Source of the DNA: Callorhinchus milii
Lineage: Eukaryota
NCBI RefSeq assembly: GCF_018977255.1
Contig: NW_024704742.1
Location: 137,394,001-137,458,000, forward strand
Length of the DNA stretch: 64,000 nt
Direction of reading: 5' to 3'
In this document: positions 1 to 64,000 of the stretch, one piece after another
Layout of the letters: the number at the start of each line of letters is the position of its first letter
How positions within the stretch are numbered: position 1 is the stretch's first letter
Notes under the pieces: model-generated
The model's database searches: none
What the model was told of the DNA's origin: nothing
What the model saw: the letters and a program-made list of their open reading frames with translations, nothing else
Made by a program: the position numbers and the translations under genes

Positions 1-11
1 AACAGACACGA

Positions 12-670
12 TGGGGAGAGAGCAGGGAATGGGATTAGAGAGCTCCAGTGGGGGGGAGAGAGAGAGCAGGGAATTGGATTAGAGAGCTCCAGTGGGGGGA
101 GAGAGCAGGGAATGGGATTAGAGAGCTCCAGTGGGGGGAGAGAGAGAGCAGGGAATTGGATTAGAGAGCTCCAGTGGGGGGAGAGCAGGGAATGGGATTA
201 GAGAGCTCCAGTGGGGGGAGAGAGAGTAGGGAATTCGATTAGAGAGCTCCAGTGGGGGGAGAGCAGGGAATGGGATTAGAGAGCTCCAGTGGGGGGAGAG
301 AGAGCAGGGAATTCGATTAGAGAGCTCCAGTGGGGGGAGAGAGAGCAGGGAATTGGATTAGAGAGCTCCAGCGGGGGGAGAGAGCAGGGAATGGGATTAG
401 AGAGCTCCAGCGGGGGGAGAGAGCAGGGAATGGGATTAGAGAGTTCCAGTGGGGGGAGAGAGAGAGAGCAGGGAATTGGATTAGAGAGCTCCAGCGGGGG
501 GAGAGAGCAGGGAATGGGATTAGAGAGCTCCAGTGGGGGGAGAGAGAGAGAGCAGGGAATTGGATTAGAGAACTCAGGTCTCTCACTTGCAAAGCGAGTG
601 CTCTAACCGCTGAGCTACAGGACTCCACACTCCTACAGGAATGGGATTAGAGAGATCCAGTGGGGGAAGA
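12..670 (+). repeat. Minisatellite, ~37-43 bp unit gagagagcagggaat(g/t)ggattagagagctccagtgggggg
   Basis: About 14 directly visible tandem copies, running into a CR1-like 3' tail at ~671-722. Confidence 0.92.
570..626 (-). mobile_element. tRNA-derived SINE head fragment
   Basis: Reverse complement of ggagtcctgtagctcag...gagcactcgctttgcaagtgagagacctgagtt, as in the full copies. Confidence 0.85.
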
Positions 671-947
671 GAGCACCAGCACAGACACGATTTGACGAAT
701 GGCTTCCTCTGGCAGTGTCGATGACTGACCTCCCCCTCTTCTCTGCCTCGGCTTCCATTCCCGTGCAGTGCTCGAGCTGTTACCCTATGTGACGGACGCT
801 GTGTAAATGATGCTGTTGGTCTCAACGGAGCGACGTGATCCGAGGTTACAGCTGTGACAGAAACACGCGCACACTGACACACACTCACGCGCACACTTTG
901 CACAAACAGACACAAAGCCTTCACCGACATTGTTTAAAAGTTAAACC

Positions 948-953
948 TTTATT
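948..953 (-). terminator. Poly(A) signal AATAAA (main isoform)
   Basis: tttatt on the + strand, followed on the minus strand by a GU-rich element (ctttgtgtctgtttgtg). A second AATAAA lies at 2416-2411. Confidence 0.7.
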
Positions 954-3787
954 CCTCAATATCTCTAGCTCATGTAATCACTGCATAACAGTTAAAAATC
1001 TATAGACTGCCACTGCAGAGAGAGGCAGCAGAAACAATATTTACAGGAGGGGATTTTCCCCCACACAAAAAAAAATGTCAACACCAAATACTGAAGAGGG
1101 GAAGAACGAAATAAAAACCAGACAATATATATATATATATATACTTTTTCTTCTTAAAAAAAATTCCATCATCAGTGCAATCCCACCAGGTCTTTGAAAC
1201 CGACACCCAGGATTACTGTGACTTGTTACCCCTGAACACGCCTGAACTCACAGTATTTCAGTTTGCCTATAATACGAAGCTTTGGAGGAGAAAAAGTACT
1301 TACAAGCACGTTCAACAGTTACCTGTGCTTTGTTCCTGCTGTGCCTTGTCCTTGGTTTAAAAAAAAACTCTCCAAAAGAATTCAGCCTCCGTGGATAAAT
1401 TTTAACAAAAGAATCTTTTTCTCTTCTCTTCCCCCCCTACAATTTTTTTTAAGACCTCTTCTCTCCCCTTCCCTCAAGACCCCCCACCTCCGGAAGGTTG
1501 AAATGCCTTCTCTTGTCTCTCCCTCTCTCTCCCGAGTTGGCTGATCTCAGTTGGAGGATTACAGTATATAGTTTGGGGCATAACACGTGCAAGCGACTGC
1601 CAGGATGGTGGTGGGTGAACTGGATGGACCTTGGTCTTCTTTTGTCTAGCAAATCCTTATGTTCTTATGTATGCAGTGAGTGGACCTCAGGACTCCAGAG
1701 GAAATAATCAGCCAGGATTCCGCATCTCAATCCTTGTTAAAACACTCTTGGGGATGGTGAGGGAGGGCAGTGGATGGGAGAAGAAAGCGTGTGAAGGAAC
1801 ATCTATCTCAGCTAATTTCAGTCCTCCTCTCACCCAAGGAGACTGCGGACTCGAACCCAGACACAGGGAGCTGTCCATGCATAGCGCATGCATATATATA
1901 TGTGTATTGGACTCGGTCTGGTTTGGAGAATTAGTGTTGGGTTTCCGCATGTGTCACATACCTGGCTGACCAACACGCCCCTCATTTACACACCCACATT
2001 CTCAATGGCTGATCCGTGACCGCCCAGGCTGAAGTTTCCCTCTCAATCGGCCAGGGGGTGCTAAAGGCAAACTGGACCCCAATGCACCAAGCCCCCCCTC
2101 TCCCACAGTGCTCTGAGATCAGTTGGGAGAAGAGGGGACCTTGTGTTTGTCAATGAACTTCTGTTCATTTAGTATGAGAAACTTTGTGTGTGTGTGTGCG
2201 GGCGGGAACTACGATAACGTGTCACAACCACCTCAATATTAATATTCCCAGTCACCATTTCACAATCAAATATACATCAACAAAACCCCCGGGTGGAGGC
2301 GCAGAGAGACACCAGGACAAGTAAAGAGGCAGCGACTGAGTTGGTGGTAAACTAGTGAGAGCAAGTACAAAATGGGGACTCAGAGTCTGACAGTCAATTT
2401 GTTGAAACAGTTTATTGCACTGGATACCTGACTTAGCTCGACTGCGTTTGAGCAGTTAACCTGGGCCCCACCAGCCTCTCTCCACCCCACCCTGGGGGCG
2501 ATGTCACAGCCCACCCAGCCCCAGTGCCTTGGGATGTCCTCCCCACGTGAAGAGCGCTGTGAAAAGATAAATGTGTATTGCTGTAGCCTCTGACCCTTCC
2601 AACAGATTCTGGGACGAACCCTCTGGGAGGCACTGACCCGCTGGAGAGAGAGAGGCGGAAACACAGGATTGATCCTGAAGGTCCCCATAGGCCCAGCCAA
2701 TGGAGGAGCAATGTGGGGAGGGGGAAGAGAAAGAGATTGTGTGTGTGAGGGGGGGGGGGGGGGGGAGAGAGGAAGTGGAGGGGGGGAGAGAGAGAGAGAA
2801 AGTGTGGGGGTTTGGGAGAGACTGTCAAGGATGTGTTGGGGCCTTTGAATATTGATTGTATACTTGGCTCCAATCCCTTCCCACCCCAAATCCCGGTGGG
2901 GTAGGTGGGGGTGAGGGGAAACCATTGAGTTTGCATCTCTGACCAGGCTGCTGATACTCTCTCTCCCCACCACCCCCCCCCCCCCACTTCCCACACAACC
3001 CCCCCCCCCCCACCCTTTGAAAATACAACATTATAGAAGCCTTCCCTGAGTCAAGTTTGATTATTGCATTCTTTACAAAGAAAACTGGTTAATTGGGAAT
3101 GGGAGGGAGAGTGAGAGAGGGGAGGGAGGGGCACATGGTAACCCGCCCAAATAAAAAAAATCAGTCACTACACTTGCCAGTAATTGCTGTGAGATTCAGC
3201 TTCTCGACTGTGTTAAAAACACACGTTCCCTTTACACTCTTCACAGGTTGTAGGGTCCATCGCTTCCAACAAAACTGTTCTAGTTGGAAGGTGGGGGGTG
3301 TTGAGGGGGCTTGTTGGGGGGGGGGGGGGGGGAGGAGAGAGGAAAAAATCACAGAAGTGAGTGTCCGCGAAGGGGAGATAGCAACCCTGGCGGTCGTCGA
3401 CCTCAGTCTCAATTTGCTAGTGAAGAGGATAACAAATAAACCATCTGCTGCAACACAAGTCCATGTTACACATAACCCCCACCCACCCTCCCTCCCCCCA
3501 TTTATAAATACATCTCCTTTTCAACGCGAGAACCTACTAACCCAAAACCTCCTGAAGGCAGTGATCACACACTGCGACAAGCGAGAACACAGCAGGTCCT
3601 CATAGGCTCCCAGCCCCAAAACTGCCCCATTTTAAAAATAATTCAACCCTGCCTGATAATCTTCGTACGTCAAAACAGTGGAGACTCGCTCGGCAAAGTA
3701 TTTAAAATAAAACTAGTTTCTATTGCTTTCCATACGCCTTTCCTAACTCAAAAATACACGGGACATTTGATTTGTGCCTCTCAATAC

Positions 3788-4042
3788 TGTGTGCGTGTGT
3801 GCATATGTGAGTGCATGTTTGTACATTTGTAGACATACACACATGCGCGTATATATACGTTTATACGCGTGTGTATGTGTGAGAAAATACACACACACGC
3901 GTATGAGTGCATGTTCATAATATACGGTACATGTGCATGCGTGCGTGTGTGCACGTGTGTATGCGTTTACAATGTAAGTGCGTGCATATGTATATTTGCG
4001 CGTGTGGGTGTGTACTGGTGTGCGAGTGTGCGCACACACACA
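3788..4042. repeat. Degenerate alternating purine-pyrimidine (TG/CA/TA/CG) tract
   Basis: Directly visible. Confidence 0.85.
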
Positions 4043-4707
4043 CAGGACGTTTAAAACTAGTAAGCTGTAAAGAAAATACTTTCACAAACACCAAATGTCA
4101 AAACAAAAATCTAGACACAAGGTTTAGAACTGTGCAGGAAGACCACTGAGGAGCCACCAACCAGGTATGTGTCCACTTAACAGCTGAGGTCCAGCCCCCC
4201 ACCCCCCACCCGGCCAGTCCTCGGCCCGATGGGGGTGGGGCAAGAGATCAGATCACATCAGATTTCTCTGCATCAAAATTCCTCATGGCCTCAAGCGTAA
4301 GACTTGAACTTTAAGATGGTGGAAACGGCTTAAAATGGCTTCCAAACAGAGACCGACCGGATTTAGGAACGTGCCGTTTGTCAGAAGCTTTTTGAGACGT
4401 TGGGTCTTGAAGGAGAGGCCACAGTTTCCAAACTCAACAGCGGCAACTGTGTGCCTTTCAACCACCACCCCACCCCACTCCCCACTCCCCACTCCCGCTT
4501 GCCCTGCAATCTGATACATAGGAAAGCAAGCCACGGGGATTCCACAGCACAACACACATCGCTGTGTGTGCATGGGTAGCTTGGTATTGAGTGTGAGACC
4601 CACCCGGCGTAATTAACTTCGAGAATGGGGGTGGGGGGGGGGAATCTTTCACCCCCTGACCCCCTAAACAAGCCCCACAACCTGTGGCCAGGTGGGGGGG
4701 GGGGAGG

Positions 4708-5279
4708 CAGGGGTCTGTGTGCTGCAGGGGGTCTGGGCGCTGCAGGGGATCTGGATGCTGCCGCAGGGGTCTGGGTGCTGCCGCAGGGGGTCAGGGTGCT
4801 GCCGCAGGGTTCTGGGTGCTGCAGGGGGTCTGGCTGCTGCCGCAGGGGGTTTGGGTGCTGCCGCAGGGGGTCTTGTGCTGCTGCAGGGGTCTGGGTGCTG
4901 AAGGGGATCTGGGTGCTGAAGGGCATCTGGGTGCTGCAGGGAGTCTCGGTGCTGAAGGGGGTCTGGGTGCTGCTGGGGGTCTGGGTGCTGCAGGGGGTCT
5001 GGGTGCTGCAGGGGGTCTGGGTGCTGCAGGGGGTCTGGGTGCTGCAGGGGGTCTGGGTGCTGCAGGGGGTCTGGATGCTGCAGAGGGTCTGGGTGCTGCA
5101 GGGGGTCTGGGTGCTGCAGGGTCTGGTGATGCTGGGGGTCTGGGTGCTGCTGGGGTCTGGGTGCTGCTGGGGTCTGGGTGCTGCAGGGGGTCTGGGTGCT
5201 GCTGGGGGTCTGGGTGCTGCTGGGGGTCTGGGTGCTGCAGGGGGTCTGGGTGCTGCAGGGGGTCTGGGTGCTGCCGCAG
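4708..5279. repeat. GC-rich VNTR, 18-21 bp unit gggggtctgggtgctgca, inside the 3' UTR
   Basis: About 30 tandem copies; these explain the multi-frame low-complexity ORFs here. Confidence 0.93.
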
Positions 5280-5512
5280 GTGGAACATACCTTTTTGGGG
5301 TAATACACAGTGGTTGCAAACGACACAAATGTCACTCGGAGAAAAGTAAATGAACAAAAAGTTTCCAATCTTTGTGTACAGCAGCACCCCCAGGGGCTTC
5401 GTCACACACGCTCTCCCCCCGCCTCGCTGAGTGAAGACAGCAAAGGGGGGGGGGNAAGGAAAGGTGGGGTGGGGCGGAGGTGGGTTGGGGGCGGGGAAGA
5501 GGGGTGTGGCTC

Positions 5513-5720
5513 TCACAGCAGGTATCTACGTCTGGCGTCTTCGTCGCGGGTCAGGTCCACCACCTCGGGGGGCACGGTCCAGGGGGGCTGGGTGACGGCT
5601 GCCCACGAGTGTATCTGTTGCTGTGGGGGGGGCTGCTCCCTGGCGCTCAGACAGTACGGGTGGGAGGTAGCGTTCCAGGTGGAACAGGTCTGAATCACGC
5701 CGGGTCTGCTCTGTGGACGT
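5513..5720 (-). CDS. ARK2N: ARK2N last coding exon (exon 5)
   Basis: GVIQ...SWAAVT...PEVVDLTRDEDARRRYLL* matches the C18orf25 C-terminus EVVDLTLDEDSRRKYLL. Acceptor ttctgcag|A; TGA at 5515-5513. Confidence 0.95.
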
Positions 5721-5771
5721 CTGCAGAAGCCGTTAAAAAAAACATTTTAGAACCACAGTAATTTATAATAA

Positions 5772-6118
5772 AAATAATCCCTGCATTTGATACAGCGCCT
5801 TATCACGTCATTGATACGTCTCAAAGCGCTTCACGGGATATACTGTAAAGTGGAGTGACTGTGTATTTTGTGATCAAAACAACTGTGCACAGCTGTGTCC
5901 CACAAACAGTGGTGAATTGAATGATTTTGACCAAATTATTTTTAAGGAATTATTACCCCCGGAAAATGATTTTTTGCCAATCAACTAATAACCAGGTTCC
6001 TTCTTACTGCTGTGTAAACAGGAGCGCGTGGAGCAAGGAAATTTACCTAATGTTTCGTCCTACATGGGAATCACCCAGGTGCTCTTGCTTATGCTCTAAC
6101 CATTACACTATGGGACTC
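5772..6118 (-). mobile_element. tRNA-derived SINE (long form, diverged)
   Basis: Head, Deu-like core (tgtttgtgggacac..ctgtgcac) and L2-like tail. Confidence 0.85.
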
Positions 6119-6252
6119 TGGTTATGGCTTTAGCAGCAGTGGGGGACAAGGGCTGTGATGTGTGGTGTGTGGGTGGGTGTGTGTTGGTGTGTGTGTAGTG
6201 TGTGTGTAGTGTGTGTGGGGGTGTGTGGCAGCGATGTGTGTGCTTAGTGGGT

Positions 6253-6806
6253 GTGGCTCCCCATCCCCCAGAGGATTGATTTCAAGATCCTCATCCTCAC
6301 CAATAAGGCCATTCACGGCCTCGCTCCCTCCTCCTCTCTGACCTACTGTCCCCCTACCTACCTGCCCGTACCCTCCGTTCCTCTGGCTCTGGTCTGCTCC
6401 ACATCCCCCGCCCCAACCGCCCTACCATCGGTGGTCGGGCCTTCAGCCTCTCAGCCCCGAGGCTCTGGAACTCCATCCCCCAGTGCCTTCGCCGCCTCCT
6501 CCCTCTCCTCCTTCAAGGCCGGTCTCAAAACCTTTCTCTTTGACCGAGCCTTCAGCTCCCCTCTCGACTCTCTACCCCCTCCTCGCTCCCTCGCTCCCTC
6601 CCCTCACCCTGACCATTTCCCCCCTCCTCGCTCCCTCCCTTCCCTCCCCTCACCCTGACCATTTCCCCCCTCCTCGCTCCCTCCCTTCCCTCCCCTCACC
6701 CTGACCATTTCCCCCCTGCTAGGGTCCTGACCAAACTGTGCAGCGCCTTGGGAATCCTCCTGACGTGAAAGGCGCTTTATAAATGGAATCTTGTTGTTGT
6801 TGTTGT
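6253..6806 (+). mobile_element. L2 LINE 3' fragment with internal ~48-bp tandem repeat
   Basis: WLPIPQRIDFKILIL and SFKAGLKTFLF (L2 ORF2 C-terminus), tail gacgtgaaaggcgctttataaat + (ttg)n. Confidence 0.88.
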
Positions 6807-6983
6807 TGTGTGTTTGTGTAGTGTATGTGTGGGATGTGTGTGTATAGGGGGAGTGTGTTTGTGTAGGGGGAGTGTGTTTGTGTAGTGTGTGTTTTGTGTG
6901 TGTGGGTGTGGGATGTGTGTGGGATGCTTGCGTGGGATGTATGTATGTGGGTGTAGGGTGTGTGTGTATGTGCTCTCTTGTAC

Positions 6984-7110
6984 CTGGGATCTTCCTGCAC
7001 TCCCACAATCTCGACCTCGCTGTCGCTGGAGGCGATCTGGATTTCCTCCTTCACTGGGACGGAGAAATCTGCAAAACCATCGCCAGCCATCAGGTCCTCG
7101 TCCAGCTGCC
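6984..7110 (-). CDS. ARK2N: ARK2N coding exon 4
   Basis: GQLDEDLMA...EEIQIASSDSEVEIVGVQE matches the C18orf25 acidic SIM segment. Acceptor ggctccag|GG; donor CCCAG|gtacaa; phase 1-2. Confidence 0.93.
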
Positions 7111-7129
7111 CTGGAGCCAACAGCACAAG

Positions 7130-7494
7130 CAGGTGTGAGCCAGTCAGTGTAAGTCAGTGTGAGCCACCATCAGTGTGAGCCACCATCAGTGTGGGTCAGT
7201 GTGAGCCACCGTTAGCGAGAGCCACAGTCAGCGAGAGCCACCGTCAGTGTCAGCCACCGTCAGTGTGAGCCACAATCAGTGTCAGCCAGTCAGCGTGAGC
7301 CACAGTCAGCGAGAGCCACAGTCAATGTGAGCCAGTCGGTGTCAGTATAAGCTTGTCAGTGTGAGGCAGTCAGGGTGAGCCAGTTAGTATGAGCCACAGT
7401 CAGTGTAACCCACAGTCAGTATCAGCCACAGACAGTGTGACCACATTCAGTGTATGCTAGTCAGTGTAACAGCACAAGCAAGTGTAAGTCACAA
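7130..7494. repeat. Degenerate ~18-bp tandem repeat (cagtgtgagccac core)
   Basis: Directly visible next to the exon 4 acceptor. Confidence 0.8.
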
Positions 7495-8354
7495 TCACCA
7501 ACATCAATTTGCACTTATATAGTGCCCTCCAGGTAAGGTAGTGTCTCAGAGCGCTTAACAGAGCCTAACTCTGAACTGGGGGGCCCGTAAGTCCTGTCAA
7601 AGAGGAAGGTTTTCAGGCGGGACTTGAAAAAGGGGAGAGGGAGCAAGGCAGAGGGATTGAGGAAGAGTGTTCAAGCGTTTTGGGGCATAGTGGCTGAAAG
7701 CGCAACCTTCTATGGTGGGGGAGAGGGTGCGAGGGACGAGCAGGAGCTGGTGCCAGTCGAGCGGAGGTGCCGGGTGGTGGATTGGGGAGTGAGGAGGTCG
7801 GAGAGGGAGGGAGGTGCCATAGAGTGAATGGATTTGAACACGAGAGTGAGGATCTTGAAGTCGATCCATTCGGTGATGGGGAGCCAGTGGAGCCTGGGGC
7901 AGAGCTGGTGAGATGTGGGTTCGGAGTTTGGTCGGGGTCAGTATGGGGGCGGCAGAGTTTTGAATGAGTTGGATCTTGTGAATGCTGGAGGTGGGAAGAC
8001 CAGCGAGGAGTACGTTGGGAGTAATCCAGGCGGGAGGTGACAAACGCATGCACGAGGGTTTCGGCTGCATTTGGGGTAAGGTACGGTCGGAGGTGGGCAA
8101 TGTGGCGGAGGTGGAAGAAGGGGGTCAGGGACTGGATGTGGGGGAAGAAGGACAGTTGGGGTTGAATTGCCTAGATTGCGCACTGGTTCATAGAATCATA
8201 GAATTATACAGCACAGAAGGAGACCATTCGGCCCATCGTGTTAGGGCCGGCTCTTTGAAAAGAGCTTCCAAATCAACCCCCCGCTCTGTCCCCATAGCCC
8301 CTGCAAACTTGTCCTCCCCAAATAATTATCTACTTCACAAAATTATCTACTCCA

Positions 8355-10260
8355 AATCGAATATAGGAAGTGCAGAAGCGGTTTGAAAAAGGAAATAAGA
8401 GGGGCAAAAAGATTATACAAAAAAAGGTTAGCGGGTACTATTAAAGGGAATTCTAAAGTATTTTACAAACATATCAAGAAAAAAAGGCTCGTCAAAGGTA
8501 GGGTGGGGCCAATTAAGGACCAAGGGGGAAATCTTATTGTGGAGGCAGAGGGCAATGGCTGATGTGCTGAATGAGTACTTTGCATCTGTCTTCACAAAAT
8601 AAATGGATGCACCAAATGCCGCAGTATCAGAGGAGAGGGGAGAGGAAATACATAGGATAAGTATAAACAGAGAGGAAGTACTGAAAAGGTTGACTGGGCT
8701 GAAGGTGATAAGTCGCCCGGTCCGGACGGGATGCAGCCGAGGTTACTATGGGAGGTACGGGTACAAATAGCGGAGGCTTTGACTACAATTTTTCAATCTT
8801 CGTTGGACACAGGAGTGGTGCCCGAGGACTGGAGAGTGGCCAATGTGACTCCACTGTACAAAAAGGGACAGGAGGACAAACCTGGGAACTCCAGGCCAGT
8901 CAGCCTAACATCAGTAGTGGGGAAACTCCTGGAGACTATAATCCGGGACAGAATAAATCTTCACTTAGAAGAATATGGGTTAATTAGGGACAGCCAACAT
9001 GGATTTGTTAAAGGCAAATCTTGTCTAACAAATCTAATAGAATTTTTCGATGAGGTAACGGAGAGGGTGGATAAAGGTAGTGCAGTTGATGTAGTTTATA
9101 TGGACTTTCAAAAGGCATTTGACAAAGTGCCACATGAAAGACTTGTAAGAAAGATAGAAGCCCATGGTATAAAAGGGACAGTGGCAGCGGATCCAGAACT
9201 CACTGGGAGACAGAAAGCAGAGAGTTGTGGTGAACGGCTGCTTTTCTGACTGAAGGTAAGTGTACAGTGGCGTCCCCAGGGATCGGTATTAGGACCACTG
9301 CTCTTCTTAATATACATAAATGATCTGGACTTGGGTATAGTAAGCACCATTTCCAAGTTTGCGGACGACACAAAGTTAGGGAGGGGGTAAACAGTGAGAA
9401 GGATAGGAGCCGACTGCAGGAAGACATAGACAGGTGGTAAAATGGGTGACACATGGCAGATGAGTTTCAATGTGGAGAAATGCGAAGTAATGCATTTTGG
9501 TAGAAAGAATGAGGGGCAATATAGGCGGTAATACAATCTTAAAGGGGTAAAAGAACAGAGAAACTGGGGGGGCAGGTAAATGAATCCTTGAAGGTGGCAG
9601 GACAGGGAGATAAGGCTGTAAAAAGGGCATATGGGATACTGGGCTTTATAAATAGGGGCATAGAGTACAAGAGTCAGGAGGTTCTGATTAACCCATATAA
9701 ACACTGGTTAGGCCTCAGTTAGAATACTGCCCCAGTTCTGGGCCCCACACTATAGGAAGGATGTTAAGGCATTGGAAAGGGTACAGAGGAGATTTACGAG
9801 GATGGTACCAGGAATGAGGGACCGTGATGAGGAAAGGCGAGAGAGACCGGGATTATCCTCATTGGAGTAGAGAAGGTTACGAGGACCTAATAGAGGTCTT
9901 CAAAATCATGAGGGGATTTGATGGGTTAGAAAGGGAAAAACTGTTTCCACTGGTGGGTGTGTCGGTGACTCGAGGTCAGATTCAAAATAGTCTCTAAAAG
10001 AAGCCGAGGGGAGGTGAGAAGAAATTTTTTCACGCAGAGAGTTGTTCGAATCTGGAACATTGCCTGAAAGGGCGGTCGAGGCCGATTCGATAACTACTTT
10101 TAAAAACGCGGTGGACGGGTATTTGAGGAGTACGGGATTGCAGGTTATGCGGAAAGGGCTGAGGAGTGGGATTGACATTAATTGCTCTATTCAAAGAGCC
10201 GCACAGACTCGATGGGCCGAATGGCCTCTTTTTGAGCTGTACAATTCTATGATTCTGTGA
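8355..10260 (+). mobile_element. CR1 LINE 3' portion with decayed reverse transcriptase
   Basis: ORF 8731-9249 VPEDWRVANVTPLYKKG...RPVSLTSVVGK...QHGF..GKSCLTNL...VDVVYMDFQKAFDKVPH, then FADDTK. Frameshifted; ends in an attctatgattc tail. Confidence 0.93.
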
Positions 10261-11479
10261 TTCACTCTTAAAAGCTGTTATGGAATCGGCTTCCCTCAGC
10301 CTTTCAGGCAATGCATTCCAGATCCCAACAACTTGCTGTGTGAAAACACTTCTCACCTCACCTGTTTCTTTTAATAACTATTTTAAATCGGTGCCCTTGG
10401 GTTACCAACCCACCCGCCAGTGGGAATAGTCTCTCCTGTTCACCCTATCGAATCCCCTCATAATATTGAAAACTTCTATTAAGTCTCCTCTTAACCTTCT
10501 CTGCTCCAAGGAGAATAATCCCAGTGTCTCCAGCCTCTCCTGATCACTGAAGTCCCTCATTCCTGGTACAATCCTTTGCACACTGTCCAATGCCTTGACA
10601 TCGTTCCTAAAGTGTGGGGCCCAGAACTGAACCCAGTCTCTCGCTGAGGCCTAACCAGTGTTTTATATAAAGGTTCATCATAACTTCCTGACTTTTGTAT
10701 TCTATGCCCCTGTTTATAAAGCACTAATATCTTGCATGCTCTTTAACAGCTGTATCTACCTGTCCGGCCACCTTCAAAGATTTACTATATGACCCCCGGG
10801 TCTCTCTGTTCCTTCATCCCCTTCAAGATTGTACCATCAGCTTATATTGCCTCTCCTCATTCTTCCTCCCAAAATGTATCACTTCTCATTTTTTTTTCTC
10901 ACTTTTCAGTTCTCCTCTGTACTTTCTATATTCTATTTGATTATCTTCTGTATTTTGGACCTGGCATTTATCATAAGCCTCCTTTTTCTGTTTTATTTTA
11001 AACCCGATTTCCTTATTCATCCAGGGAGGTTTGGATGCCCTATTTTCCCCTTCGTGGGAATATATTTGTTCTGTCCCCAAACTATCTCCTCCTTGAAGGC
11101 TTCCCATTGCTCGTTAGCTTTATAACTGCCAATCTTTCTTTCCAGTCCACCTTGGTCAGGTCCCTTTTTTAAGTCACTGAAATTAGCCCTCTTCCAGTTG
11201 AGTATCTTCATCTTTCTTTAATTATTGCTTGTCCCTTTCCATAAGTACTCTAAACCTAATGATGTTGTGATCACTGTTGTCCAGATACTCTCCTACTGAA
11301 ACCTGCTCCACTTGCCCCACTTCATTCCCCAGAACTAGATCCCGCACTACTTCATTCCTCGTTGGGCTGGAAACATACTGACCCAGAAATGCACACATTT
11401 CAGGAATCCTCCCCCCTCCTGTCCCTTTACACTGTTATTTTGCCAGACTATGTTAGAATAATTGAAGTCCCCCCTTATC

Positions 11480-12005
11480 AACAACAGGATTACATTTGTA
11501 TAGCGCCTTTCACGTCGGGAGGACGTCCCAAGGCAATGGACAGAGTACAGCATTTCAGACCTGAGCTGGGGTCAGGGGGGCGAAGGAAGGGGAGGGGAAG
11601 TGGCTGATGGCATGGTCGAAGAGGAGGGTCTTGAGGCGGGACTTGAAGGAGGCTAAGGAGGGGGCGAGGCAGAGTGATTGGGGGTCAGAGGTTGGGGGCA
11701 GAGTGGCTGAAGGCTCTCCCGCCAATGGTGGGGCGGGTGGGTCGGGGGACATGGAGCAGGCCGGAGCCGGCTGAGCGGAGGGTCGGTAGGGGGTTAGGAG
11801 CTCACAGAGGTAGGGTGGGGCAAGGCCATTGAGGGCTTTGTAGGTAAGGACCAGGATCTTGAACTGGATCCTCTGAAGGATAGGGTGCCATTGGAGTCGG
11901 GCGAGAGTGGGGGAGATGGGGTCACGGAGTTTGGTGCGGGAGAGGACATGGGCTGCAGAGTTCTGGATTATTTGCAGCCTGTGGAGGGAGGAGTTGGGAA
12001 GGAGT
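11480..12005 (-). mobile_element. L2 LINE 3' fragment
   Basis: SFKSRLKTLLFD remnant and the L2 tail gggacgtcctcccgacgtgaaaggcgctat. Confidence 0.85.
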
Positions 12006-12325
12006 GGAGTCCTGTAGCTCAGTGGTTAGAGCACTCGCTTTGCAAGTGAGAGACCAAGTTCAATTCCAGGCAGGGCGAAACCTTGGGCAAGTTTCCTTAC
12101 TCCACACAGAGCCTAATAATAATCCCTCCAAAACTAAAAACAATAATTAAATTGGTCATTTTCAATCTACGACTGTTTGTGGGACATTGCTGTGCGCAAT
12201 TGGCTGCCGCGTTCGCCCACAAATATACAGTCAATTCACTTTACAGTGCGTTCTGTGAAGTGCTTTGGGACGTCCTTCCGACGTGAAAAGCGCTATATCA
12301 AATGCAAGGATTATTATTATTATTA
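12006..12325 (+). mobile_element. Full-length tRNA(Ala-like)-derived SINE, young short subfamily
   Basis: A box tagctcagtgg, TGC anticodon-like loop, B-box-like gttcaattcc, Deu-like core, L2-type tail, (tta)n. Confidence 0.92.
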
Positions 12326-13360
12326 CTCTATCACTACTCTATTGGTTTTGCATCTGTCTGAAATCTGCTTGCAGATTTACCCACCATCTCCTTCCCACTA
12401 TTTGGTGGTCTATAGTATACACCTAACAGAGTAACCGCTCTTTTTCAACTCCTTAATTCTAACCAAATAGATTCTGTTTTTGGACCCTCTAGAACATTGT
12501 CCCTTTCCAGGGACGTAACCGTGTCTTTAATCAATATTGCCGACCCCCCCACTCACTCCTTTTTTTTTCTTCCCCATCCCTCCTGAATACATTGTAGTCA
12601 GGAATATTCAGCTCCTATTCCTGCCCTTGTTTGAGCCAGGTCTCCGTTATTGCCACTACATCATAACCTGTGTGGCAACTTGAGCCGCAGATCACCAATC
12701 TTATTGCATTTAAGCACATTTCTTCCCCTTTCTTCTGGATGACTCCTTATTACATTGCTATTGGTCTCGCCCAGCCCTCTCCGTAACTTGTTTGTCCTCT
12801 CCAATGCTGCACCCTAATTCCCTTCCCTCTCAAAATTAGTTTAAACCTTTCCCCACAGCACTAGTTAACCTCCCTGTGAGGACATTGGTCCCAGCCCTAT
12901 TCAGGTGTAACCCATCCACCTTGTGCAGGTCCCACCTCACCCTGAACTGGTTCCAATTATCAAGGAACCTGAAGCCCTCCTTTCTGCACTATTTCTCCAG
13001 CCATGCATTCATGCTGTTTTGATACTCACTTGCACGAGGGAGTAATCCAGAGATCACCACCTTCGAGGTTATACTCGTTAGCTTTTTCCCTAGTTTCTGA
13101 TACTTTCCCTGAAGGATATCAGCCTTTTTTTTGCCTACGTCATGGATCTCAACATGGACCACGACTTCTGGATGTTCCTCTTCCCCCATGTTCTGCACCC
13201 GTTCGGTGGTTTTAAGGGAGAGCGCAGGGAGGTTGAGGTGTTTAGATCCGCAGGAGTGAAGGCATTGACGGGAGCCAAGGAGTACAGCTTCCGTCCTGTT
13301 CATATTCAGCTGCAGGAAGTTTACACTCATTCAAGCCCTGATGTCTGCCAGACAAGCTGA

Positions 13361-13682
13361 TAATAATAATAATAATCCTTGCATTTGATATAGCGCTTTT
13401 CACGTCGGGAGGACGTCCCAAAGCGCTTCACAGAACACACTGTAAAGTGAATTGACTGTATATCTGTGGGCGAACGCGGCAGCCAATTGCGCACAGCAAT
13501 GTCCCACAAACAGTCGTAGATTGAAAATGACCAATTTATTATTGTTTTTGGTTTTGGAGGGATTATTATTAGGCTCTGTGTGGAGTAAGGAAACTTGCCC
13601 AAGGTTTCGCCCTGTGCCTGGAATTTAACTCAGGTCTCTCACTTGCAAAGCGAGTGCTCTAACCACTGAGCTGCAGGACTCC
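13361..13682 (-). mobile_element. Full-length SINE, young short subfamily
   Basis: Nearly identical reverse complement of 12006-12325. Confidence 0.92.
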
Positions 13683-13813
13683 ACTAGATAGACCAGCGAC
13701 AGACCTGGAGTTGGTACTGGAGGAGGCAAAGTAAATTTGCATGTCATCCGCCGACATGTGGAAGTTTTTCCCCCATGTCGGCGGATGACATTGCCCAGAG
13801 GGAGCATATAGAT

Positions 13814-14123
13814 GGAGTCCTGTAGCTCAGTAGTTAGAGCACTCGCTTTGCAAGTGAGACACCTGGGTTCAATTCCAGGCAGGGCAAAACCTTGGGCAAG
13901 TTTCCTTACTCCACACGCCTATTAATAATCCCTCCAAAACAAAAATAAATTGGTCATTTTCAATCCACGACTGGGATTGTGGGACACTGCTGTGCGCAAT
14001 TGGCTATCGCGTTTCGCCCGCAGATATAACGTCAATTCACTTTCCAGCATATTCTGTGAAGCGTTTTGAGACGTCGAGAAGACGTAAAAAGCATTATATC
14101 AAATGCAAGGATTATTATTATTA
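13814..14123 (+). mobile_element. Full-length SINE, short subfamily
   Basis: Head, core and tail intact; flanked by TSD tatagatg. Confidence 0.92.
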
Positions 14124-14916
14124 TAGATGAGGAAAAGAAGAGGGCCAAGGATGGAGCCCTGGGGTACTCCGCATGTGACTGGGCGGGTTGGGAGGAGAAA
14201 TCATTTGCCGAGATGAAATGGAAGTGGTTGGTTAAGTAGGACTTGAACCATGCGAGTGTGGTCTCACTAAGGTGGCTGAAGGAGAGACAGTGGAGGAGGA
14301 TGGCAGAGAGATCCAGGACAAGGAGGCAGCGGGAACCCTAGTCACAAATAGACACTGTTTGTGACTTTGACAAGCGCTGTTTCTGGTGACCAGACTGCAG
14401 GGGCTCGCGTAGGGAGAGGTGTGACCGAAGTTAAGCTGCAATAATGCGTTCCAGGACTCAGTATAATACCATAATATGAGTATGAACCACAGACAATGTA
14501 ACAGCACAAGGTGAATGTGAGTGTGAGCCACAGTGTTACAGCACAATGCGAGTGTGAATCATCAACAACAACTTGGATTTATATAGCGCCCTCCACGCCG
14601 GACGGCGTCACAGACAATGTTACAATAACAGGATGCACACAAAGTCCTGTTAACCATGTTTCCTACAGCGCACTGACCAACAACTGAAACATGATCAGAA
14701 TTGTATTTCGAAGTACGTAATTGTATTCAGTACAAGTGTTTAACTGTATTTAGATGTCCAGAGGATCGGTGTAAGTGTGTGAGTGAGTGCCATCATTTTT
14801 ATCTCAGATACTCCGTGGCCATGTTTGATGCGACGGATGTGGGTAACAGGACTTTGTAGACACCCTGTACCTTTCCTAAAGATCACAATGTCTGAGACTC
14901 GAGCCGGCAGACTGAC

Positions 14917-15099
14917 CTTCGGGGGCACATTTCTCCACCACCAGACCTCGGTTCTGCACGGTGTTCACCGTGAACTCCTGATGCCCGTAGGAGAAGGCTT
15001 CCTGGACGCCAGCAGCTGCAAGAAGATTGTCCACATTCAGTACCTCGGGCTCCGAGTTAGTGTCAGATATATAATAGTGCGGAACCACTGGAGGCCCAT
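14917..15099 (-). CDS. ARK2N: ARK2N coding exon 3 (183 nt, phase 1-1)
   Basis: DGPPVVPHYYISDTNSEPEVLNVDNLLAAA matches C18orf25 DGPPVVAHYDMSDTNSDPEVVNVDNLLAAA. Acceptor tgttctcag|AT; donor GAAG|gtcagt. Confidence 0.93.
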
Positions 15100-15451
15100 C
15101 TGAGAACACAATGCAAAGGAGGCCGGTAAACACGTGCAACAGGGAGAGACAGACAGGGAGACAGAGAGAGGGAGCAGGCAACTACGATCAGCATCTCAAC
15201 AGTGCATTCACCCCTACACAGCTTCGTGACTGGCGTGGAGGGGGGTGATAGGTAGGTAAGGGTGGCTTTTCTTCACTCCTTGGCTGGCTGTAAAGCCCCA
15301 CAATATTCTGTAAAGTGCTTTGAGACTTCTCGATGACGTGATAAGGAGCTATATCAAATACAAGGATTATTATTATTATTACTTGGCTGGCTGTAATGTT
15401 CCACAATATTCTGTGAAGCGCTTTGAGATGCCTCAACAGTGTGATTAGGCC

Positions 15452-15975
15452 CTAGAACCAGAGGACACGGCCTTTGATTGAAGGGGGGGTTAAATTCTGA
15501 ACAAATCTGCGGAAACACTAATTCAGTGAGCGAGTAGTAGATGTGTGAAACAGGCTCCCTAGGGAGATGGTGGAAGCAGAAGGTGTTGATTCTTTCTAAA
15601 GCAAATTAGATAAGATTCCAGTTAGGAAATAATCTATTGAGATTTTTTGGGGCGTCAGCCGGGTATCTGACACACGTGGAAACCCATCACCGTGCTTAAG
15701 AGCATCCAAACCAAACTGAGAATTCCATGCATCCCACGTACACATGGAAATCCCAGAGAGAGATTGTTGGAATGGAATCTCTCTCCCCTGGGGGGACATT
15801 CCCTAGGAAGACGGTGAAAGCTGAAAGTGTTGATTCTTTCAAAAGCAAATTAGGATTCTTTTAGGAAATAATATCTGGGGATACAGTATATAGTCTGGGA
15901 CATGACTGCCAGGATAGTGGAAGGCGAACTGGGTGGACCTTTGTCCATCACCAGCAAATTCTTATGTTCTAATAT
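15452..15975 (+). mobile_element. CR1 3' fragment with internal duplication
   Basis: RTRGH-like start. The segment ccctagg...gttgattcttt..aaagcaaattag occurs twice (~15557 and ~15801). Confidence 0.7.
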
Positions 15976-17357
15976 CAAATGCAAGAATTATTATAAAATG
16001 GAGACTGGACAGAGCCCAGAATTTACACACGAAGAGGAAGACTACAGAATCATGAAGCCCAGTGCTCACCAAGTTTTGAAGTGAAAATAAGAGTTGTTTT
16101 TGGAAAGGGGAGGAGAGAAAGAGAGGGAAGGGGGAAATGTACATCAATTTCCAAGCCAGTTCACTCTCTAGGATTTTCTGAAAAGGCCCTGCAATAGGCC
16201 CTGAAATTCCACCCGGTCTCAGCCTGCGAGACCTGCGTCTACATAAAAATAAAGAAAACTGAGCAAAGATTGAAAAATGTAACCAATGAAAATTCTTCAA
16301 TCCAGTCCTTAATATGCAGCCGCTTCCTTAAAAAAAGTGGAAAAATTGCTTCAAGTCTAAAGGCTGGATTCAACAATAACAGATTACATTTTCACATCGG
16401 GAGGACGTCTCAAATCGCTGGACAGTCAAGGTTTTCGACCCAAGTTGGAGGCTGGGATTCAAGATTTTTCCACAAGTCTGCTCTATCTAACAGTGTCCCC
16501 GGCGGATTTCAGGCCTCAAAAGGGTTGGAGTCTATCAGTTCACAGTCCAGTGTGGGCAGTGCTGCATCGGGTTTTACAAATACTTCCTTCTGGACAAGTG
16601 GGCGGAGGGGAGAGAAGGGAGAACAGCGGCAACATAAAGGAAGGCAGGGTCTCGGATAAGATCTAGAACGTCCCTTCTGAGTGAGTTCAGTGAATCCCTC
16701 ATTCGCCTACAAATACAGTCACTATGCTTTACAGTAAATCCGTCAAGCGTTTTGAGATGATTCTAGGCCGTGATATGGCACCACATCACACATATTTCGC
16801 CCACAATTTTACAGTCTATTCTGTGAAGGGCTGTGAGTGGTCTCGTAGACGTGATAATGCGTTATATCAAATGCAAGGATTATATTATTACATCTTGAAC
16901 TTCAGTGAATGGGGAGAATATTCCCAAACTAGTCGCCCAACATCAAAACACACAACGCTATGCTATCAGAGCAAGAATAAACTCACTGTTTCCCTTCCAC
17001 CCACCATGAAGACACTGCTTGCTACAGCTCGCTCACTACAGGTTCCAATACAAACCTTAAAACGCACAACTTGCAATGATCTACCTCAGGCACTGGCCAA
17101 CATAAAGGTCTATCAAATGCAATCTTCTCTATCTATTCACAGATCATCCCAGGGTGAGAAGGTGGTCACTATCCCTCTTCCCGCTATTTCACAGTAAAGA
17201 GGTGCTCTCTCCTGGTGAATGTGCCCCTCCTCTCCCTCCCAAATTCATCTAAACCAGTAACATACTGATAAAGTGCTTTCTGGATGTTTCTCGCCCACAA
17301 ATACAGTCACTACACTTTACACTGAAGCCTGTCCAGCCCTCTGAGAGCTTTCTAGGA

Positions 17358-17495
17358 CACGAGGAGATGTTTGCAGGGCTATGGGGAGAGAGCGGGGGAA
17401 GGGGATTGATTTGGAAGCCCTTTTCAAAGAGCCGGCACAGACACGATCGACCGAATGGCCTCCTTCTGTGCTGTATAATTCTATGATTCTATGAC
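17358..17495 (+). mobile_element. CR1 3' end
   Basis: gagccggcacagacacga...ccgaatggcctccttctgtgctgtataattctatgattctatg. Confidence 0.85.
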
Positions 17496-18083
17496 ACAAT
17501 ACGGCACCATATCAGATGCAGAAGTTATTTATTTCAACTAATATTTGACAGTGGCAAAAACAATGGATGAGCGAGAATTCATAAGCGCTTTCACAAGCGA
17601 ATGTGGCAAATATTTAAAATAAAACCATAAAAAGGTGTGTGTTTTGTGGTGTGTGTGGGAAGGATTGAAGTGCAGGGGAGTGAGCCTAAGCAGATAGCTC
17701 CATCAGAAAGCCAACACAGAGATGATGGGCTGAATGGCCTTTTTCTGTTTTGTGACATTCTATGTTGTTAATCTGGCCAACAACAAACCAGATAAAATTA
17801 GTCATTCATTTCACAGCTGATTGTGGGGCATTGATGCGTGCAAATTGGCTGCCACGTTACCTCTACTACACACTTTCTCTGAGTTTCCCCTCAAGGGAAA
17901 GTTAATGCTGAGGAACTGATGATGATTTTCCTATTTAGCAACATAAAGAATCTCGAATCTCCGCAGCCAATATCTCCGTAAGACTGAACAAGCCACACAC
18001 ACCATAGGGTTATAAAAACCAAACATGGGGAATGATCTGAAATCCAATTCCAGCTCTGAATTTAGAGGAAAGCACCACATTGG

Positions 18084-18435
18084 GGAGTCCCGTGGTGTAG
18101 TGGTTAGTGCGTTTGCATCACAAGCGAGAGGACGGGTTTAATTCCTGGGTGGGGCGAAACCTTAGGCAAGTTTCCTTACTCCACACGCCTCTGTTTACCG
18201 AGCACCAGTAAGTAGGAACCAGGTTGTTAATCGATTGGCGGTCACTTTCCAGGGATAATAATCCCTCCACTCCCCCAAAAATGTGGTCACTCAAACCACA
18301 AGTGTTTATGGGACACTGTTGTGTGTAATTAGCTGCTGTGTTTCACCCACAAAATACAGTCGCTTCATTTTACAATACATAGCATGTGAAACGGCATGGT
18401 AAGGCACTATATCAAATGCAAAGACTATTATTATT
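18084..18435 (+). mobile_element. tRNA-derived SINE, long form
   Basis: Head, gcctctgtttacc..agtaagtaggaacc segment, Deu-like core and tail. Confidence 0.88.
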
Positions 18436-20147
18436 TTGACTGTCAAAGATCCTAACCTTGAGATGAGAATTTAAACCAAGGTCACACCTGTGCCTGTTCA
18501 GGTGGACGTTAAAAGATCCCATGACGCTATTGGAAAATGAGAAGGGAGTTTTTCCTGTGTCCTGGCCAATTATCCTCCAGATAAATTGGGTATTCACTTC
18601 CTAGGTTGTTTGTGGGAAGTTGCCGAGAACGAACTGGCTGCCAATAAAACAATCACTCCACTCGCCAGCAATCACCTTCGCTTTGGAGGTGTTCTGAAGG
18701 TTAAGGGAATATAAAATGACAGGATAATCACAAGAGGCTTAAGGTGTGAAGAAAGGTTTCTGCACGGAGGGGAGTTAGGAACTGACACCGTGTTTCAAGG
18801 ATAAAACCACACACGGTGACCTGAGGCAAGGTCTCCACAAGGGGTCGGCACTGGGCAGATTTTCCTCGTCAACTTCACAGAGCAAAAGAAAAGGCATTCA
18901 ACTGTGTGTTACGTCAGCACTTCCCACAGCGTCTCAGTCGCCACATGTACCCGCTCCAGTTTACTGCTCATCACCTGCTCCACCATCAGAGATCAAGCTT
19001 TCAGCCACTATCAGCCATTCATCCAGTCCTCCTTTGCTGACTTCACGACAGCCCCCGCAGCAAACAATTCCCATCTACCTTCACCTGCGACGTCAGTCAC
19101 TTCTATATTCCTTCCACTTCAACAATAACAACAAATACCATTTATCTAGCGCCTTTCACGTTGGGAGGACGACTCGCTTAGTGCCCTTTGCCACCTGCTT
19201 TGTCAGGTTCTCTTACGTGGGCCAGCGCTGTATAAAACACACAGTTCCTGTTTGCCCAACACAGACACAAGTCAATCAACTGACAGCACAGCAAACAGCC
19301 AATAACGTGAAACTTTTATGGCAAATCCGACTGTAGAAACCTTGTGTGCGGAAAGGATTGTGGTGAGAGACAAAGAGGAGAAAAAAATGGTGTCAAAATA
19401 GTTTGTCGATTATCCCTGCGAAAAATAACTATTTTCGACTGGAAATGGCACTTTGCCCGAACACCACCCACTCCCCCTCCCCACGATCGAATGGTTTCTC
19501 TGTCAATTTGCTTGCCATCTTTTTGTAAAAAGGACCGAGATTTTGACTCCAGCCTAGTAGTAGAAGGGCTTCGAAAGCCAACACACTCATTGGTCTTTAA
19601 CTGACAAAGCAACGTGAAGTGTATTCTCTCTGCAGCCTGATTAAACGTTTCCCAACCTTGGAGAGGTGACAGCCATCATCGCTCTCAAACGCCCGGATGG
19701 GGAAATTTTCTTGAAGTTTCGTGGTGTGAGAGAGGAAGCAAAGAGGACAGGTGTTCAGTCCTAATCCAGGCATTCAAGGTCCCGACTGCCTGCTCAGGTG
19801 AATGTTAAAGATCCTGTGACACCACTGGAAAAAAGGGAGTTTCGCTCTCTCTCTCTCTCTCTCTCTCCCCGGGGTCCTGGCTCTGACAACCCCCCAGGTA
19901 AAATTCATCACTCACTTCATGGCTGTTTGTGGGACATTTATTGTAAAGTCCTTTTAAGTGCTTTGAGATGTCTCAGCAACGAGATAAAGCATTGTGTCAA
20001 ATGCAAAGGATTATTAGTAAGCAGTTTCCAGGGTATAAAGCGGTCCTTAATTATCCTGAGATTTAGCCACACCACAATTTTGACCTCTGTAGCAGAACAG
20101 ATCTGTTACAGCTTCACAAATTGAGATCTCAACACTCAAAATTCAAT

Positions 20148-20489
20148 GATAATAATAATCTGTGCATTGGATGTAGCACCCTATCAAGTCACTGAGACAT
20201 CTCAAAGCGTTTCACAGAATATACTGTAAAGTGAATTGACTGTGTATTTTGTGGGCAAAACCCGGCAGCCAATTGCACACAAACAGTCCTGGTTTGAGTG
20301 GCCAAATTTATCTATTACCCTCAGAAAGCGATCTGCCAATCGATTAACCACCGGGTTCCCACCTACTGGTAGATAAACAGATGCGTGTGGAGTATGGAAA
20401 TTTGCTTAAGGTTTCATCCCAACCAGGAATCAAACAAGGGTCCTCTCGTTTACAAGGTGAGTGCGCTAACCACTACTCTACACGACTTC
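20148..20489 (-). mobile_element. tRNA-derived SINE, long form
   Basis: Reverse complement of the family pattern. Confidence 0.86.
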
Positions 20490-20898
20490 ACCATATACAC
20501 AATCTTTCAATACACGTTGTTACTGCCCACAAGTGTGAAGACTCTGCAGATCTGTGCTTTGTGGATTTAAGCACCGTTACTAACACCAGTTTGAATGAAA
20601 TAAAATGATGAAATTATTTTAACATGTTCCTGGAGCTTTATATGGACATCTGCCTACACATCCTTTATCTAATCACTTTTGAGACATTTATTTCAGGGGG
20701 TATTTGACTGTACTCTAGCTGAGAAGATCGATGGGTGACCTGACAGAAGTCTCAGAGGTGTTACAGGGTAAACAGTAATAGATTCCTGAGGAATTCAAAA
20801 ATGAATCAAAGGGGAGGGTAAAGAAAATATCTTTACAGAATGAGTTGGAATATGGAATTTCAAAGTGACTTGAGGCAGACTGAATTAGATAGAAGCTT

Positions 20899-21305
20899 GG
20901 AGAGTCCCATAATTTAGAGGTTAGAGCACCCGTCTCGCAAGCGAGAGGACCCGGGTTCGATTCCTGGACAGGCCAAAACCTTAAACAAGTTTTCTTACTC
21001 CACATGCCTCTGTTTACCTAGCAGTAAGTAGTAAGCTGGTTATTTGTCAATTGGCGGATCGCTTTCTGGGGGTAATAATCCCTTCCCCAAAAAATATGGT
21101 TTCACTCAATCCATGACTGTTTTGTGGGACACAGCTGTGCGCAATTGGCTGCTGTGTTTCGCCCACAAAACACACAATTTACTATATATTCTTTACGATA
21201 TATTCTGTGATACGATCAATCCACTTTTACAATATAAACTGTGAAGTGCTTTGAGACGTCTTAACGATGTGATAAATTGCCAAATTAAATGCAAAGATTA
21301 TTATT
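20899..21305 (+). mobile_element. tRNA-derived SINE, long form
   Basis: B box ggttcgattcc, core, and tail with a short internal duplication. Confidence 0.88.
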
Positions 21306-22538
21306 ATACAAGGAGGAACATTGAAGGATCTTGAAGGGGGGGAAGTTGCTTAGGAAGAGTGTGGGTGGGGCGGGGGTGAGGGGGGGGTTAAGGCTGCTTT
21401 AAGAGAAAACCAGCAGTGCAGACTTGCTAGTTAACATTATAGCATTCTGTACTCTAATCTTCCTCACCTGTGCACAAGATGTGGGTCAGAAGAGACTTCA
21501 GAGTGGGTGAATATAGGAATAAGGTGGGTTTAGAGACAGTGAGATCGGGGAGGATTAGCAGAACACAAGTTAATTCAACCAACGATACAAAAAAAGGCCT
21601 GAAACGTACCTAGCTGTTAGTGTTAACAGGGCAACAATCTGGATTTACTACACAGAGCCAGCCCTCTCTTATCTAGATAAAGCATGCATCATCATTCAGA
21701 TACAGAGGAAGACAAGACATGATCAGAAGGAGGTGGGTTTATTGGGGAGAGGGAGTGTTAACAAAAGAGGGCAAGGATTTCAGAACATTACATGGTGACT
21801 GCGTGATTAAAATGGATTCTTCCTGCCTCGTTACAACCTAAAAACAAAGGTGGTAGAGGGGAGAGGGAGATTAGAGGAAATCTTATATCACGGTATAGTT
21901 TTAAACCAACATTTGCAGTCACTTAATACCTCGTCCAAACACCACTCTGCGTGGGTGAGCCTAGACTGCAAACATTTCTGTAGAAAACGTCAACCAATTC
22001 TGCGTAACCATAACTTAAGTCCAGGGGGGATTTCTGGTTCTGTCACTGCGGTTGAGTCTAGAAATCGAGAGCTCGACTCCCTCTACAACACAACTCCCTG
22101 GTCCCTGCGCTGAAATTTATCGAGACTGAACTTATACGATTAATATTTTAATCACCAGTTTCTCATTCATGTCAATTTTGTGTTTTAAAAATATAACGGC
22201 TGTTCTATAAGGGCCCAAAACAACAACAAAAAAAAGTCAAATAAAGGAACTTCATTGAATGTCATTACATTTCGCCCACAAAATATACAGTTAATTCACT
22301 TTACAGTATATTCTGCGAAGTGCTTTGAGACTTATCAACAACACGATCAGGCGCTATATCAAATGCAAGGATTACTTCTAATGTTATTACAAAAAAGCTG
22401 TGAGTAAATTGGCTGGCTGTATTGTCACGGTTATACTATACACATACGGTCAGGGTCACTGGAAACACAAACACTTAGTGACATGCAACATACAGCAGAC
22501 ACGTCTGATCATGCAAATATACATACTTCAGCACCTAC

Positions 22539-22640
22539 CCTTTATAATACGCTTTGCCAAATAATCCCAGTCTTCAGTCAGACAGTATAGGCACATCGGG
22601 GTATTTCTGCTGCTGTGGGGGTCCGGAATCCTCCGCGATA
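22539..22640 (-). CDS. ARK2N: Candidate extra ARK2N exon (102-nt in-frame cassette, or alternative first exon using ATG at 22596)
   Basis: Donor AAGG|gtaggt is phase 1. Acceptor cttgctctgctcag|TA is phase 1. Encodes VSRRIPDPHSSRNTPMCLYCLTEDWDYLAKRIIK with no stop. Confidence 0.45.
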
Positions 22641-25440
22641 CTGAGCAGAGCAAGCCGGCGAGATTAAAGAGCTGTGTTTGGTCCAAATCGCCACCAAGGA
22701 TTGTTTTTGGTGGTGGGTGGGGGGTGGGAGTAAGTGGAAAGCAGGGGGAGTAAGGAAAAGAGAAGAGGGGAGATCGACGGGGTTTTGAGATAGCATACAA
22801 GATAAAAGGAGACTCTTGTCCAGGGGCTGGGGGGAGAGAGAGTGAGGAGGGAGGGGAGGGGTGGAGTAGGAAGAGAGAAAGGTAGAGCACCCAAAAGGGC
22901 TTGTGATGTGACTTGAGGCCAGATAAATTGCTGATAAAAATCAATGTGAACCACATGATTGGTTTCTTTTCAATAAAAGTTTATCACCCAAAAATACCAC
23001 AGAGAGATGTTAAGATTTGTACACACACGCACGCACACACACACACACACCCGCGCGCCTGAAACACCCAACCCTCAAAACAGTGGATAAAGCAGAATCC
23101 ATCAATGGCTTTCAAAAGAGAATTGGACAACAATTTCAAAAGGAAAAACAATTAAGAGGAGATTGGTGGGAAAGGGCAGGGGAGTGGAGCTAAAACCGAG
23201 AGCTTGTTTCAACGATGTGATAGGGCTCTGTATCAAATGCAATGATTATTATTATTATTGTTATTGATCAGAGAGCCAGCCCTCTGTGCTGTACCTTCTA
23301 CAAAGCGATAACGCGCTCAGCAATCAATTTGAGATTTCCAGCTCAATGAAATCACAAATCCAAACTGGAAACATGAGCTACCTCCAGTCACTGGGCAACT
23401 GCAAAATAGCCAGAAGCTGACGAGTTGATGTTTCACACAGGTCACGGAAGGGTTGAAACATGACGTGTGGACACACTGGCGAACACTATGCACGTTTAGA
23501 CCAGGAAAGGGAATGGAAAAAGAGAAGCCAGAGCTCCCTTTTCTGATCTCAGGCCAAAGGATGACCTCTGCTGGAAAGCATTCACAAACTGACAGGGGAT
23601 AGGAGGGATTCAGGTTGGTCTGCGATGCGGAACTCCCCCAATAAGGTCTCATTCACTCCCACTCCTCACTCCCTACATCTCTCAGCTTCGATTACCTTGG
23701 GCATCTTGGATGGCCAACAATGCACCTGAAAGACTGTGGTCCTGATATATAAACTCAGTCATGTAATGGGAAGGTTTAGGTGGATATTGTAGGAGGATGA
23801 GATCAAAGGGGCTTCATCCAAACCCCTCTTGTGATGGAATTTTCTGAGGATTCTCACAGACGGGGCTGGCACACTGACAGTGGAGCCATAGCCCCAGCAC
23901 ATGCCAATGCCTTCAGGATGTGATGGAGGAGAGAATGTGGCAAAGCCACACACTTGGATTCTGGGTCTCTGTCTCTCAGCTGCGATGTCAAAGATACACT
24001 CACACAAGTGAACAAATAAAAACATATCAAATAAGCAATGTACAGATTGGATTAATTCAACACAGTGTCACTACATTGAGATCTTTTTGCCTTGTGAAAG
24101 CATGGAAAAGGCCAATCAGCCCATCAAGTCAGTTCTGCCTTTTATTAGTTTATTTGATCAGCGCAAATCTACTTCTTCATATGCCTTAACATCTTTACTT
24201 CCCAAGGATCTCTCTTCCTTTTAAACACACCAATTGTTTCTGCCTCTATGGAATGGAGAAGTGTGTCACAACCACAGTCCATTTGCCTTGTTCCCTTCCT
24301 TGCTTCTTTCAAAGCCTGTCTCAAGACCCTACTCTTCGACTGCGCCGTCGGTCACCCTCCTTGATCCTACCCTCCCTGCCCTCCACCCTTTCTGATCCCA
24401 ACCTTGTGCTTAGGTCCAAATTCCCTGACTGTCCAGTGCCTTGGAACATCCCCCCGACATGAAAGGTGCTATGTAAGTGTAATTGGCACAGCCTCTTCCA
24501 CACTGTTGTTGGATCCCTAGCTGGGTTGCTGAGACAACCCTATGTAAATGCACAGGTCACAGCTTTGATGTCAGCTTCACAAGCTGCTTGCTCAGATATG
24601 TAGCCTTGGAAATGAAAAAGCTCCAAAGGAACCAAGCAATGACAATAAATCAGCTTTGGCCCATCTGATCTTATCCTTCCAGAATTTCCATGACATTATC
24701 CCACTAGTCTCTACCACCCTTACCTTTGGCGCCACTAATTGCCCTCAGTGTTACATAACACAAACACCTAGTATTTTTTCTGAAATAGCCTTTCACAATT
24801 CTCGAGCTGTGCTCTGGAGTACGAGTATTGTACTGGGTTTACTTTCTCTATCTCATGCACCGGACTCGGGTGCAAACGCAAATGCAATTAAATGCATATG
24901 CATTAGAATTTGTGTTTAAATGTGTTCTGAGACACAAGCTATTATGACTTGCATTTTTCTCAAGCGCTCTGGGATGCTACCCGGCCTGTGCAAGGGGCTC
25001 TCTATAAATTCATGTTGTTGTTGTTATCTAAATGTCTGGGTGACACATCTGAAGTTGACCAAATACATTTGTAATATTTTCAAATGCTTAAAGGAATACT
25101 CAATGAATCTGATGCTGTAGAGTTTTCAGTATTGCAGCGACGATATTTTGTCCAGAAAGAGCCCGCATTAGAAAGAGCCCACACGAGAATCTCTATGTGC
25201 AACTTTTTATTAAATGCACTGAGCTTTGTGTTTGAACTTGATAATTTTGACATGTTATGACTCGAGTATTGCCTTTAGACGTATAGATGTAGTTTGTAAT
25301 GTTTAATAGGAAGCTCTTTTGAGTAAATGCTCTGAAGTGTTGCATTTATTTCTGCCCGAAAAGAAAATCCACATTGGCATCCAGTACATTTTTTAAAAAT
25401 ATATTTGCATTTAGAACCAACACATTTGAATCTGCCTTTA

Positions 25441-25770
25441 ACAATAATAACAAATTACATTTGTCGGGAGGACGTTTCAAGCTGCTAGACAGTCGGGGAT
25501 TTGGACCTGAGCAGGGGGTTGGAATCAGGAGGGGTAGAGGGAAGGGTGTGTAAGGGTAGGAGGGTGACTGGAGGTACATTCGAAGAGGAGGTTCTTGAGG
25601 CAAGGGAGTGGTTGAGGTAAAAGGACTGTGGGATGGAGTTCCAAAGGGTGGGGGCAGTGAGGCTGAAAGCCCGACCACTGATGATGGGGTGTGCCGGGCG
25701 GGGTGTGGAGCAGGCTGGAATCCGCTGAGCGGACAGGTGTAAAAGGCGCTATACAAATGTAATTTGTTGT
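25441..25770 (-). mobile_element. L2 3' fragment with tail sequence at both ends
   Basis: L2 3' UTR/tail motifs; see findings. Confidence 0.75.
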
Positions 25771-26581
25771 TCTTGAAGTTGTTAAATGCAAATTCAAATG
25801 TGTTGGTTCTAAATGCAAAATCCTTTAAATGCACTAATTTGGTTTTGCATTTGTGCAATCACAACACTTTAATTTGCATTCAAATATGTGTGTCCACATT
25901 GATCCCAAATGTGCAGCTTCAAGAGATTTCCACTGAGATGTTTCAGTGCTGAAGAACTCTTGCTTAATATCGAATTGTTCCTCACAGCTCATCCCTCTAA
26001 CACTGGAGAACATCTCTCCTCTACGCTCTCTAGGTCCTTTGCAGGCCCTCCATACCATGACGACCAGCACTACCCATGTCAGTTGCCCAAATTTATCCAT
26101 TTTGGGGAGTCAATTGGCTGAAAATGCAAGGATCAGAGTCTCCTATTCAGCAAGTGGAGTCGGTATTAAGAGGCAAGCACACATCCAAAATACCCAGGCA
26201 GAGGCATGGCAGCTTTCCATCAACAACTGATGGATTTCTCTGGAAATATCCACAAACAGCAACTCCAGGGATATTGAAAGGCATCAGGTTTGTCCAAATA
26301 CAAGTTACAACATCTCAATAGGCAGGAAGGTATCACTTTTAAGATATATTTACAGCAGGTACAGACACATGGAGAGGAAAGAAGCCCAATGCCTCAAGAA
26401 TTCCTTCAGCTTTTGGGGTCCGAAGAAGGAAAAACACTTTGGGTCCAGAGCTGAAAAGTGCCCCCGCTCCCCGCATCTTAAACCCCAGCTTTAGTTCCTT
26501 GTTGGCGTTATAACAAAGCATCAGAAATTCCAGAACAAGCAGAACTCAAAAGAATGCAAACCAGGGCTACACTTTGAACAA

Positions 26582-26587
26582 TTTATT
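26582..26587 (-). terminator. Candidate poly(A) signal for the alternative last exon
   Basis: AATAAA on the minus strand with upstream TGTA motifs and a downstream U-rich tract (tttgcattcttttgagttctgcttgtt). Confidence 0.45.
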
Positions 26588-29500
26588 CGCGTTGATGTTG
26601 CAATTATTTTGACATTTCTGAATTGTACACGGTTTTGTTTTTTGGCAATACAGTACTTGGCAACCAATCCTGGAACACAACAAAGGCGAGCGAGGCGCTG
26701 CGAGGGTAATGATGGACACAAGGAACAGACCTACATGCTGGCGATCGGGAGACATGGCATTCCAACTGGATTGGTGGGATCTGAGAACCCAGGATTCGAG
26801 ATCACAGGAGCCTCAGGTTAAGATGAAGAATTCGAGGTTTGAAATTCCTCACAGTTTCAGGTGCGAGGTTGTAGTCTTAAAGGAAACTTAAGATCAAGTG
26901 GGATTCTTGAATTCAAATTCAGTCCGAATTTGGAAGCAGTTTCTCTACAGCTCTTCCAAAAAAATATTGGCTTCCAATTTAAAACAGAATTTATGAATTT
27001 CCTAAAAATTCTGCACAATCTTAACTTTTAGTAAGACAATTTCAGGCTGGCTCAGTGACTGCTCCCCACTCCCTCGGAGACAGAGTTTCTCTTAAAATCA
27101 GTATCATATTTGCTAACGCTGGTGACGGGGAGGGTCCGGGCGAGGGGTAAAACCACGACGGTTCGATAAAACACTGATTCTGTTTTGATCAAAGTCAATT
27201 GAATATTAAAACATTATAAAAACCGACCCTCCGGTCAGTATCTTGTCCCATTCTTTACGTTTGCAGTTTGAGTCAGTATGGCCGTTAGTCAGACTTAGAA
27301 TCATTGCACTGCCAAGGAGACACTGCACCTAAATGTACCCTGTCCCCCAGCTGAAACCAGCTAACTGCCCAGAGCAGGAAAGGAAATCAAAGCTGTCTGT
27401 TTGGCTTTAGCTAAGTGCTGGTTGAACTCAGTGAGACATCAGGGACCTTGAAGTGGGGGAGGCAGGGGTGGGGGGGAATGTGGTCGCGGAGAAGAGAGAT
27501 TGTAAACAAATTTGCAAATAAGATCACCTATCGGGAAGTGCTGAGATATTGATCCACTCAATCATTTAACAATGTGCAAGGTCAGTTTGAGCCATCGCCA
27601 CGCCAATTCAACAAGATGCCTCTAAGCAGATAGTCGTGTCGCCCAGTTTGCTGTTGGGGTGGGGACTAGAACGAAGAGAAGGGTGTTAAGGCTCTGCAGG
27701 ATCCCACCCACTGCCTTCAGTTCTCAAGGGTTCCTCTCTCTCCTCCCTCTCCTCCCCCTCTCCTCTGCTGCAGCCCCCAAGATAACCTCAGAAAGGCACA
27801 CTCAGCCTTGAGCAGTTTAAAAATAGTGCTGCGAATAGTGAGCAGTCAGCCAAACAACTACACAGGCTACAGTCAATACTACACTGATCAGTCACCACCT
27901 CTATGAGAATATAAAGTTAACCACATGGGAGGTGGACAGAGGTTAACCAATTTCCTCCTCTCAACTTGTATCTAAAGCGACTCTCTCTCTCTCTCTCTAC
28001 TGTGGATTAAATGCCCGGAAAGCCTGGCTGATTTGTTTTAAACCCGACCCCAAGCCAGAGACCCTATGTAACCCTGGCTGAGATCGGCTCCTAATGCATA
28101 GATAGAGACCTGGGATCTGCTCCTCACCTGTCATGCAAACTGAGCCAGCCAGGACTGGGAAAACCAGGCATTTCAGAAAGGTTAGCCTAACTGGAATATA
28201 ACCACACCATCCAACATTAAAAAAAATCAATTGGCAAAAACAGAGTCGTAGGTGCTGGTTCTCGTGTCCACCTCAATAAAAAATCAAGTTAGTTCCTTTC
28301 CTTTTTAAAAAAAACAAGTTCCATCATAAATACTGGGTTTATAGTGTTTGTGCAAATGCTCCCTCACTGTTCAGTGCTACCAGCAGTTTCAGTAATGGTT
28401 TAATGCCACATATTCCTCTCCCCATTCTACTTGGACTGTTATTTGTTTACGGTTTGTTCAAGAGTCTCGCTCCCCACCCACCCACCCACCCACCCAGAGT
28501 ACACAGTTGTGACTGTCCACCTGCGATAGCATTGCGTCAAATTCCAAAATCATTCACAACAGGTTGTTTGTGTTCTCAGTATATGCAACACACAATTTGC
28601 CCAGAAAAGCTGGAGATCGCTTGACATTGGGACCCTCTATTTCACAAAGAGTCGAAGCGATTTCCATCCCTGGCCCAGACTATTGATAGTTTGGCCACTT
28701 TCTGTTTTTTTTAATGGTGTGTGTGGTGGTGGAGGGGGTGGTATGTGATAATTATCATACTGTATATTTTGTTTCACCCACAAAGTATACAGTCAATTCA
28801 CTTTACGGTATAGTCTGTGAAGCGCTTTGAGATGTCTTGAAGACACGATAAGGCGCTATATCAAATGCAAGCATATTATCATTGACAATAATACCATATT
28901 GCACTTTAAGAGGCCAACTAGTCATATTGGCATTGTGGTGTGAGGAAATGACATAAGCCCCCTCTCCCCTCCCATACGTGGTCACATTGCTGGGCGGGGA
29001 AAGTATTTTAACTGTGTAGAAAGCTTGTGATTCTATAGAAATGACCAGAATAGTGTTGGGTGAGAAATAGGGTGGGGCGCGGAGGGGGAAGAGAAAGTGA
29101 GATTAAACGCAGTCGAGGGTCAGAACACCAACTGAAATATTACATCTAACTTTAACTGAAGGCAGGAGCTTGGAAGAGTCAGTGCAGGAATTGCACTCCT
29201 GAATTTCAGTCACACCAAGGCCAAACACAAAGCTGAGTTAACACAGAGGGTTTGATGCAGTGAATTACAACAGTTTCTAGAACATATCATGCCCCCAAAA
29301 AGTACAACCAACCGACCAGAGGCGGCGTCCCCCAGATACCATGTGAATTTTGCTTTTTCTTTTAAAAAATACAAGCAGCCACTTGACTGACCACAACCTG
29401 GGCGGTGGATTCCCTCCTTACACTCCTAAAGTTGCACTGCTGCCTGTGCACGGTACTTTATAAGTCGTTGAAACAATCCTTCAAATCCCCACCCACCCCA

Positions 29501-29645
29501 CTCCCCCACACTGCAATCACCCCCTCAAACCTACCCCCCACCCCACACACGCACACACACACAAAACCCTTGCCCCACCCCATCCTCCCTCGACCACACT
29601 AGTCAGTCCAGGTACAAGAATCCACTGATGGGCCGGGCCGATGGT

Positions 29646-30091
29646 TTAAAGATTGGAGCGATTTAGGTCATGATCAGAGGCATTCCCGTTGTCCTGAAAA
29701 CCAGCCGGTGGATTATTGTTGTTGAAAGGCGTCTGGAAAGCTTGCGTACTGTCAGCGTTTGGGTGGTTGTTGCCGTAAGGGGAGTGTGGCTGCTGGGGGC
29801 TGGCTGGTAACAGGCTTCCTGGTTGGGTGGGTGGGGGAGGAACCCTGGCTGGCCCTTTGGCCTCCTGCCCCTCCAGTGGCTGTTTGGCATCCTCGTCCGT
29901 GTCCATGCGGGTCAGCTTTTCCATCCACATGCGGAAACGCTCCTCCGTCTGCCGCTGCATCTCGGCAAAACAGTTCATAGCTTCCTCCAGCACATTGCCA
30001 ATACAGTTCCGCTCCCAGGAGATCCCGGTGTCCGGCAGGCCGGCCATTTGGGCGGTGTTGCCAGTCCCCTCGGCACGGTTGTTGGCGGCAG
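29646..30091 (-). CDS. ARK2N: Candidate alternative last coding exon of ARK2N
   Basis: Acceptor gtctttcaag|CT is in phase 1, matching the exon 2 donor. It opens 148 codons (AAANNRAEG...WERNCIGNVLEEAMNCFAEMQRQTEERFRMWMEKL...RSNL*). Non-repetitive, with coding-like composition. Confidence 0.7.
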
Positions 30092-30434
30092 CTTGAAAGA
30101 CATTGAGGCCATTTGATGAGAGCGATTACAACACACATCCCCCCAAAATAGACAGGAACTCTTTCGCTCCACATTACAAAAATTTCTCTTAAAAAAAAAA
30201 TCCCGGTAGAAAAAACATGGCGGACATGAATGTGGTATTCCTAAACTTATTCTGCTCCTTGTTTAAGACAGTTCATTGAAATGGGTTGTGAAATATCCCT
30301 CCCCGATTTCTGTTGTGCCTGAGGACATCAACCAGGCTCCTGTTGCTGCTGGAGGGCTTACTCACAGCGTAAGTTAGGCCCTGAGTAAGGTCGGAAAGGG
30401 TGCTTTCGGCACTTGCTAATCGGGAATCGAAAAT

Positions 30435-30830
30435 CAACAACAACTACAATAACAACTTGCATTTATATAGCACCCTTCAAGCGGGGCAGTGTCTCGGAAG
30501 ACTTGAAGTGGCGGAGCCTGACCCTGTGCTGGGGGGGAAGGGAGGAGGTGACTAAGCACGATCGAAGAAGAAGGTCTTCAGTCGTGATCTAAAAGCAGGT
30601 CAGAGGGATAAGGTGGTGCCAGGGAGTGAAGTGATTTGCAGATGAGTAATAGGATGCCTAATATCGTTCCGTTCTGTGATAGGGAGAAAGTGGAGCCTGG
30701 CAAGGACTGGTGTGATGAGGTACAAAGTTTAGTGTAGATGAGAATATGGGCGGCGGAGTTCTGAATCAGTTGTAGTTTGTGGGTAGTGAGCAGGGGAGAC
30801 CGGGCAAGGAGGTAACGAAGGCAGGGACGA
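30435..30830 (-). mobile_element. L2 LINE fragment
   Basis: HKLQLIQNSAAHIL remnant and an (aac)n/ttgcatttatatagc tail. Confidence 0.8.
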
Positions 30831-31558
30831 GGTTTCAGCTGGTAAAGGGATAAAAGTAACGTCTGGATGTTGTGTCCGCACATAAAGTCAGGGGGAAGAG
30901 AGAAAGCAAGTAAGATAAAATATTGTTTCCTAATCCTTAAATAACTGACATAATGAGTTTCGGAACACTGCAATTTTGACCTCCCCACATAAACTTTCTT
31001 TCAATAAAATTAACTTTCAGTTGAAAAACATTGCGGTGATAAGTCCCGAGCTGTCCTCACAATCCAAACAGTCAGATTAGAATTATCCACTTTCCTGGAG
31101 CGCAGTCTGTATCAATGTACAGTTTGTATCTTGAAGAATTAGCACTTGTGGTGAACTGAACTCAGACGTGGAAAGCCATATCAACTAAAGAACGTTAAAA
31201 CACCACCTCCGTGCCAGCTTTCTGAGATATTGAATTAACTGAGATCAGTGAAGAAACAGCAATAGAAACAGAATGTCACAGCACAGAAACAGTCAGCTCA
31301 GTTCATCCACTCGGTGCTGCTGTTTTTCTCCACATGAAACACCTAAATCTAATCCTTGCTTCCCCATAACATGTAATATTACTCCTCTTCAAGCATCTAA
31401 TTCCTTTTGGAAACAACTTACCAACTCTGCTTCAACAGATTTTTTTCTAACCTAATTCTTTCTGTGATTATCTTAAATTTGTGCCTCTTTTGGCTCACTG
31501 GTTGAATATTGCAAATTAATCTATTGCTATTTACCCTGTCCAGACTCTTCATAATTTG

Positions 31559-31855
31559 AGAGGATCTGGATTCGATTCCTTGGGCAAGTTTTCTTACTCC
31601 ATACACCTCTGTTTGCCGAGCAGTAAGTAGGAACCCGGTTATTAGTCAATTGGCAAATCGCTTTCCTGGGGCAATAATCTCTCAAAAAAAATTCAAATAA
31701 TTTGGTCAATCAATCCACGACTGTTTGTGGGACACTGCTGTGCACAATTGGCTGTTGTGTTTCACCCACAAAATATGCCATCAATTCACTTTACAATATA
31801 TTCTGTGAAGTGCTTTGAAACATCTCAATGACAGGTTATCAAATGCAAGGATAAT
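31559..31855 (+). mobile_element. 5'-truncated SINE, long form
   Basis: B box through tail. Confidence 0.85.
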
Positions 31856-32345
31856 CTCCATCAGGTCAGCCTCTAACCTCAATTCTAGCCCCAAAATATC
31901 CAATATCTCAAATCTCCATTGATAACTGAATCCCACTCACACCTGGTAACATCCCAATGAATCTACATCTTTCCAATGTCTTTTAGAACCTTCCTATAAT
32001 AGTGCCAAATCTATTGCTGGTGTTCACAAAGGCTTGTTACCCCGTTTTTTTCTCACAATGAATGTTTATTTCCTGTTGCAGATGAGTGGAGTGTAACAAT
32101 GTCTGATACCAGTAACTTCCTCTTCACTGACTCCATCCACATTACAGAAGATGTGGCACCGAACATGATAACGGATCATTATTTGCCATGAAAATGACGG
32201 CACTCACTCACACATCCCGACTTTGTGAAGACTCATTGCAGCACAGTGAAATTCACAACACCGCAGTCAGGCAAATTATAGGGCGTACAATCACCATCTG
32301 TGCAGACCAAGTCAGAACACGCTAACAATGACACTTTGGAGAGAG

Positions 32346-32748
32346 GTGTCACCTTGTCTCAGTTGGTAGCGCTCGTACATCTGAAGTCAGAAGATTGGGG
32401 GTTAAAGCCTTGTTTTAGAATTTTGAACTCAGAATCCAGGCTGATATTCCTTGGAGAACACCACATTACTGGAGGTGCAATCCTTTGGATGAGACATTAA
32501 ACTGAGGCCCTGAATGCCTGTTCAGGTGGATGTTACACTATTGCAAAGCAGAAGGGAGTCTCTCCCGTGTCCCAGCTAAAATCCTACAGATATATAATTG
32601 GTCACTCACGACCTGGCTGTTTGCTGCGCACAAATTGGCTGCTAAGTTTGCTAAAAATATACACTAACTACACTTGATAGAAAATCCTGGGAAGCATGTT
32701 GACATGTCCCCCTGACATGAAAGGTGCAACATCAAATGCAAGGATTAT
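32346..32748 (+). mobile_element. Older DeuSINE-type element (SacSINE/AmnSINE-like core); fragments also at ~18450-18690, 19780-20015, 36570-36775, 49130-49230, 53235-53350
   Basis: Different tRNA head (tctcagttggtagc..tctgaagtcagaag) and core taaactgaggccctg..tgcctgttcaggtgga...ctcccgtgtcc. Confidence 0.7.
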
Positions 32749-32976
32749 ATCCTGCTGAGATTTATACCCAGAAAACCACAGCATGGGCAGTCTAGAAGAT
32801 CAAATCAATTCTCAGGAGCTCCATGACTCCCTAACAACGTTGGATGCTCACCTACAAAATAGTTACAATAAACCCTGTGAAGCGATTTGAGAGGTCTTCC
32901 CAACATGAAACGTACGGTCATGTATGGAAAGGGGTAGGAGACAACCGTGTATGGTCATAGGTACCATTCTTTGTAG

Positions 32977-33232
32977 GTTACCTAGCAGTAAGTAAGAACC
33001 CAGTGCTAGTCGATTGGCAGATTACTTTTTCGGGGTAATAATCTCTCAAAGACAAAATTTTGGTAAATCAATCCAAGACTGTTTGTGGGAACATTGCTGT
33101 GTGCAATTGATTGCTGCGTTTCGCCCACAAAACACCCAGCCAATCCACTTTACAGTATATACTACGAAGCATTTTGAGACATCTCAATGACGTGATAAGG
33201 TGCTATATCAAATGCAAGGATTATTATTATTA
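32977..33232 (+). mobile_element. 5'-truncated SINE, long form
   Basis: Core and tail. Confidence 0.83.
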
Positions 33233-33284
33233 AAGATCCTACAAAAAGAGGAAAGATCACCCATTGTCCATAAATCCTTAATGG

Positions 33285-33925
33285 TGCAAAAAGCCATTGG
33301 AATCTTAGGTTTTATAAACAGGGGTACAGAATATAGAAGCAAAGATGTAATGCTAAATTTATATATATATATATATCTCATTAGTTAGACCACAGTTATC
33401 ATATTGTATCCAGTATTGGTCACCCCACTTCAGGAAAGATATCAAGGCAATAGATAAGTTGCAAAGATTAACTAAGATGATATCAGGGATGAGAGGTTTA
33501 GCCTATGAGCAAAAACTGGAGGAACTGGGACTTTTTCTGCAGGGACAAAGCAGGTTGAGGGTGACCTGGTAGAGGTCTTTAAAATTATGAGGGATATTGA
33601 TAGATTCAATGGGGAGAAAATTCCACTAGTTAGTGAGTCAGTAACTGGAAGGGATCAATTTTAAATAGTAAAGGAACAAATTGGAGAGGTTTGGAAAATG
33701 TTTTCAGGCAGAGTTGTTAGGAAATGGAATGCCCTGCCGGGAGCAGTGGTTGAGGCAAATCCATATTGGGCTTCAAGAGGGAATTAGGCAGATCTGTTAA
33801 ACAGAGTCAGATATAAGGGTGTGGGGATAGGGCAGATAGGTAAGACTGAAAGGATTGCTCTTGAGGGAGCCAACATGGACACAATGGCCGTAATGGCCTT
33901 ATTCAGTGCTGTAAATTTCTATGTT
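33285..33925 (+). mobile_element. CR1 3' fragment
   Basis: ILGFINRGTEYRSKDVMLNLY remnant followed by the CR1 3' region. Confidence 0.85.
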
Positions 33926-34974
33926 TTTCAAGGTCTCTTAATACTGTCCTCAGATCCACATGAGTCAGAGTTAAAGCTATACCTTACCCCAGGCAACAAT
34001 CTGAACTGTGGCCAAGGAACAACTGGTGCCAGCACAAATATCTGCAGAATGTTTAGAGCTCTCTGCTAGAAGCAATCCTAAATTCCTATTTCACATTGAT
34101 GGACAGTGAATGAGAATTCAAGATGGTCGAAGGAGAAATAGAACCAGTGCAGCTATGACAGGGAAAGTGCAGAAGAACGGAGATGAAAACAGGGAGAAAT
34201 TTTCCAATTACAAGAAATATGAGCAAAGTCATTTGAAGATGGAAAAAAAACGCCTGAAATGTGATAATTGAAGAGATTCTCATTAACATCTAAAGATGGA
34301 GCCCTGGGAGCCAAACTCCTTAAACCGTACAGTGTACAGCCACATCGAGCAATCGCTAAGGGACGATCACAGGTAATTATACAGTCAGTGGAATATGTAC
34401 AGGACACACCAAAAAATCAGCTGCCACATCAAGACCAGGTTTAAGTTATGCCTATAATTCCTGGATCCCTGTAGCTTTATAGAAAAACCATGAGCTTCCC
34501 ACCTCCACCGGTAACCAGTAATGTACAGCACTGCAGTATCTCCAACATCCAAAAGCCAAACGGGAGAGAAGCAGCAAGCCTCGTCTCAGATGATACAGAG
34601 AGTTAAAAATTTTCTTTCCCAAGTGTAGGCCAAGCCTTGGGCAGCATTTAAGGAAATCTCCCTATAGTTTACCCCCTTTTTTGGAACCTCGCACATCTCA
34701 CAAACCTGATCTCTTGAGTTTAGGCTCAGGGCTCTCTCAAACTGAGATGGTAAGCAATACAGCCACTTGGGCTGTCCTCTCTTACATGTGCCCATTTCCT
34801 TACCGTTCATCCAGTGATTTCGCTTAAAATTAATGCTGAAGGCAGATTTTAGTCAAAATGTAAGACATATTTTAAACCAAGAATTTTGTGGAGGAGCCGT
34901 GTGAGCAGGTGAGTTTCAGAAGGCACACACTCAGTGTCCGGTGTCTGAAATTCAACTCCACTATATCATATTGT

Positions 34975-35343
34975 GGAGTCTTGTAGCAGAGTGGGTAGGG
35001 CACTCGTCTCACAAGCGAGAGGATCCGGGTTCGATTCCCGGGCGGTGCGAAACCTTAGGCAAGTTTCCTTACTCCACACGTGTCTGTTTACCTAGCAGTA
35101 AGTAGGAACCCGATTGTTAGTCGATTGGTGAATCACTTTCTGGGGGTAACAACACTTTAAAAGTAAATAAATGCTTTGGTTACTCAATCACGACTGTTTG
35201 TGAGACACTGCTGCGCACAATTGGCTGCCGCGTTTCCCCCGCAAAATATAGTTGATTAATAATAATCCTTGCATTCACTTTAGAAAATATTCTGTGAAAT
35301 ACTTTGAGACATCTCAACAACGTGATAAGGTGCTATATCAAAT
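34975..35343 (+). mobile_element. tRNA-derived SINE, long form
   Basis: Head with B box ggttcgattcc, core and tail. Confidence 0.88.
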
Positions 35344-38133
35344 AGATGCATTAGTATGATCAGTGACCTCTCAGAAGAGCAAACACCTCGTCTGGTATCT
35401 CTCTCGCCTGTCACCACACTAACATTATTTGCTATGTTGAAACATTCACAGCTTTATCAACATCCAGTGTTATTTATAATCTGCAATGACCCCTGTTTTT
35501 CCTCGCTCCCCCTCCTACCCTATCAGAAGATACTGTTGCAACTCTATTCCTCCGTCATAACCTTGTGTAAAAATATCCAAACAAAGCATCACAATGATAA
35601 AACGTCAGTAACCAAAACCGGCTCCAACCTAAAAGCTCAGGAGGTTTTATAAACAATTATTAAATGAAGCTGAAAGGTTTCAAGGGCAAAACTCATGGAG
35701 ATCAGTTAATTGTATTTGATTCAGCATCTATATTACCAAATGTGGCAAAGTGCTTGAAAAGGAACTGGGCCATCAAGTGTAGTGACTATTTGTAGACAAG
35801 TGTGGCATCCATTTTGCATACCACCAAGTCCAACAAAGAATCATGGTGTGAATGACCAATTATAATAATAACCAATAAATGACCAATAAATTTGGTTGTT
35901 GGAAAAAAATTCCTATCTCTCTTCCAATGATGATGTAAATAACAACAAGAAATTACACTTGTATAGTGCCCTTCACATCGGAAAGGCGTCGCTTAACATC
36001 ACCTTAACAGGCACAAATGGGACCTTCAATGACAGCGTTCCCCAAATATTGAACTAGTGTCAGCCTAGACTGAGCGCACATCTCAAAGTGGACCTAGAAC
36101 CCAATACATCCAATCTAGAGGCGAGAGTGCAATACAGATACAAATGCGTAAACAAAAGGGTTATTATTTCACTCAGACAGCAATGATACCCTGAACACAA
36201 CCTCGCACTTTCACAATATTCAACTTAAAGACGGTGAGAAAAGGAAAAGACACACTTACATCCAATTACAAGTTACATCCTGTTTCACTACATTTCACAG
36301 CTAACTGCACAATGTGTCTAGACTGAGTTACACAAAAGACAAAGAATGCTGTAAAGTAGGAGCCCAAACTAACTGAGCGTAGGGGAGAGGGGTGTGAGAA
36401 GAGGGAACGGTGGGGAAGGGGAGGGAGAAACATATGGTTGAAAAAATATTTTAACCAAAACACTGATTGTCCAGCGCTTTGGGACGTCCTCCGGACGTGA
36501 AAGGTGCTCTGCAAATGTAATTTTGTTGTTGTTGCATTAGTATTCAACCACTTACAGGTTAGTAGCTTTCACTGTTCAGACACGGATTAAAAGACCCCAG
36601 AGTATGAATGGAAAAGAAGAGGCAGTTTCTCTCTGTCTAACAATGCATATAAATCGGCTGCTCTCCTCGTGGGTGTTTGACAACGGTTGTCACTTTTGTT
36701 ACAAAAGTGATCACTGTACTTGGCAGTAATTACTGTGGGGCGGGTTTGGGTATCTCCATGCGATAAAGCATTAAAAAAAACACATTTTTACTTTCTTTTG
36801 GGATCAATAATGTAAGACCTGGGTCATCATAATTGTTGTTTCTCTTTCATGAGGAAGCAACCAGACCAGTTAGCCTTTAAACCACCTATCCAGCTTTTGG
36901 TTAATACAATCTTCCTCCTAGTACGCTGCCCAACATTCCTGTGTGTGCGCGCGCGCGCGTGCGAGTGCTGGGGTGAGGGGATGAGAAGGGAGAAGGTAAG
37001 CAGGGTCTCCTTAGAGCTGAGCAGGTTCCAAAGTTACACGCTTGATAACAGAACGACGGAATCGACATTCAGTCTCGGTAGCCCAATCCCTGATTCAGGA
37101 GAGTCCGCAGTACTCCAGGAGTACTGTTGGTGACAGACCAGCCAACCTGGCTCATCAGCTGGACTTGGAGGAGCAGGGATGAGAACAGGGATTCTTCCCA
37201 AAGAAGGGACTAACTGAGCGTAGAGGGAGAGGGGACTGAGAAGAGAGATTCTTTCCACTTGGCTTCTATTAACCTCGCAAGCCAAAGTCCTAATAAGGAG
37301 CCAGACAAGCAACGGGAAGCTTGTGAGACAGTGTACATTTGTACAGTGCCTTTGACATTGGGAGGACATCCCAAGGCGCTAGTTAGCTCAAGTATTACCC
37401 CAACAAACACCACACCCTGGGGGTCGCCAGACTGTGCCAAACTGTATTCAATACTCTCTGGAATTAGGTAAACAGGGTGTGTCCCTGCAGGAAGAGAACG
37501 TGCATCCGTTCCAGACACATAAATTTCCATGTAACCAAACTCAGTCTGGTGTAGATATTCTTAAACTGGTGATGGGTTCTGCACTCATCAGCCATCCAGC
37601 TGACAAATGCAAATCATGGCTAATATTGGCCCTTCATCCAAAATTCCCATTAATTAGACTTCATCACACTGCTTGCTTTAAGAATTTAAGTATTTCAATG
37701 AAATGCTCAAAGTATTTTCAAGCACTGTGACACAATAAGGCTCTTACCAAATGCAGATTTATTATTTATTTTAAGCGCTCTGAAACGCCATCCGGCGTGG
37801 AGGGCGCTATATAAATCCAAGTTGTTGTTGTTATTTAGTTAACTGGAGCAAATTGTTTGCAATTCTAACTTTAAGGCTAGCGCAGTAAAAGGAAAGACCG
37901 ATCTCTCAATTAGTTCAGAATAAATAATGAAGCAAAAACTAGAGGAAGAAGAGAATTTTAAATGGAATCCGAGCGCATTAAACTGAATGCCGTGCACATA
38001 AATACTTAAACCCATTAGTAGGATGGTGGTGATCTGGAAGGAAACCCACTCATAGTGCTGGGCAGCATGCGACTCCCTCGCACCCTGCAAGATAGACTGA
38101 TTTCATGAGCTCTCTGGTCACCCATCACTCTCA

Positions 38134-39300
38134 GGAGTACTGGAGCTTAGTGGTTATAGCACTTGCCTCGCAAACGAGAGGACCTGGGATCGATTCCTGG
38201 GCAGGGCAAAACGTTTCCTTACTCCATACGCTTCTGCTTACCTAGCAGCAAGTACATAAGAAATGCTAGACGAAAAAAAGACTTAAGGTCCACGTAGTTC
38301 GCCTTCTACCTTCCAGGCGGTCGCACGCAATAGGTGAATATGTACCGTATTCATAATGTTAAAAGAAAACGATCTAATCTGTGTTTGAAGGAATCAACAT
38401 TTCCTTCTTCAACCGTCTCCCTAGGGAGCCTGTTGCACAGGTTCACTATTTGCTCACTGAAGTAGCTTTCTGAATTGACCCTCTATCAATCGCAGGCCAT
38501 GTTCTCTCATTTTACTATTCTGGACTAGTTGAAACAGTCTATCTTGATCTACATTGTCTAGCCCCTTCAGAATATTAAAGACAGCAATTGTTTCGCCTCT
38601 CAATCTTCTCTTTTCCAGCGTGAAAAAGCCCAATTTAGTTAGTCGCTCCTCATAGTCCAGTGCCTCCATTCCCTCAATCACTTTGGTTGCCCTCCTCTGT
38701 ATCTTCTCGATCTTTTTGTACCAGAACTGTACACAGTACTAAGTATGGTCTCACCAATGTTTTATTCAGTGGCAGGATTACCCCACTATTTCAGCTTGCT
38801 ATTGATCTTTTGATACTTGCTATTGATCCTTTGATCAATAGCATCAACAAGTAGGAACCCGGTTGTTAGTCGAGTGGCAGATTGCTTTTCCGGGGGTAAT
38901 AATCCATTAAAAAAAATTCACTCAATATGGGACACTGCTGTGTGCAATTGACTGCCGTGTTTCACCCACAAAATATACAGTCTTCACTTTACAGTATATT
39001 CTGTGAAGTGCGTTGAGATGCCTTGAAGTCATGATAAGGTGCTATATTCTCTTTGACCGAGCCTTCAGCTCCCCTCTCGACTCTCTTCCCCCTCCTCGCT
39101 CCCTCCCTTCCCTCCCCTCACCCTGACCATTTCCCCCTCCTCGCTCCCTCCCTTCCCTCCCCTCACCCTGACCATTTCCCCCCTGCTCGGGTCATGACCC
39201 AACTGTGCAGCGCCTTGGGACGTCCTCCTGACGTGAAAGGCGCTTTATAAATGGAATCTTGTTGTTGTTGTTGTATATCAAATGCAAGGATTATTATTAT
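38134..39300 (+). mobile_element. SINE split by a CR1 (~38255-38825, minus) and an L2 3' end (~39049-39272, plus)
   Basis: SINE pieces are collinear. Junction duplications caagta and tatat. CR1 remnant YEERLTKLGFFTLEKRRLRG. Confidence 0.85.
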
Positions 39301-39351
39301 CAATGATGAAGTCGACAGGTATACATAATAGGTTAACCGGCAATAATATTA

Positions 39352-39555
39352 ATAATCTTTGCATTTGATATAGTGCTTTTCACGTGTTCTCGACGTCTCA
39401 AAGCGCTTCACAGAATAGACTGTAAAGTGAATTGACTGTATATTTGTGGGCGAAACGCAGCAGTGTCCCACAAACAGTCATGGATTAAAGTGAACAACTT
39501 ATTATTGATTTTTTTTCTTGAGGGATTATTATCAGGAGTGTGAAGTAGGGAAACC
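39352..39555 (-). mobile_element. 5'-truncated SINE, short form
   Basis: Tail and core in reverse orientation. Confidence 0.82.
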
Positions 39556-39559
39556 AACC

Positions 39560-41421
39560 CGATCCCCCATCTCCGCCGCTAGATGCCACTAAACACAACC
39601 CTAAAATCCTTTTTTCCCCACCACCCACTACCTCCTCCGTGCTCCCCTCAGGCCTCTTCAATCTTCATATAAAACGCCAAGTGCGAGGAGGTCATGGACT
39701 TCTTTTCATCTAAAATTCACAACATCCGCCAGGCAGCCTCATCCACCTGCCTCTTATCACCCACCACCACACCCTCTCTGTCCCTCTCATCCTCCCCATC
39801 ATCTGCTCCTACCACCACCCCCATCCTACACTCCTTCCTCCACATCTCTCCCTCCTCCCTCTCACCCACCATCACCTCCATGAAACCCACCACCTGCTGC
39901 CTCGACCCCCTCCCCACCAATTTGCTGGTCACCCAGCTCCCCCTCCTCTGCCCACTACTGACTGATGTCATCAACCAATCCCTCTCCTCCGGATTAGTCC
40001 CTGCTCCCTTCAAAACGGCTGTCATCACCCCCCTCCTCAAGAAACCTTCCCCAGATCACTCAAACCCCAGCCATTACCACCCCATTTCTAACCTGCCCTT
40101 CCTCTCAAAAGTCCTAGAACGCATTGTTGCCAATCAACTTCGCGCAAACCTCTCCTCCCACTCCCTCGTCGAACCCCTCCAGTCCGGTTTCCGCCCTGTC
40201 CGCAGTACAGAGACTGCGCTTGTGAAAGTCACGAACGACATCCTCTCTATCTGTGACCAGGGCTCCCTCTGCCTCCTTGTCCTCTCCGCGGTGTTCGACA
40301 GTCGATCACGCCGTCTTCCTTCACTGACTTTTCTCCGTCATCCACCTCAGTGGGATTGCACTCGCCTGGTTCAAGTCTACCCTCACAAACCTCCAGCAGT
40401 ACATCTGCACAAACGGCTTCTCCTGCCGCTCTCACCCGGTTACCTGCGGGGTATCCCAAGGATCCATCCTTGGCCCCCGCTTCTCATCTGCAGACACGGA
40501 GTACATTGGATGTGGACGACACTCAACTCTATTTTTCCACCTCTCTTTACGACCCCCAGTCCCCTGATGTTCTGCCTGTCAGATCTCAGGGGCTGGATGA
40601 GCACAAATTTCCTTCAGCTGAACGTTGACAAGACAGAAGCCATACTCTTTGGCTCTCGTCAACGTCTAAAATCTCCACCTACCCGATCTCCCCCTAAAAC
40701 TCTCTGAACCCGTACGCAACCGAGGCGTCAGGTTCGACCCCCAATTATCCTTCCTCCCCCACACCCGGTCCCTCACCAGCACTGCCTTCTTCCACCTCCG
40801 ACATATCGCCCGTCTCCACCAATACCTCTCTCCGAAAGCCGCTGAAGCCCTGGTCCATGCCTTTGTCACCTCTCGGCTGAACTATTCTAACACCCTCCTC
40901 GCCGGCCTCCCCTCCACTACCATCCATAAAATCCAGATCATGCAAAACTCTGCCGCCCGCATTCTCACCCGCACCAAACTCCGCTCCCCAATCACCCCAG
41001 TCCTGGCCAGACTGCACTGGCTGCCTGTCCCAGAGAGGATCGACTTCAAGATCCTCACACTTATATTCAAATCCCTCCACTCCTCTGCACCCCCCGACCT
41101 CTTCTCTCCTCAAAACAGTACCCGTTGCCTTCGTTCCTCCGGATCTGGCCTCCTCCTCGTCCCTCGAGTCCTCCGCTCCACCCTTGGCAGCCGTGCCTTC
41201 AGCCACTATGCCTCGAGGCTCTGGAACTCCCTTCCTCACTCCCTTTCGCCTCGCTCCCTCTCTGCCTATTTTCAGGTCTCTGCTGAAGACCTTTCTTTTT
41301 GACCGTGCCTTTGGTCATCTTCCCCCCCTCTCCCCCTGGCTCGGCCCTGGGATCCGTTACTGTAAAGCGCTCTGAGACGTCGTCCGGCGTGGAGGGCGCT
41401 ATATAAATCCAAGTTGTTGTT
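39560..41421 (+). mobile_element. L2 LINE, 5'-truncated, decayed RT
   Basis: ORF 39694-40707 FFSSKIHNIR..LDPLPT..FKTAVITPLLKK..PISNLPFLSKVLER..QSGFRP..STETALVKVTND and 40940 QNSAARILT..LHWLPV. Frameshifted; (ttg)n tail. Confidence 0.93.
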
Positions 41422-41967
41422 GAACACGAGTTGAACCCAAAACCTTCTGACCCAGATGAAAGTGCCTGCTTTCTCAGGAGAAGGCAACAACAACTTGCAT
41501 TTATAAAGCGCAGGAAAGGTAGCATGCCAGAACGCTTGACAGTGGTGGAGCACGACACTGAGCTGGATAAACGTTGGTCTTCTTTCATGTAGCAATTTTT
41601 ATGTTCAATGACAATTGAATTTTATGGGGTTTCTGCTATTCCCATTCCAAAATGCCATGAAGCTGTGATCAGGAATTATCATTCACTTTCTGGCCTCCCC
41701 CACAAATAATAGCCACGTGAGCGATGGAGCCCATAACATCACCAGATCCCAGTACAAGTCAGCAGCTTCTGACGAGGAAGGAAAAAAACTGCCAGGGAAA
41801 TAAAATCTTAAAATAGTCTACAACAACTACAAGATTACATTTGTGTAGTGCCTTTCACGTCAGGAGGACTACCCAAGGCGCTGAAATTGGTCTACTTGCC
41901 AATAAACCATCTTAAAGTGCACACACACAGGTCAGGAGGCTGGGTGCATATAACATTGGACTTTTCA

Positions 41968-42225
41968 TTATAGGAACATAGGGACAGGAGAAGGCCATTC
42001 AGCCCCTCAAGCCTGTTCTGTAAGATCATCACTGATCTGTACCTCAACTCCAATTATCCACCTTTGCCCCATATTCCTTGATACCCTACCCTAACAAAAA
42101 TCTATCCACCTCAGTCTTGAAAATTTCAAGGGGTCCAGCACCCACAGCCTTCTGGGGGAGAGCGTTCTAGATTTTCACTACCCTTTTGGTGAAAAAACTG
42201 CCTCTGATTTCACTCCTAAATAGCC
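41968..42225 (-). mobile_element. CR1-clade 3' end
   Basis: ataggaacatagg..aggccattcagcccctcaagcctg tail in reverse orientation. Confidence 0.75.
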
Positions 42226-44974
42226 ATAAAGCTCCGAAAACATTCACCTACAGAAAGAACCTCACAATTACTTTGGAAGCATTTAAAGGAATAGAAAATG
42301 ATTGCCTTTTACAAGTTGGTGCTCGCTATACGTAAAAAGAGCCTCTCCAGGGAAAAGAGGGAGGGAAATGGATTAAGAAATTCTTGCCAAATGATTACGT
42401 ACAAAGAATTATATTCCAGAACTGCAGTATACCATCAATTATCTCCCCTGAGGATTACCATCGCATACTCTAACATAAGTGTTAGCCAGCGATATGGTGA
42501 CAGAAAAAGCCATTAAGACAACCATGATCGTTGGCATCTGGGACTGCCTTTAGTGTGTAAGGCAATCCCTGGTAAACACGGGGACAGTGGTATAAATATC
42601 GCCAACACTGAGCTATCAACTGTGCAGACATATCCAAGCTGCTAACGGTGACTGTATCTGCTCTGTTCAGGGTAGCCTGGCCTTAGCGGATTCAATTCCA
42701 TTTGTCCTGAGGTGCACTTTGGGTGTCAAGACATTGCTAAAAGAGGAAGCTCCACTTTGCAGACACAAACCCAGAGCTGGGTCAGGTTCAGTAACTTAGG
42801 AGGAAGGCAATTCAAAGGAAAAACAAAAGCAATTTAGCTGCAACTTAGTTTGGGTAAGGACTTGAACAACTATTCTATATATTCAGGAAGCTTGAAAATC
42901 TATGTACATAGAATGATGCAGCACAGAAATGTGATGTTCAACTATTTATGCTGCACAGTCTAAAGCATCTTGCAGCATATACTGTCAAGTGAATTGACTG
43001 TATTTTGTGGGCGAAATGTCTGCAAGCATCTCGTCTAGAGTAAAACTAGACTAACAAAATTAAAACTTGAAACCCAGGACAGGACAAATACAACTTACAG
43101 TTACACACTTTCCACACTGGATAAACGTCAAAACAAAGATGATGGTTCCTACTAAGTAGAAAGGAAAGATGGAAGGAGTTGTTTAAGGATAATGAGCAAC
43201 GGCAAGGTCAGAAATGGGTATTTTGTGGGAATGCTTGAAGACTACTTGACTGCATGGGATAGTTTTCATACAACTTTCAGCTTTCTCTCCCTTTGCCGTT
43301 AAACAACCTCCTGAACAATTAAACTGCAGTGCCAACAATACAGACGCGCACTGGAGTTAAATTTAGCCAAGGACATTGTGAAGTGCATCAGATGACTTCC
43401 TTTACTCAGTAGACTAACATTGCAGTTCAAAAATGATTACGCCTGTCCTTGCCCACCTGACAAACACTGCAGTATGGAGGGAGCCCCCAGCTCAGATCAC
43501 AACTGCTGTGGGCCAGCAAAGAGACGCAATATGCTTTAGTGTCCCCATTCAAGTAAATGAACTATAATTCTCCTTGATTTAATTGCAGGTGTATTTAATG
43601 GTAAGAAAAGCAGCCATTTTGTCTACAGTCATAAAGCAAACAACCAATTTTATCTGCAAGATTGTTGGCCAGTACAGCATGAAATAAACATTCTACTTCC
43701 GAATAGAGTTGCAGGATACTTAACACCAACAACAACAACAACAAGATTCCATTTATAGAGCGCATTTCATGTCGGGGGGACGTCCCAAGGCGCTGTATAG
43801 TTGGGTCAGGACCCGAGCATTGGGGGGGGAAATGGTCAGGGTGAGAGACAACAAGCAGACAGGAGCTCAGTGCATCAGCACTTGTCCAGATTGTCAGTCT
43901 AGACCGTGAGCTCAAGCCCCACCATGGGGACTTCAATCCATGAAACAGAAGGAAGAGTGTTATTGATTGAGACTTGCTGATAAGATCCCCGATTGAAAAC
44001 ATAACAGTGGGGATGTGTGAGATAGGAAACTCAGTGTTGTCTTTTATACATAAAAAAACAAATGGTCAATTTAAAAATCTCAATCTACCTCCCACTCTAC
44101 AGTTACCAAACCGAGAGAATGGGACAGGTGCAATTACCAGATGAAAAATAAGTGTGATAATAATTTAAGAATTGCTAGACAAAAGAAGCCCAAGTGGATG
44201 AAACCAGCCCGTGGTCTGCTAGTTGGGATTCCAATATCCGTTGCCCAGCACATCACCTTGGAGCCAGTTAGAACTATAAGGAGACCCCTTCCCTACAGAG
44301 GATAGTCCAGCTGGTTGTTTGACATCCAACAAATCTTGCTTTTATATTCTTTTTATCATCTGGATACAAAACCCAAGGATTCCATTTGCCTTGTTTATGA
44401 CTGATCTTGGCAAACATCTTACCAGTGCTGCATGTGTTGAACTGCGCTCAAAAACAGAAGTCGTTGGGAACAGTTTTCAGATTTCCAGCTTCTCCAGTAT
44501 TTTGTGTTTTGAACTGTGCTATGTATTGATACAAAAAGAAACCATTTTACGCAACCATTCTATTATTTGCTTCTCAAGGTGCAACAGTGAATTGATTCTG
44601 CATTGGTCACACATTACAGAATGCTGGTCAAGCCGGGCGGGGGACATGGGGCAGGCTGTAGGCCGCTGAGTGGAGAGGTTGATATGGGATCGAAGAGGAG
44701 GAAGGGTAAGGGAGAGATTCAGGGGTTGTACCAAGAGGCTTATGTTAATTAGTAGTTAATTAGAAACACAACAGAACACTATGGAGACGAAATGCAGTCA
44801 TCCAAGTAACATGTATGAAAGCACATCTTCACTCATGTACATTTTTGGTATTACAAATCTGGATGAACTACTGGTCTAAATTGGAGTTACCATTTCCTGG
44901 GAAGAGTGTTAATGTTGAGGTACAGGAATGCATCTGCTGACTTTTCACTATTAAAACCTTCTCACCCTGGCACC

Positions 44975-45322
44975 TCCCTTTCCTCTCCAATCTGCTTACT
45001 CCCCAACCAACTACCTAATCTCAATTGGGTCCGACCTACTGCATGTCCCTTGTGCCTTCCGTTCCACCATCGGTGGCCACTTTCAGCCACTGCACCCTGA
45101 AACTTTGGAACACTCTTCCTCTATCCCTCCGCCTTGCCCCCTTCCTTCCCCATCTTCAGGTCGCGCCTCAAGACCTTTCTCTTCGACCGTGCCTATACAC
45201 CTTCCCCCAGCTCAACATTGTGCTCCGCCCTTATCTGTCATTTTCCTGCGTGGAGAGCACAATTTGTTGTTGTAGTTGCGTTACCCTGTGTGAGGGGCGC
45301 TATATAAATGCAAGTTGTTGTT
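44975..45322 (+). mobile_element. L2 3' fragment
   Basis: FSHCTLKLWNTLP remnant and tail ggcgctatataaatgcaagttgttgttg. Confidence 0.78.
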
Positions 45323-47883
45323 GGTATTTCTTTATGGGCTTATACATAATAAGAAGAAGTCAGGGGTGGGGGAAGGATGAGAGAAAAAGAGGATGGACAC
45401 CCTACTGTATCCCAAACCTTAGCCACTCTTAGGAAACCCTCAATTGCAATCCTAGTTGCAGAGCAGCGTTTATGTGGGACAAGGGAGATTCTAACGGGAT
45501 TCTTTATTAAATAACCCTACAGGTTTGACCTTGGTGTCAGCCACAGCAAATTGCGTGAAGCAGCTTGACAGAAATATTGGACCAGAAAAAGGCCACAGGT
45601 CTGATATCAGTAGCCAGCAGACCTCACATGTGAATATTCCTGTGGATTGCTTTCAGTGAACTGGGCAGGACAAAGACAAGCCCACATTTGAGAGCACAGT
45701 ATTGATGGGAGCTATGGATTGAACCCGCGAGGCAGATCTCGGTTTATAAAAAGGCTCGTCCGTCAATATCAACCTGATCTGAGCTGCCTCCTCACTTGGC
45801 CTCTAGTGCAATCATGAGCTCAGCTACAGATCGGATCACACGCTGAGCTGGGTGAACGACAAGCTCCTCCAGTGCCAGCCAGCAATGTGAGATCAGTGCC
45901 TCAGCACGGCACAAGGTCAACACAAAGTCCAAAGCACTCGCTTCACAGTGTGCAACTTCATTTAGAAATTCCCATTGCATCATAGGGACTAAAGGAAGCC
46001 ATTCTGCTGAGTACATCTATGTGGTACCCATCATATCACCCTTTATTATGAATCCCACTCTCCAGCCCTCTCCTCCCCACCAATTCCTTAATATTTTACT
46101 GTTGCAACGCTTGCCCAATTTCATCACACAGACTGTCACTTAGCCCATCACGCCTTTGCCATCATTAGATCACTCTCTATTTCTACTATTCACACTTTCC
46201 TCATATCCTGTAATCTCTTTAATGCCTTGGATCCAACTCCCTTTAGAATATTTCTATCGATCCAGCCTAGAGAGCCACTTTAGAGTAATAAAAGCCACAC
46301 ACTTACAACCTTCCTCCCAAAGAAATTTCTTCTCCCATTCTTCTGCTAACAATCGAAGCGCCTTGACATGACATGTCAAACATATCAAATGCAAGGATTA
46401 TTATAAAACAGAGACTGGGGCCCTTTGTTACCAATTTCCCAATTTAAGGAAATAGATTTTCTCTGTCTATCTTGTCACGTCCTTCAGAATCACGTCCCCT
46501 CTCAATCTCCTCTGCTCCAGTGGGGGGAAAAAAAAATTGAGACGGCTTTTTTTCCAATACATATATCATCTCAAATCACTAAATTCTGCTGCTATCACAA
46601 AGCGATCAGTGAAAGACAATGACGGGAATGTGACATGTATATACAATGTCCTTCTGAACCATGAACAAAAAGCCTCACGCTACGATAACAATTCATTCCT
46701 CCCAACCTGAGCGCTGTCTAGCTAGAACACTGAGCAAGGCGCTAGTTGGAGCAATGAGGCTGTTAAGAGCATCACTCTCCTCAACGTTACGGTTATTCTT
46801 GTCTAATACAACGGGCAGCGTTACACAGCACCTTCAGCGCATCAGAGAGCTGAGTCTTCTTGCAGTGTTGAGTTTTAGCTATACGCTACTTCTTGAACCC
46901 AGCACTGTAAAGATTTATTGCAAAAACAATGCAGAGATGATATGGTCTGAGGGGATCAATCAGTGATGCATGATATTGGGACAATATCATGAAAGTCAAC
47001 GACAATCAGCCATGTGTGTCTTTACATGGGCTTCAGAGCTGGGTTGGACGGCATGCACTGTTCCTCTCCCTGACCCTATTCTGTCAATGCTAAGTCATGC
47101 AGGGAAATGGCTCTAGTGTCTGCCACCCTGTTGAGGTGCCAGTCCAGGCAGATTGAGTGCAAGCAACTGAACCCCTACCCCTTTCCATTGTGTCTGAACT
47201 GTCACCCACACACATAGACACCATGAACCATCCCAGAATGTTAGGGGTGGAGAGAAAGAAAGATTTGGATGGAAATGGAAAGTGCGGAACCTGCCTTCCT
47301 CTCTCTCTATCCCACCCTAGCGCAAGGGGACGGAGAGCAAAACCAGAGGATTTAACCCAAATTTAAGTCATGCATGGATTTAAAGCAAATATTCAACATT
47401 GTTGATCAGTCACCTGAATTACCAAAGATTTTCTATCCCACTGTATATCTCAGAGTGCTGCTCAACCCTGGATAACAACCATTAAACATCTGTTCAAAGA
47501 TTTTTGTTTAAAAAGAGGAAAAATATCCTCCTCGCAATCTTCCTCCTATGTACTTCACTCTTCAAAAGCCACAAAAGATACTGACACCTCCTGAAATGCA
47601 ACTGGGTGAAACAGCAGGGCCTTGCTGTCTAAATATAGCTCACTGCAACACACAGGCACCTTAATCAAATCATGCAGCAAGTTCCATGCCAGCTAAGCAT
47701 TCGTTTTTCACTTCTAGAGCAGAAAGTTTCCCCCCAAATTATTTATAGCACTTTTGTCTAAGTTACAACTGCACCCACCGCAAATTAAAAACAATGGGGG
47801 GAGATGAGTAACTTAACATAACATAAGCGGGGGAACCACAACACAGCCCGTGTCCCTGGGAGTTAGGGAGCGAGTGCAAATAC

Positions 47884-48637
47884 CTGGGATCTCTGTGCTA
47901 ATGGTCCGCTTGCTGTTTCCGGAGCCCTCATCCTCGGAGGAGCTGGTGCTGGAGTCGCAGGTCAGGTCACTGTCGCTGGTGCTGCTGTCCTGCAGTAATG
48001 TGTACTTCTTGCGTGCGGCTGCCTCCCGCTTCTGCCTGAGCAGCCGCATGCGCTCCTTCTGCTTCTGCGTGCGGGCCTTGGACACCCGGCCATTTGGTTT
48101 GTCCCCGGGGCACGAGCGGTTCTTCTTGGGAGCCATGGCCGAAGTCTCGCTCTCGGACCTTGACCGCCGAGACTTCTTGCCGGCAGGCGGCGGTCCCCCA
48201 CCTCCTCCGCTCCCAGCAATCCCTATGGTGTCCTCAGGCGGTGCAGTGCCGGCCGTCTCGCTCTCCTCCACAGACGAGAGGGTGTCGGAGTCCGCGAGGT
48301 GGCCGCTGGAGGAGGGGGACACCATACACTGATTGGAAGAGTCACTATCATATGTACGACCGTGCTGCTGCTTTTCACTGTCGGCGGATGGTGGCTGGGA
48401 CTCCGAGTCCTGCCCGAGCTCCATCAACAGGCACGGCTCCCCCGACTGCCCGCTTGGCTTCAGCGGCAGCTCGGGCTCCTCCTGCTTAGCTGGGACAGTC
48501 TCTTTCTGGACAGTCACCACATTGTCCTTGTCGGCACAGTCTGCCTTGGTGTCCTCAATACCCTTGGCCGGAACCTCAGCCTCTCCCAGGCCATCCTGGG
48601 AGGAGAAGTCGGTCTTCTCCGCTCCTTCCATCTTCAT
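47884..48637 (-). CDS. ARK2N: ARK2N (C18orf25/ARKL1) first coding exon (exon 2; exon begins at 48735)
   Basis: Translation MKMEG...PCLLMEL...[16 protein letters not shown]...[12 protein letters not shown]...[36 protein letters not shown]...EIP matches recalled vertebrate C18orf25. Acceptor ttctgttctcttcag| at 48736; donor CCAG|gtattt at 47883; phase 1. Confidence 0.96.
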
Positions 48638-49251
48638 GTCACTGAGTCCTGCGTCGCTCCCTCTGAAAGGTCATAGAGCACGCAGGCGGGAGGTTGGGCA
48701 CGGCGCTCAATTAGATCTGGTGATAGTAGGGGCACCTGAAGAGAACAGAAGTGTTGGTTACAGTCAGCTCAGCAAATCTGACACAAGTAGAGCATCTGTT
48801 CCCTTTTACCAGAGCCCATTAAACTCATCTGACGTCACGATTACCCACAGCACATTTCTCCATTGCTGCTAGAACATGGAAATGTTTGGCTCATACATAG
48901 CAAGTCACCTCATTTAACATGTTGCCTACTCAGCACCAGGAAATCATCATGCGGGGGGTAGGGCAGGGTCTACAATTCTATCTAGGTGTTTCTAGACAGA
49001 CTGCACATTCCTTCTTTCAGTGAGCCGGGAGGTGATCTGGTACACTTCAAAAGTAGAAGAAAGTACACTTCAGTGCTAGATCAGTTCAATGTAGTACTGA
49101 ATAAGCTATAAGTGACATAAGGTACTGTGTGCGCTAATTCAGATGAATGTTAAAGACCCTGTATCACTATACAAAAGAACAGAAAAGAATATTTCTCTTA
49201 GTGTACTGACCAACAATACTTCACATAGGTCAGTCATTCTCATGGCTGTTT

Positions 49252-49557
49252 ATAATAATAATACTTGCATTTGATATAGCGCTTTTCACGTCGGGAGGAT
49301 GTCCCAAAGTGCTTCACAAAACACACTGTAAAGACTGTATATTTGTGGGCGAACGCGGCAGCCAATTGTGCACAGCAATGTCCCACAAACAGTCGTAGAT
49401 TGAAAATGACCAATTTATTATTGTTTGGTTTTGGAGGGATTATTATTAGGCTCTGTGTGGAGTAAGGAAACTTGCCCAAGGTTTCGCCCTCTGCCTGGAA
49501 TTGAACTCAGGTCTCTCACTTGCAAAGCGAGTGCACTAACCACTGAGCTACAGGACT
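49252..49557 (-). mobile_element. Full-length SINE, young short subfamily
   Basis: Nearly identical to 13361-13682. Confidence 0.92.
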
Positions 49558-49993
49558 TATGGGAGCTTGTGGGCAAATTAACTACAATGATTGCATACAA
49601 ATAGTCACTGCACTTGACAACAATTATTGTGAAGCTCTTTAAGTTGCTGAAGGAAAGATTAATTATTACATCTCCGGGAATGTGAAGCACACAAAGCAGG
49701 ACGCTTTCGGTGACTGCATTTCGCAACAGAAACAGCAGTGTGCTCCACCCATCCTACTCTTTGCTGTGTCCAGCCCTGCCCTTCCAGCAGGTCACTGAAC
49801 TCAGGCTGTGTGCTGATTGCTTCAGGCCCTGGTCCTCACCCACTCAAAAGAGTTTCTTAAAAAAACATATTTTCCAACATCATCCTTGCGTTTGTCTGCA
49901 ATTACAAACAAGTCCTCCTAGGGCGTTGGAAATGCTGCAGGACATTGAGTCATCGTGAATCAGAAAGTTGTCAAAGCAGAAGTTGTGAATATT

Positions 49994-50330
49994 GGGAGTC
50001 CTGTAGCATAATGGTCAGAGCACTCGCCTCACAAGCAAGAGGACCCAGGTTCAATTCTCGGGCTGGGCGAAACGTTAAGTGAGTTTCCTTCCTCTACATG
50101 CCCCTGTTCACCTTGCAGTAACAAGTCATCCAGTTGTTAGTCGATTGACGGATCACTTTCTAGGGATAATAATCCCTTAAAAAAATAATTTGGTCACTCA
50201 ATCCACAACTGTTTGTGCGCAACTGACCATGTTTCACCAATAAAATATACCGTCAATTCACTTTACAGTATATTCTTTGGAGTGCTCTCAGTGATGCGAT
50301 AAGATGATATCAAATGCAAGCATTATTATT
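49994..50330 (+). mobile_element. tRNA-derived SINE, long form
   Basis: Head, core and tail. Confidence 0.86.
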
Positions 50331-50929
50331 GTTAAAGTGCATTTCATCATATCTCCTACGACTGTAAGGGAGAAGAAAACCAGCAGTCAAACTTGGATTC
50401 ATATCAAATTGTGTCTATACCCCTGCCCACAACCTCCACCCTCATCTCTGGCCCACTCTCTGTCTCATTCTTCTTTCGCTGAGTCGGTGGCTCAGACTTC
50501 AGTTACTTTGCTACAACACATTCTAGAAGTTGTTCCCTGAATCCCTGAGGTGAATAACTAACCTAAACCAAACGGGTGTACGTCTCCCCGGTTTAACATC
50601 TCTGACAGTGCAGAACTCTTCCTAGTACAGCCCTGAATCATCAGCCTACGCTACAAGGTTAGATCATTTTAATGAAGAAACTCTTAACAGTTTCTGTAGT
50701 TCATTGCTCTCATAGCCACTCCACAGAGCAGATGCTACAATGGGAATTCATTTACTCAGTGATGGACAGGATTGCATTCAAGTGCGCAGTAATTTAACCA
50801 GATCACAATCACCTGTAAATCTACACTACTGTGACTCGTCTCCCGATCGTTGCTTACTGCTTCAATCCCACCATCAGTGGCCAAGGCTCAAGCCACAACT
50901 CTTAGGAACTCTCTCCCCAAATCGCTTGC

Positions 50930-51235
50930 CTTGTGCCTGCTTGCTCTGCCTTCATTCCCCCTTCTCTGTTGGCAGGCGGGCCTTCTGCCACTCTGCCCCC
51001 ACCTCTGGAACACCATCCCACAGTCCTTCCGCCTCATCCCCTCCCTTGCCACCATCAAGACCCATCTCAAGACCCTCCTCTACGGCCGTGCTTTCGATCT
51101 CCCTGCTTTCCCCCCCCCCACCTGCCCTCCACCCTCCCTGACCCCAACCCCCAGCTCGGGTCCGAAACTCTGCCTGTCCAGCCCCTTGGGACGTCCTCCC
51201 GACGTGAAAGACGCTATACAAATATAATTTTGTTG
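50930..51235 (+). mobile_element. L2 3' fragment
   Basis: LWNTIPQS...IKTHLKTLL remnant and the L2 tail. Confidence 0.82.
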
Positions 51236-53424
51236 TCTCTCTCTCTGACCATTCCTTTGGTCAAAATCCGCAAACTCCCCTTCCACCGTCTTTGCACAAG
51301 GTTTCCTAATTGAAGAGGCGCTTACGTAAATGCAAGTTGCAACACTATCGTAAATCGCCATTAATGACACCACCCAGTCAATGCTTGGTGTTGTGGGGAG
51401 AAGCCAAGTAATTGTCACAGCAGAATCCTCCTACATGAAGGTGAGGGCAAGTAGAGTCATAGAAAAACAGAATTTGAGGCCACTTGAACAATGTGACAGT
51501 TGCCTCCAATTTGGGATACTCTAGTCCAATATTTTTTTCTATTATACGAACTGAACAACCAAGCAACCAGGAGGCAAACAATCAAGTTCCCAGTTAACAA
51601 ACATCTGCGTCTGATAACAAGAGATAACTAAAGGTCTGTGAACTGAAACCATTTAATACACATAATCAGGGAAAGGAAAGCTGAATTCTGAAATACGACA
51701 ATGTTAAAGGGGGCATTATTGCACTCTGTTGCGCAGTTTTCAAGCTCTCTCTTTCTCTCTCTGTGTTTCTGTTGCTTGTCTATCTAATGCTGTAAGCCCT
51801 CAGTCAGTACACAGGAGCAGGCATTATGCGTCTAATTCCCACTCTCCTTTCTGTGACATTGCGATCCAACGCTAGAGTTACGTCATCCAGAAACTTTCTG
51901 CACAAAATGCCCAGCTCTGAGCAGCTTTAAACCACAACAAGAAACAGAGGACAGTTACACTCTCTCCACCCACTCAAATTCTTAACCAAATAGTTATAAT
52001 GGACCCCTCCCTATACGATTATCCAAGCTCCATCATCACACCTCCCTCAGCCTCCTTCAAACCCCTTAGACCACGCTTTCAGTCACCTTCTTATTTGTGC
52101 GCAAATTGGCTGCCGCGTTTCCCCAACAAAATATACAGTCACTATAGTTTACAGTATATCCTGTGAACTGCTTTGAGATATCTTGAAGACATGAGAAAGC
52201 TCTATATCAAGGGCAAGGATTACTATTATCAACTAGCTTGGTGATTCTCACTAGCCCTGTAAAGCTCTTTACCTGATGTGAAAGGTACTATAATTTTCTC
52301 TTGAATTTCCTGATACATTCTACATATCCACTGCTCTGTGGGAAGCAGTGCAACCCAAAACTGTCTGTTCACCTTCTCTAGTATCTTGAGTCAATGCCTC
52401 CTTGTCATAGAAACTGTGCCTAAATGAAACCGCACCGGGGTTCATCTTAACCAAACCCTTTATGATCTTGAATACATCACAAGCCCGCATAACATTGTGT
52501 CTCGGTGGCAAAAAAAGTAATGGGAAAGCTGCCATTTGACCACAGCTACTTGTCCTGTCACACTTCATTATCAAGCCCATTTTCCAGCCCTTTTCCAATA
52601 ACCCGCAATATTTTACAGCTCAGATGCTTATCCGGTTCCCCTCTGAATGATTCTATTGATCAAGCCAAAAAAAAGGCAGCTGTGGTAATGAAATCCCCAC
52701 AATTTTCCGAGTGAAGATATTTCTTCCAACAATCGCTCGCTTGTCATCAGTCCCCAAACTAAGGAACATCCCCCGCCCTCAAACAACTTACATCTGTACT
52801 GAAAACACAGCTATAAAAACTGACAACATGTGCTGTACTGATCAACTTTGCATCCTTAGATTAAGCTTCTAAATCCGTTTCAAGGTCACCATTGTTACTG
52901 ACTGCGAGACCGAAATAATTACTGATATCCTTGGCTATTAAACAAAATACAACATTTAGGTGGTTGTTTCACAGCCTTCTATTTTGCTACACTACCCTAG
53001 GGTCTATCCTTCACACCCTATCCCTAACCTGAGTTCCCGTCTGCATAGTTGAGTTGATGTTTAAACATCCCGCAACAGAATTCGAAAAATGGAAATTTCT
53101 CTTGTCAAACATCTGGTGTGCTGCGTAAGGATTTCTGTCAAATGTAGAGTTTGCATATTTGTAGGCAAATATGGAAAATCATACATTCCATGGGGTGAGA
53201 GGCAGGTAGGGGTGGTGGGGAATCAGCAGATGTGCCATCATTTGGATGAGACATTAAACCAAGGTCCTGTTCAAGTGAATGTTAAAGATCCTATGGCACT
53301 ACTCGAAAAGAGGAGGGTGTTTCTCCCGGTGTCCTGGCCAACAATCTCTTCAATAAAATCAGTCACTTCTTGGTGCTACTTTACAGTGGAAACTTCACAT
53401 ACAGACAGCATATCAAGCTTCCAA

Positions 53425-53538
53425 AGGGCAAAGTACTGCAGTTCTGATGAATGGTCATTGACCTGAAATGTTAATCATTTTCCTCTCTCCATGGATGCTG
53501 CCTGACCTGCTGCGTGTTTCCAGCGACTTCTGTGTTTG
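53425..53538 (+). mobile_element. 114-bp insertion, Penelope-like fragment with degenerate hammerhead core
   Basis: Perfect 14-bp direct repeat tatcaagcttccaa at 53411-53424 and 53539-53552. Contains ctgatga...ggtc att gacc t gaaa. Confidence 0.65.
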
Positions 53539-56500
53539 TATCAAGCTTCCAACTGTAGGTTGAGTCAGAAACAGTCATACATTATTACTCAGCTCTTCAA
53601 ACAATGACTCGCTCTAAAACCAATTGAATCGCCCAAAAAAGTCACAGATTCAGTCACAGGTTGAATCCCTGCTCTGTGCTAAGTTGGTGGATTTCAGCCA
53701 GGCAGTCGTAGAATGTGTTAAGAATTGCTTCTGACAAGACAAGATTCTAACAAGATTGGCGGTGTCCGTTAACTATCGATGGATTCCAATCAATGCTGAT
53801 GGTAAACTGCAGAATTGTGAACAATGCCAGCACGTTTCCCCACATTATAACGTGTATGTAGACAGCACCTTTCCGGTAAGTCAACATCTATCTGAAAGCA
53901 CTTCACGGGAATCACCAAGTGCTGATCAAACTGGATCAAAGAACAAGTTTCTGAAAGAGCGTTGGAGGCAGGGAGAGAGTTCCAAAGAGAAGGGATGTAG
54001 TTGCTGGAGCCTCACAGAAGTAGGGAGGACCAAGCGGTGAGAATCAACAAGTACTGCAGAACACTGGTGCAGTACCTGTGCATTATTACTATTTCAAGCC
54101 ACGATGCAGTCCGCACAACCTGAAACGTGGCTCTGGAGACTCAATGCCACGATAACAATCACCTGGCGGGAAGTTGCAAACTGCTGCAGGTGTTGCAAAA
54201 GAATCTAAAAACTGCAATTCTCACGGGAACAACTCTCACGGGGGCGGGTGAAGCTGCAGTTGGTGTGAAAATGATACGTTCTGTACAAGACATAGCTAGC
54301 CACACTTATCCAACCCCATTAACATTCCGGATTCACAGGCACATTTTGCTGTCCTCCCCCATCTGCCTGGACAACTTTAGCTGTCAGGGCTGCTAATTAA
54401 AAGGCAGTGACTAACCAAGTGGCCACAATTCCTAGTCAGACATGGGCTCCAGCTTCAAGAACATTTCAACAAGTTTAAAGTGTCTGCAAAGCAAGCCAAG
54501 AATCAATCATTGCACATGTATCCGATTAGCACCATCTTTCTCTCATGTTTTCCCCACTGTTTTTCTTTGCTTTCTTCTCTCCTGACAGGATCCAAATCCG
54601 GGTTTTTATCACCAACTCACCCTCACCTGCTCCTTGATGGCGATTCAACTGTGACAAGCCATGGTGGCCAGGCGCCTATTCTACCCTCAAACTACACATA
54701 TCCCCTTTCCAGCAAGGAGTGGAGTCTGGATATTGCTCCTAGTAATGGGAATCTGCAGCATTCCCACTTCACGGACCTGCTGCACACCACCTCCACCGCT
54801 GGAACAATTAATTGCTCACGCTCTTTGGGATTCTCTCCCCAAATGCCTCCATCTTCAAACTCTCCCTGTTTTCAAAACCCTTTTGACTGCGCCTTTTGTC
54901 ATCTCCTCTACACCATTCCTCCTGTGTGATCTATTCAGCCCACAAAATATACAGTCAATTCACTTTGCAGTACATACTGTGAAGCGCTTTGAGGAGTCTC
55001 GAAGACGTGATGAGGCGCTATGTCAAATGCAAGGATCATTATTATTATGCTGTCCTACTTGAAAGATGCTTTAAGAGTCAAAGTTATTGCTACTAACTCT
55101 TTTCACCTCCCTTTCCCAGGGAGCTGCTAATACCGACACTGTACAAGCACAGATCAAACCTCTCTCAAACACTCCATCCCATTCTCCTTGCTGCAAAGCA
55201 CATCTGCACAACAATTACCGAGGTCAGAAGCTTAGGACTTGGAAAAACACTGGTCGTAAACTGACAACAACAACAACAAGATTCCATTTATAGAGCGCCT
55301 TTCACGTCGGGAGGACGTCCCAAGGCGCTGTCATGTAGGGCATAGCCTGTTTTTAAATATCTTTCTAATTTCATCCCCTTCCTTTAATTAAATTAATTGA
55401 AAAATTTTAGAAAATCGTTCCTCTGCAAATACAATTCATGTGTTCCAGATACGCAGGACTGACAGGCAAACCAAACTAATTAATGGGCCGTCCACCTCAA
55501 GGCTCGCTGTTGGATCTTGCTATGTACAAAATGGCAATTGCCTGCCTCCCCAAACCGTTACTACACTCGTTCGCTCGCTGTTAACATGCTTGATGGGACG
55601 AGATGTTAGAAAAATACACGTTTATTCTCTAGTGCTGACACGCCTCGGTGAGTGGGAAGGTACGAGTTGCTTCCCAGTCACAGTGAGCTGAAAGCTCAGC
55701 AGCCTGGAGAACAATAGCAGGTCGATTATTTCTTTGTGACTTTTTGCCTCGGCCCAGCCTGTGTGAACGACCCACTGTTGCCTGGCTCAGCTTGATCCTG
55801 GCCGGTCCACCCAACACAAAACAGAACACCTCCTCAATTACAGAAACTTGCTTTAGGTCAGAAAACAATTCCCAAGTACTATTTTACCGGTAATATATTT
55901 GCTAAACACTGCTTCAATTTAAACATTTTGGGTCTTTTAGATGGAAGAAAGTTTAAGGCAATGGCTGTGAACTGAGGTCTCTGATTGAACACAACAAATT
56001 ACACTGTATAGCGCCTTTCACGTAGGAGGGCGTCCCATTGAGATAAGACAGTCAGGGATTTGGACCCGAGCAGGGCATTGGGATCAGGAGGGGTGGAGGG
56101 CATAGTGCTCGTTGTAAACGGCTCAGGCCAGTTCCAGGAACAATGCTTTGCCTGGTGGACGTATAAAATCTGACAATGTGTTGTCGCCATGGTTTTACTA
56201 CGAACCACTTGCTTTCCCTGTAGCGCCCTGCGGTTAATACTGTACCTAGATTACATTTATGCTGCAGACTGCCAACTGACTGTGGAAAGAGAGAGGGAGG
56301 GAGGGGGAGGCTGCAGCTATTTTCACACCCGCTGACATCACAAACTCTCCCACACCACCTCAGGTCTCAAGGTCACAGTGCTGCGTGTTTTTTTAAATGA
56401 AGACATTGAGCCCACACACCTTGCCTGTTGCTTTGAAGGGGTGAGTTTGCGGCTGAATTGTCTGTGTGCTTGGGTGGCCGGCATTACGTAATCCTTAAGC

Positions 56501-57342
56501 ATCAAATAAGTGCACAAAGCCAATGAAACGCCACCCACGTGACACGGTGACACTGTAACCTTCCCAGCACTCGCTTCTGGAGGTTACCATAACACCAGCT
56601 TGTTTAATCAGCAAATCATCCTTGGGTTTTTATTATTATTACTTACAACCCGTGAACCCAAACAAAGGCTCTGCCTTACCTTCCATCACTGATTTTTGTT
56701 AAGATAGAAAAACAGCAAGTCCAGACAAGACAACACAGCCTCCACAGTCCCTCTCCTCCTCAGCACCTCCCTTCGCAGTCTCGATTTTCCACGAAACTAA
56801 CAACAACTTGTATTGATATAGCGCTCATCACACAGGGTAGAGTCCCAGGGCACTTGAAATCATAAACAATAAATCCTGCTGCGGACCAGACTTGTCCCCT
56901 CCCTCCTCAAACCCAGGGCTTGAATTTTAAAATAGAAAGAATCTGTGAATATAAACGAAGCAAGCTGTAACACAACATGCTTTACATAATTTCACCACTG
57001 TCCAATTTGCTCCACCAGTGGGCCTGCCACCAATTTACTGCATGCTCACTCAGTAAGGCCTCAACGCTTTTACCTTTCAAACTCAAACCTAACTTGCTCT
57101 CCTCAGGCCCTTTTCCACTCTCCACTCCCAATTACTCCCAATTTTGTTGACGATCCCATACCTTTGCTCTCACCTCTCAGAGTTTGTTTTCCCACATTCT
57201 CTGTTGCTCCCCTCCCAAGCAAGACTCGACCATTCTTTACCCGCCACACTATATCCTGTGAAGCCCTTTGAGACGTCTCAATGATGTGATAAAGCGCTCT
57301 ATCAAATGCAAAGATTATTGATATTATCCCAACAGCTTCTCT

Positions 57343-57645
57343 TGTTCGATTCCCGGCCAGGGCAAAACATTAGGCAAACTTCTTTATTCCACATGTCTCT
57401 TGTTTACCTAGCAATAAGTAGGAACCTGATTGTTAGTCAATTGGTGAATCGCTTTTCCGGGGGTAATAATCCCTTCAAAAAATTATAATTTGGTCGCTCA
57501 ATCCATGACTGCTGTGTGCAATTGTTTGCTGTGTTTCACCCACAAAACATACAGTCAATTTACTTTACAGTATATTCTGTGAAGCGCTTTGAGACGTCTC
57601 AAAGACGTGACAAGACGCTGTATCAAATGCAAGGATTAGTATTAT
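57343..57645 (+). mobile_element. 5'-truncated SINE, long form
   Basis: B box through tail. Confidence 0.85.
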
Positions 57646-58168
57646 TCTCACACTGGTTATTTCCGCTATCAAAGCGTGCTCACTTTTCCTCCTCTCTCCC
57701 CCTCCCACACTAAAAAACACCTCATTTAACTTTACTGGCAGATCGTCAAACCAAGGCCAAGCCGAGGCTTCGCTTTATCTGTCACCAATATCTACACACC
57801 TGTTTCACTTCTCAATCCTTTACTGACTCTCACTTCTCTACTGACTCGCACTTCCACCGGGACCCCTCATCTCCTGGACTGTCCCATTAGCCGGTCAAGT
57901 GCCGCCCCACCACCACCACCCTAACATCTCAGCATCTCGAGGTTAGAAGCTTGCCTTTTTCTTGAGCGGTCCTGGGAGCTTGGCTTACCCATCTCAGCAG
58001 TCCCCAGTCTCCGTTGCCCACATCCATCTCGATTACCCCTTCCATTCTAAATCCTACTTGTCCTTCTTGCGCACCTCTTGCCCAGTCTCTTCCTCCCACT
58101 CCACACACACACACACACAACCAAACACCGATGGCCACACTTCTTCATCCACCCCCAGGGTTCCTTAC

Positions 58169-59025
58169 CTTCCGAAGCTCTGCTCTTCCCCCCCTTGTCT
58201 CCCCCCACAAATCGCAACCCCCTCTCTGACGGGGACACAGTTGATCCGGAAGATGTGAAGAGCAGCAGCAGAAGAGCCTGAGACCGGACTGGAACAGTCC
58301 CCGTTAAGCACTGGGAGCGCAGAGCGATGGTGGAGGTGACGAGAAGGGGGGAAATAAGGGGGTCGTGGGGGGGGGTGGGGGGTGTGTGTGTGGGGGGAGA
58401 GGGAACTTGTCACAAATCAGGAGCAGACAGCGAGACAAGAGAGACAGAAAAAAAAAGAAGGGCGATAATGTTTCGCTCTCGAAAGCAAAACCCGGGGGAG
58501 GGGGGGCGGTAAAATAACCGGTTGTTTAGTAGATATTTAAAAAAAAATTGACGGGGAGGGGAGGGGTCCAAATAACACAAACTGATCTCACGGCAATCGG
58601 AAGGGAGGCGGCGGGGGAGGGAGCAAAAACCCCCCCACCCCCCAGGGGAGGAGAGGAGGAGTGGACGGGCTTTTTTTTTTCCCGGTGAATCACTGATTAG
58701 TGAGGGCTAAAAAGCTGCTGAGGGCGGAGGCCGGTGTCGGCGGGGAGACGATGGGGGGGGGAGAAGCGGCGGCTGTGAGGCTGTAAGATGGCGGCGGCTG
58801 CTGCCGGGTGACATGGGGGCCCGGCCTCGGGCGGGTGTTGGGGGGAAGGCCTCTCGCTCACACACTCACTCCTCGGCCTCGAGTGCTCGGCAGCGGGGAC
58901 TGGGACTGGACAGGGAGGGAGGGAGAGCGCCGGGGCGCCCGCCGCGCCATGCCGTGTGTGTGTGTGTGTGTGTGACTCGCAGCTCCCGGGCTCCGGCCCC
59001 TGTTGTCGCTGCGCCTCCTGCAAAT
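58169..59025 (-). other. ARK2N: Predicted non-coding exon 1 (5' UTR) of ARK2N
   Basis: Consensus donor AAG|gtaagg at 58168, at the edge of the CpG island. The 5' end is inferred from TATA/Inr spacing. Confidence 0.65.
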
Positions 59026-60190
59026 GGCGGCCGCGGCGCCGGCCGCTCGCCTTTTATACCCGCCCCACCCGCCACCGCGGGGTAGCCCAAAGCCGCTCGA
59101 ACCCGAGCCCCGAAGTAGCCCAATGTGGGTGTTGTTAATTATAAACAGCGGCGGCTGCCTTTCAAACAAAACGACCGGGGGGGGTCAGGGCTGCTCTTGA
59201 GACCGCGTGAAGACAAAAAGGCTGCAAAAAAAAGTGTGTGTGGGGGGGGAGGAAACCGCGCGCACGCGCAAAAAAAAAGTTTTGCGGGGGTTTCAATTGA
59301 TTTTTTTTTCAAAAACCCGCCCAATTGGGCGTGAAGCCCGCCCAACCCGGCTGCTTTGTTGGTCACCGGAAGCCGGCGGCCCGCGCGCGACCTCCGAGAC
59401 TCCTCCCCCTCTCCCCTCCTCCGCCGCCTCCTCCCCCCCCCCACCCCCGCGTTACCATGGAGACGCCGGGCCTATCTGTCGCCATGACACCCAGCCATCC
59501 CCATCCACCGCCTGACTCCCCACCCTCACTCCCTCCCTCCTCACCCTCACTCCCTCCCTCTCCACACTCCCTCCCTCCCTCTCCACACTCCCTCCCTCCC
59601 TCTCCACACTCCCTCCCTCCCTCTCACTCCCTCCCCACATCCCACCCTCCCTCCCTCTCTCCCTCCCACCCTCACTCCCTCCCCCCTCACTCACTCTCCC
59701 TCCTCACTCCCTCCCTCCCCACCTCACTCCCTCCCTCCCTCCCCACCCTCACTCCCTCCTCACCCTCCTCCCCCACCCTCACTCCCTCCCTCACGTCGAG
59801 ACGCCATCCAGACGTCTCAAAGCGCTTCACCCCCCCCCCCCCCCCCCGGACCTCCGTGAAGTGACTGTGTGTTTTGCGGGGCAGGCGCCGCGGCCGAATT
59901 TCCGCACAGCGACGGCCCGGCCATCCGCCGCCGTGATGGGGCGGACGAGCCATTTTCTCCGGACTTCTCTCTCTTCCACAGTCGTGCCGCAGGATCCTCG
60001 ACTCCCGCCTGAGCGGGACCTCGGTTTAAACGTCTCGTCGCGCGGACGGCACCTCTGACCACACAGGGCTCTCCCGGCCCCGCCTTGGAGCGTCAGCGTA
60101 GGCTAATGGGTTCCAAGCACCGGCGTCAGCCTTGAACTCGTAACCTTCTGACTCAAGAGGCGCGAGTGCTAAGCCGGGCCGACGCGACTG
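58480..60190. promoter_or_regulatory. CpG island / ARK2N promoter
   Basis: High GC and CpG density. Minus-strand GC box plus TATAAAAG (59058-59051) and Inr/YY1-like CCGCCATTT (~59030-59022). YY1 motif aagatggcggcgg at 58785-58797, CCAAT at 59120, ETS ccggaag at ~59367, RFX X-box-like gttaccatggagac at 59451-59464. Confidence 0.85.
59515..59792. repeat. Polypyrimidine (CCCT/CACT)n low-complexity tract
   Basis: About 280 bp, almost without G on the + strand. Confidence 0.88.
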
Positions 60191-61112
60191 AAATAATTAA
60201 ATCATACCATACAAAATTCTGGAAGATTGTTGGCCAGAACACTGGGAGAAATTTATTTTTCTAATAGTCTCGCTGGACTTTTACGTCCGGAAGAGACGGA
60301 CAGAACCAACAGATGGCATCTCCAATACTCAAATTCCACTACAGCCCAAAGTCCCTTCAACCCATAACCCTCTGACTCACCTGGTGAGAGCTCTTAGTTA
60401 CCATTTTAGAAAATGTGATGCTGGGGAGAGTTGGGGGTTAATAAGTGGGGTCACCTCAGGGCTGAACTGGCTCCAAGGTAATGCTCTTGGCAACAGAAAT
60501 GTCAGAATTGAGTCCACCCTCTGGGGCAGTCTCGGTTCCAGAGACGGGCAGATCCCTAGTAGTCCAGGGACTACTGATGACAGCCTAGCCCATCAGTAGG
60601 CTTTAGAGGAGTAGACTGTTCACTGGGGGCAGAGATTCTTCCCACTCAGCTTCCGCAAGCAAAAGCTCGAGCAGATGGGGAGCGCCTACTTGGATAAGCA
60701 GCAGGAAGTTTGGAGCAAAGGAAGAGTGTGAAAGCAGCAAGGTGGGCCAAATGTGAAGCAATGTGAAACAGCAATGAACAAGAACAGGAGAACCATCAAC
60801 AGGGCCAAAAGACATCCTGTAATTTCTACAATTTTAAGGGAGCCAAAAAAAAGTTATTTTATTCCAAATAAATTACAGAAGCGAATAACATTTTGTTGGG
60901 AAACTGGGCTGAGGCTGATTGGATTTCAGAAGCACTGTATTAGTGGGATCATGAGACGAGGTGGTAGGGTTACAGATCACTAGATTATTCATTCCCGTGT
61001 TAAGACAGCAACAGGTCTAGTTTCAACCAAAAAACTTAAAAGATTGTGTTTACACAGCATTTTTCATAGTAGAATGAACATCTTGAAACGCTTCATGAGG
61101 AGGAGACAGGGG

Positions 61113-61476
61113 ATAATAATAATAATCCTTGCATTTGTTACAGTGCTTTTCACATCTTCTAGACGTCTCAAAGCACTTCATAGGATATACTGAAAAGTGA
61201 ATTGATTCTATATTTGTGGGCGAAACACGGCAGCCGATTGCGCGCAGAAATATCCCATAAGCAATCATGGATTGAGTGACCAAATTTTTTTTTGAGGGAT
61301 TATTATCCCCGGAAAAGTGATCCGCCAATCGACTAACAACCGAGTTCCTACTTACTGCTGAATAAACAGAAGCGTGTGGAGTAAGGAAACGTGCCCAATG
61401 TGTCGCCCTGCTGGGAATAGAACCCAGCTTTCTGGCTCGCGAGGCGAGTGCTCTAACCACTGAGCTACAGAACTCC
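61113..61476 (-). mobile_element. Full-length SINE, long form
   Basis: Reverse complement of the family pattern. Confidence 0.9.
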
Positions 61477-62107
61477 AGGGGATGGTCAGGAGGGAGGCGA
61501 GGGGAAGGCTGAGGTTGTTGACTAAAGACACAGTCAGAGAGATGAGTGATAAAAATGGTTTTGAAATCTGAAAGCGCAAAACAGAGACAGATTTTGAGCG
61601 AGTTCCAAAGCATGAGGTATAACAGCTGAGTCCTTGACCACTGATGGGGTTAGGGAAGTGAGCACAGTGAGGAACAAGCAGGAGCCCAGAGTCAGACAAC
61701 AGGGGACAATAGGTCTGAAGGTTTAGGTTTAAAGGCTATGAAGACAAACGGAAGGGGGGGGGGGGGGGGGCGCAAAATTCAGGGAGTTCTTGAAAGCTCA
61801 GCCACTGTTGGTGGGGTGAAGCGGGGCAGAAAATGGCAGTAAAGCTCAAGGTAGCTGAGGGGAGCAAGCGAGCAGACGGGGTGGGGTTGGATGGGAGAAG
61901 ATCAGAGATAGAGAGATGCTGGCGAGTGGAGGGTCTGTAGACGAGGGTGAGAACACTGAAATTGATCCGTTAGGAGACAGCGGAGCCTGGTGAGGATTGG
62001 GGTGATGGAGGGGGGTGGGGGTAAGAGAGAGGAAAAAATATCAACCAGGATTCCAATTATCCTGAACCTCGTTGAAGCTGCACAGGTGCAGACAGGACCG
62101 GGCTGTG

Positions 62108-62415
62108 ATAATAATAATCCTTGCATTTGATATAGCGCTTTTCATGTCTTCTAGATGTCTCAAAGCGCTTCACAGAATAGACTCAAAAGTGAATTGACTG
62201 TATATTTGTGGGCGAAACGCAGCAGCCAATTGCACACAGCAGTGTCCCACAAACAGTCGTGGATTGAAGTGACCAATTTATCATTGTTTTGTTTTGGAGG
62301 GATTATTATCAGGTGTGTGGAGTCAGGAAACTTGCCCAAGGTTTCCCTGCCTGGAATTGAACCCAGGTGTCTCGCTTGCAAGGCGAGTGCTCTAACCACT
62401 GAGCTACAGGACTCC
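62108..62415 (-). mobile_element. Full-length SINE, short form
   Basis: Reverse complement of the family pattern. Confidence 0.9.
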
Positions 62416-63070
62416 AAGTAGAGTTAGAGAGTTAGTGATAAGTAGAGTTAGAGAGTGATACCAGGCCACTTTGGTGTTTATACTCCACACAAGCCCCCAC
62501 TACCCCCTCACTCGCATACACAGCAAGTTTTCTGCTAAGTACTGTACATTGAAGCTATTTACTTCACCCATGAATGCGACAGACAGAATCCTGTGTGTAC
62601 CAGTGTCTACTTGACAATTTCAGAAAGAATAATATCGACTTGTCAAGTAACACAGTAAGACAGGCCATTTAATCACAGTGCATTCCATCGAGAGTGTCAG
62701 AGAGAGAATTACACACCAAGTGTCTGACATCAATCTCGGCCTGTGTGTGTGTGTGTGTGTGTGGGGGGGGGAACGAGGGAGAGGAGGTACAATGGTCCAG
62801 TCACCCAGCTTGGAGCAGAATCCTTCCTGATGAGACAACAGCTGAGAAGCCACGGTAACCGGGTACTGAGCTCTCCATTGCCTTCATCTAGGACACGAAG
62901 GCCAGACTCTCCATCCTCTGGGAGATCAGCTCCTCCAGCTTCCTCTGTGGGAGAGAGAGAGAGAGAGAGAGAGAAAGATGGATGGGGAACAGGGTGGAAA
63001 AAAGAGGGGGAGAGAGGCTGTCAATCACTTTATAAGGGCCTCTACTCTACTTATCACTCTAACTCTACTT

Positions 63071-63176
63071 GGGAGTCCTGTAGCTCAGTGGTTAGAGCAT
63101 TCGCCTTGTGAGCGAGACACCTGTGTTCAATTCCAGGCAGGGAGAAACCTTGGGCAAGTTTCCTTACTCCACACTC
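63071..63176 (+). mobile_element. SINE head (3'-truncated)
   Basis: gggagtcctgtagctcagtggttagagc...ttccttactccacac. Confidence 0.87.
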
Positions 63177-64000
63177 CTAATTCCTGGGTCCCTCCCACTT
63201 TCACTTCCCACTTCAATTCTGGCCTCTTTGACCGAACTTCCGGTTATCTTTACCCCCTGCACCCCACCCCCCGTAAGTTGTTGCTCACATTCCTCTCTTA
63301 ATCCAAATTCAAATTGATCGCCACCCATTTACGGGGCTATCACTGGCAGATCAGCTGCAGAGTTCATCGGTATAACATTCACTTCTCACTGTGCAATTTT
63401 AATCTGTAAAACACTTTAGGAAGTTCATTTGCGTGAAATGTTCTAAATAAAATGTACATTCTCGTCATGTTTGCAGGACATCGCTCTGCCCAATTGGTTG
63501 CCGTTTCGCTCACAAAATACAGTCAATCCACTTTACAATATATTTTATATATAGAAGACATGAAAAGCGTAATATAAAATGCAAGGATTATTATTATGTG
63601 ATTTGAGACGTCTGATAAAGCCCTATGTCAAATGCAAAGATTATTATATTATTGGACTTCAGTGATTGTCATCCCTCCCATTCAGCTCTATAGATATTGC
63701 TAAACATTGGGATTTGGGGTTAGCACTTACCAGCTCCAGCTTGGCTTCCTCAATCTTCACTTTGGCCAACATGGGGTCCTGCAGAGACATCGCAGACACA
63801 GGAAGTCATTTTCACAGCCGCCACCAACACGTGAAGCGAGAGGATCAGACTCTCCTCACTGTATTTACACAACACCCTTCACATGGGGCAGCTTCTCGCA
63901 GTGCTTAACAGTGGTGGAGTCTGATGCCGAACTGGGGGCGGGGGGGAGGGGGGTGAAAAAAGGAGGTGACGATAATCACAGTCAAAGAGGGAGGTATTCA

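Follow-up and report, generated by a model that had tools for sequence, protein, structure and literature searches.

An alternative last exon in intron 2 of elephant shark ARK2N and its conserved, predicted helix

Our analysis supports a model in which ARK2N/C18orf25 of the elephant shark (Callorhinchus milii), encoded on the minus strand of the window (the whole stretch of DNA analysed, 64,000 nucleotides), is one unit with two mutually exclusive endings, the second of these being an alternative last exon in intron 2 rather than half of a split gene. We think it probable that regulated use of this exon swaps the SIMs of the protein for a predicted helix, which would yield a SUMO-independent CK2 adaptor, likely with another docking partner. 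An earlier note on this DNA had proposed that intron 2 separates two transcription units. The sequence features it drew on were recomputed and are all present on the minus strand where it had placed them (Table 1), and its length for full-length ARK2N, 423 residues, was reproduced.

Table 1. Features of ARK2N, by position in the window
Feature	Position	Strand	Remarks
Exon 2	47884–48735	-	ATG 48637; phase-1 donor CAG/GTATTT at 47884; RNF111_N region; common to all isoforms
Ser/acidic tract (about residues 216–237)	47927–47992	-	counterpart of the segment removed in the human CK2-beta-binding mutant
Conserved intron end	30092–30121	-	acceptor with modest pyrimidine tract (12/20)
Alternative last exon, coding part	29646–30091	-	148 new residues and stop; equals the C-terminus of XP_007907111.1
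Conserved core (exon residues 25–65)	29895–30017	-	predicted single amphipathic helix at 29–65
3′ UTR of alternative last exon	26560–29645	-	repeat-poor; 3′ end approximate; contig cover
AATAAA	26582–26587	-	likely poly(A) signal; TGTA upstream, U/GU-rich stretch downstream
ATTAAA	25868–25873	-	possible second poly(A) signal; contig X1 continues to 25879
Three WGATAR sites, CCAAT, E-box (proposed promoter)	22926–22986		not above chance
ATG (weak context CCCCGATGT) and phase-1 donor	22539–22596	-	unsupported as first exon; possible cassette end
Exon 3 (183 nt, phase 1 to 1)	14917–15099	-	possible inner acceptor at 15015
Exon 4	6984–7110	-	CK2 site (SSDSE) and SIM1 (EVEIV, 7018–7004)
Exon 5, coding part	5513–5720	-	SIM2 (VVDLT, 5563–5549) and canonical stop

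The alternative last exon and its transcript

The acceptor TTTCAAG immediately precedes position 30091 in phase 1, and the frame stays open to a TAA at 29648–29646. Joined to exon 2, the intron-2 exon gives a protein of 399 residues, identical to P0001, the RefSeq model XP_007907111.1. The terminal exon put forward in the earlier note is thus borne out by its acceptor, phase and stop, by this match and by 78 homologous protein clusters, and the proposed N-half protein proves to be an isoform that RefSeq predicts and that is conserved throughout jawed vertebrates. With an in-phase acceptor, its own stop and a downstream poly(A) signal, all of them intronic, the exon has the makeup of an alternative last exon. 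It is already predicted in databases, as automatic models; our literature search found no paper describing the alternative ARK2N isoform.

As had been anticipated, the 399-residue form retains the basic and Ser/acidic regions but has neither SIM; both SIMs are encoded in exons 4 and 5 and occur in the 423-residue form. The RNF111_N match in exon 2 (Pfam PF15303) scores 76.1 bits, above the cut-off of 27. By sequence, the serine tract of CK2-beta binding is present in the 399-residue isoform, matching the segment that was deleted by primers in the human mutant; in the PMC10542384 supplement, the deletion primers fuse the codons of ...KYNLL to DDDEEVS, and the SIM1 and S328 primers are also given there. 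The last 30 intron bases ahead of the new exon are the same at 28/30 positions in the shark and in the bird-type contig L001, whereas the acceptors of exons 4 and 5, taken as controls and compared with contig L002, agree at 13/30 and 14/30.

The repeat-poor stretch of about 3 kb ending in AATAAA was confirmed, with self-matching repeat making up 3.9% of the 3′ UTR as against 20–58% of five intron segments. This AATAAA is the first past the stop, 3059 nt away, and two ATTAAA come earlier. Long contigs span the 3′ UTR in four of four sequencing runs (guessed to be RNA, none being on record as such). In these runs the contigs X5, X8 and X2, from two studies, end at 26589, 26587 and 26552, at most 37 nt apart and at the AATAAA, and X1 passes this signal and goes on to 25879. 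A repeat about 100 nt past the X1 end is another possible cause of that contig stop. At the opposite end, X1 and X2 both cease matching at 30093 and each carry 24 extra, unplaced letters, a pattern expected if they were spliced to an exon beyond the aligned stretch; exon 2 lies outside that stretch. The alignment of X5 in exon 3 begins only at 15018. All eight Rfam matches were tRNA-like, and none lay within the alternative exon or the intron-2 features under study.

Conservation, the core helix and proposed function

By hand tally, the terminal exon is carried by 78 protein clusters ranging from sharks to marsupials, the records being mostly pipeline predictions. They comprise 10 cartilaginous fish, 10 ray-finned fish, one coelacanth, 25 amphibians, 19 squamates, two turtles, seven birds, one monotreme, two marsupials and one cluster without an organism name; the exon was also found in carp-family and bass records. 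A donor sequence for the exon outside ARK2N, in another gene or a transposon, was not found, all 18 matches among 1.84 billion representatives being of ARK2N type.

Conservation is concentrated in the core, where column conservation is 0.92 (60 sequences); the remainder of the tail reaches 0.56, and the most conserved 20-residue blocks in exon 2 reach 0.97. Between the shark and the bird-type contig, 13 synonymous and 5 amino-acid-changing codon differences were counted over 41 core codons, a pattern that points to purifying selection on the coding part of the exon. Structure prediction gave pLDDT values of 91–98 across exon residues 31–60, and the hydrophobic moment of the core is maximal at 100 degrees. 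From its conservation and shape alone, we infer that the helix may be a docking surface. The earlier note underrated the N-half protein, since the new exon does more than truncate it and contributes this highly conserved helix.

Searches with the new tail against Pfam, PDB sequences and Foldseek returned nothing related, and the ESM Atlas nothing usable. A possible resemblance of the helix to those of the Mad1 SID and ETO NHR2 was backed by no match in Pfam or PDB. A likeness to P0199 in its N-terminal part, a sequence that we take to be transposon-like, was rejected, as 530 of 971 shuffles scored at least as high. A homodimer prediction for two copies of residues 15–72, run without controls, scored 0.01 against a mark of 0.32.

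In the mechanism that we propose, the exon-2 donor would be joined either to the acceptor at 30091 or to the exon-3 acceptor, a choice that would be decided by factors bound at the conserved intron end; use of 30091, with cleavage near 26560, would end the transcript ahead of exons 3–5. The alternative product would bind CK2-beta, would not concentrate in PML bodies, and would dock through its helix. In human cells, localisation to PML bodies and binding to RNF111 depend on the SIMs, whereas binding to CK2-beta depends on the serine tract (PMC10542384). An N region without SIMs gave partial rescue in a repair assay (PMC11181095), and the repair role of ARK2N is disputed (PMC11789047).

It would be rather surprising if the terminal exon served mainly to lower ARK2N output, by cutting off the SIMs and titrating CK2, with a tail that has no binding role. 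The distal 80 residues, predicted to be disordered and conserved at the 0.56 level, would suit such a role, as would the strong conservation of the acceptor element at the RNA level. However, the 41-residue core is near-invariant as protein while synonymous change is free. Nor would a truncation explain four frog species in which annotated proteins combine the helix with the SIMs, the exon being internal there.

The exon has likely been lost from placental mammals, as suggested by the protein-collection records from which its absence was judged. This rests on the absence of placentals from the named cluster representatives (0/77) together with three records that carry decayed copies (host species not given), two of which (P0211 and P0212) differ in reading frame from the intact exon and have the intron end attached. 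Named placental ARK2N records do occur in the same collection. Against loss, exon 2 of placental type shares about 95% identity with the representative of the largest cluster, P0013, over the aligned part, and damaged extra copies are also seen in birds (P0208). It is unlikely that placentals keep the isoform and that it is masked by clustering or absent annotation: 181 of the 196 members of the P0013 cluster are outside those listed, and the search covered protein records rather than vertebrate genomes directly, but all 15 listed members are birds or turtles, the separate, fully listed marsupial (3/3 and 8/8) and monotreme (2/2) clusters are free of placentals, and the decayed copies argue in the same direction for loss.

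The segment at 22.5–23 kb

The earlier note had the second transcription unit begin with a TF-motif cluster and an ATG segment encoding 19 residues, which would be joined to exons 3–5 to give a C-half protein of 191 residues. The sites exist at 22986–22926, the ATG (22596) and the donor (AGG/GTAGGT at 22539) exist as described, and the protein computes to the length given; nevertheless, motif frequency and donor strength are at chance level, and no homolog of the protein was found in the records searched. A GATA triplet within 70 nt arose in 89 of 200 simulated introns, and another lies inside the 3′ UTR at 28757–28689. The CpG observed/expected ratio is 0.17–0.64 near the candidate promoter versus 0.78–1.09 at the main promoter. 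Twenty-eight intron-2 donors score at least as high as the candidate, and 9/28 (candidate included) have an in-frame phase-1 ATG.

No protein with the proposed start was present among 120 short C-half matches or 323 fetched proteins, and a direct word-based search of proteins of 82–263 residues gave no C-half candidate. Contig L001 runs 5.4 kb past the stop without a match to the ATG segment and ends before exon 3, and a metagenome scan gave two loci from 71 pattern matches, neither spanning the region before exon 3. Of the two exons expected to be conserved, the terminal exon is (78 clusters), but the ATG segment found no homolog in any check. In the sequencing runs, no long contig piece covered 22540–22980 among those listed, and a joint from 22539 to 15099 was not among the 15 listed of 914, a listing dominated by repeats; these absences weigh neither for nor against the segment, and read depth at 22540–22980 is unusable because the bin adjoins a high-copy repeat.

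The segment at 22.5–23 kb is most likely not a promoter, and it is highly improbable that a SIM-only protein of 191 residues arises from a promoter within the intron near 22.9 kb and that the locus comprises two transcription units. The ATG, its in-frame phase-1 donor and three GATA sites do sit just downstream of the poly(A) signal, and the Ark2N/Ark2C locus offers a precedent for tandem promoters parted by poly(A) sites (PMC3627648). Against this stand the lack of a homologous start in the records searched, a donor and GATA cluster at chance level, no CpG enrichment, a weak start context and in-frame acceptors upstream at 22826 and 22640. The C-half unit is unsupported, and therefore so is the division into two transcription units.

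It is also unlikely, if less so, that exons 2 and 3 flank a minor cassette exon specific to this lineage, at 22640–22539 or 22826–22539 (102 or 288 nt, giving 457 or 519 residues). Both acceptors are in frame and stop-free, and that at 22826 has 19/20 pyrimidines, above all established acceptors of the gene (12–15/20). The 399-residue model is called X3 in elephant shark and X2 in other sharks, which hints at one extra long model, and small inserts of their own occur at the same junction in chicken and gecko (P0023, P0031). However, of the 14 AG sites that precede the donor, 4 are in frame and stop-free, roughly what chance would give in a pyrimidine-rich stretch. A cassette exon, or no exon of any kind, would account for the segment at 22.5–22.8 kb just as well as a first exon.

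Meaning and comparison with known systems

A broader reading, which we hold tentatively and at somewhat less than even chances, is that a second ARK2N protein has been kept since the split of sharks and bony fish, that its docking helix sends CK2 elsewhere, and that placentals alone lost the exon. The functional work that we found on ARK2N concerns the SIM-bearing form in human and mouse cells, and such studies would then have seen only half of the ancestral function. Most other jawed vertebrates would splice-switch between two CK2 adaptors, one guided by SUMO and the other independent of it, by means of a 40-residue helix that has no family name and is conserved about as well as the best parts of exon 2. 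The helix would be a candidate for a conserved domain whose loss dates to the base of the placental mammals, and would provide a defined bait for a partner search in chicken, frog and zebrafish, where knock-out design would call for caution.

Alternative last exons with intronic polyadenylation bring their own acceptor, stop, 3′ UTR and poly(A) signal and swap the C-terminus of the protein, and the gene architecture itself is not of a new kind. Compared with such exons generally, the ARK2N coding tail is unusually old and sequence-invariant, and the exon is used internally by some frogs and is apparently absent from placentals. The RefSeq/Ensembl ARK2N isoform X2/X3 entries (XP_007907111.1, XP_015132907.1, XP_005305464.1) are identical or orthologous to the N-half protein; they are automatic models and carry no domain name.

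The canonical SIM-bearing ARK2N/C18orf25/ARKL1 of human (PMC10542384 and PMC11181095) is the product of the same gene and has exon 2, RNF111_N, the basic patches and the serine tract in common with the alternative form. The latter lacks SIM1, SIM2 and the SIM1-adjacent CK2 site, and adds a tail of 148 residues whose conserved helix is without counterpart in the canonical form. The tandem Ark2N/Ark2C (RNF165) locus is the split counterpart of Arkadia/RNF111 (PMC3627648). As in that locus, a poly(A) site parts the modules of an Arkadia-like protein; however, two promoters are documented there, whereas for the elephant shark gene there is support for a single promoter, with a choice of two last exons.

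ARK2N and an alternative last exon in intron 2

ARK2N (also C18orf25 or ARKL1) is encoded on the minus strand of the window, where exons 2, 3, 4 and 5 together give a product of 423 aa, and exon 2 matches the Pfam family RNF111_N at 76.1 bits. Every feature listed in the earlier note was recovered in the window sequence where it had been placed.

Features of the ARK2N locus in the window
Feature	Position	Strand	Remark
ARK2N exon 2, coding	48637-47884	minus	
Terminal exon, coding	30091-29646	minus	phase-1 acceptor before 30091; TAA at 29646
First AATAAA past the terminal exon stop	26587	minus	3059 nt away
Second element, segment	22596-22539	minus	
ARK2N exon 3	15099-14917	minus	
ARK2N exon 4	7110-6984	minus	
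ARK2N exon 5	5720-5513	minus	
tRNA-like Rfam matches / LINE-like frames	12008-13887, 34984-35041, 49491-49553, 61403-63141; 8656-9246; 39673-41299		tRNA-like matches, n=8

The tRNA-like matches are likely heads of short repeats, and the long frames resemble LINE reverse-transcriptase fragments. Within exon 2 (around 48430-48400), C. milii and another shark carry LGQD(C)S, compared with LRRDSS in tetrapod records; the basic residues ahead of the reported AMPK site, which would correspond to human S67, appear to be missing in both.

Exon 2 joined to the terminal exon gives the N-half protein proposed earlier, and this is letter for letter the RefSeq record XP_007907111.1 (P0001, ‘C18orf25 homolog isoform X3’, Callorhinchus milii). 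Both RefSeq and Ensembl carry the isoform as an automatically generated model. No title or abstract describing it was found in the literature searched, although subscription papers, including Siddiqi 2019, may mention it, and the word ‘isoform’ is absent from the main text of PMC3627648, PMC10542384 and PMC11181095. The alternative last exon, with its unnamed helix, is deeply conserved and database-predicted, with the literature apparently silent on it. In a second C. milii record (P0002, UniRef) the middle of the helix is preceded by an unrelated N-terminal stretch that the window does not contain; the record is probably a chimeric model with a neighbouring gene, presumably HAUS1; similar fusions or labels occur in P0242, P0257 and P0262.

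By self-comparison, the stretch from stop to AATAAA is 3.9% repeat, against 20-58% in five intron segments and 16% after the canonical stop. Fourteen sequencing runs, none recorded as RNA, contain the stretch; four were compared over 14800-31000, all of them assembled contigs tentatively taken to be RNA. Each of the four has long contigs over a large share of the terminal exon's 3′ UTR. Contigs from two studies end near the AATAAA (X5 at 26589, X8 at 26587, X2 at 26552), and that of X1 extends to 25879, adjoining an ATTAAA at 25873. Over the terminal exon, the X1 and X2 contigs cease to match the window at 30093 and carry 24 extra letters, a number consistent with a putative junction to exon 2. 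Where assemblies use 31-letter words, 30 letters are shared at a branch; the terminal exon opens with CTGC, four letters also found at an inner exon 3 acceptor, so that exon 2 would contribute 26 letters, of which two (AG) match the genome.

This possible inner acceptor, at 15015 on the minus strand, appears to be used by an X5 contig that aligns only from 15018, with 19 unmatched letters before; splicing there would remove 28 residues without a frame change, giving 395 aa with both SIMs (SUMO-binding motifs) kept. At 27587 and 27702 in the 3′ UTR, all four runs differ from the window by an 8-base insertion and a substitution, reflecting either polymorphism or an assembly difference.

Conservation and distribution of the terminal exon

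With the exon alone as query, proteins of 259-2000 aa yielded 78 clusters of homologues from 214 candidates. By our own tally these comprise 10 cartilaginous fishes, 10 ray-finned fishes, 1 coelacanth, 25 amphibians, 19 squamates, 2 turtles, 7 birds, 1 monotreme, 2 marsupials and 1 unnamed. Exhaustive searching across 1.84 billion representatives returned 18 matches, ARK2N-type throughout, adding carp-family and bass records. The terminal exon is genuine and ancient. When 60 selected sequences are aligned, column conservation is 0.92 for the core (residues 25-65), 0.73 for the first 24 residues and 0.56 for the remainder; exon 2 attains 0.97 in its best 20-residue blocks. Of the 41 core codons compared with L001, a bird-type metagenome contig, 23 are identical, 13 silent and 5 residue-changing. 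Furthermore, the last 30 intron bases before the exon are identical at 28/30 positions in L001, compared with 13/30 (exon 4) and 14/30 (exon 5) for control acceptors in the contig L002, and this conserved intron end suggests that acceptor choice is regulated.

From the same 60-sequence alignment, AlphaFold2 predicted a single helix at residues 29-65 (pLDDT 91-98 across 31-60), within a chain of otherwise low confidence (mean pLDDT 59.6). The hydrophobic moment of the helix has its maximum at 100 degrees, and the tail found no match among Pfam families, PDB sequences or folds. The helix is annotated together with exons 3-5 in four frog species (P0046, P0051, P0057 and P0073), which suggests that it is an independent module. 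The frog models share one junction, near the end of the helix exon; at the corresponding position the window lacks a GT. A catfish model (P0165) likewise splices the helix exon on to exons 3-5, placing helix and SIMs in one protein. Chicken (P0023) and gecko (P0031) carry small, unrelated in-frame inserts where exon 2 joins the helix exon, which suggests that intron 2 often gives minor lineage-specific exons.

None of the 77 named representatives with the terminal exon is placental, and no placental occurs in the marsupial (3/3, 8/8) and monotreme (2/2) clusters, whose members are listed in full; named placental ARK2N records do occur in the same collection, returned by another search. A placental isoform may be hidden inside the bird/turtle cluster, since the member list covers 15 of its 196 members and placental-type exon 2, from sequences without a species label, is identical to the bird/turtle representative at 170/179 positions (172/179 to marsupials). 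Decayed copies of the exon occur in three records, also without a species label (P0204, P0211 and P0212). P0211 and P0212 align with the intact exon in two frames and contain the intron end as well, and so resemble decayed genomic exons rather than retrocopies. All three have some changes in common and are candidate remnants in a lineage without the isoform; birds too carry damaged extra copies (P0208). We consider it quite probable that placentals have lost the terminal exon.

The second element

The earlier note had further suggested that a second transcription unit starting at the second element could make a C-half protein (19 new residues and exons 3-5). The 19-residue start is absent from 120 short proteins matching the C-half, which begin with intron read-through or unrelated sequence, and likewise from all 323 retrieved proteins. 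With the segment as query, proteins of 82-263 aa gave no candidate, and there was no match over the 5.4 kb past the stop in L001, which ends before exon 3. By a rough donor matrix, intron 2 has 28 sites that equal or exceed the candidate's score; nine have an in-frame phase-1 ATG and four at least 10 codons, the candidate among them. Its ATG has a weak context, with two further ATGs upstream. GATA triplets within 70 nt occur twice in the intron and appeared in 89/200 first-order simulations, and CpG observed/expected is 0.17-0.64 here versus 0.78-1.09 at the main promoter. Moreover, in-frame acceptors lie at 22826 (19/20 pyrimidines) and 22640; through them the segment would become a cassette of 288 or 102 nt, respectively.

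With no homologous start among the retrieved proteins and such a GATA cluster in 89/200 simulations, the internal promoter and C-half transcript found no backing. Likewise, given a second element with no homologue among the sequences searched, 28 donors at least as strong and CpG below the main promoter, there is no support for dividing the locus into two transcription units, and such a division seems improbable. The earlier interpretation holds for the terminal exon, conserved and present in RefSeq, and lacks support for the two-unit split. A tissue-restricted, lineage-specific start may exist at the second element.

Likely working of the alternative ending

The predicted helix is isolated, amphipathic and near-invariant within a disordered tail, and would most likely dock on a partner or oligomerise. 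In human cells, PMC10542384 reports that two SIMs are required for PML-body localisation and binding of SUMOylated RNF111, that CK2-beta binding requires the serine-rich region, and that S328, beside SIM1, is phosphorylated by CK2. Judged by the primers in its supplement, exon 4 encodes SIM1 and S328, exon 5 encodes SIM2, and the serine tract belongs to exon 2. By sequence, the alternative ending is thus shown to keep the CK2 arm and to lose the SUMO arm, and the isoform would be expected to bind CK2-beta. According to PMC11181095, an RNF111-N part lacking the SIMs gave partial rescue in a repair assay; this repair role is disputed (PMC11789047).

Follow-up and report, generated by a model that had tools for sequence, protein, structure and literature searches.

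The ARK2N locus and its two endings

The window (the whole 64,000-nucleotide stretch of Callorhinchus milii DNA that was analyzed) carries on its minus strand the gene ARK2N (C18orf25), in which exon 2 can be followed by either of two endings. The relevant features are listed below.

47884..48735, minus strand: ARK2N exon 2, with the ATG at 48637, the RNF111_N domain, a serine-rich stretch and a phase 1 donor common to both endings
30092..30115, minus strand: acceptor (AAG) and adjoining intron of the alternative exon
29646..30091, minus strand: coding part of the alternative last exon, entered in phase 1, with stop TAA at 29648-29646 and a contig across the junction
29901..30017, minus strand: conserved core (exon-peptide residues 25-63), 27 of 39 positions invariant in 76 homologues, predicted amphipathic helix
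29895..30002, minus strand: residues 30-65, gapless alignment to the first half of the Myb/SANT-like C-terminal helix
29649..29882, minus strand: P/Q/N-rich tail of the alternative exon, weakly conserved
28900..29645, minus strand: probable 3' UTR of the alternative exon; contigs of runs X1 and X4 extend past 28900
14917..15099, minus strand: canonical exon 3 (DGPPVV...), the competing acceptor; donor at 14947 or 14917, read from the sequence
6984..7110, minus strand: canonical exon with SSDSE-EVEIV, i.e., the first SIM and the adjacent CK2-type site; skipped by the alternative isoform
5513..5707 (5' limit approximate), minus strand: canonical last coding exon with EVVDLT, the second SIM; skipped by the alternative isoform

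The acceptor of the alternative exon is an AAG preceded by a short pyrimidine tract, with its AG at 30093-30092 on the minus strand and the first exon base at 30091. As the earlier note had stated, no competing AG separates it from the in-frame TAA at 30128-30126; the next AG upstream is at 30160. The donor of exon 2 (last base 47884) is in phase 1 and matches the acceptor, and the reading frame stays open to the TAA at 29648-29646. Splicing exon 2 to 30091 yields a protein of 399 aa that equals XP_007907111.1 ("C18orf25 homolog isoform X3 [Callorhinchus milii]") letter for letter, and both the phase and the peptide given earlier hold. The alternative last exon is thus real. It is, however, not "hidden", as had been proposed, since RefSeq and UniRef models of C. 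milii and of many other jawed vertebrates already include it. The RefSeq ARK2N isoforms in question (X3 here, "isoform X2" in many vertebrates) represent the same protein, exon, and junction; they are automatic models, in which the exon carries no domain call.

The motifs EVEIV and EVVDLT start at 7018 and 5566, respectively, and exon 3 starts at 15099. Both motifs lie beyond the alternative exon and are therefore absent from the isoform that ends in it, which agrees with the earlier claim that splicing at this acceptor replaces the SIM-bearing C-terminus. The ATTAAA hexamers nearest to the exon are located at 28715 and 28404.

As for the surroundings, a GC-rich island (63%) at about 58000-60000 of the window is the likely promoter and first exon of ARK2N, and HAUS1 exons lie upstream on the same strand, just past the end of the window (L022:3682-7516, minus strand). 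In UniRef model P0003, HAUS1 is fused to the alternative exon through a LEE that the two have in common, and similarly merged names occur in records from birds and carp; such fusions are probably annotation joins. Accordingly, neither P0003 nor the chimeric model P0121 was accepted as a true protein, and both are treated as joins of gene models.

Transcript evidence

Contigs of 4 out of 13 runs, presumed to be RNA although not recorded as such, were compared with positions 28900-48780. Among the records listed, the junction 47884|30091 is crossed by one contig of one run (X2, record 18), with bridging defined as at least 31 letters on either side. Letters 1-784 of this contig correspond to 48667->47884, and letters 785-1249 to 30091->29627, i.e., through the stop codon. 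Runs X4 and X1 each have a piece that ends at 47884, and a second X4 piece ends at 30091. X10 contigs run unspliced through both sites. The 15 contig joints listed (of 3516) are all repeat-driven and none of them is 47884|30091, the junction evidence coming from the table of pieces.

Contigs also cover the stop codon and reach past 28900. Because the X1 and X4 pieces continue beyond this position, which is the end of the stretch compared, the 3' UTR of the alternative exon is probably at least 750 bases long; contigs cannot reveal an RNA end. The only variant in the coding exon among the variants listed, at 29898, is synonymous.

In the intron next to the acceptor, positions 30092-30115 read GLNVF(Q/K) in frame, and the same segment is present in gene models from lizard, frog, bird, and ferret (P0045, P0074, P0112, P0166), which suggests a conserved splice element. 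This segment is non-exonic in C. milii, because an AG is not available there.

Distribution and conservation of the exon

Genome searches with the exon at the DNA and the protein level return 1 match each, the locus itself (these counts are lower bounds). The check for dispersed copies proposed in the earlier note thus finds a single locus, and the peptide, described there as not LINE-like, does not belong to a dispersed repeat. The protein search with the exon matches 78 of 214 candidates, which, together with the junction contig, substantiates the alternative ending itself as well as the earlier expectation that predicted isoforms of other vertebrates would include it. The matches belong to sharks, rays, bichir, sturgeon, gar, bowfin, eels, a mormyrid, coelacanth, amphibians, reptiles, birds, one monotreme, and marsupials. 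Leaving out P0002 (XP_007907111.1) and P0003, both of which derive from the C. milii locus, 76 homologues remain, and in most of them the exon occupies the orthologous position after exon 2.

These 76 sequences, which range from sharks to marsupials, all have the same residue at 27 of the 39 core positions (residues 25-63); the C. milii exon agrees with 26 of these 27. The invariant sites include charged residues off the hydrophobic face, and changes elsewhere in the core are conservative. Near the end of the tail, NNN-like and ENGN-like motifs are present in 72 and 68 of the 76 homologues, respectively, the rest of the tail being weakly conserved. At the protein level, this pattern points to purifying selection on the coding frame.

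A profile search of 1.84 billion proteins gives 22 matches, of which 20 derive from the alternative exon by inspection, among them isoforms of bass and carp as well as a cluster that contains catfish. These matches overturn the idea that most teleosts have lost the exon. P0137 (a Diplonema repeat protein) and P0139 (a bacterial coiled coil), considered as relatives, are unrelated by inspection. No RNF111, jawless vertebrate, or invertebrate protein is recognizable among the profile matches, several of which are unnamed.

Five models, four from frogs and one from a bird, run on from the helix exon into the SIM exons, a read-through use that had not been foreseen. The four frog models (P0047, P0052, P0058, and P0074) use an internal donor near the exon end and join at the same place, with FPEN or YPEN followed by DGPP, so that the encoded proteins, up to 548 aa long, contain the helix as well as the SIMs; the join in the bird differs. 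In frogs, the helix exon may therefore be a composite exon. The corresponding donor position in C. milii has no GT. Among birds, models P0128, P0167, and P0077 (thrush, parrot, and sparrow) are ARK2N-like copies in which the exon is cut short or seems to be frameshifted; they may be duplicates or lie on sex chromosomes.

Apparent decay in placental mammals

With the wallaby exon as query, 83 of 95 candidates match, and these include three named placental clusters (two Rhinolophus bats and ferret). This search overturns a total loss of the exon in placentals, as 0 placentals among the 78 matches had indicated. Over the 71-residue core, identity to wallaby equals 70/71 in chicken and 69/71 in turtle, and falls to 49/69 and 51/69 in the bats and 55/70 in ferret, while the N-terminal parts of the bat and ferret proteins are identical to wallaby at 181 of 188-189 residues. 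Fisher tests against chicken give p = 1e-5 for bat and p = 1.2e-4 for ferret, values in which positions are non-independent and phylogeny is ignored. W25 and A42 are altered in both bats and in ferret, and F52 in both bats. The ferret model additionally has seven extra residues at the junction, consistent with use of an upstream acceptor, and ends early in unrelated sequence, probably owing to a frameshift. Seven unnamed records look like similar relics (P0126, P0131, P0133, P0135, P0138, P0163, and P0165).

Judging from these few records, the exon appears to be decaying in the three named placental clusters, and selection on it seems to have been relaxed in placentals. The carp and catfish copies, however, alter 8 and 11 of the 27 invariant sites, respectively, which speaks against relaxation confined to placentals; these proteins look diverged throughout. 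Placental decay was not anticipated in the earlier note, and it was not found in the literature searched.

Predicted structure of the peptide

AlphaFold, given a 12-sequence alignment, predicts a single helix over residues 27-69, with block pLDDT of 96-99 over residues 31-60 and no confident structure ahead of the helix. The hydrophobic moment of residues 30-62 equals 0.52 at 100 degrees, a value reached by 0.1% of 5000 shuffles (p = 0.001), and the sequence reads with a 3-4 hydrophobic spacing (L34, M38, F41, Q45, T48, F52, W55, L59, and M62). The core is thus predicted to form a long amphipathic helix with coiled-coil-type spacing, in agreement with the helix that the earlier note had assigned to it and with the AlphaFold check that it had suggested.

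As for known folds, Pfam scans of the exon report chance-level matches only (6 weak matches in the 12-member set), a PDB sequence search with the exon returns 3 matches at E of 0.29-1.1, none of them significant, and Foldseek with the single predicted helix returns 0 matches. The best ESM Atlas scores, 0.79 for the core and 0.86 for the Myb C-terminus, serve as leads only. A homodimer prediction for residues 18-70, made from the sequence without an alignment, has a score of 0.02 and a mark of 0.32 and speaks neither way.

Similarity to Myb/SANT-like C-terminal helices

The earlier note had pointed out a resemblance to C-terminal helices of Myb/SANT-like (Harbinger-related) proteins. The Myb/SANT trihelix domain itself (PF13837, PF13873) has no Pfam match in either the exon peptide or the 399-aa protein, and the ARK2N locus is not among the 6 PF13837 matches in the C. 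milii genome. The C-terminal helix of P0173, a shark orthologue of one of these 6, shows a weak, gapless alignment with the core (p of 0.007-0.045). A two-member Myb/SANT C-terminal profile, searched against 3799 ORFs from the window and other loci, places four Myb/SANT C-terminal exons at the top, followed in fifth place by the ARK2N exon (E = 0.17). Conversely, apart from itself, the ARK2N profile matches one of these four exons best (E = 0.045).

A four-member profile, built from Myb/SANT-like C-terminal exons picked without reference to ARK2N, finds the ARK2N exon at E = 1.6e-4 among 3812 sequences, with the next unrelated sequence at E = 2.7. No shuffle attains the score of the exon, whether plain (2000 shuffles) or heptad-preserving (another 2000), and HAUS1 coiled-coil decoys are unmatched at E <= 10. 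The shared register consists of two F positions 11 apart, a Q, and [DE]E[RK]F, all four Myb/SANT C-termini aligning to it without gaps, and is limited to the first half of the Myb C-terminal helix. According to hhalign, 32 columns align with the same profile at E = 2.9e-4 and a probability of 40%. Leave-one-out Myb profiles reach the ARK2N exon at E = 4.5e-4 to 1e-2. The bacterial repetitive coiled coil P0139, a hard decoy that had been picked up by the ARK2N profile, in a test with few true coiled-coil decoys, is matched at E = 0.007 and 0.04 in 2 of the 4 leave-one-out runs.

Among the 22 matches of the 1.84-billion-protein profile search there is no Myb/SANT protein at E <= 0.001, and genome searches with single Myb C-termini return 2 matches each without reaching the ARK2N exon. 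The proposed resemblance passes the targeted profile tests and is weakened by P0139, by the hhalign probability, and by the outcome of the large search. It was not found in the literature searched and has moderate support from these profile comparisons.

Two intact ORFs in the genome (L025 and L026; 419 and 371 aa) encode Harbinger-type transposases (DDE_Tnp_4), and 9 further DDE_Tnp_4 matches are short or broken. In tblastn, the L025 and L026 transposases have no match at E <= 0.1 in the window or three flanking stretches, and no transposase-like sequence was found in the window, the flanks, or beside the Myb genes tested. Since none was found there, a donor of the helix could have been either a host gene or an element; terminal inverted repeats or a target-site duplication are unlikely to survive at such an age.

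Two further observations concern Myb/SANT genes. Sturgeon model P0121 begins with 62 residues that are recognized by the Myb/SANT C-terminal profile (E = 1.2e-7) and joined to the alternative exon, which suggests a Myb/SANT-type piece near this exon in the sturgeon genome. L004 with L016 (G000:C9:12195896-12204881) is a PF13837 gene. Its Myb domain shows 96-98% identity across 8 proteins, of which those with a name belong to sharks and rays, and its C-terminal exon is 99% identical to that of a ray. The gene, inconsistently named in databases, looks like a domesticated Myb/SANT gene.

Interpretation and alternative explanations

The reading that we prefer, with a probability of roughly 0.7, is that the exon supplies a conserved helix which binds a partner and thereby directs an ARK2N without SIMs elsewhere. 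The exon 2 donor can be joined to the intronic acceptor 17.8 kb downstream in place of exon 3 at 32.8 kb. The 399-aa product consists of the RNF111_N/serine-rich half, a 40-residue amphipathic helix, and the P/Q/N tail, without SIMs. That charged residues around the helix, and not just its hydrophobic stripe, are invariant speaks for a specific partner.

According to two studies of the human protein, PML-body localization depends on the SIMs (PMC10542384), and the RNF111-N region binds CSB in a repair role for which the SIM is dispensable (PMC11181095). By analogy with such studies, the isoform without SIMs would still contain the N-terminal region that binds CSB, and would probably still bind CK2-beta, but would lose SUMO-dependent PML-body targeting and RNF111 recruitment; the exon-2 stretch from residue 217 of XP_007907111.1 onward is presumably the counterpart of the stretch in the human work. 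With the N-terminal half kept and the SIMs dropped, the alternative isoform should therefore be a CK2 adaptor without a SUMO address. Its helix would act as a coiled-coil-type binding surface that takes this adaptor to a different conserved partner, and the choice of exon would thus switch its address. In placentals, selection would have been relaxed, the few records suggesting that the exon persists as a decaying and sometimes still annotated relic.

As for the origin of the helix, we consider it about as likely as not that the source was a Myb/SANT-like (Harbinger-related) gene, whose C-terminal interaction helix would have been captured early in the history of jawed vertebrates. Convergence of coiled coils, with the exon and a binding helix both real, is given slightly less than an even chance, and the same tests bear on it from both sides. 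It is favored by the absence of a Myb/SANT match in the large search, by the hhalign value, by the lack of transposase-like sequence in the window or three flanking stretches, and by the bacterial coiled coil, which scores alike in half of the leave-one-out runs. However, the Myb/SANT family was named ahead of the test, the four C-termini chosen without ARK2N share a single gapless register with the exon, and neither heptad-preserving shuffles nor HAUS1 coiled coils reproduce the match.

The remaining explanations concern the exon as a whole. It might be mainly a truncation switch that removes the SIMs by early termination, the peptide being incidental: both SIM exons are indeed removed, the acceptor looks weak and its adjoining intron seems conserved, and the exon is annotated as spliced in bats and ferret despite peptide decay. 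The strong conservation of the core, with conservative changes outside its invariant sites, and the four frog models that retain the helix yet continue into the SIM exons make this improbable. To a similarly small degree we credit the suggestion, in keeping with the name of the gene, that PKA regulatory subunits are anchored by the first half of the helix in the manner of an AKAP. A resemblance to AKAP helices is conceivable, and the hydrophobic pairs C29-I30, V33-L34, A37-M38, and F41-A42 form an amphipathic face. Knockout mice have reduced PKA signalling, according to bioRxiv 10.1101/2023.10.30.564812, but the mouse belongs to the clade in which the copies seen decay. Moreover, no RII-binding family is among the 6 weak Pfam matches of the 12 members (weak matches filtered), and conservation spans about 35 residues, including the charged second half. 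Finally, an ordinary repeat fragment or annotation artefact, to which we assign a negligible probability, could be suspected from an intron full of LINE/SINE pieces and from clear chimeras among the models with the exon (P0003 and P0121), but is refuted by the homologue matches and their orthologous position after exon 2, by the spliced contig, and by the single genome match at either level.

Under the preferred reading of a redirecting helix, its partner, if the helix is Myb-derived, would most likely be a Myb/SANT-like or Harbinger-transposase-derived protein. According to PMC9392472 and PMC9710019, Harbinger Myb-like proteins and NAIF1 bind the transposase or HARBI1, and the plant Harbinger Myb protein HDP2 needs its C-terminal region to bind the transposase-derived HDP1 (PMC5339849). 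An unlikely though specific extension is that the captured helix still docks on Myb/SANT-like or Harbinger-transposase-derived proteins and delivers CK2 there rather than to SUMO/PML bodies, a link lost in placentals; if this were true, the lost partner should be findable by co-loss.

Relation to known systems and significance

Alternative terminal exons of comparable effect are known: CSB-PGBD3 arises from a transposon-derived one, and in LCOR/PALI1 a last exon swaps the C-terminus. As in these cases, an intronic alternative last exon of ARK2N gives the host N-terminus a new C-terminal module. In contrast to them, the ARK2N module is a 40-residue helix and not a whole transposase or a long domain, and it dates to early jawed vertebrates and is decaying in the placentals examined.

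Canonical human ARK2N/ARKL1, a CK2 adaptor with two SIMs as described in PMC10542384 and PMC11181095, shares the RNF111_N half with the alternative isoform, which lacks both SIMs and the CK2 site by the first of them and carries the helix. The MSANTD family and the Harbinger Myb-like ORF (PF13837) resemble the exon, without gaps, over the first half of their C-terminal helix, and both they and the ARK2N exon appear in jawed vertebrates, where, according to PMC9392472, three MSANTD genes were domesticated. In comparison with them, the ARK2N exon lacks a Myb/SANT DNA-binding domain, the latter half of the helix, and a transposase nearby, and homology to them is putative. If the Myb/SANT origin is true, the interaction helix alone, and not a DNA-binding or catalytic part, was captured from a transposon-related family.

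No study of the alternative exon was found in a search of the literature on C18orf25/ARK2N/ARKL1 that covered mostly journals without subscription. The word "isoform" is absent from the main text of PMC10542384, PMC11181095, and PMC3627648, and in the portion consulted of bioRxiv 10.1101/2023.10.30.564812 the passages with this word concern other proteins. The exon itself is known from annotation, and what is new here is the strength of helix conservation, the placental decay, and a moderate case for Myb/SANT descent.

In the literature consulted, functional work on ARK2N (muscle, repair of transcription-blocking damage, and PML bodies) has all been performed in human or mouse, i.e., in the clade of apparent exon decay. 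A 40-residue helix that stayed almost constant between sharks and marsupials, only to be freed of this constraint in placentals, suggests a specific partner which was altered or disappeared there and for which a direct search is feasible. In chicken, frog, fish, and marsupial models there seems to be a second isoform, whose C-terminal module is different and strongly conserved, and ARK2N knockouts in these animals would remove both isoforms.
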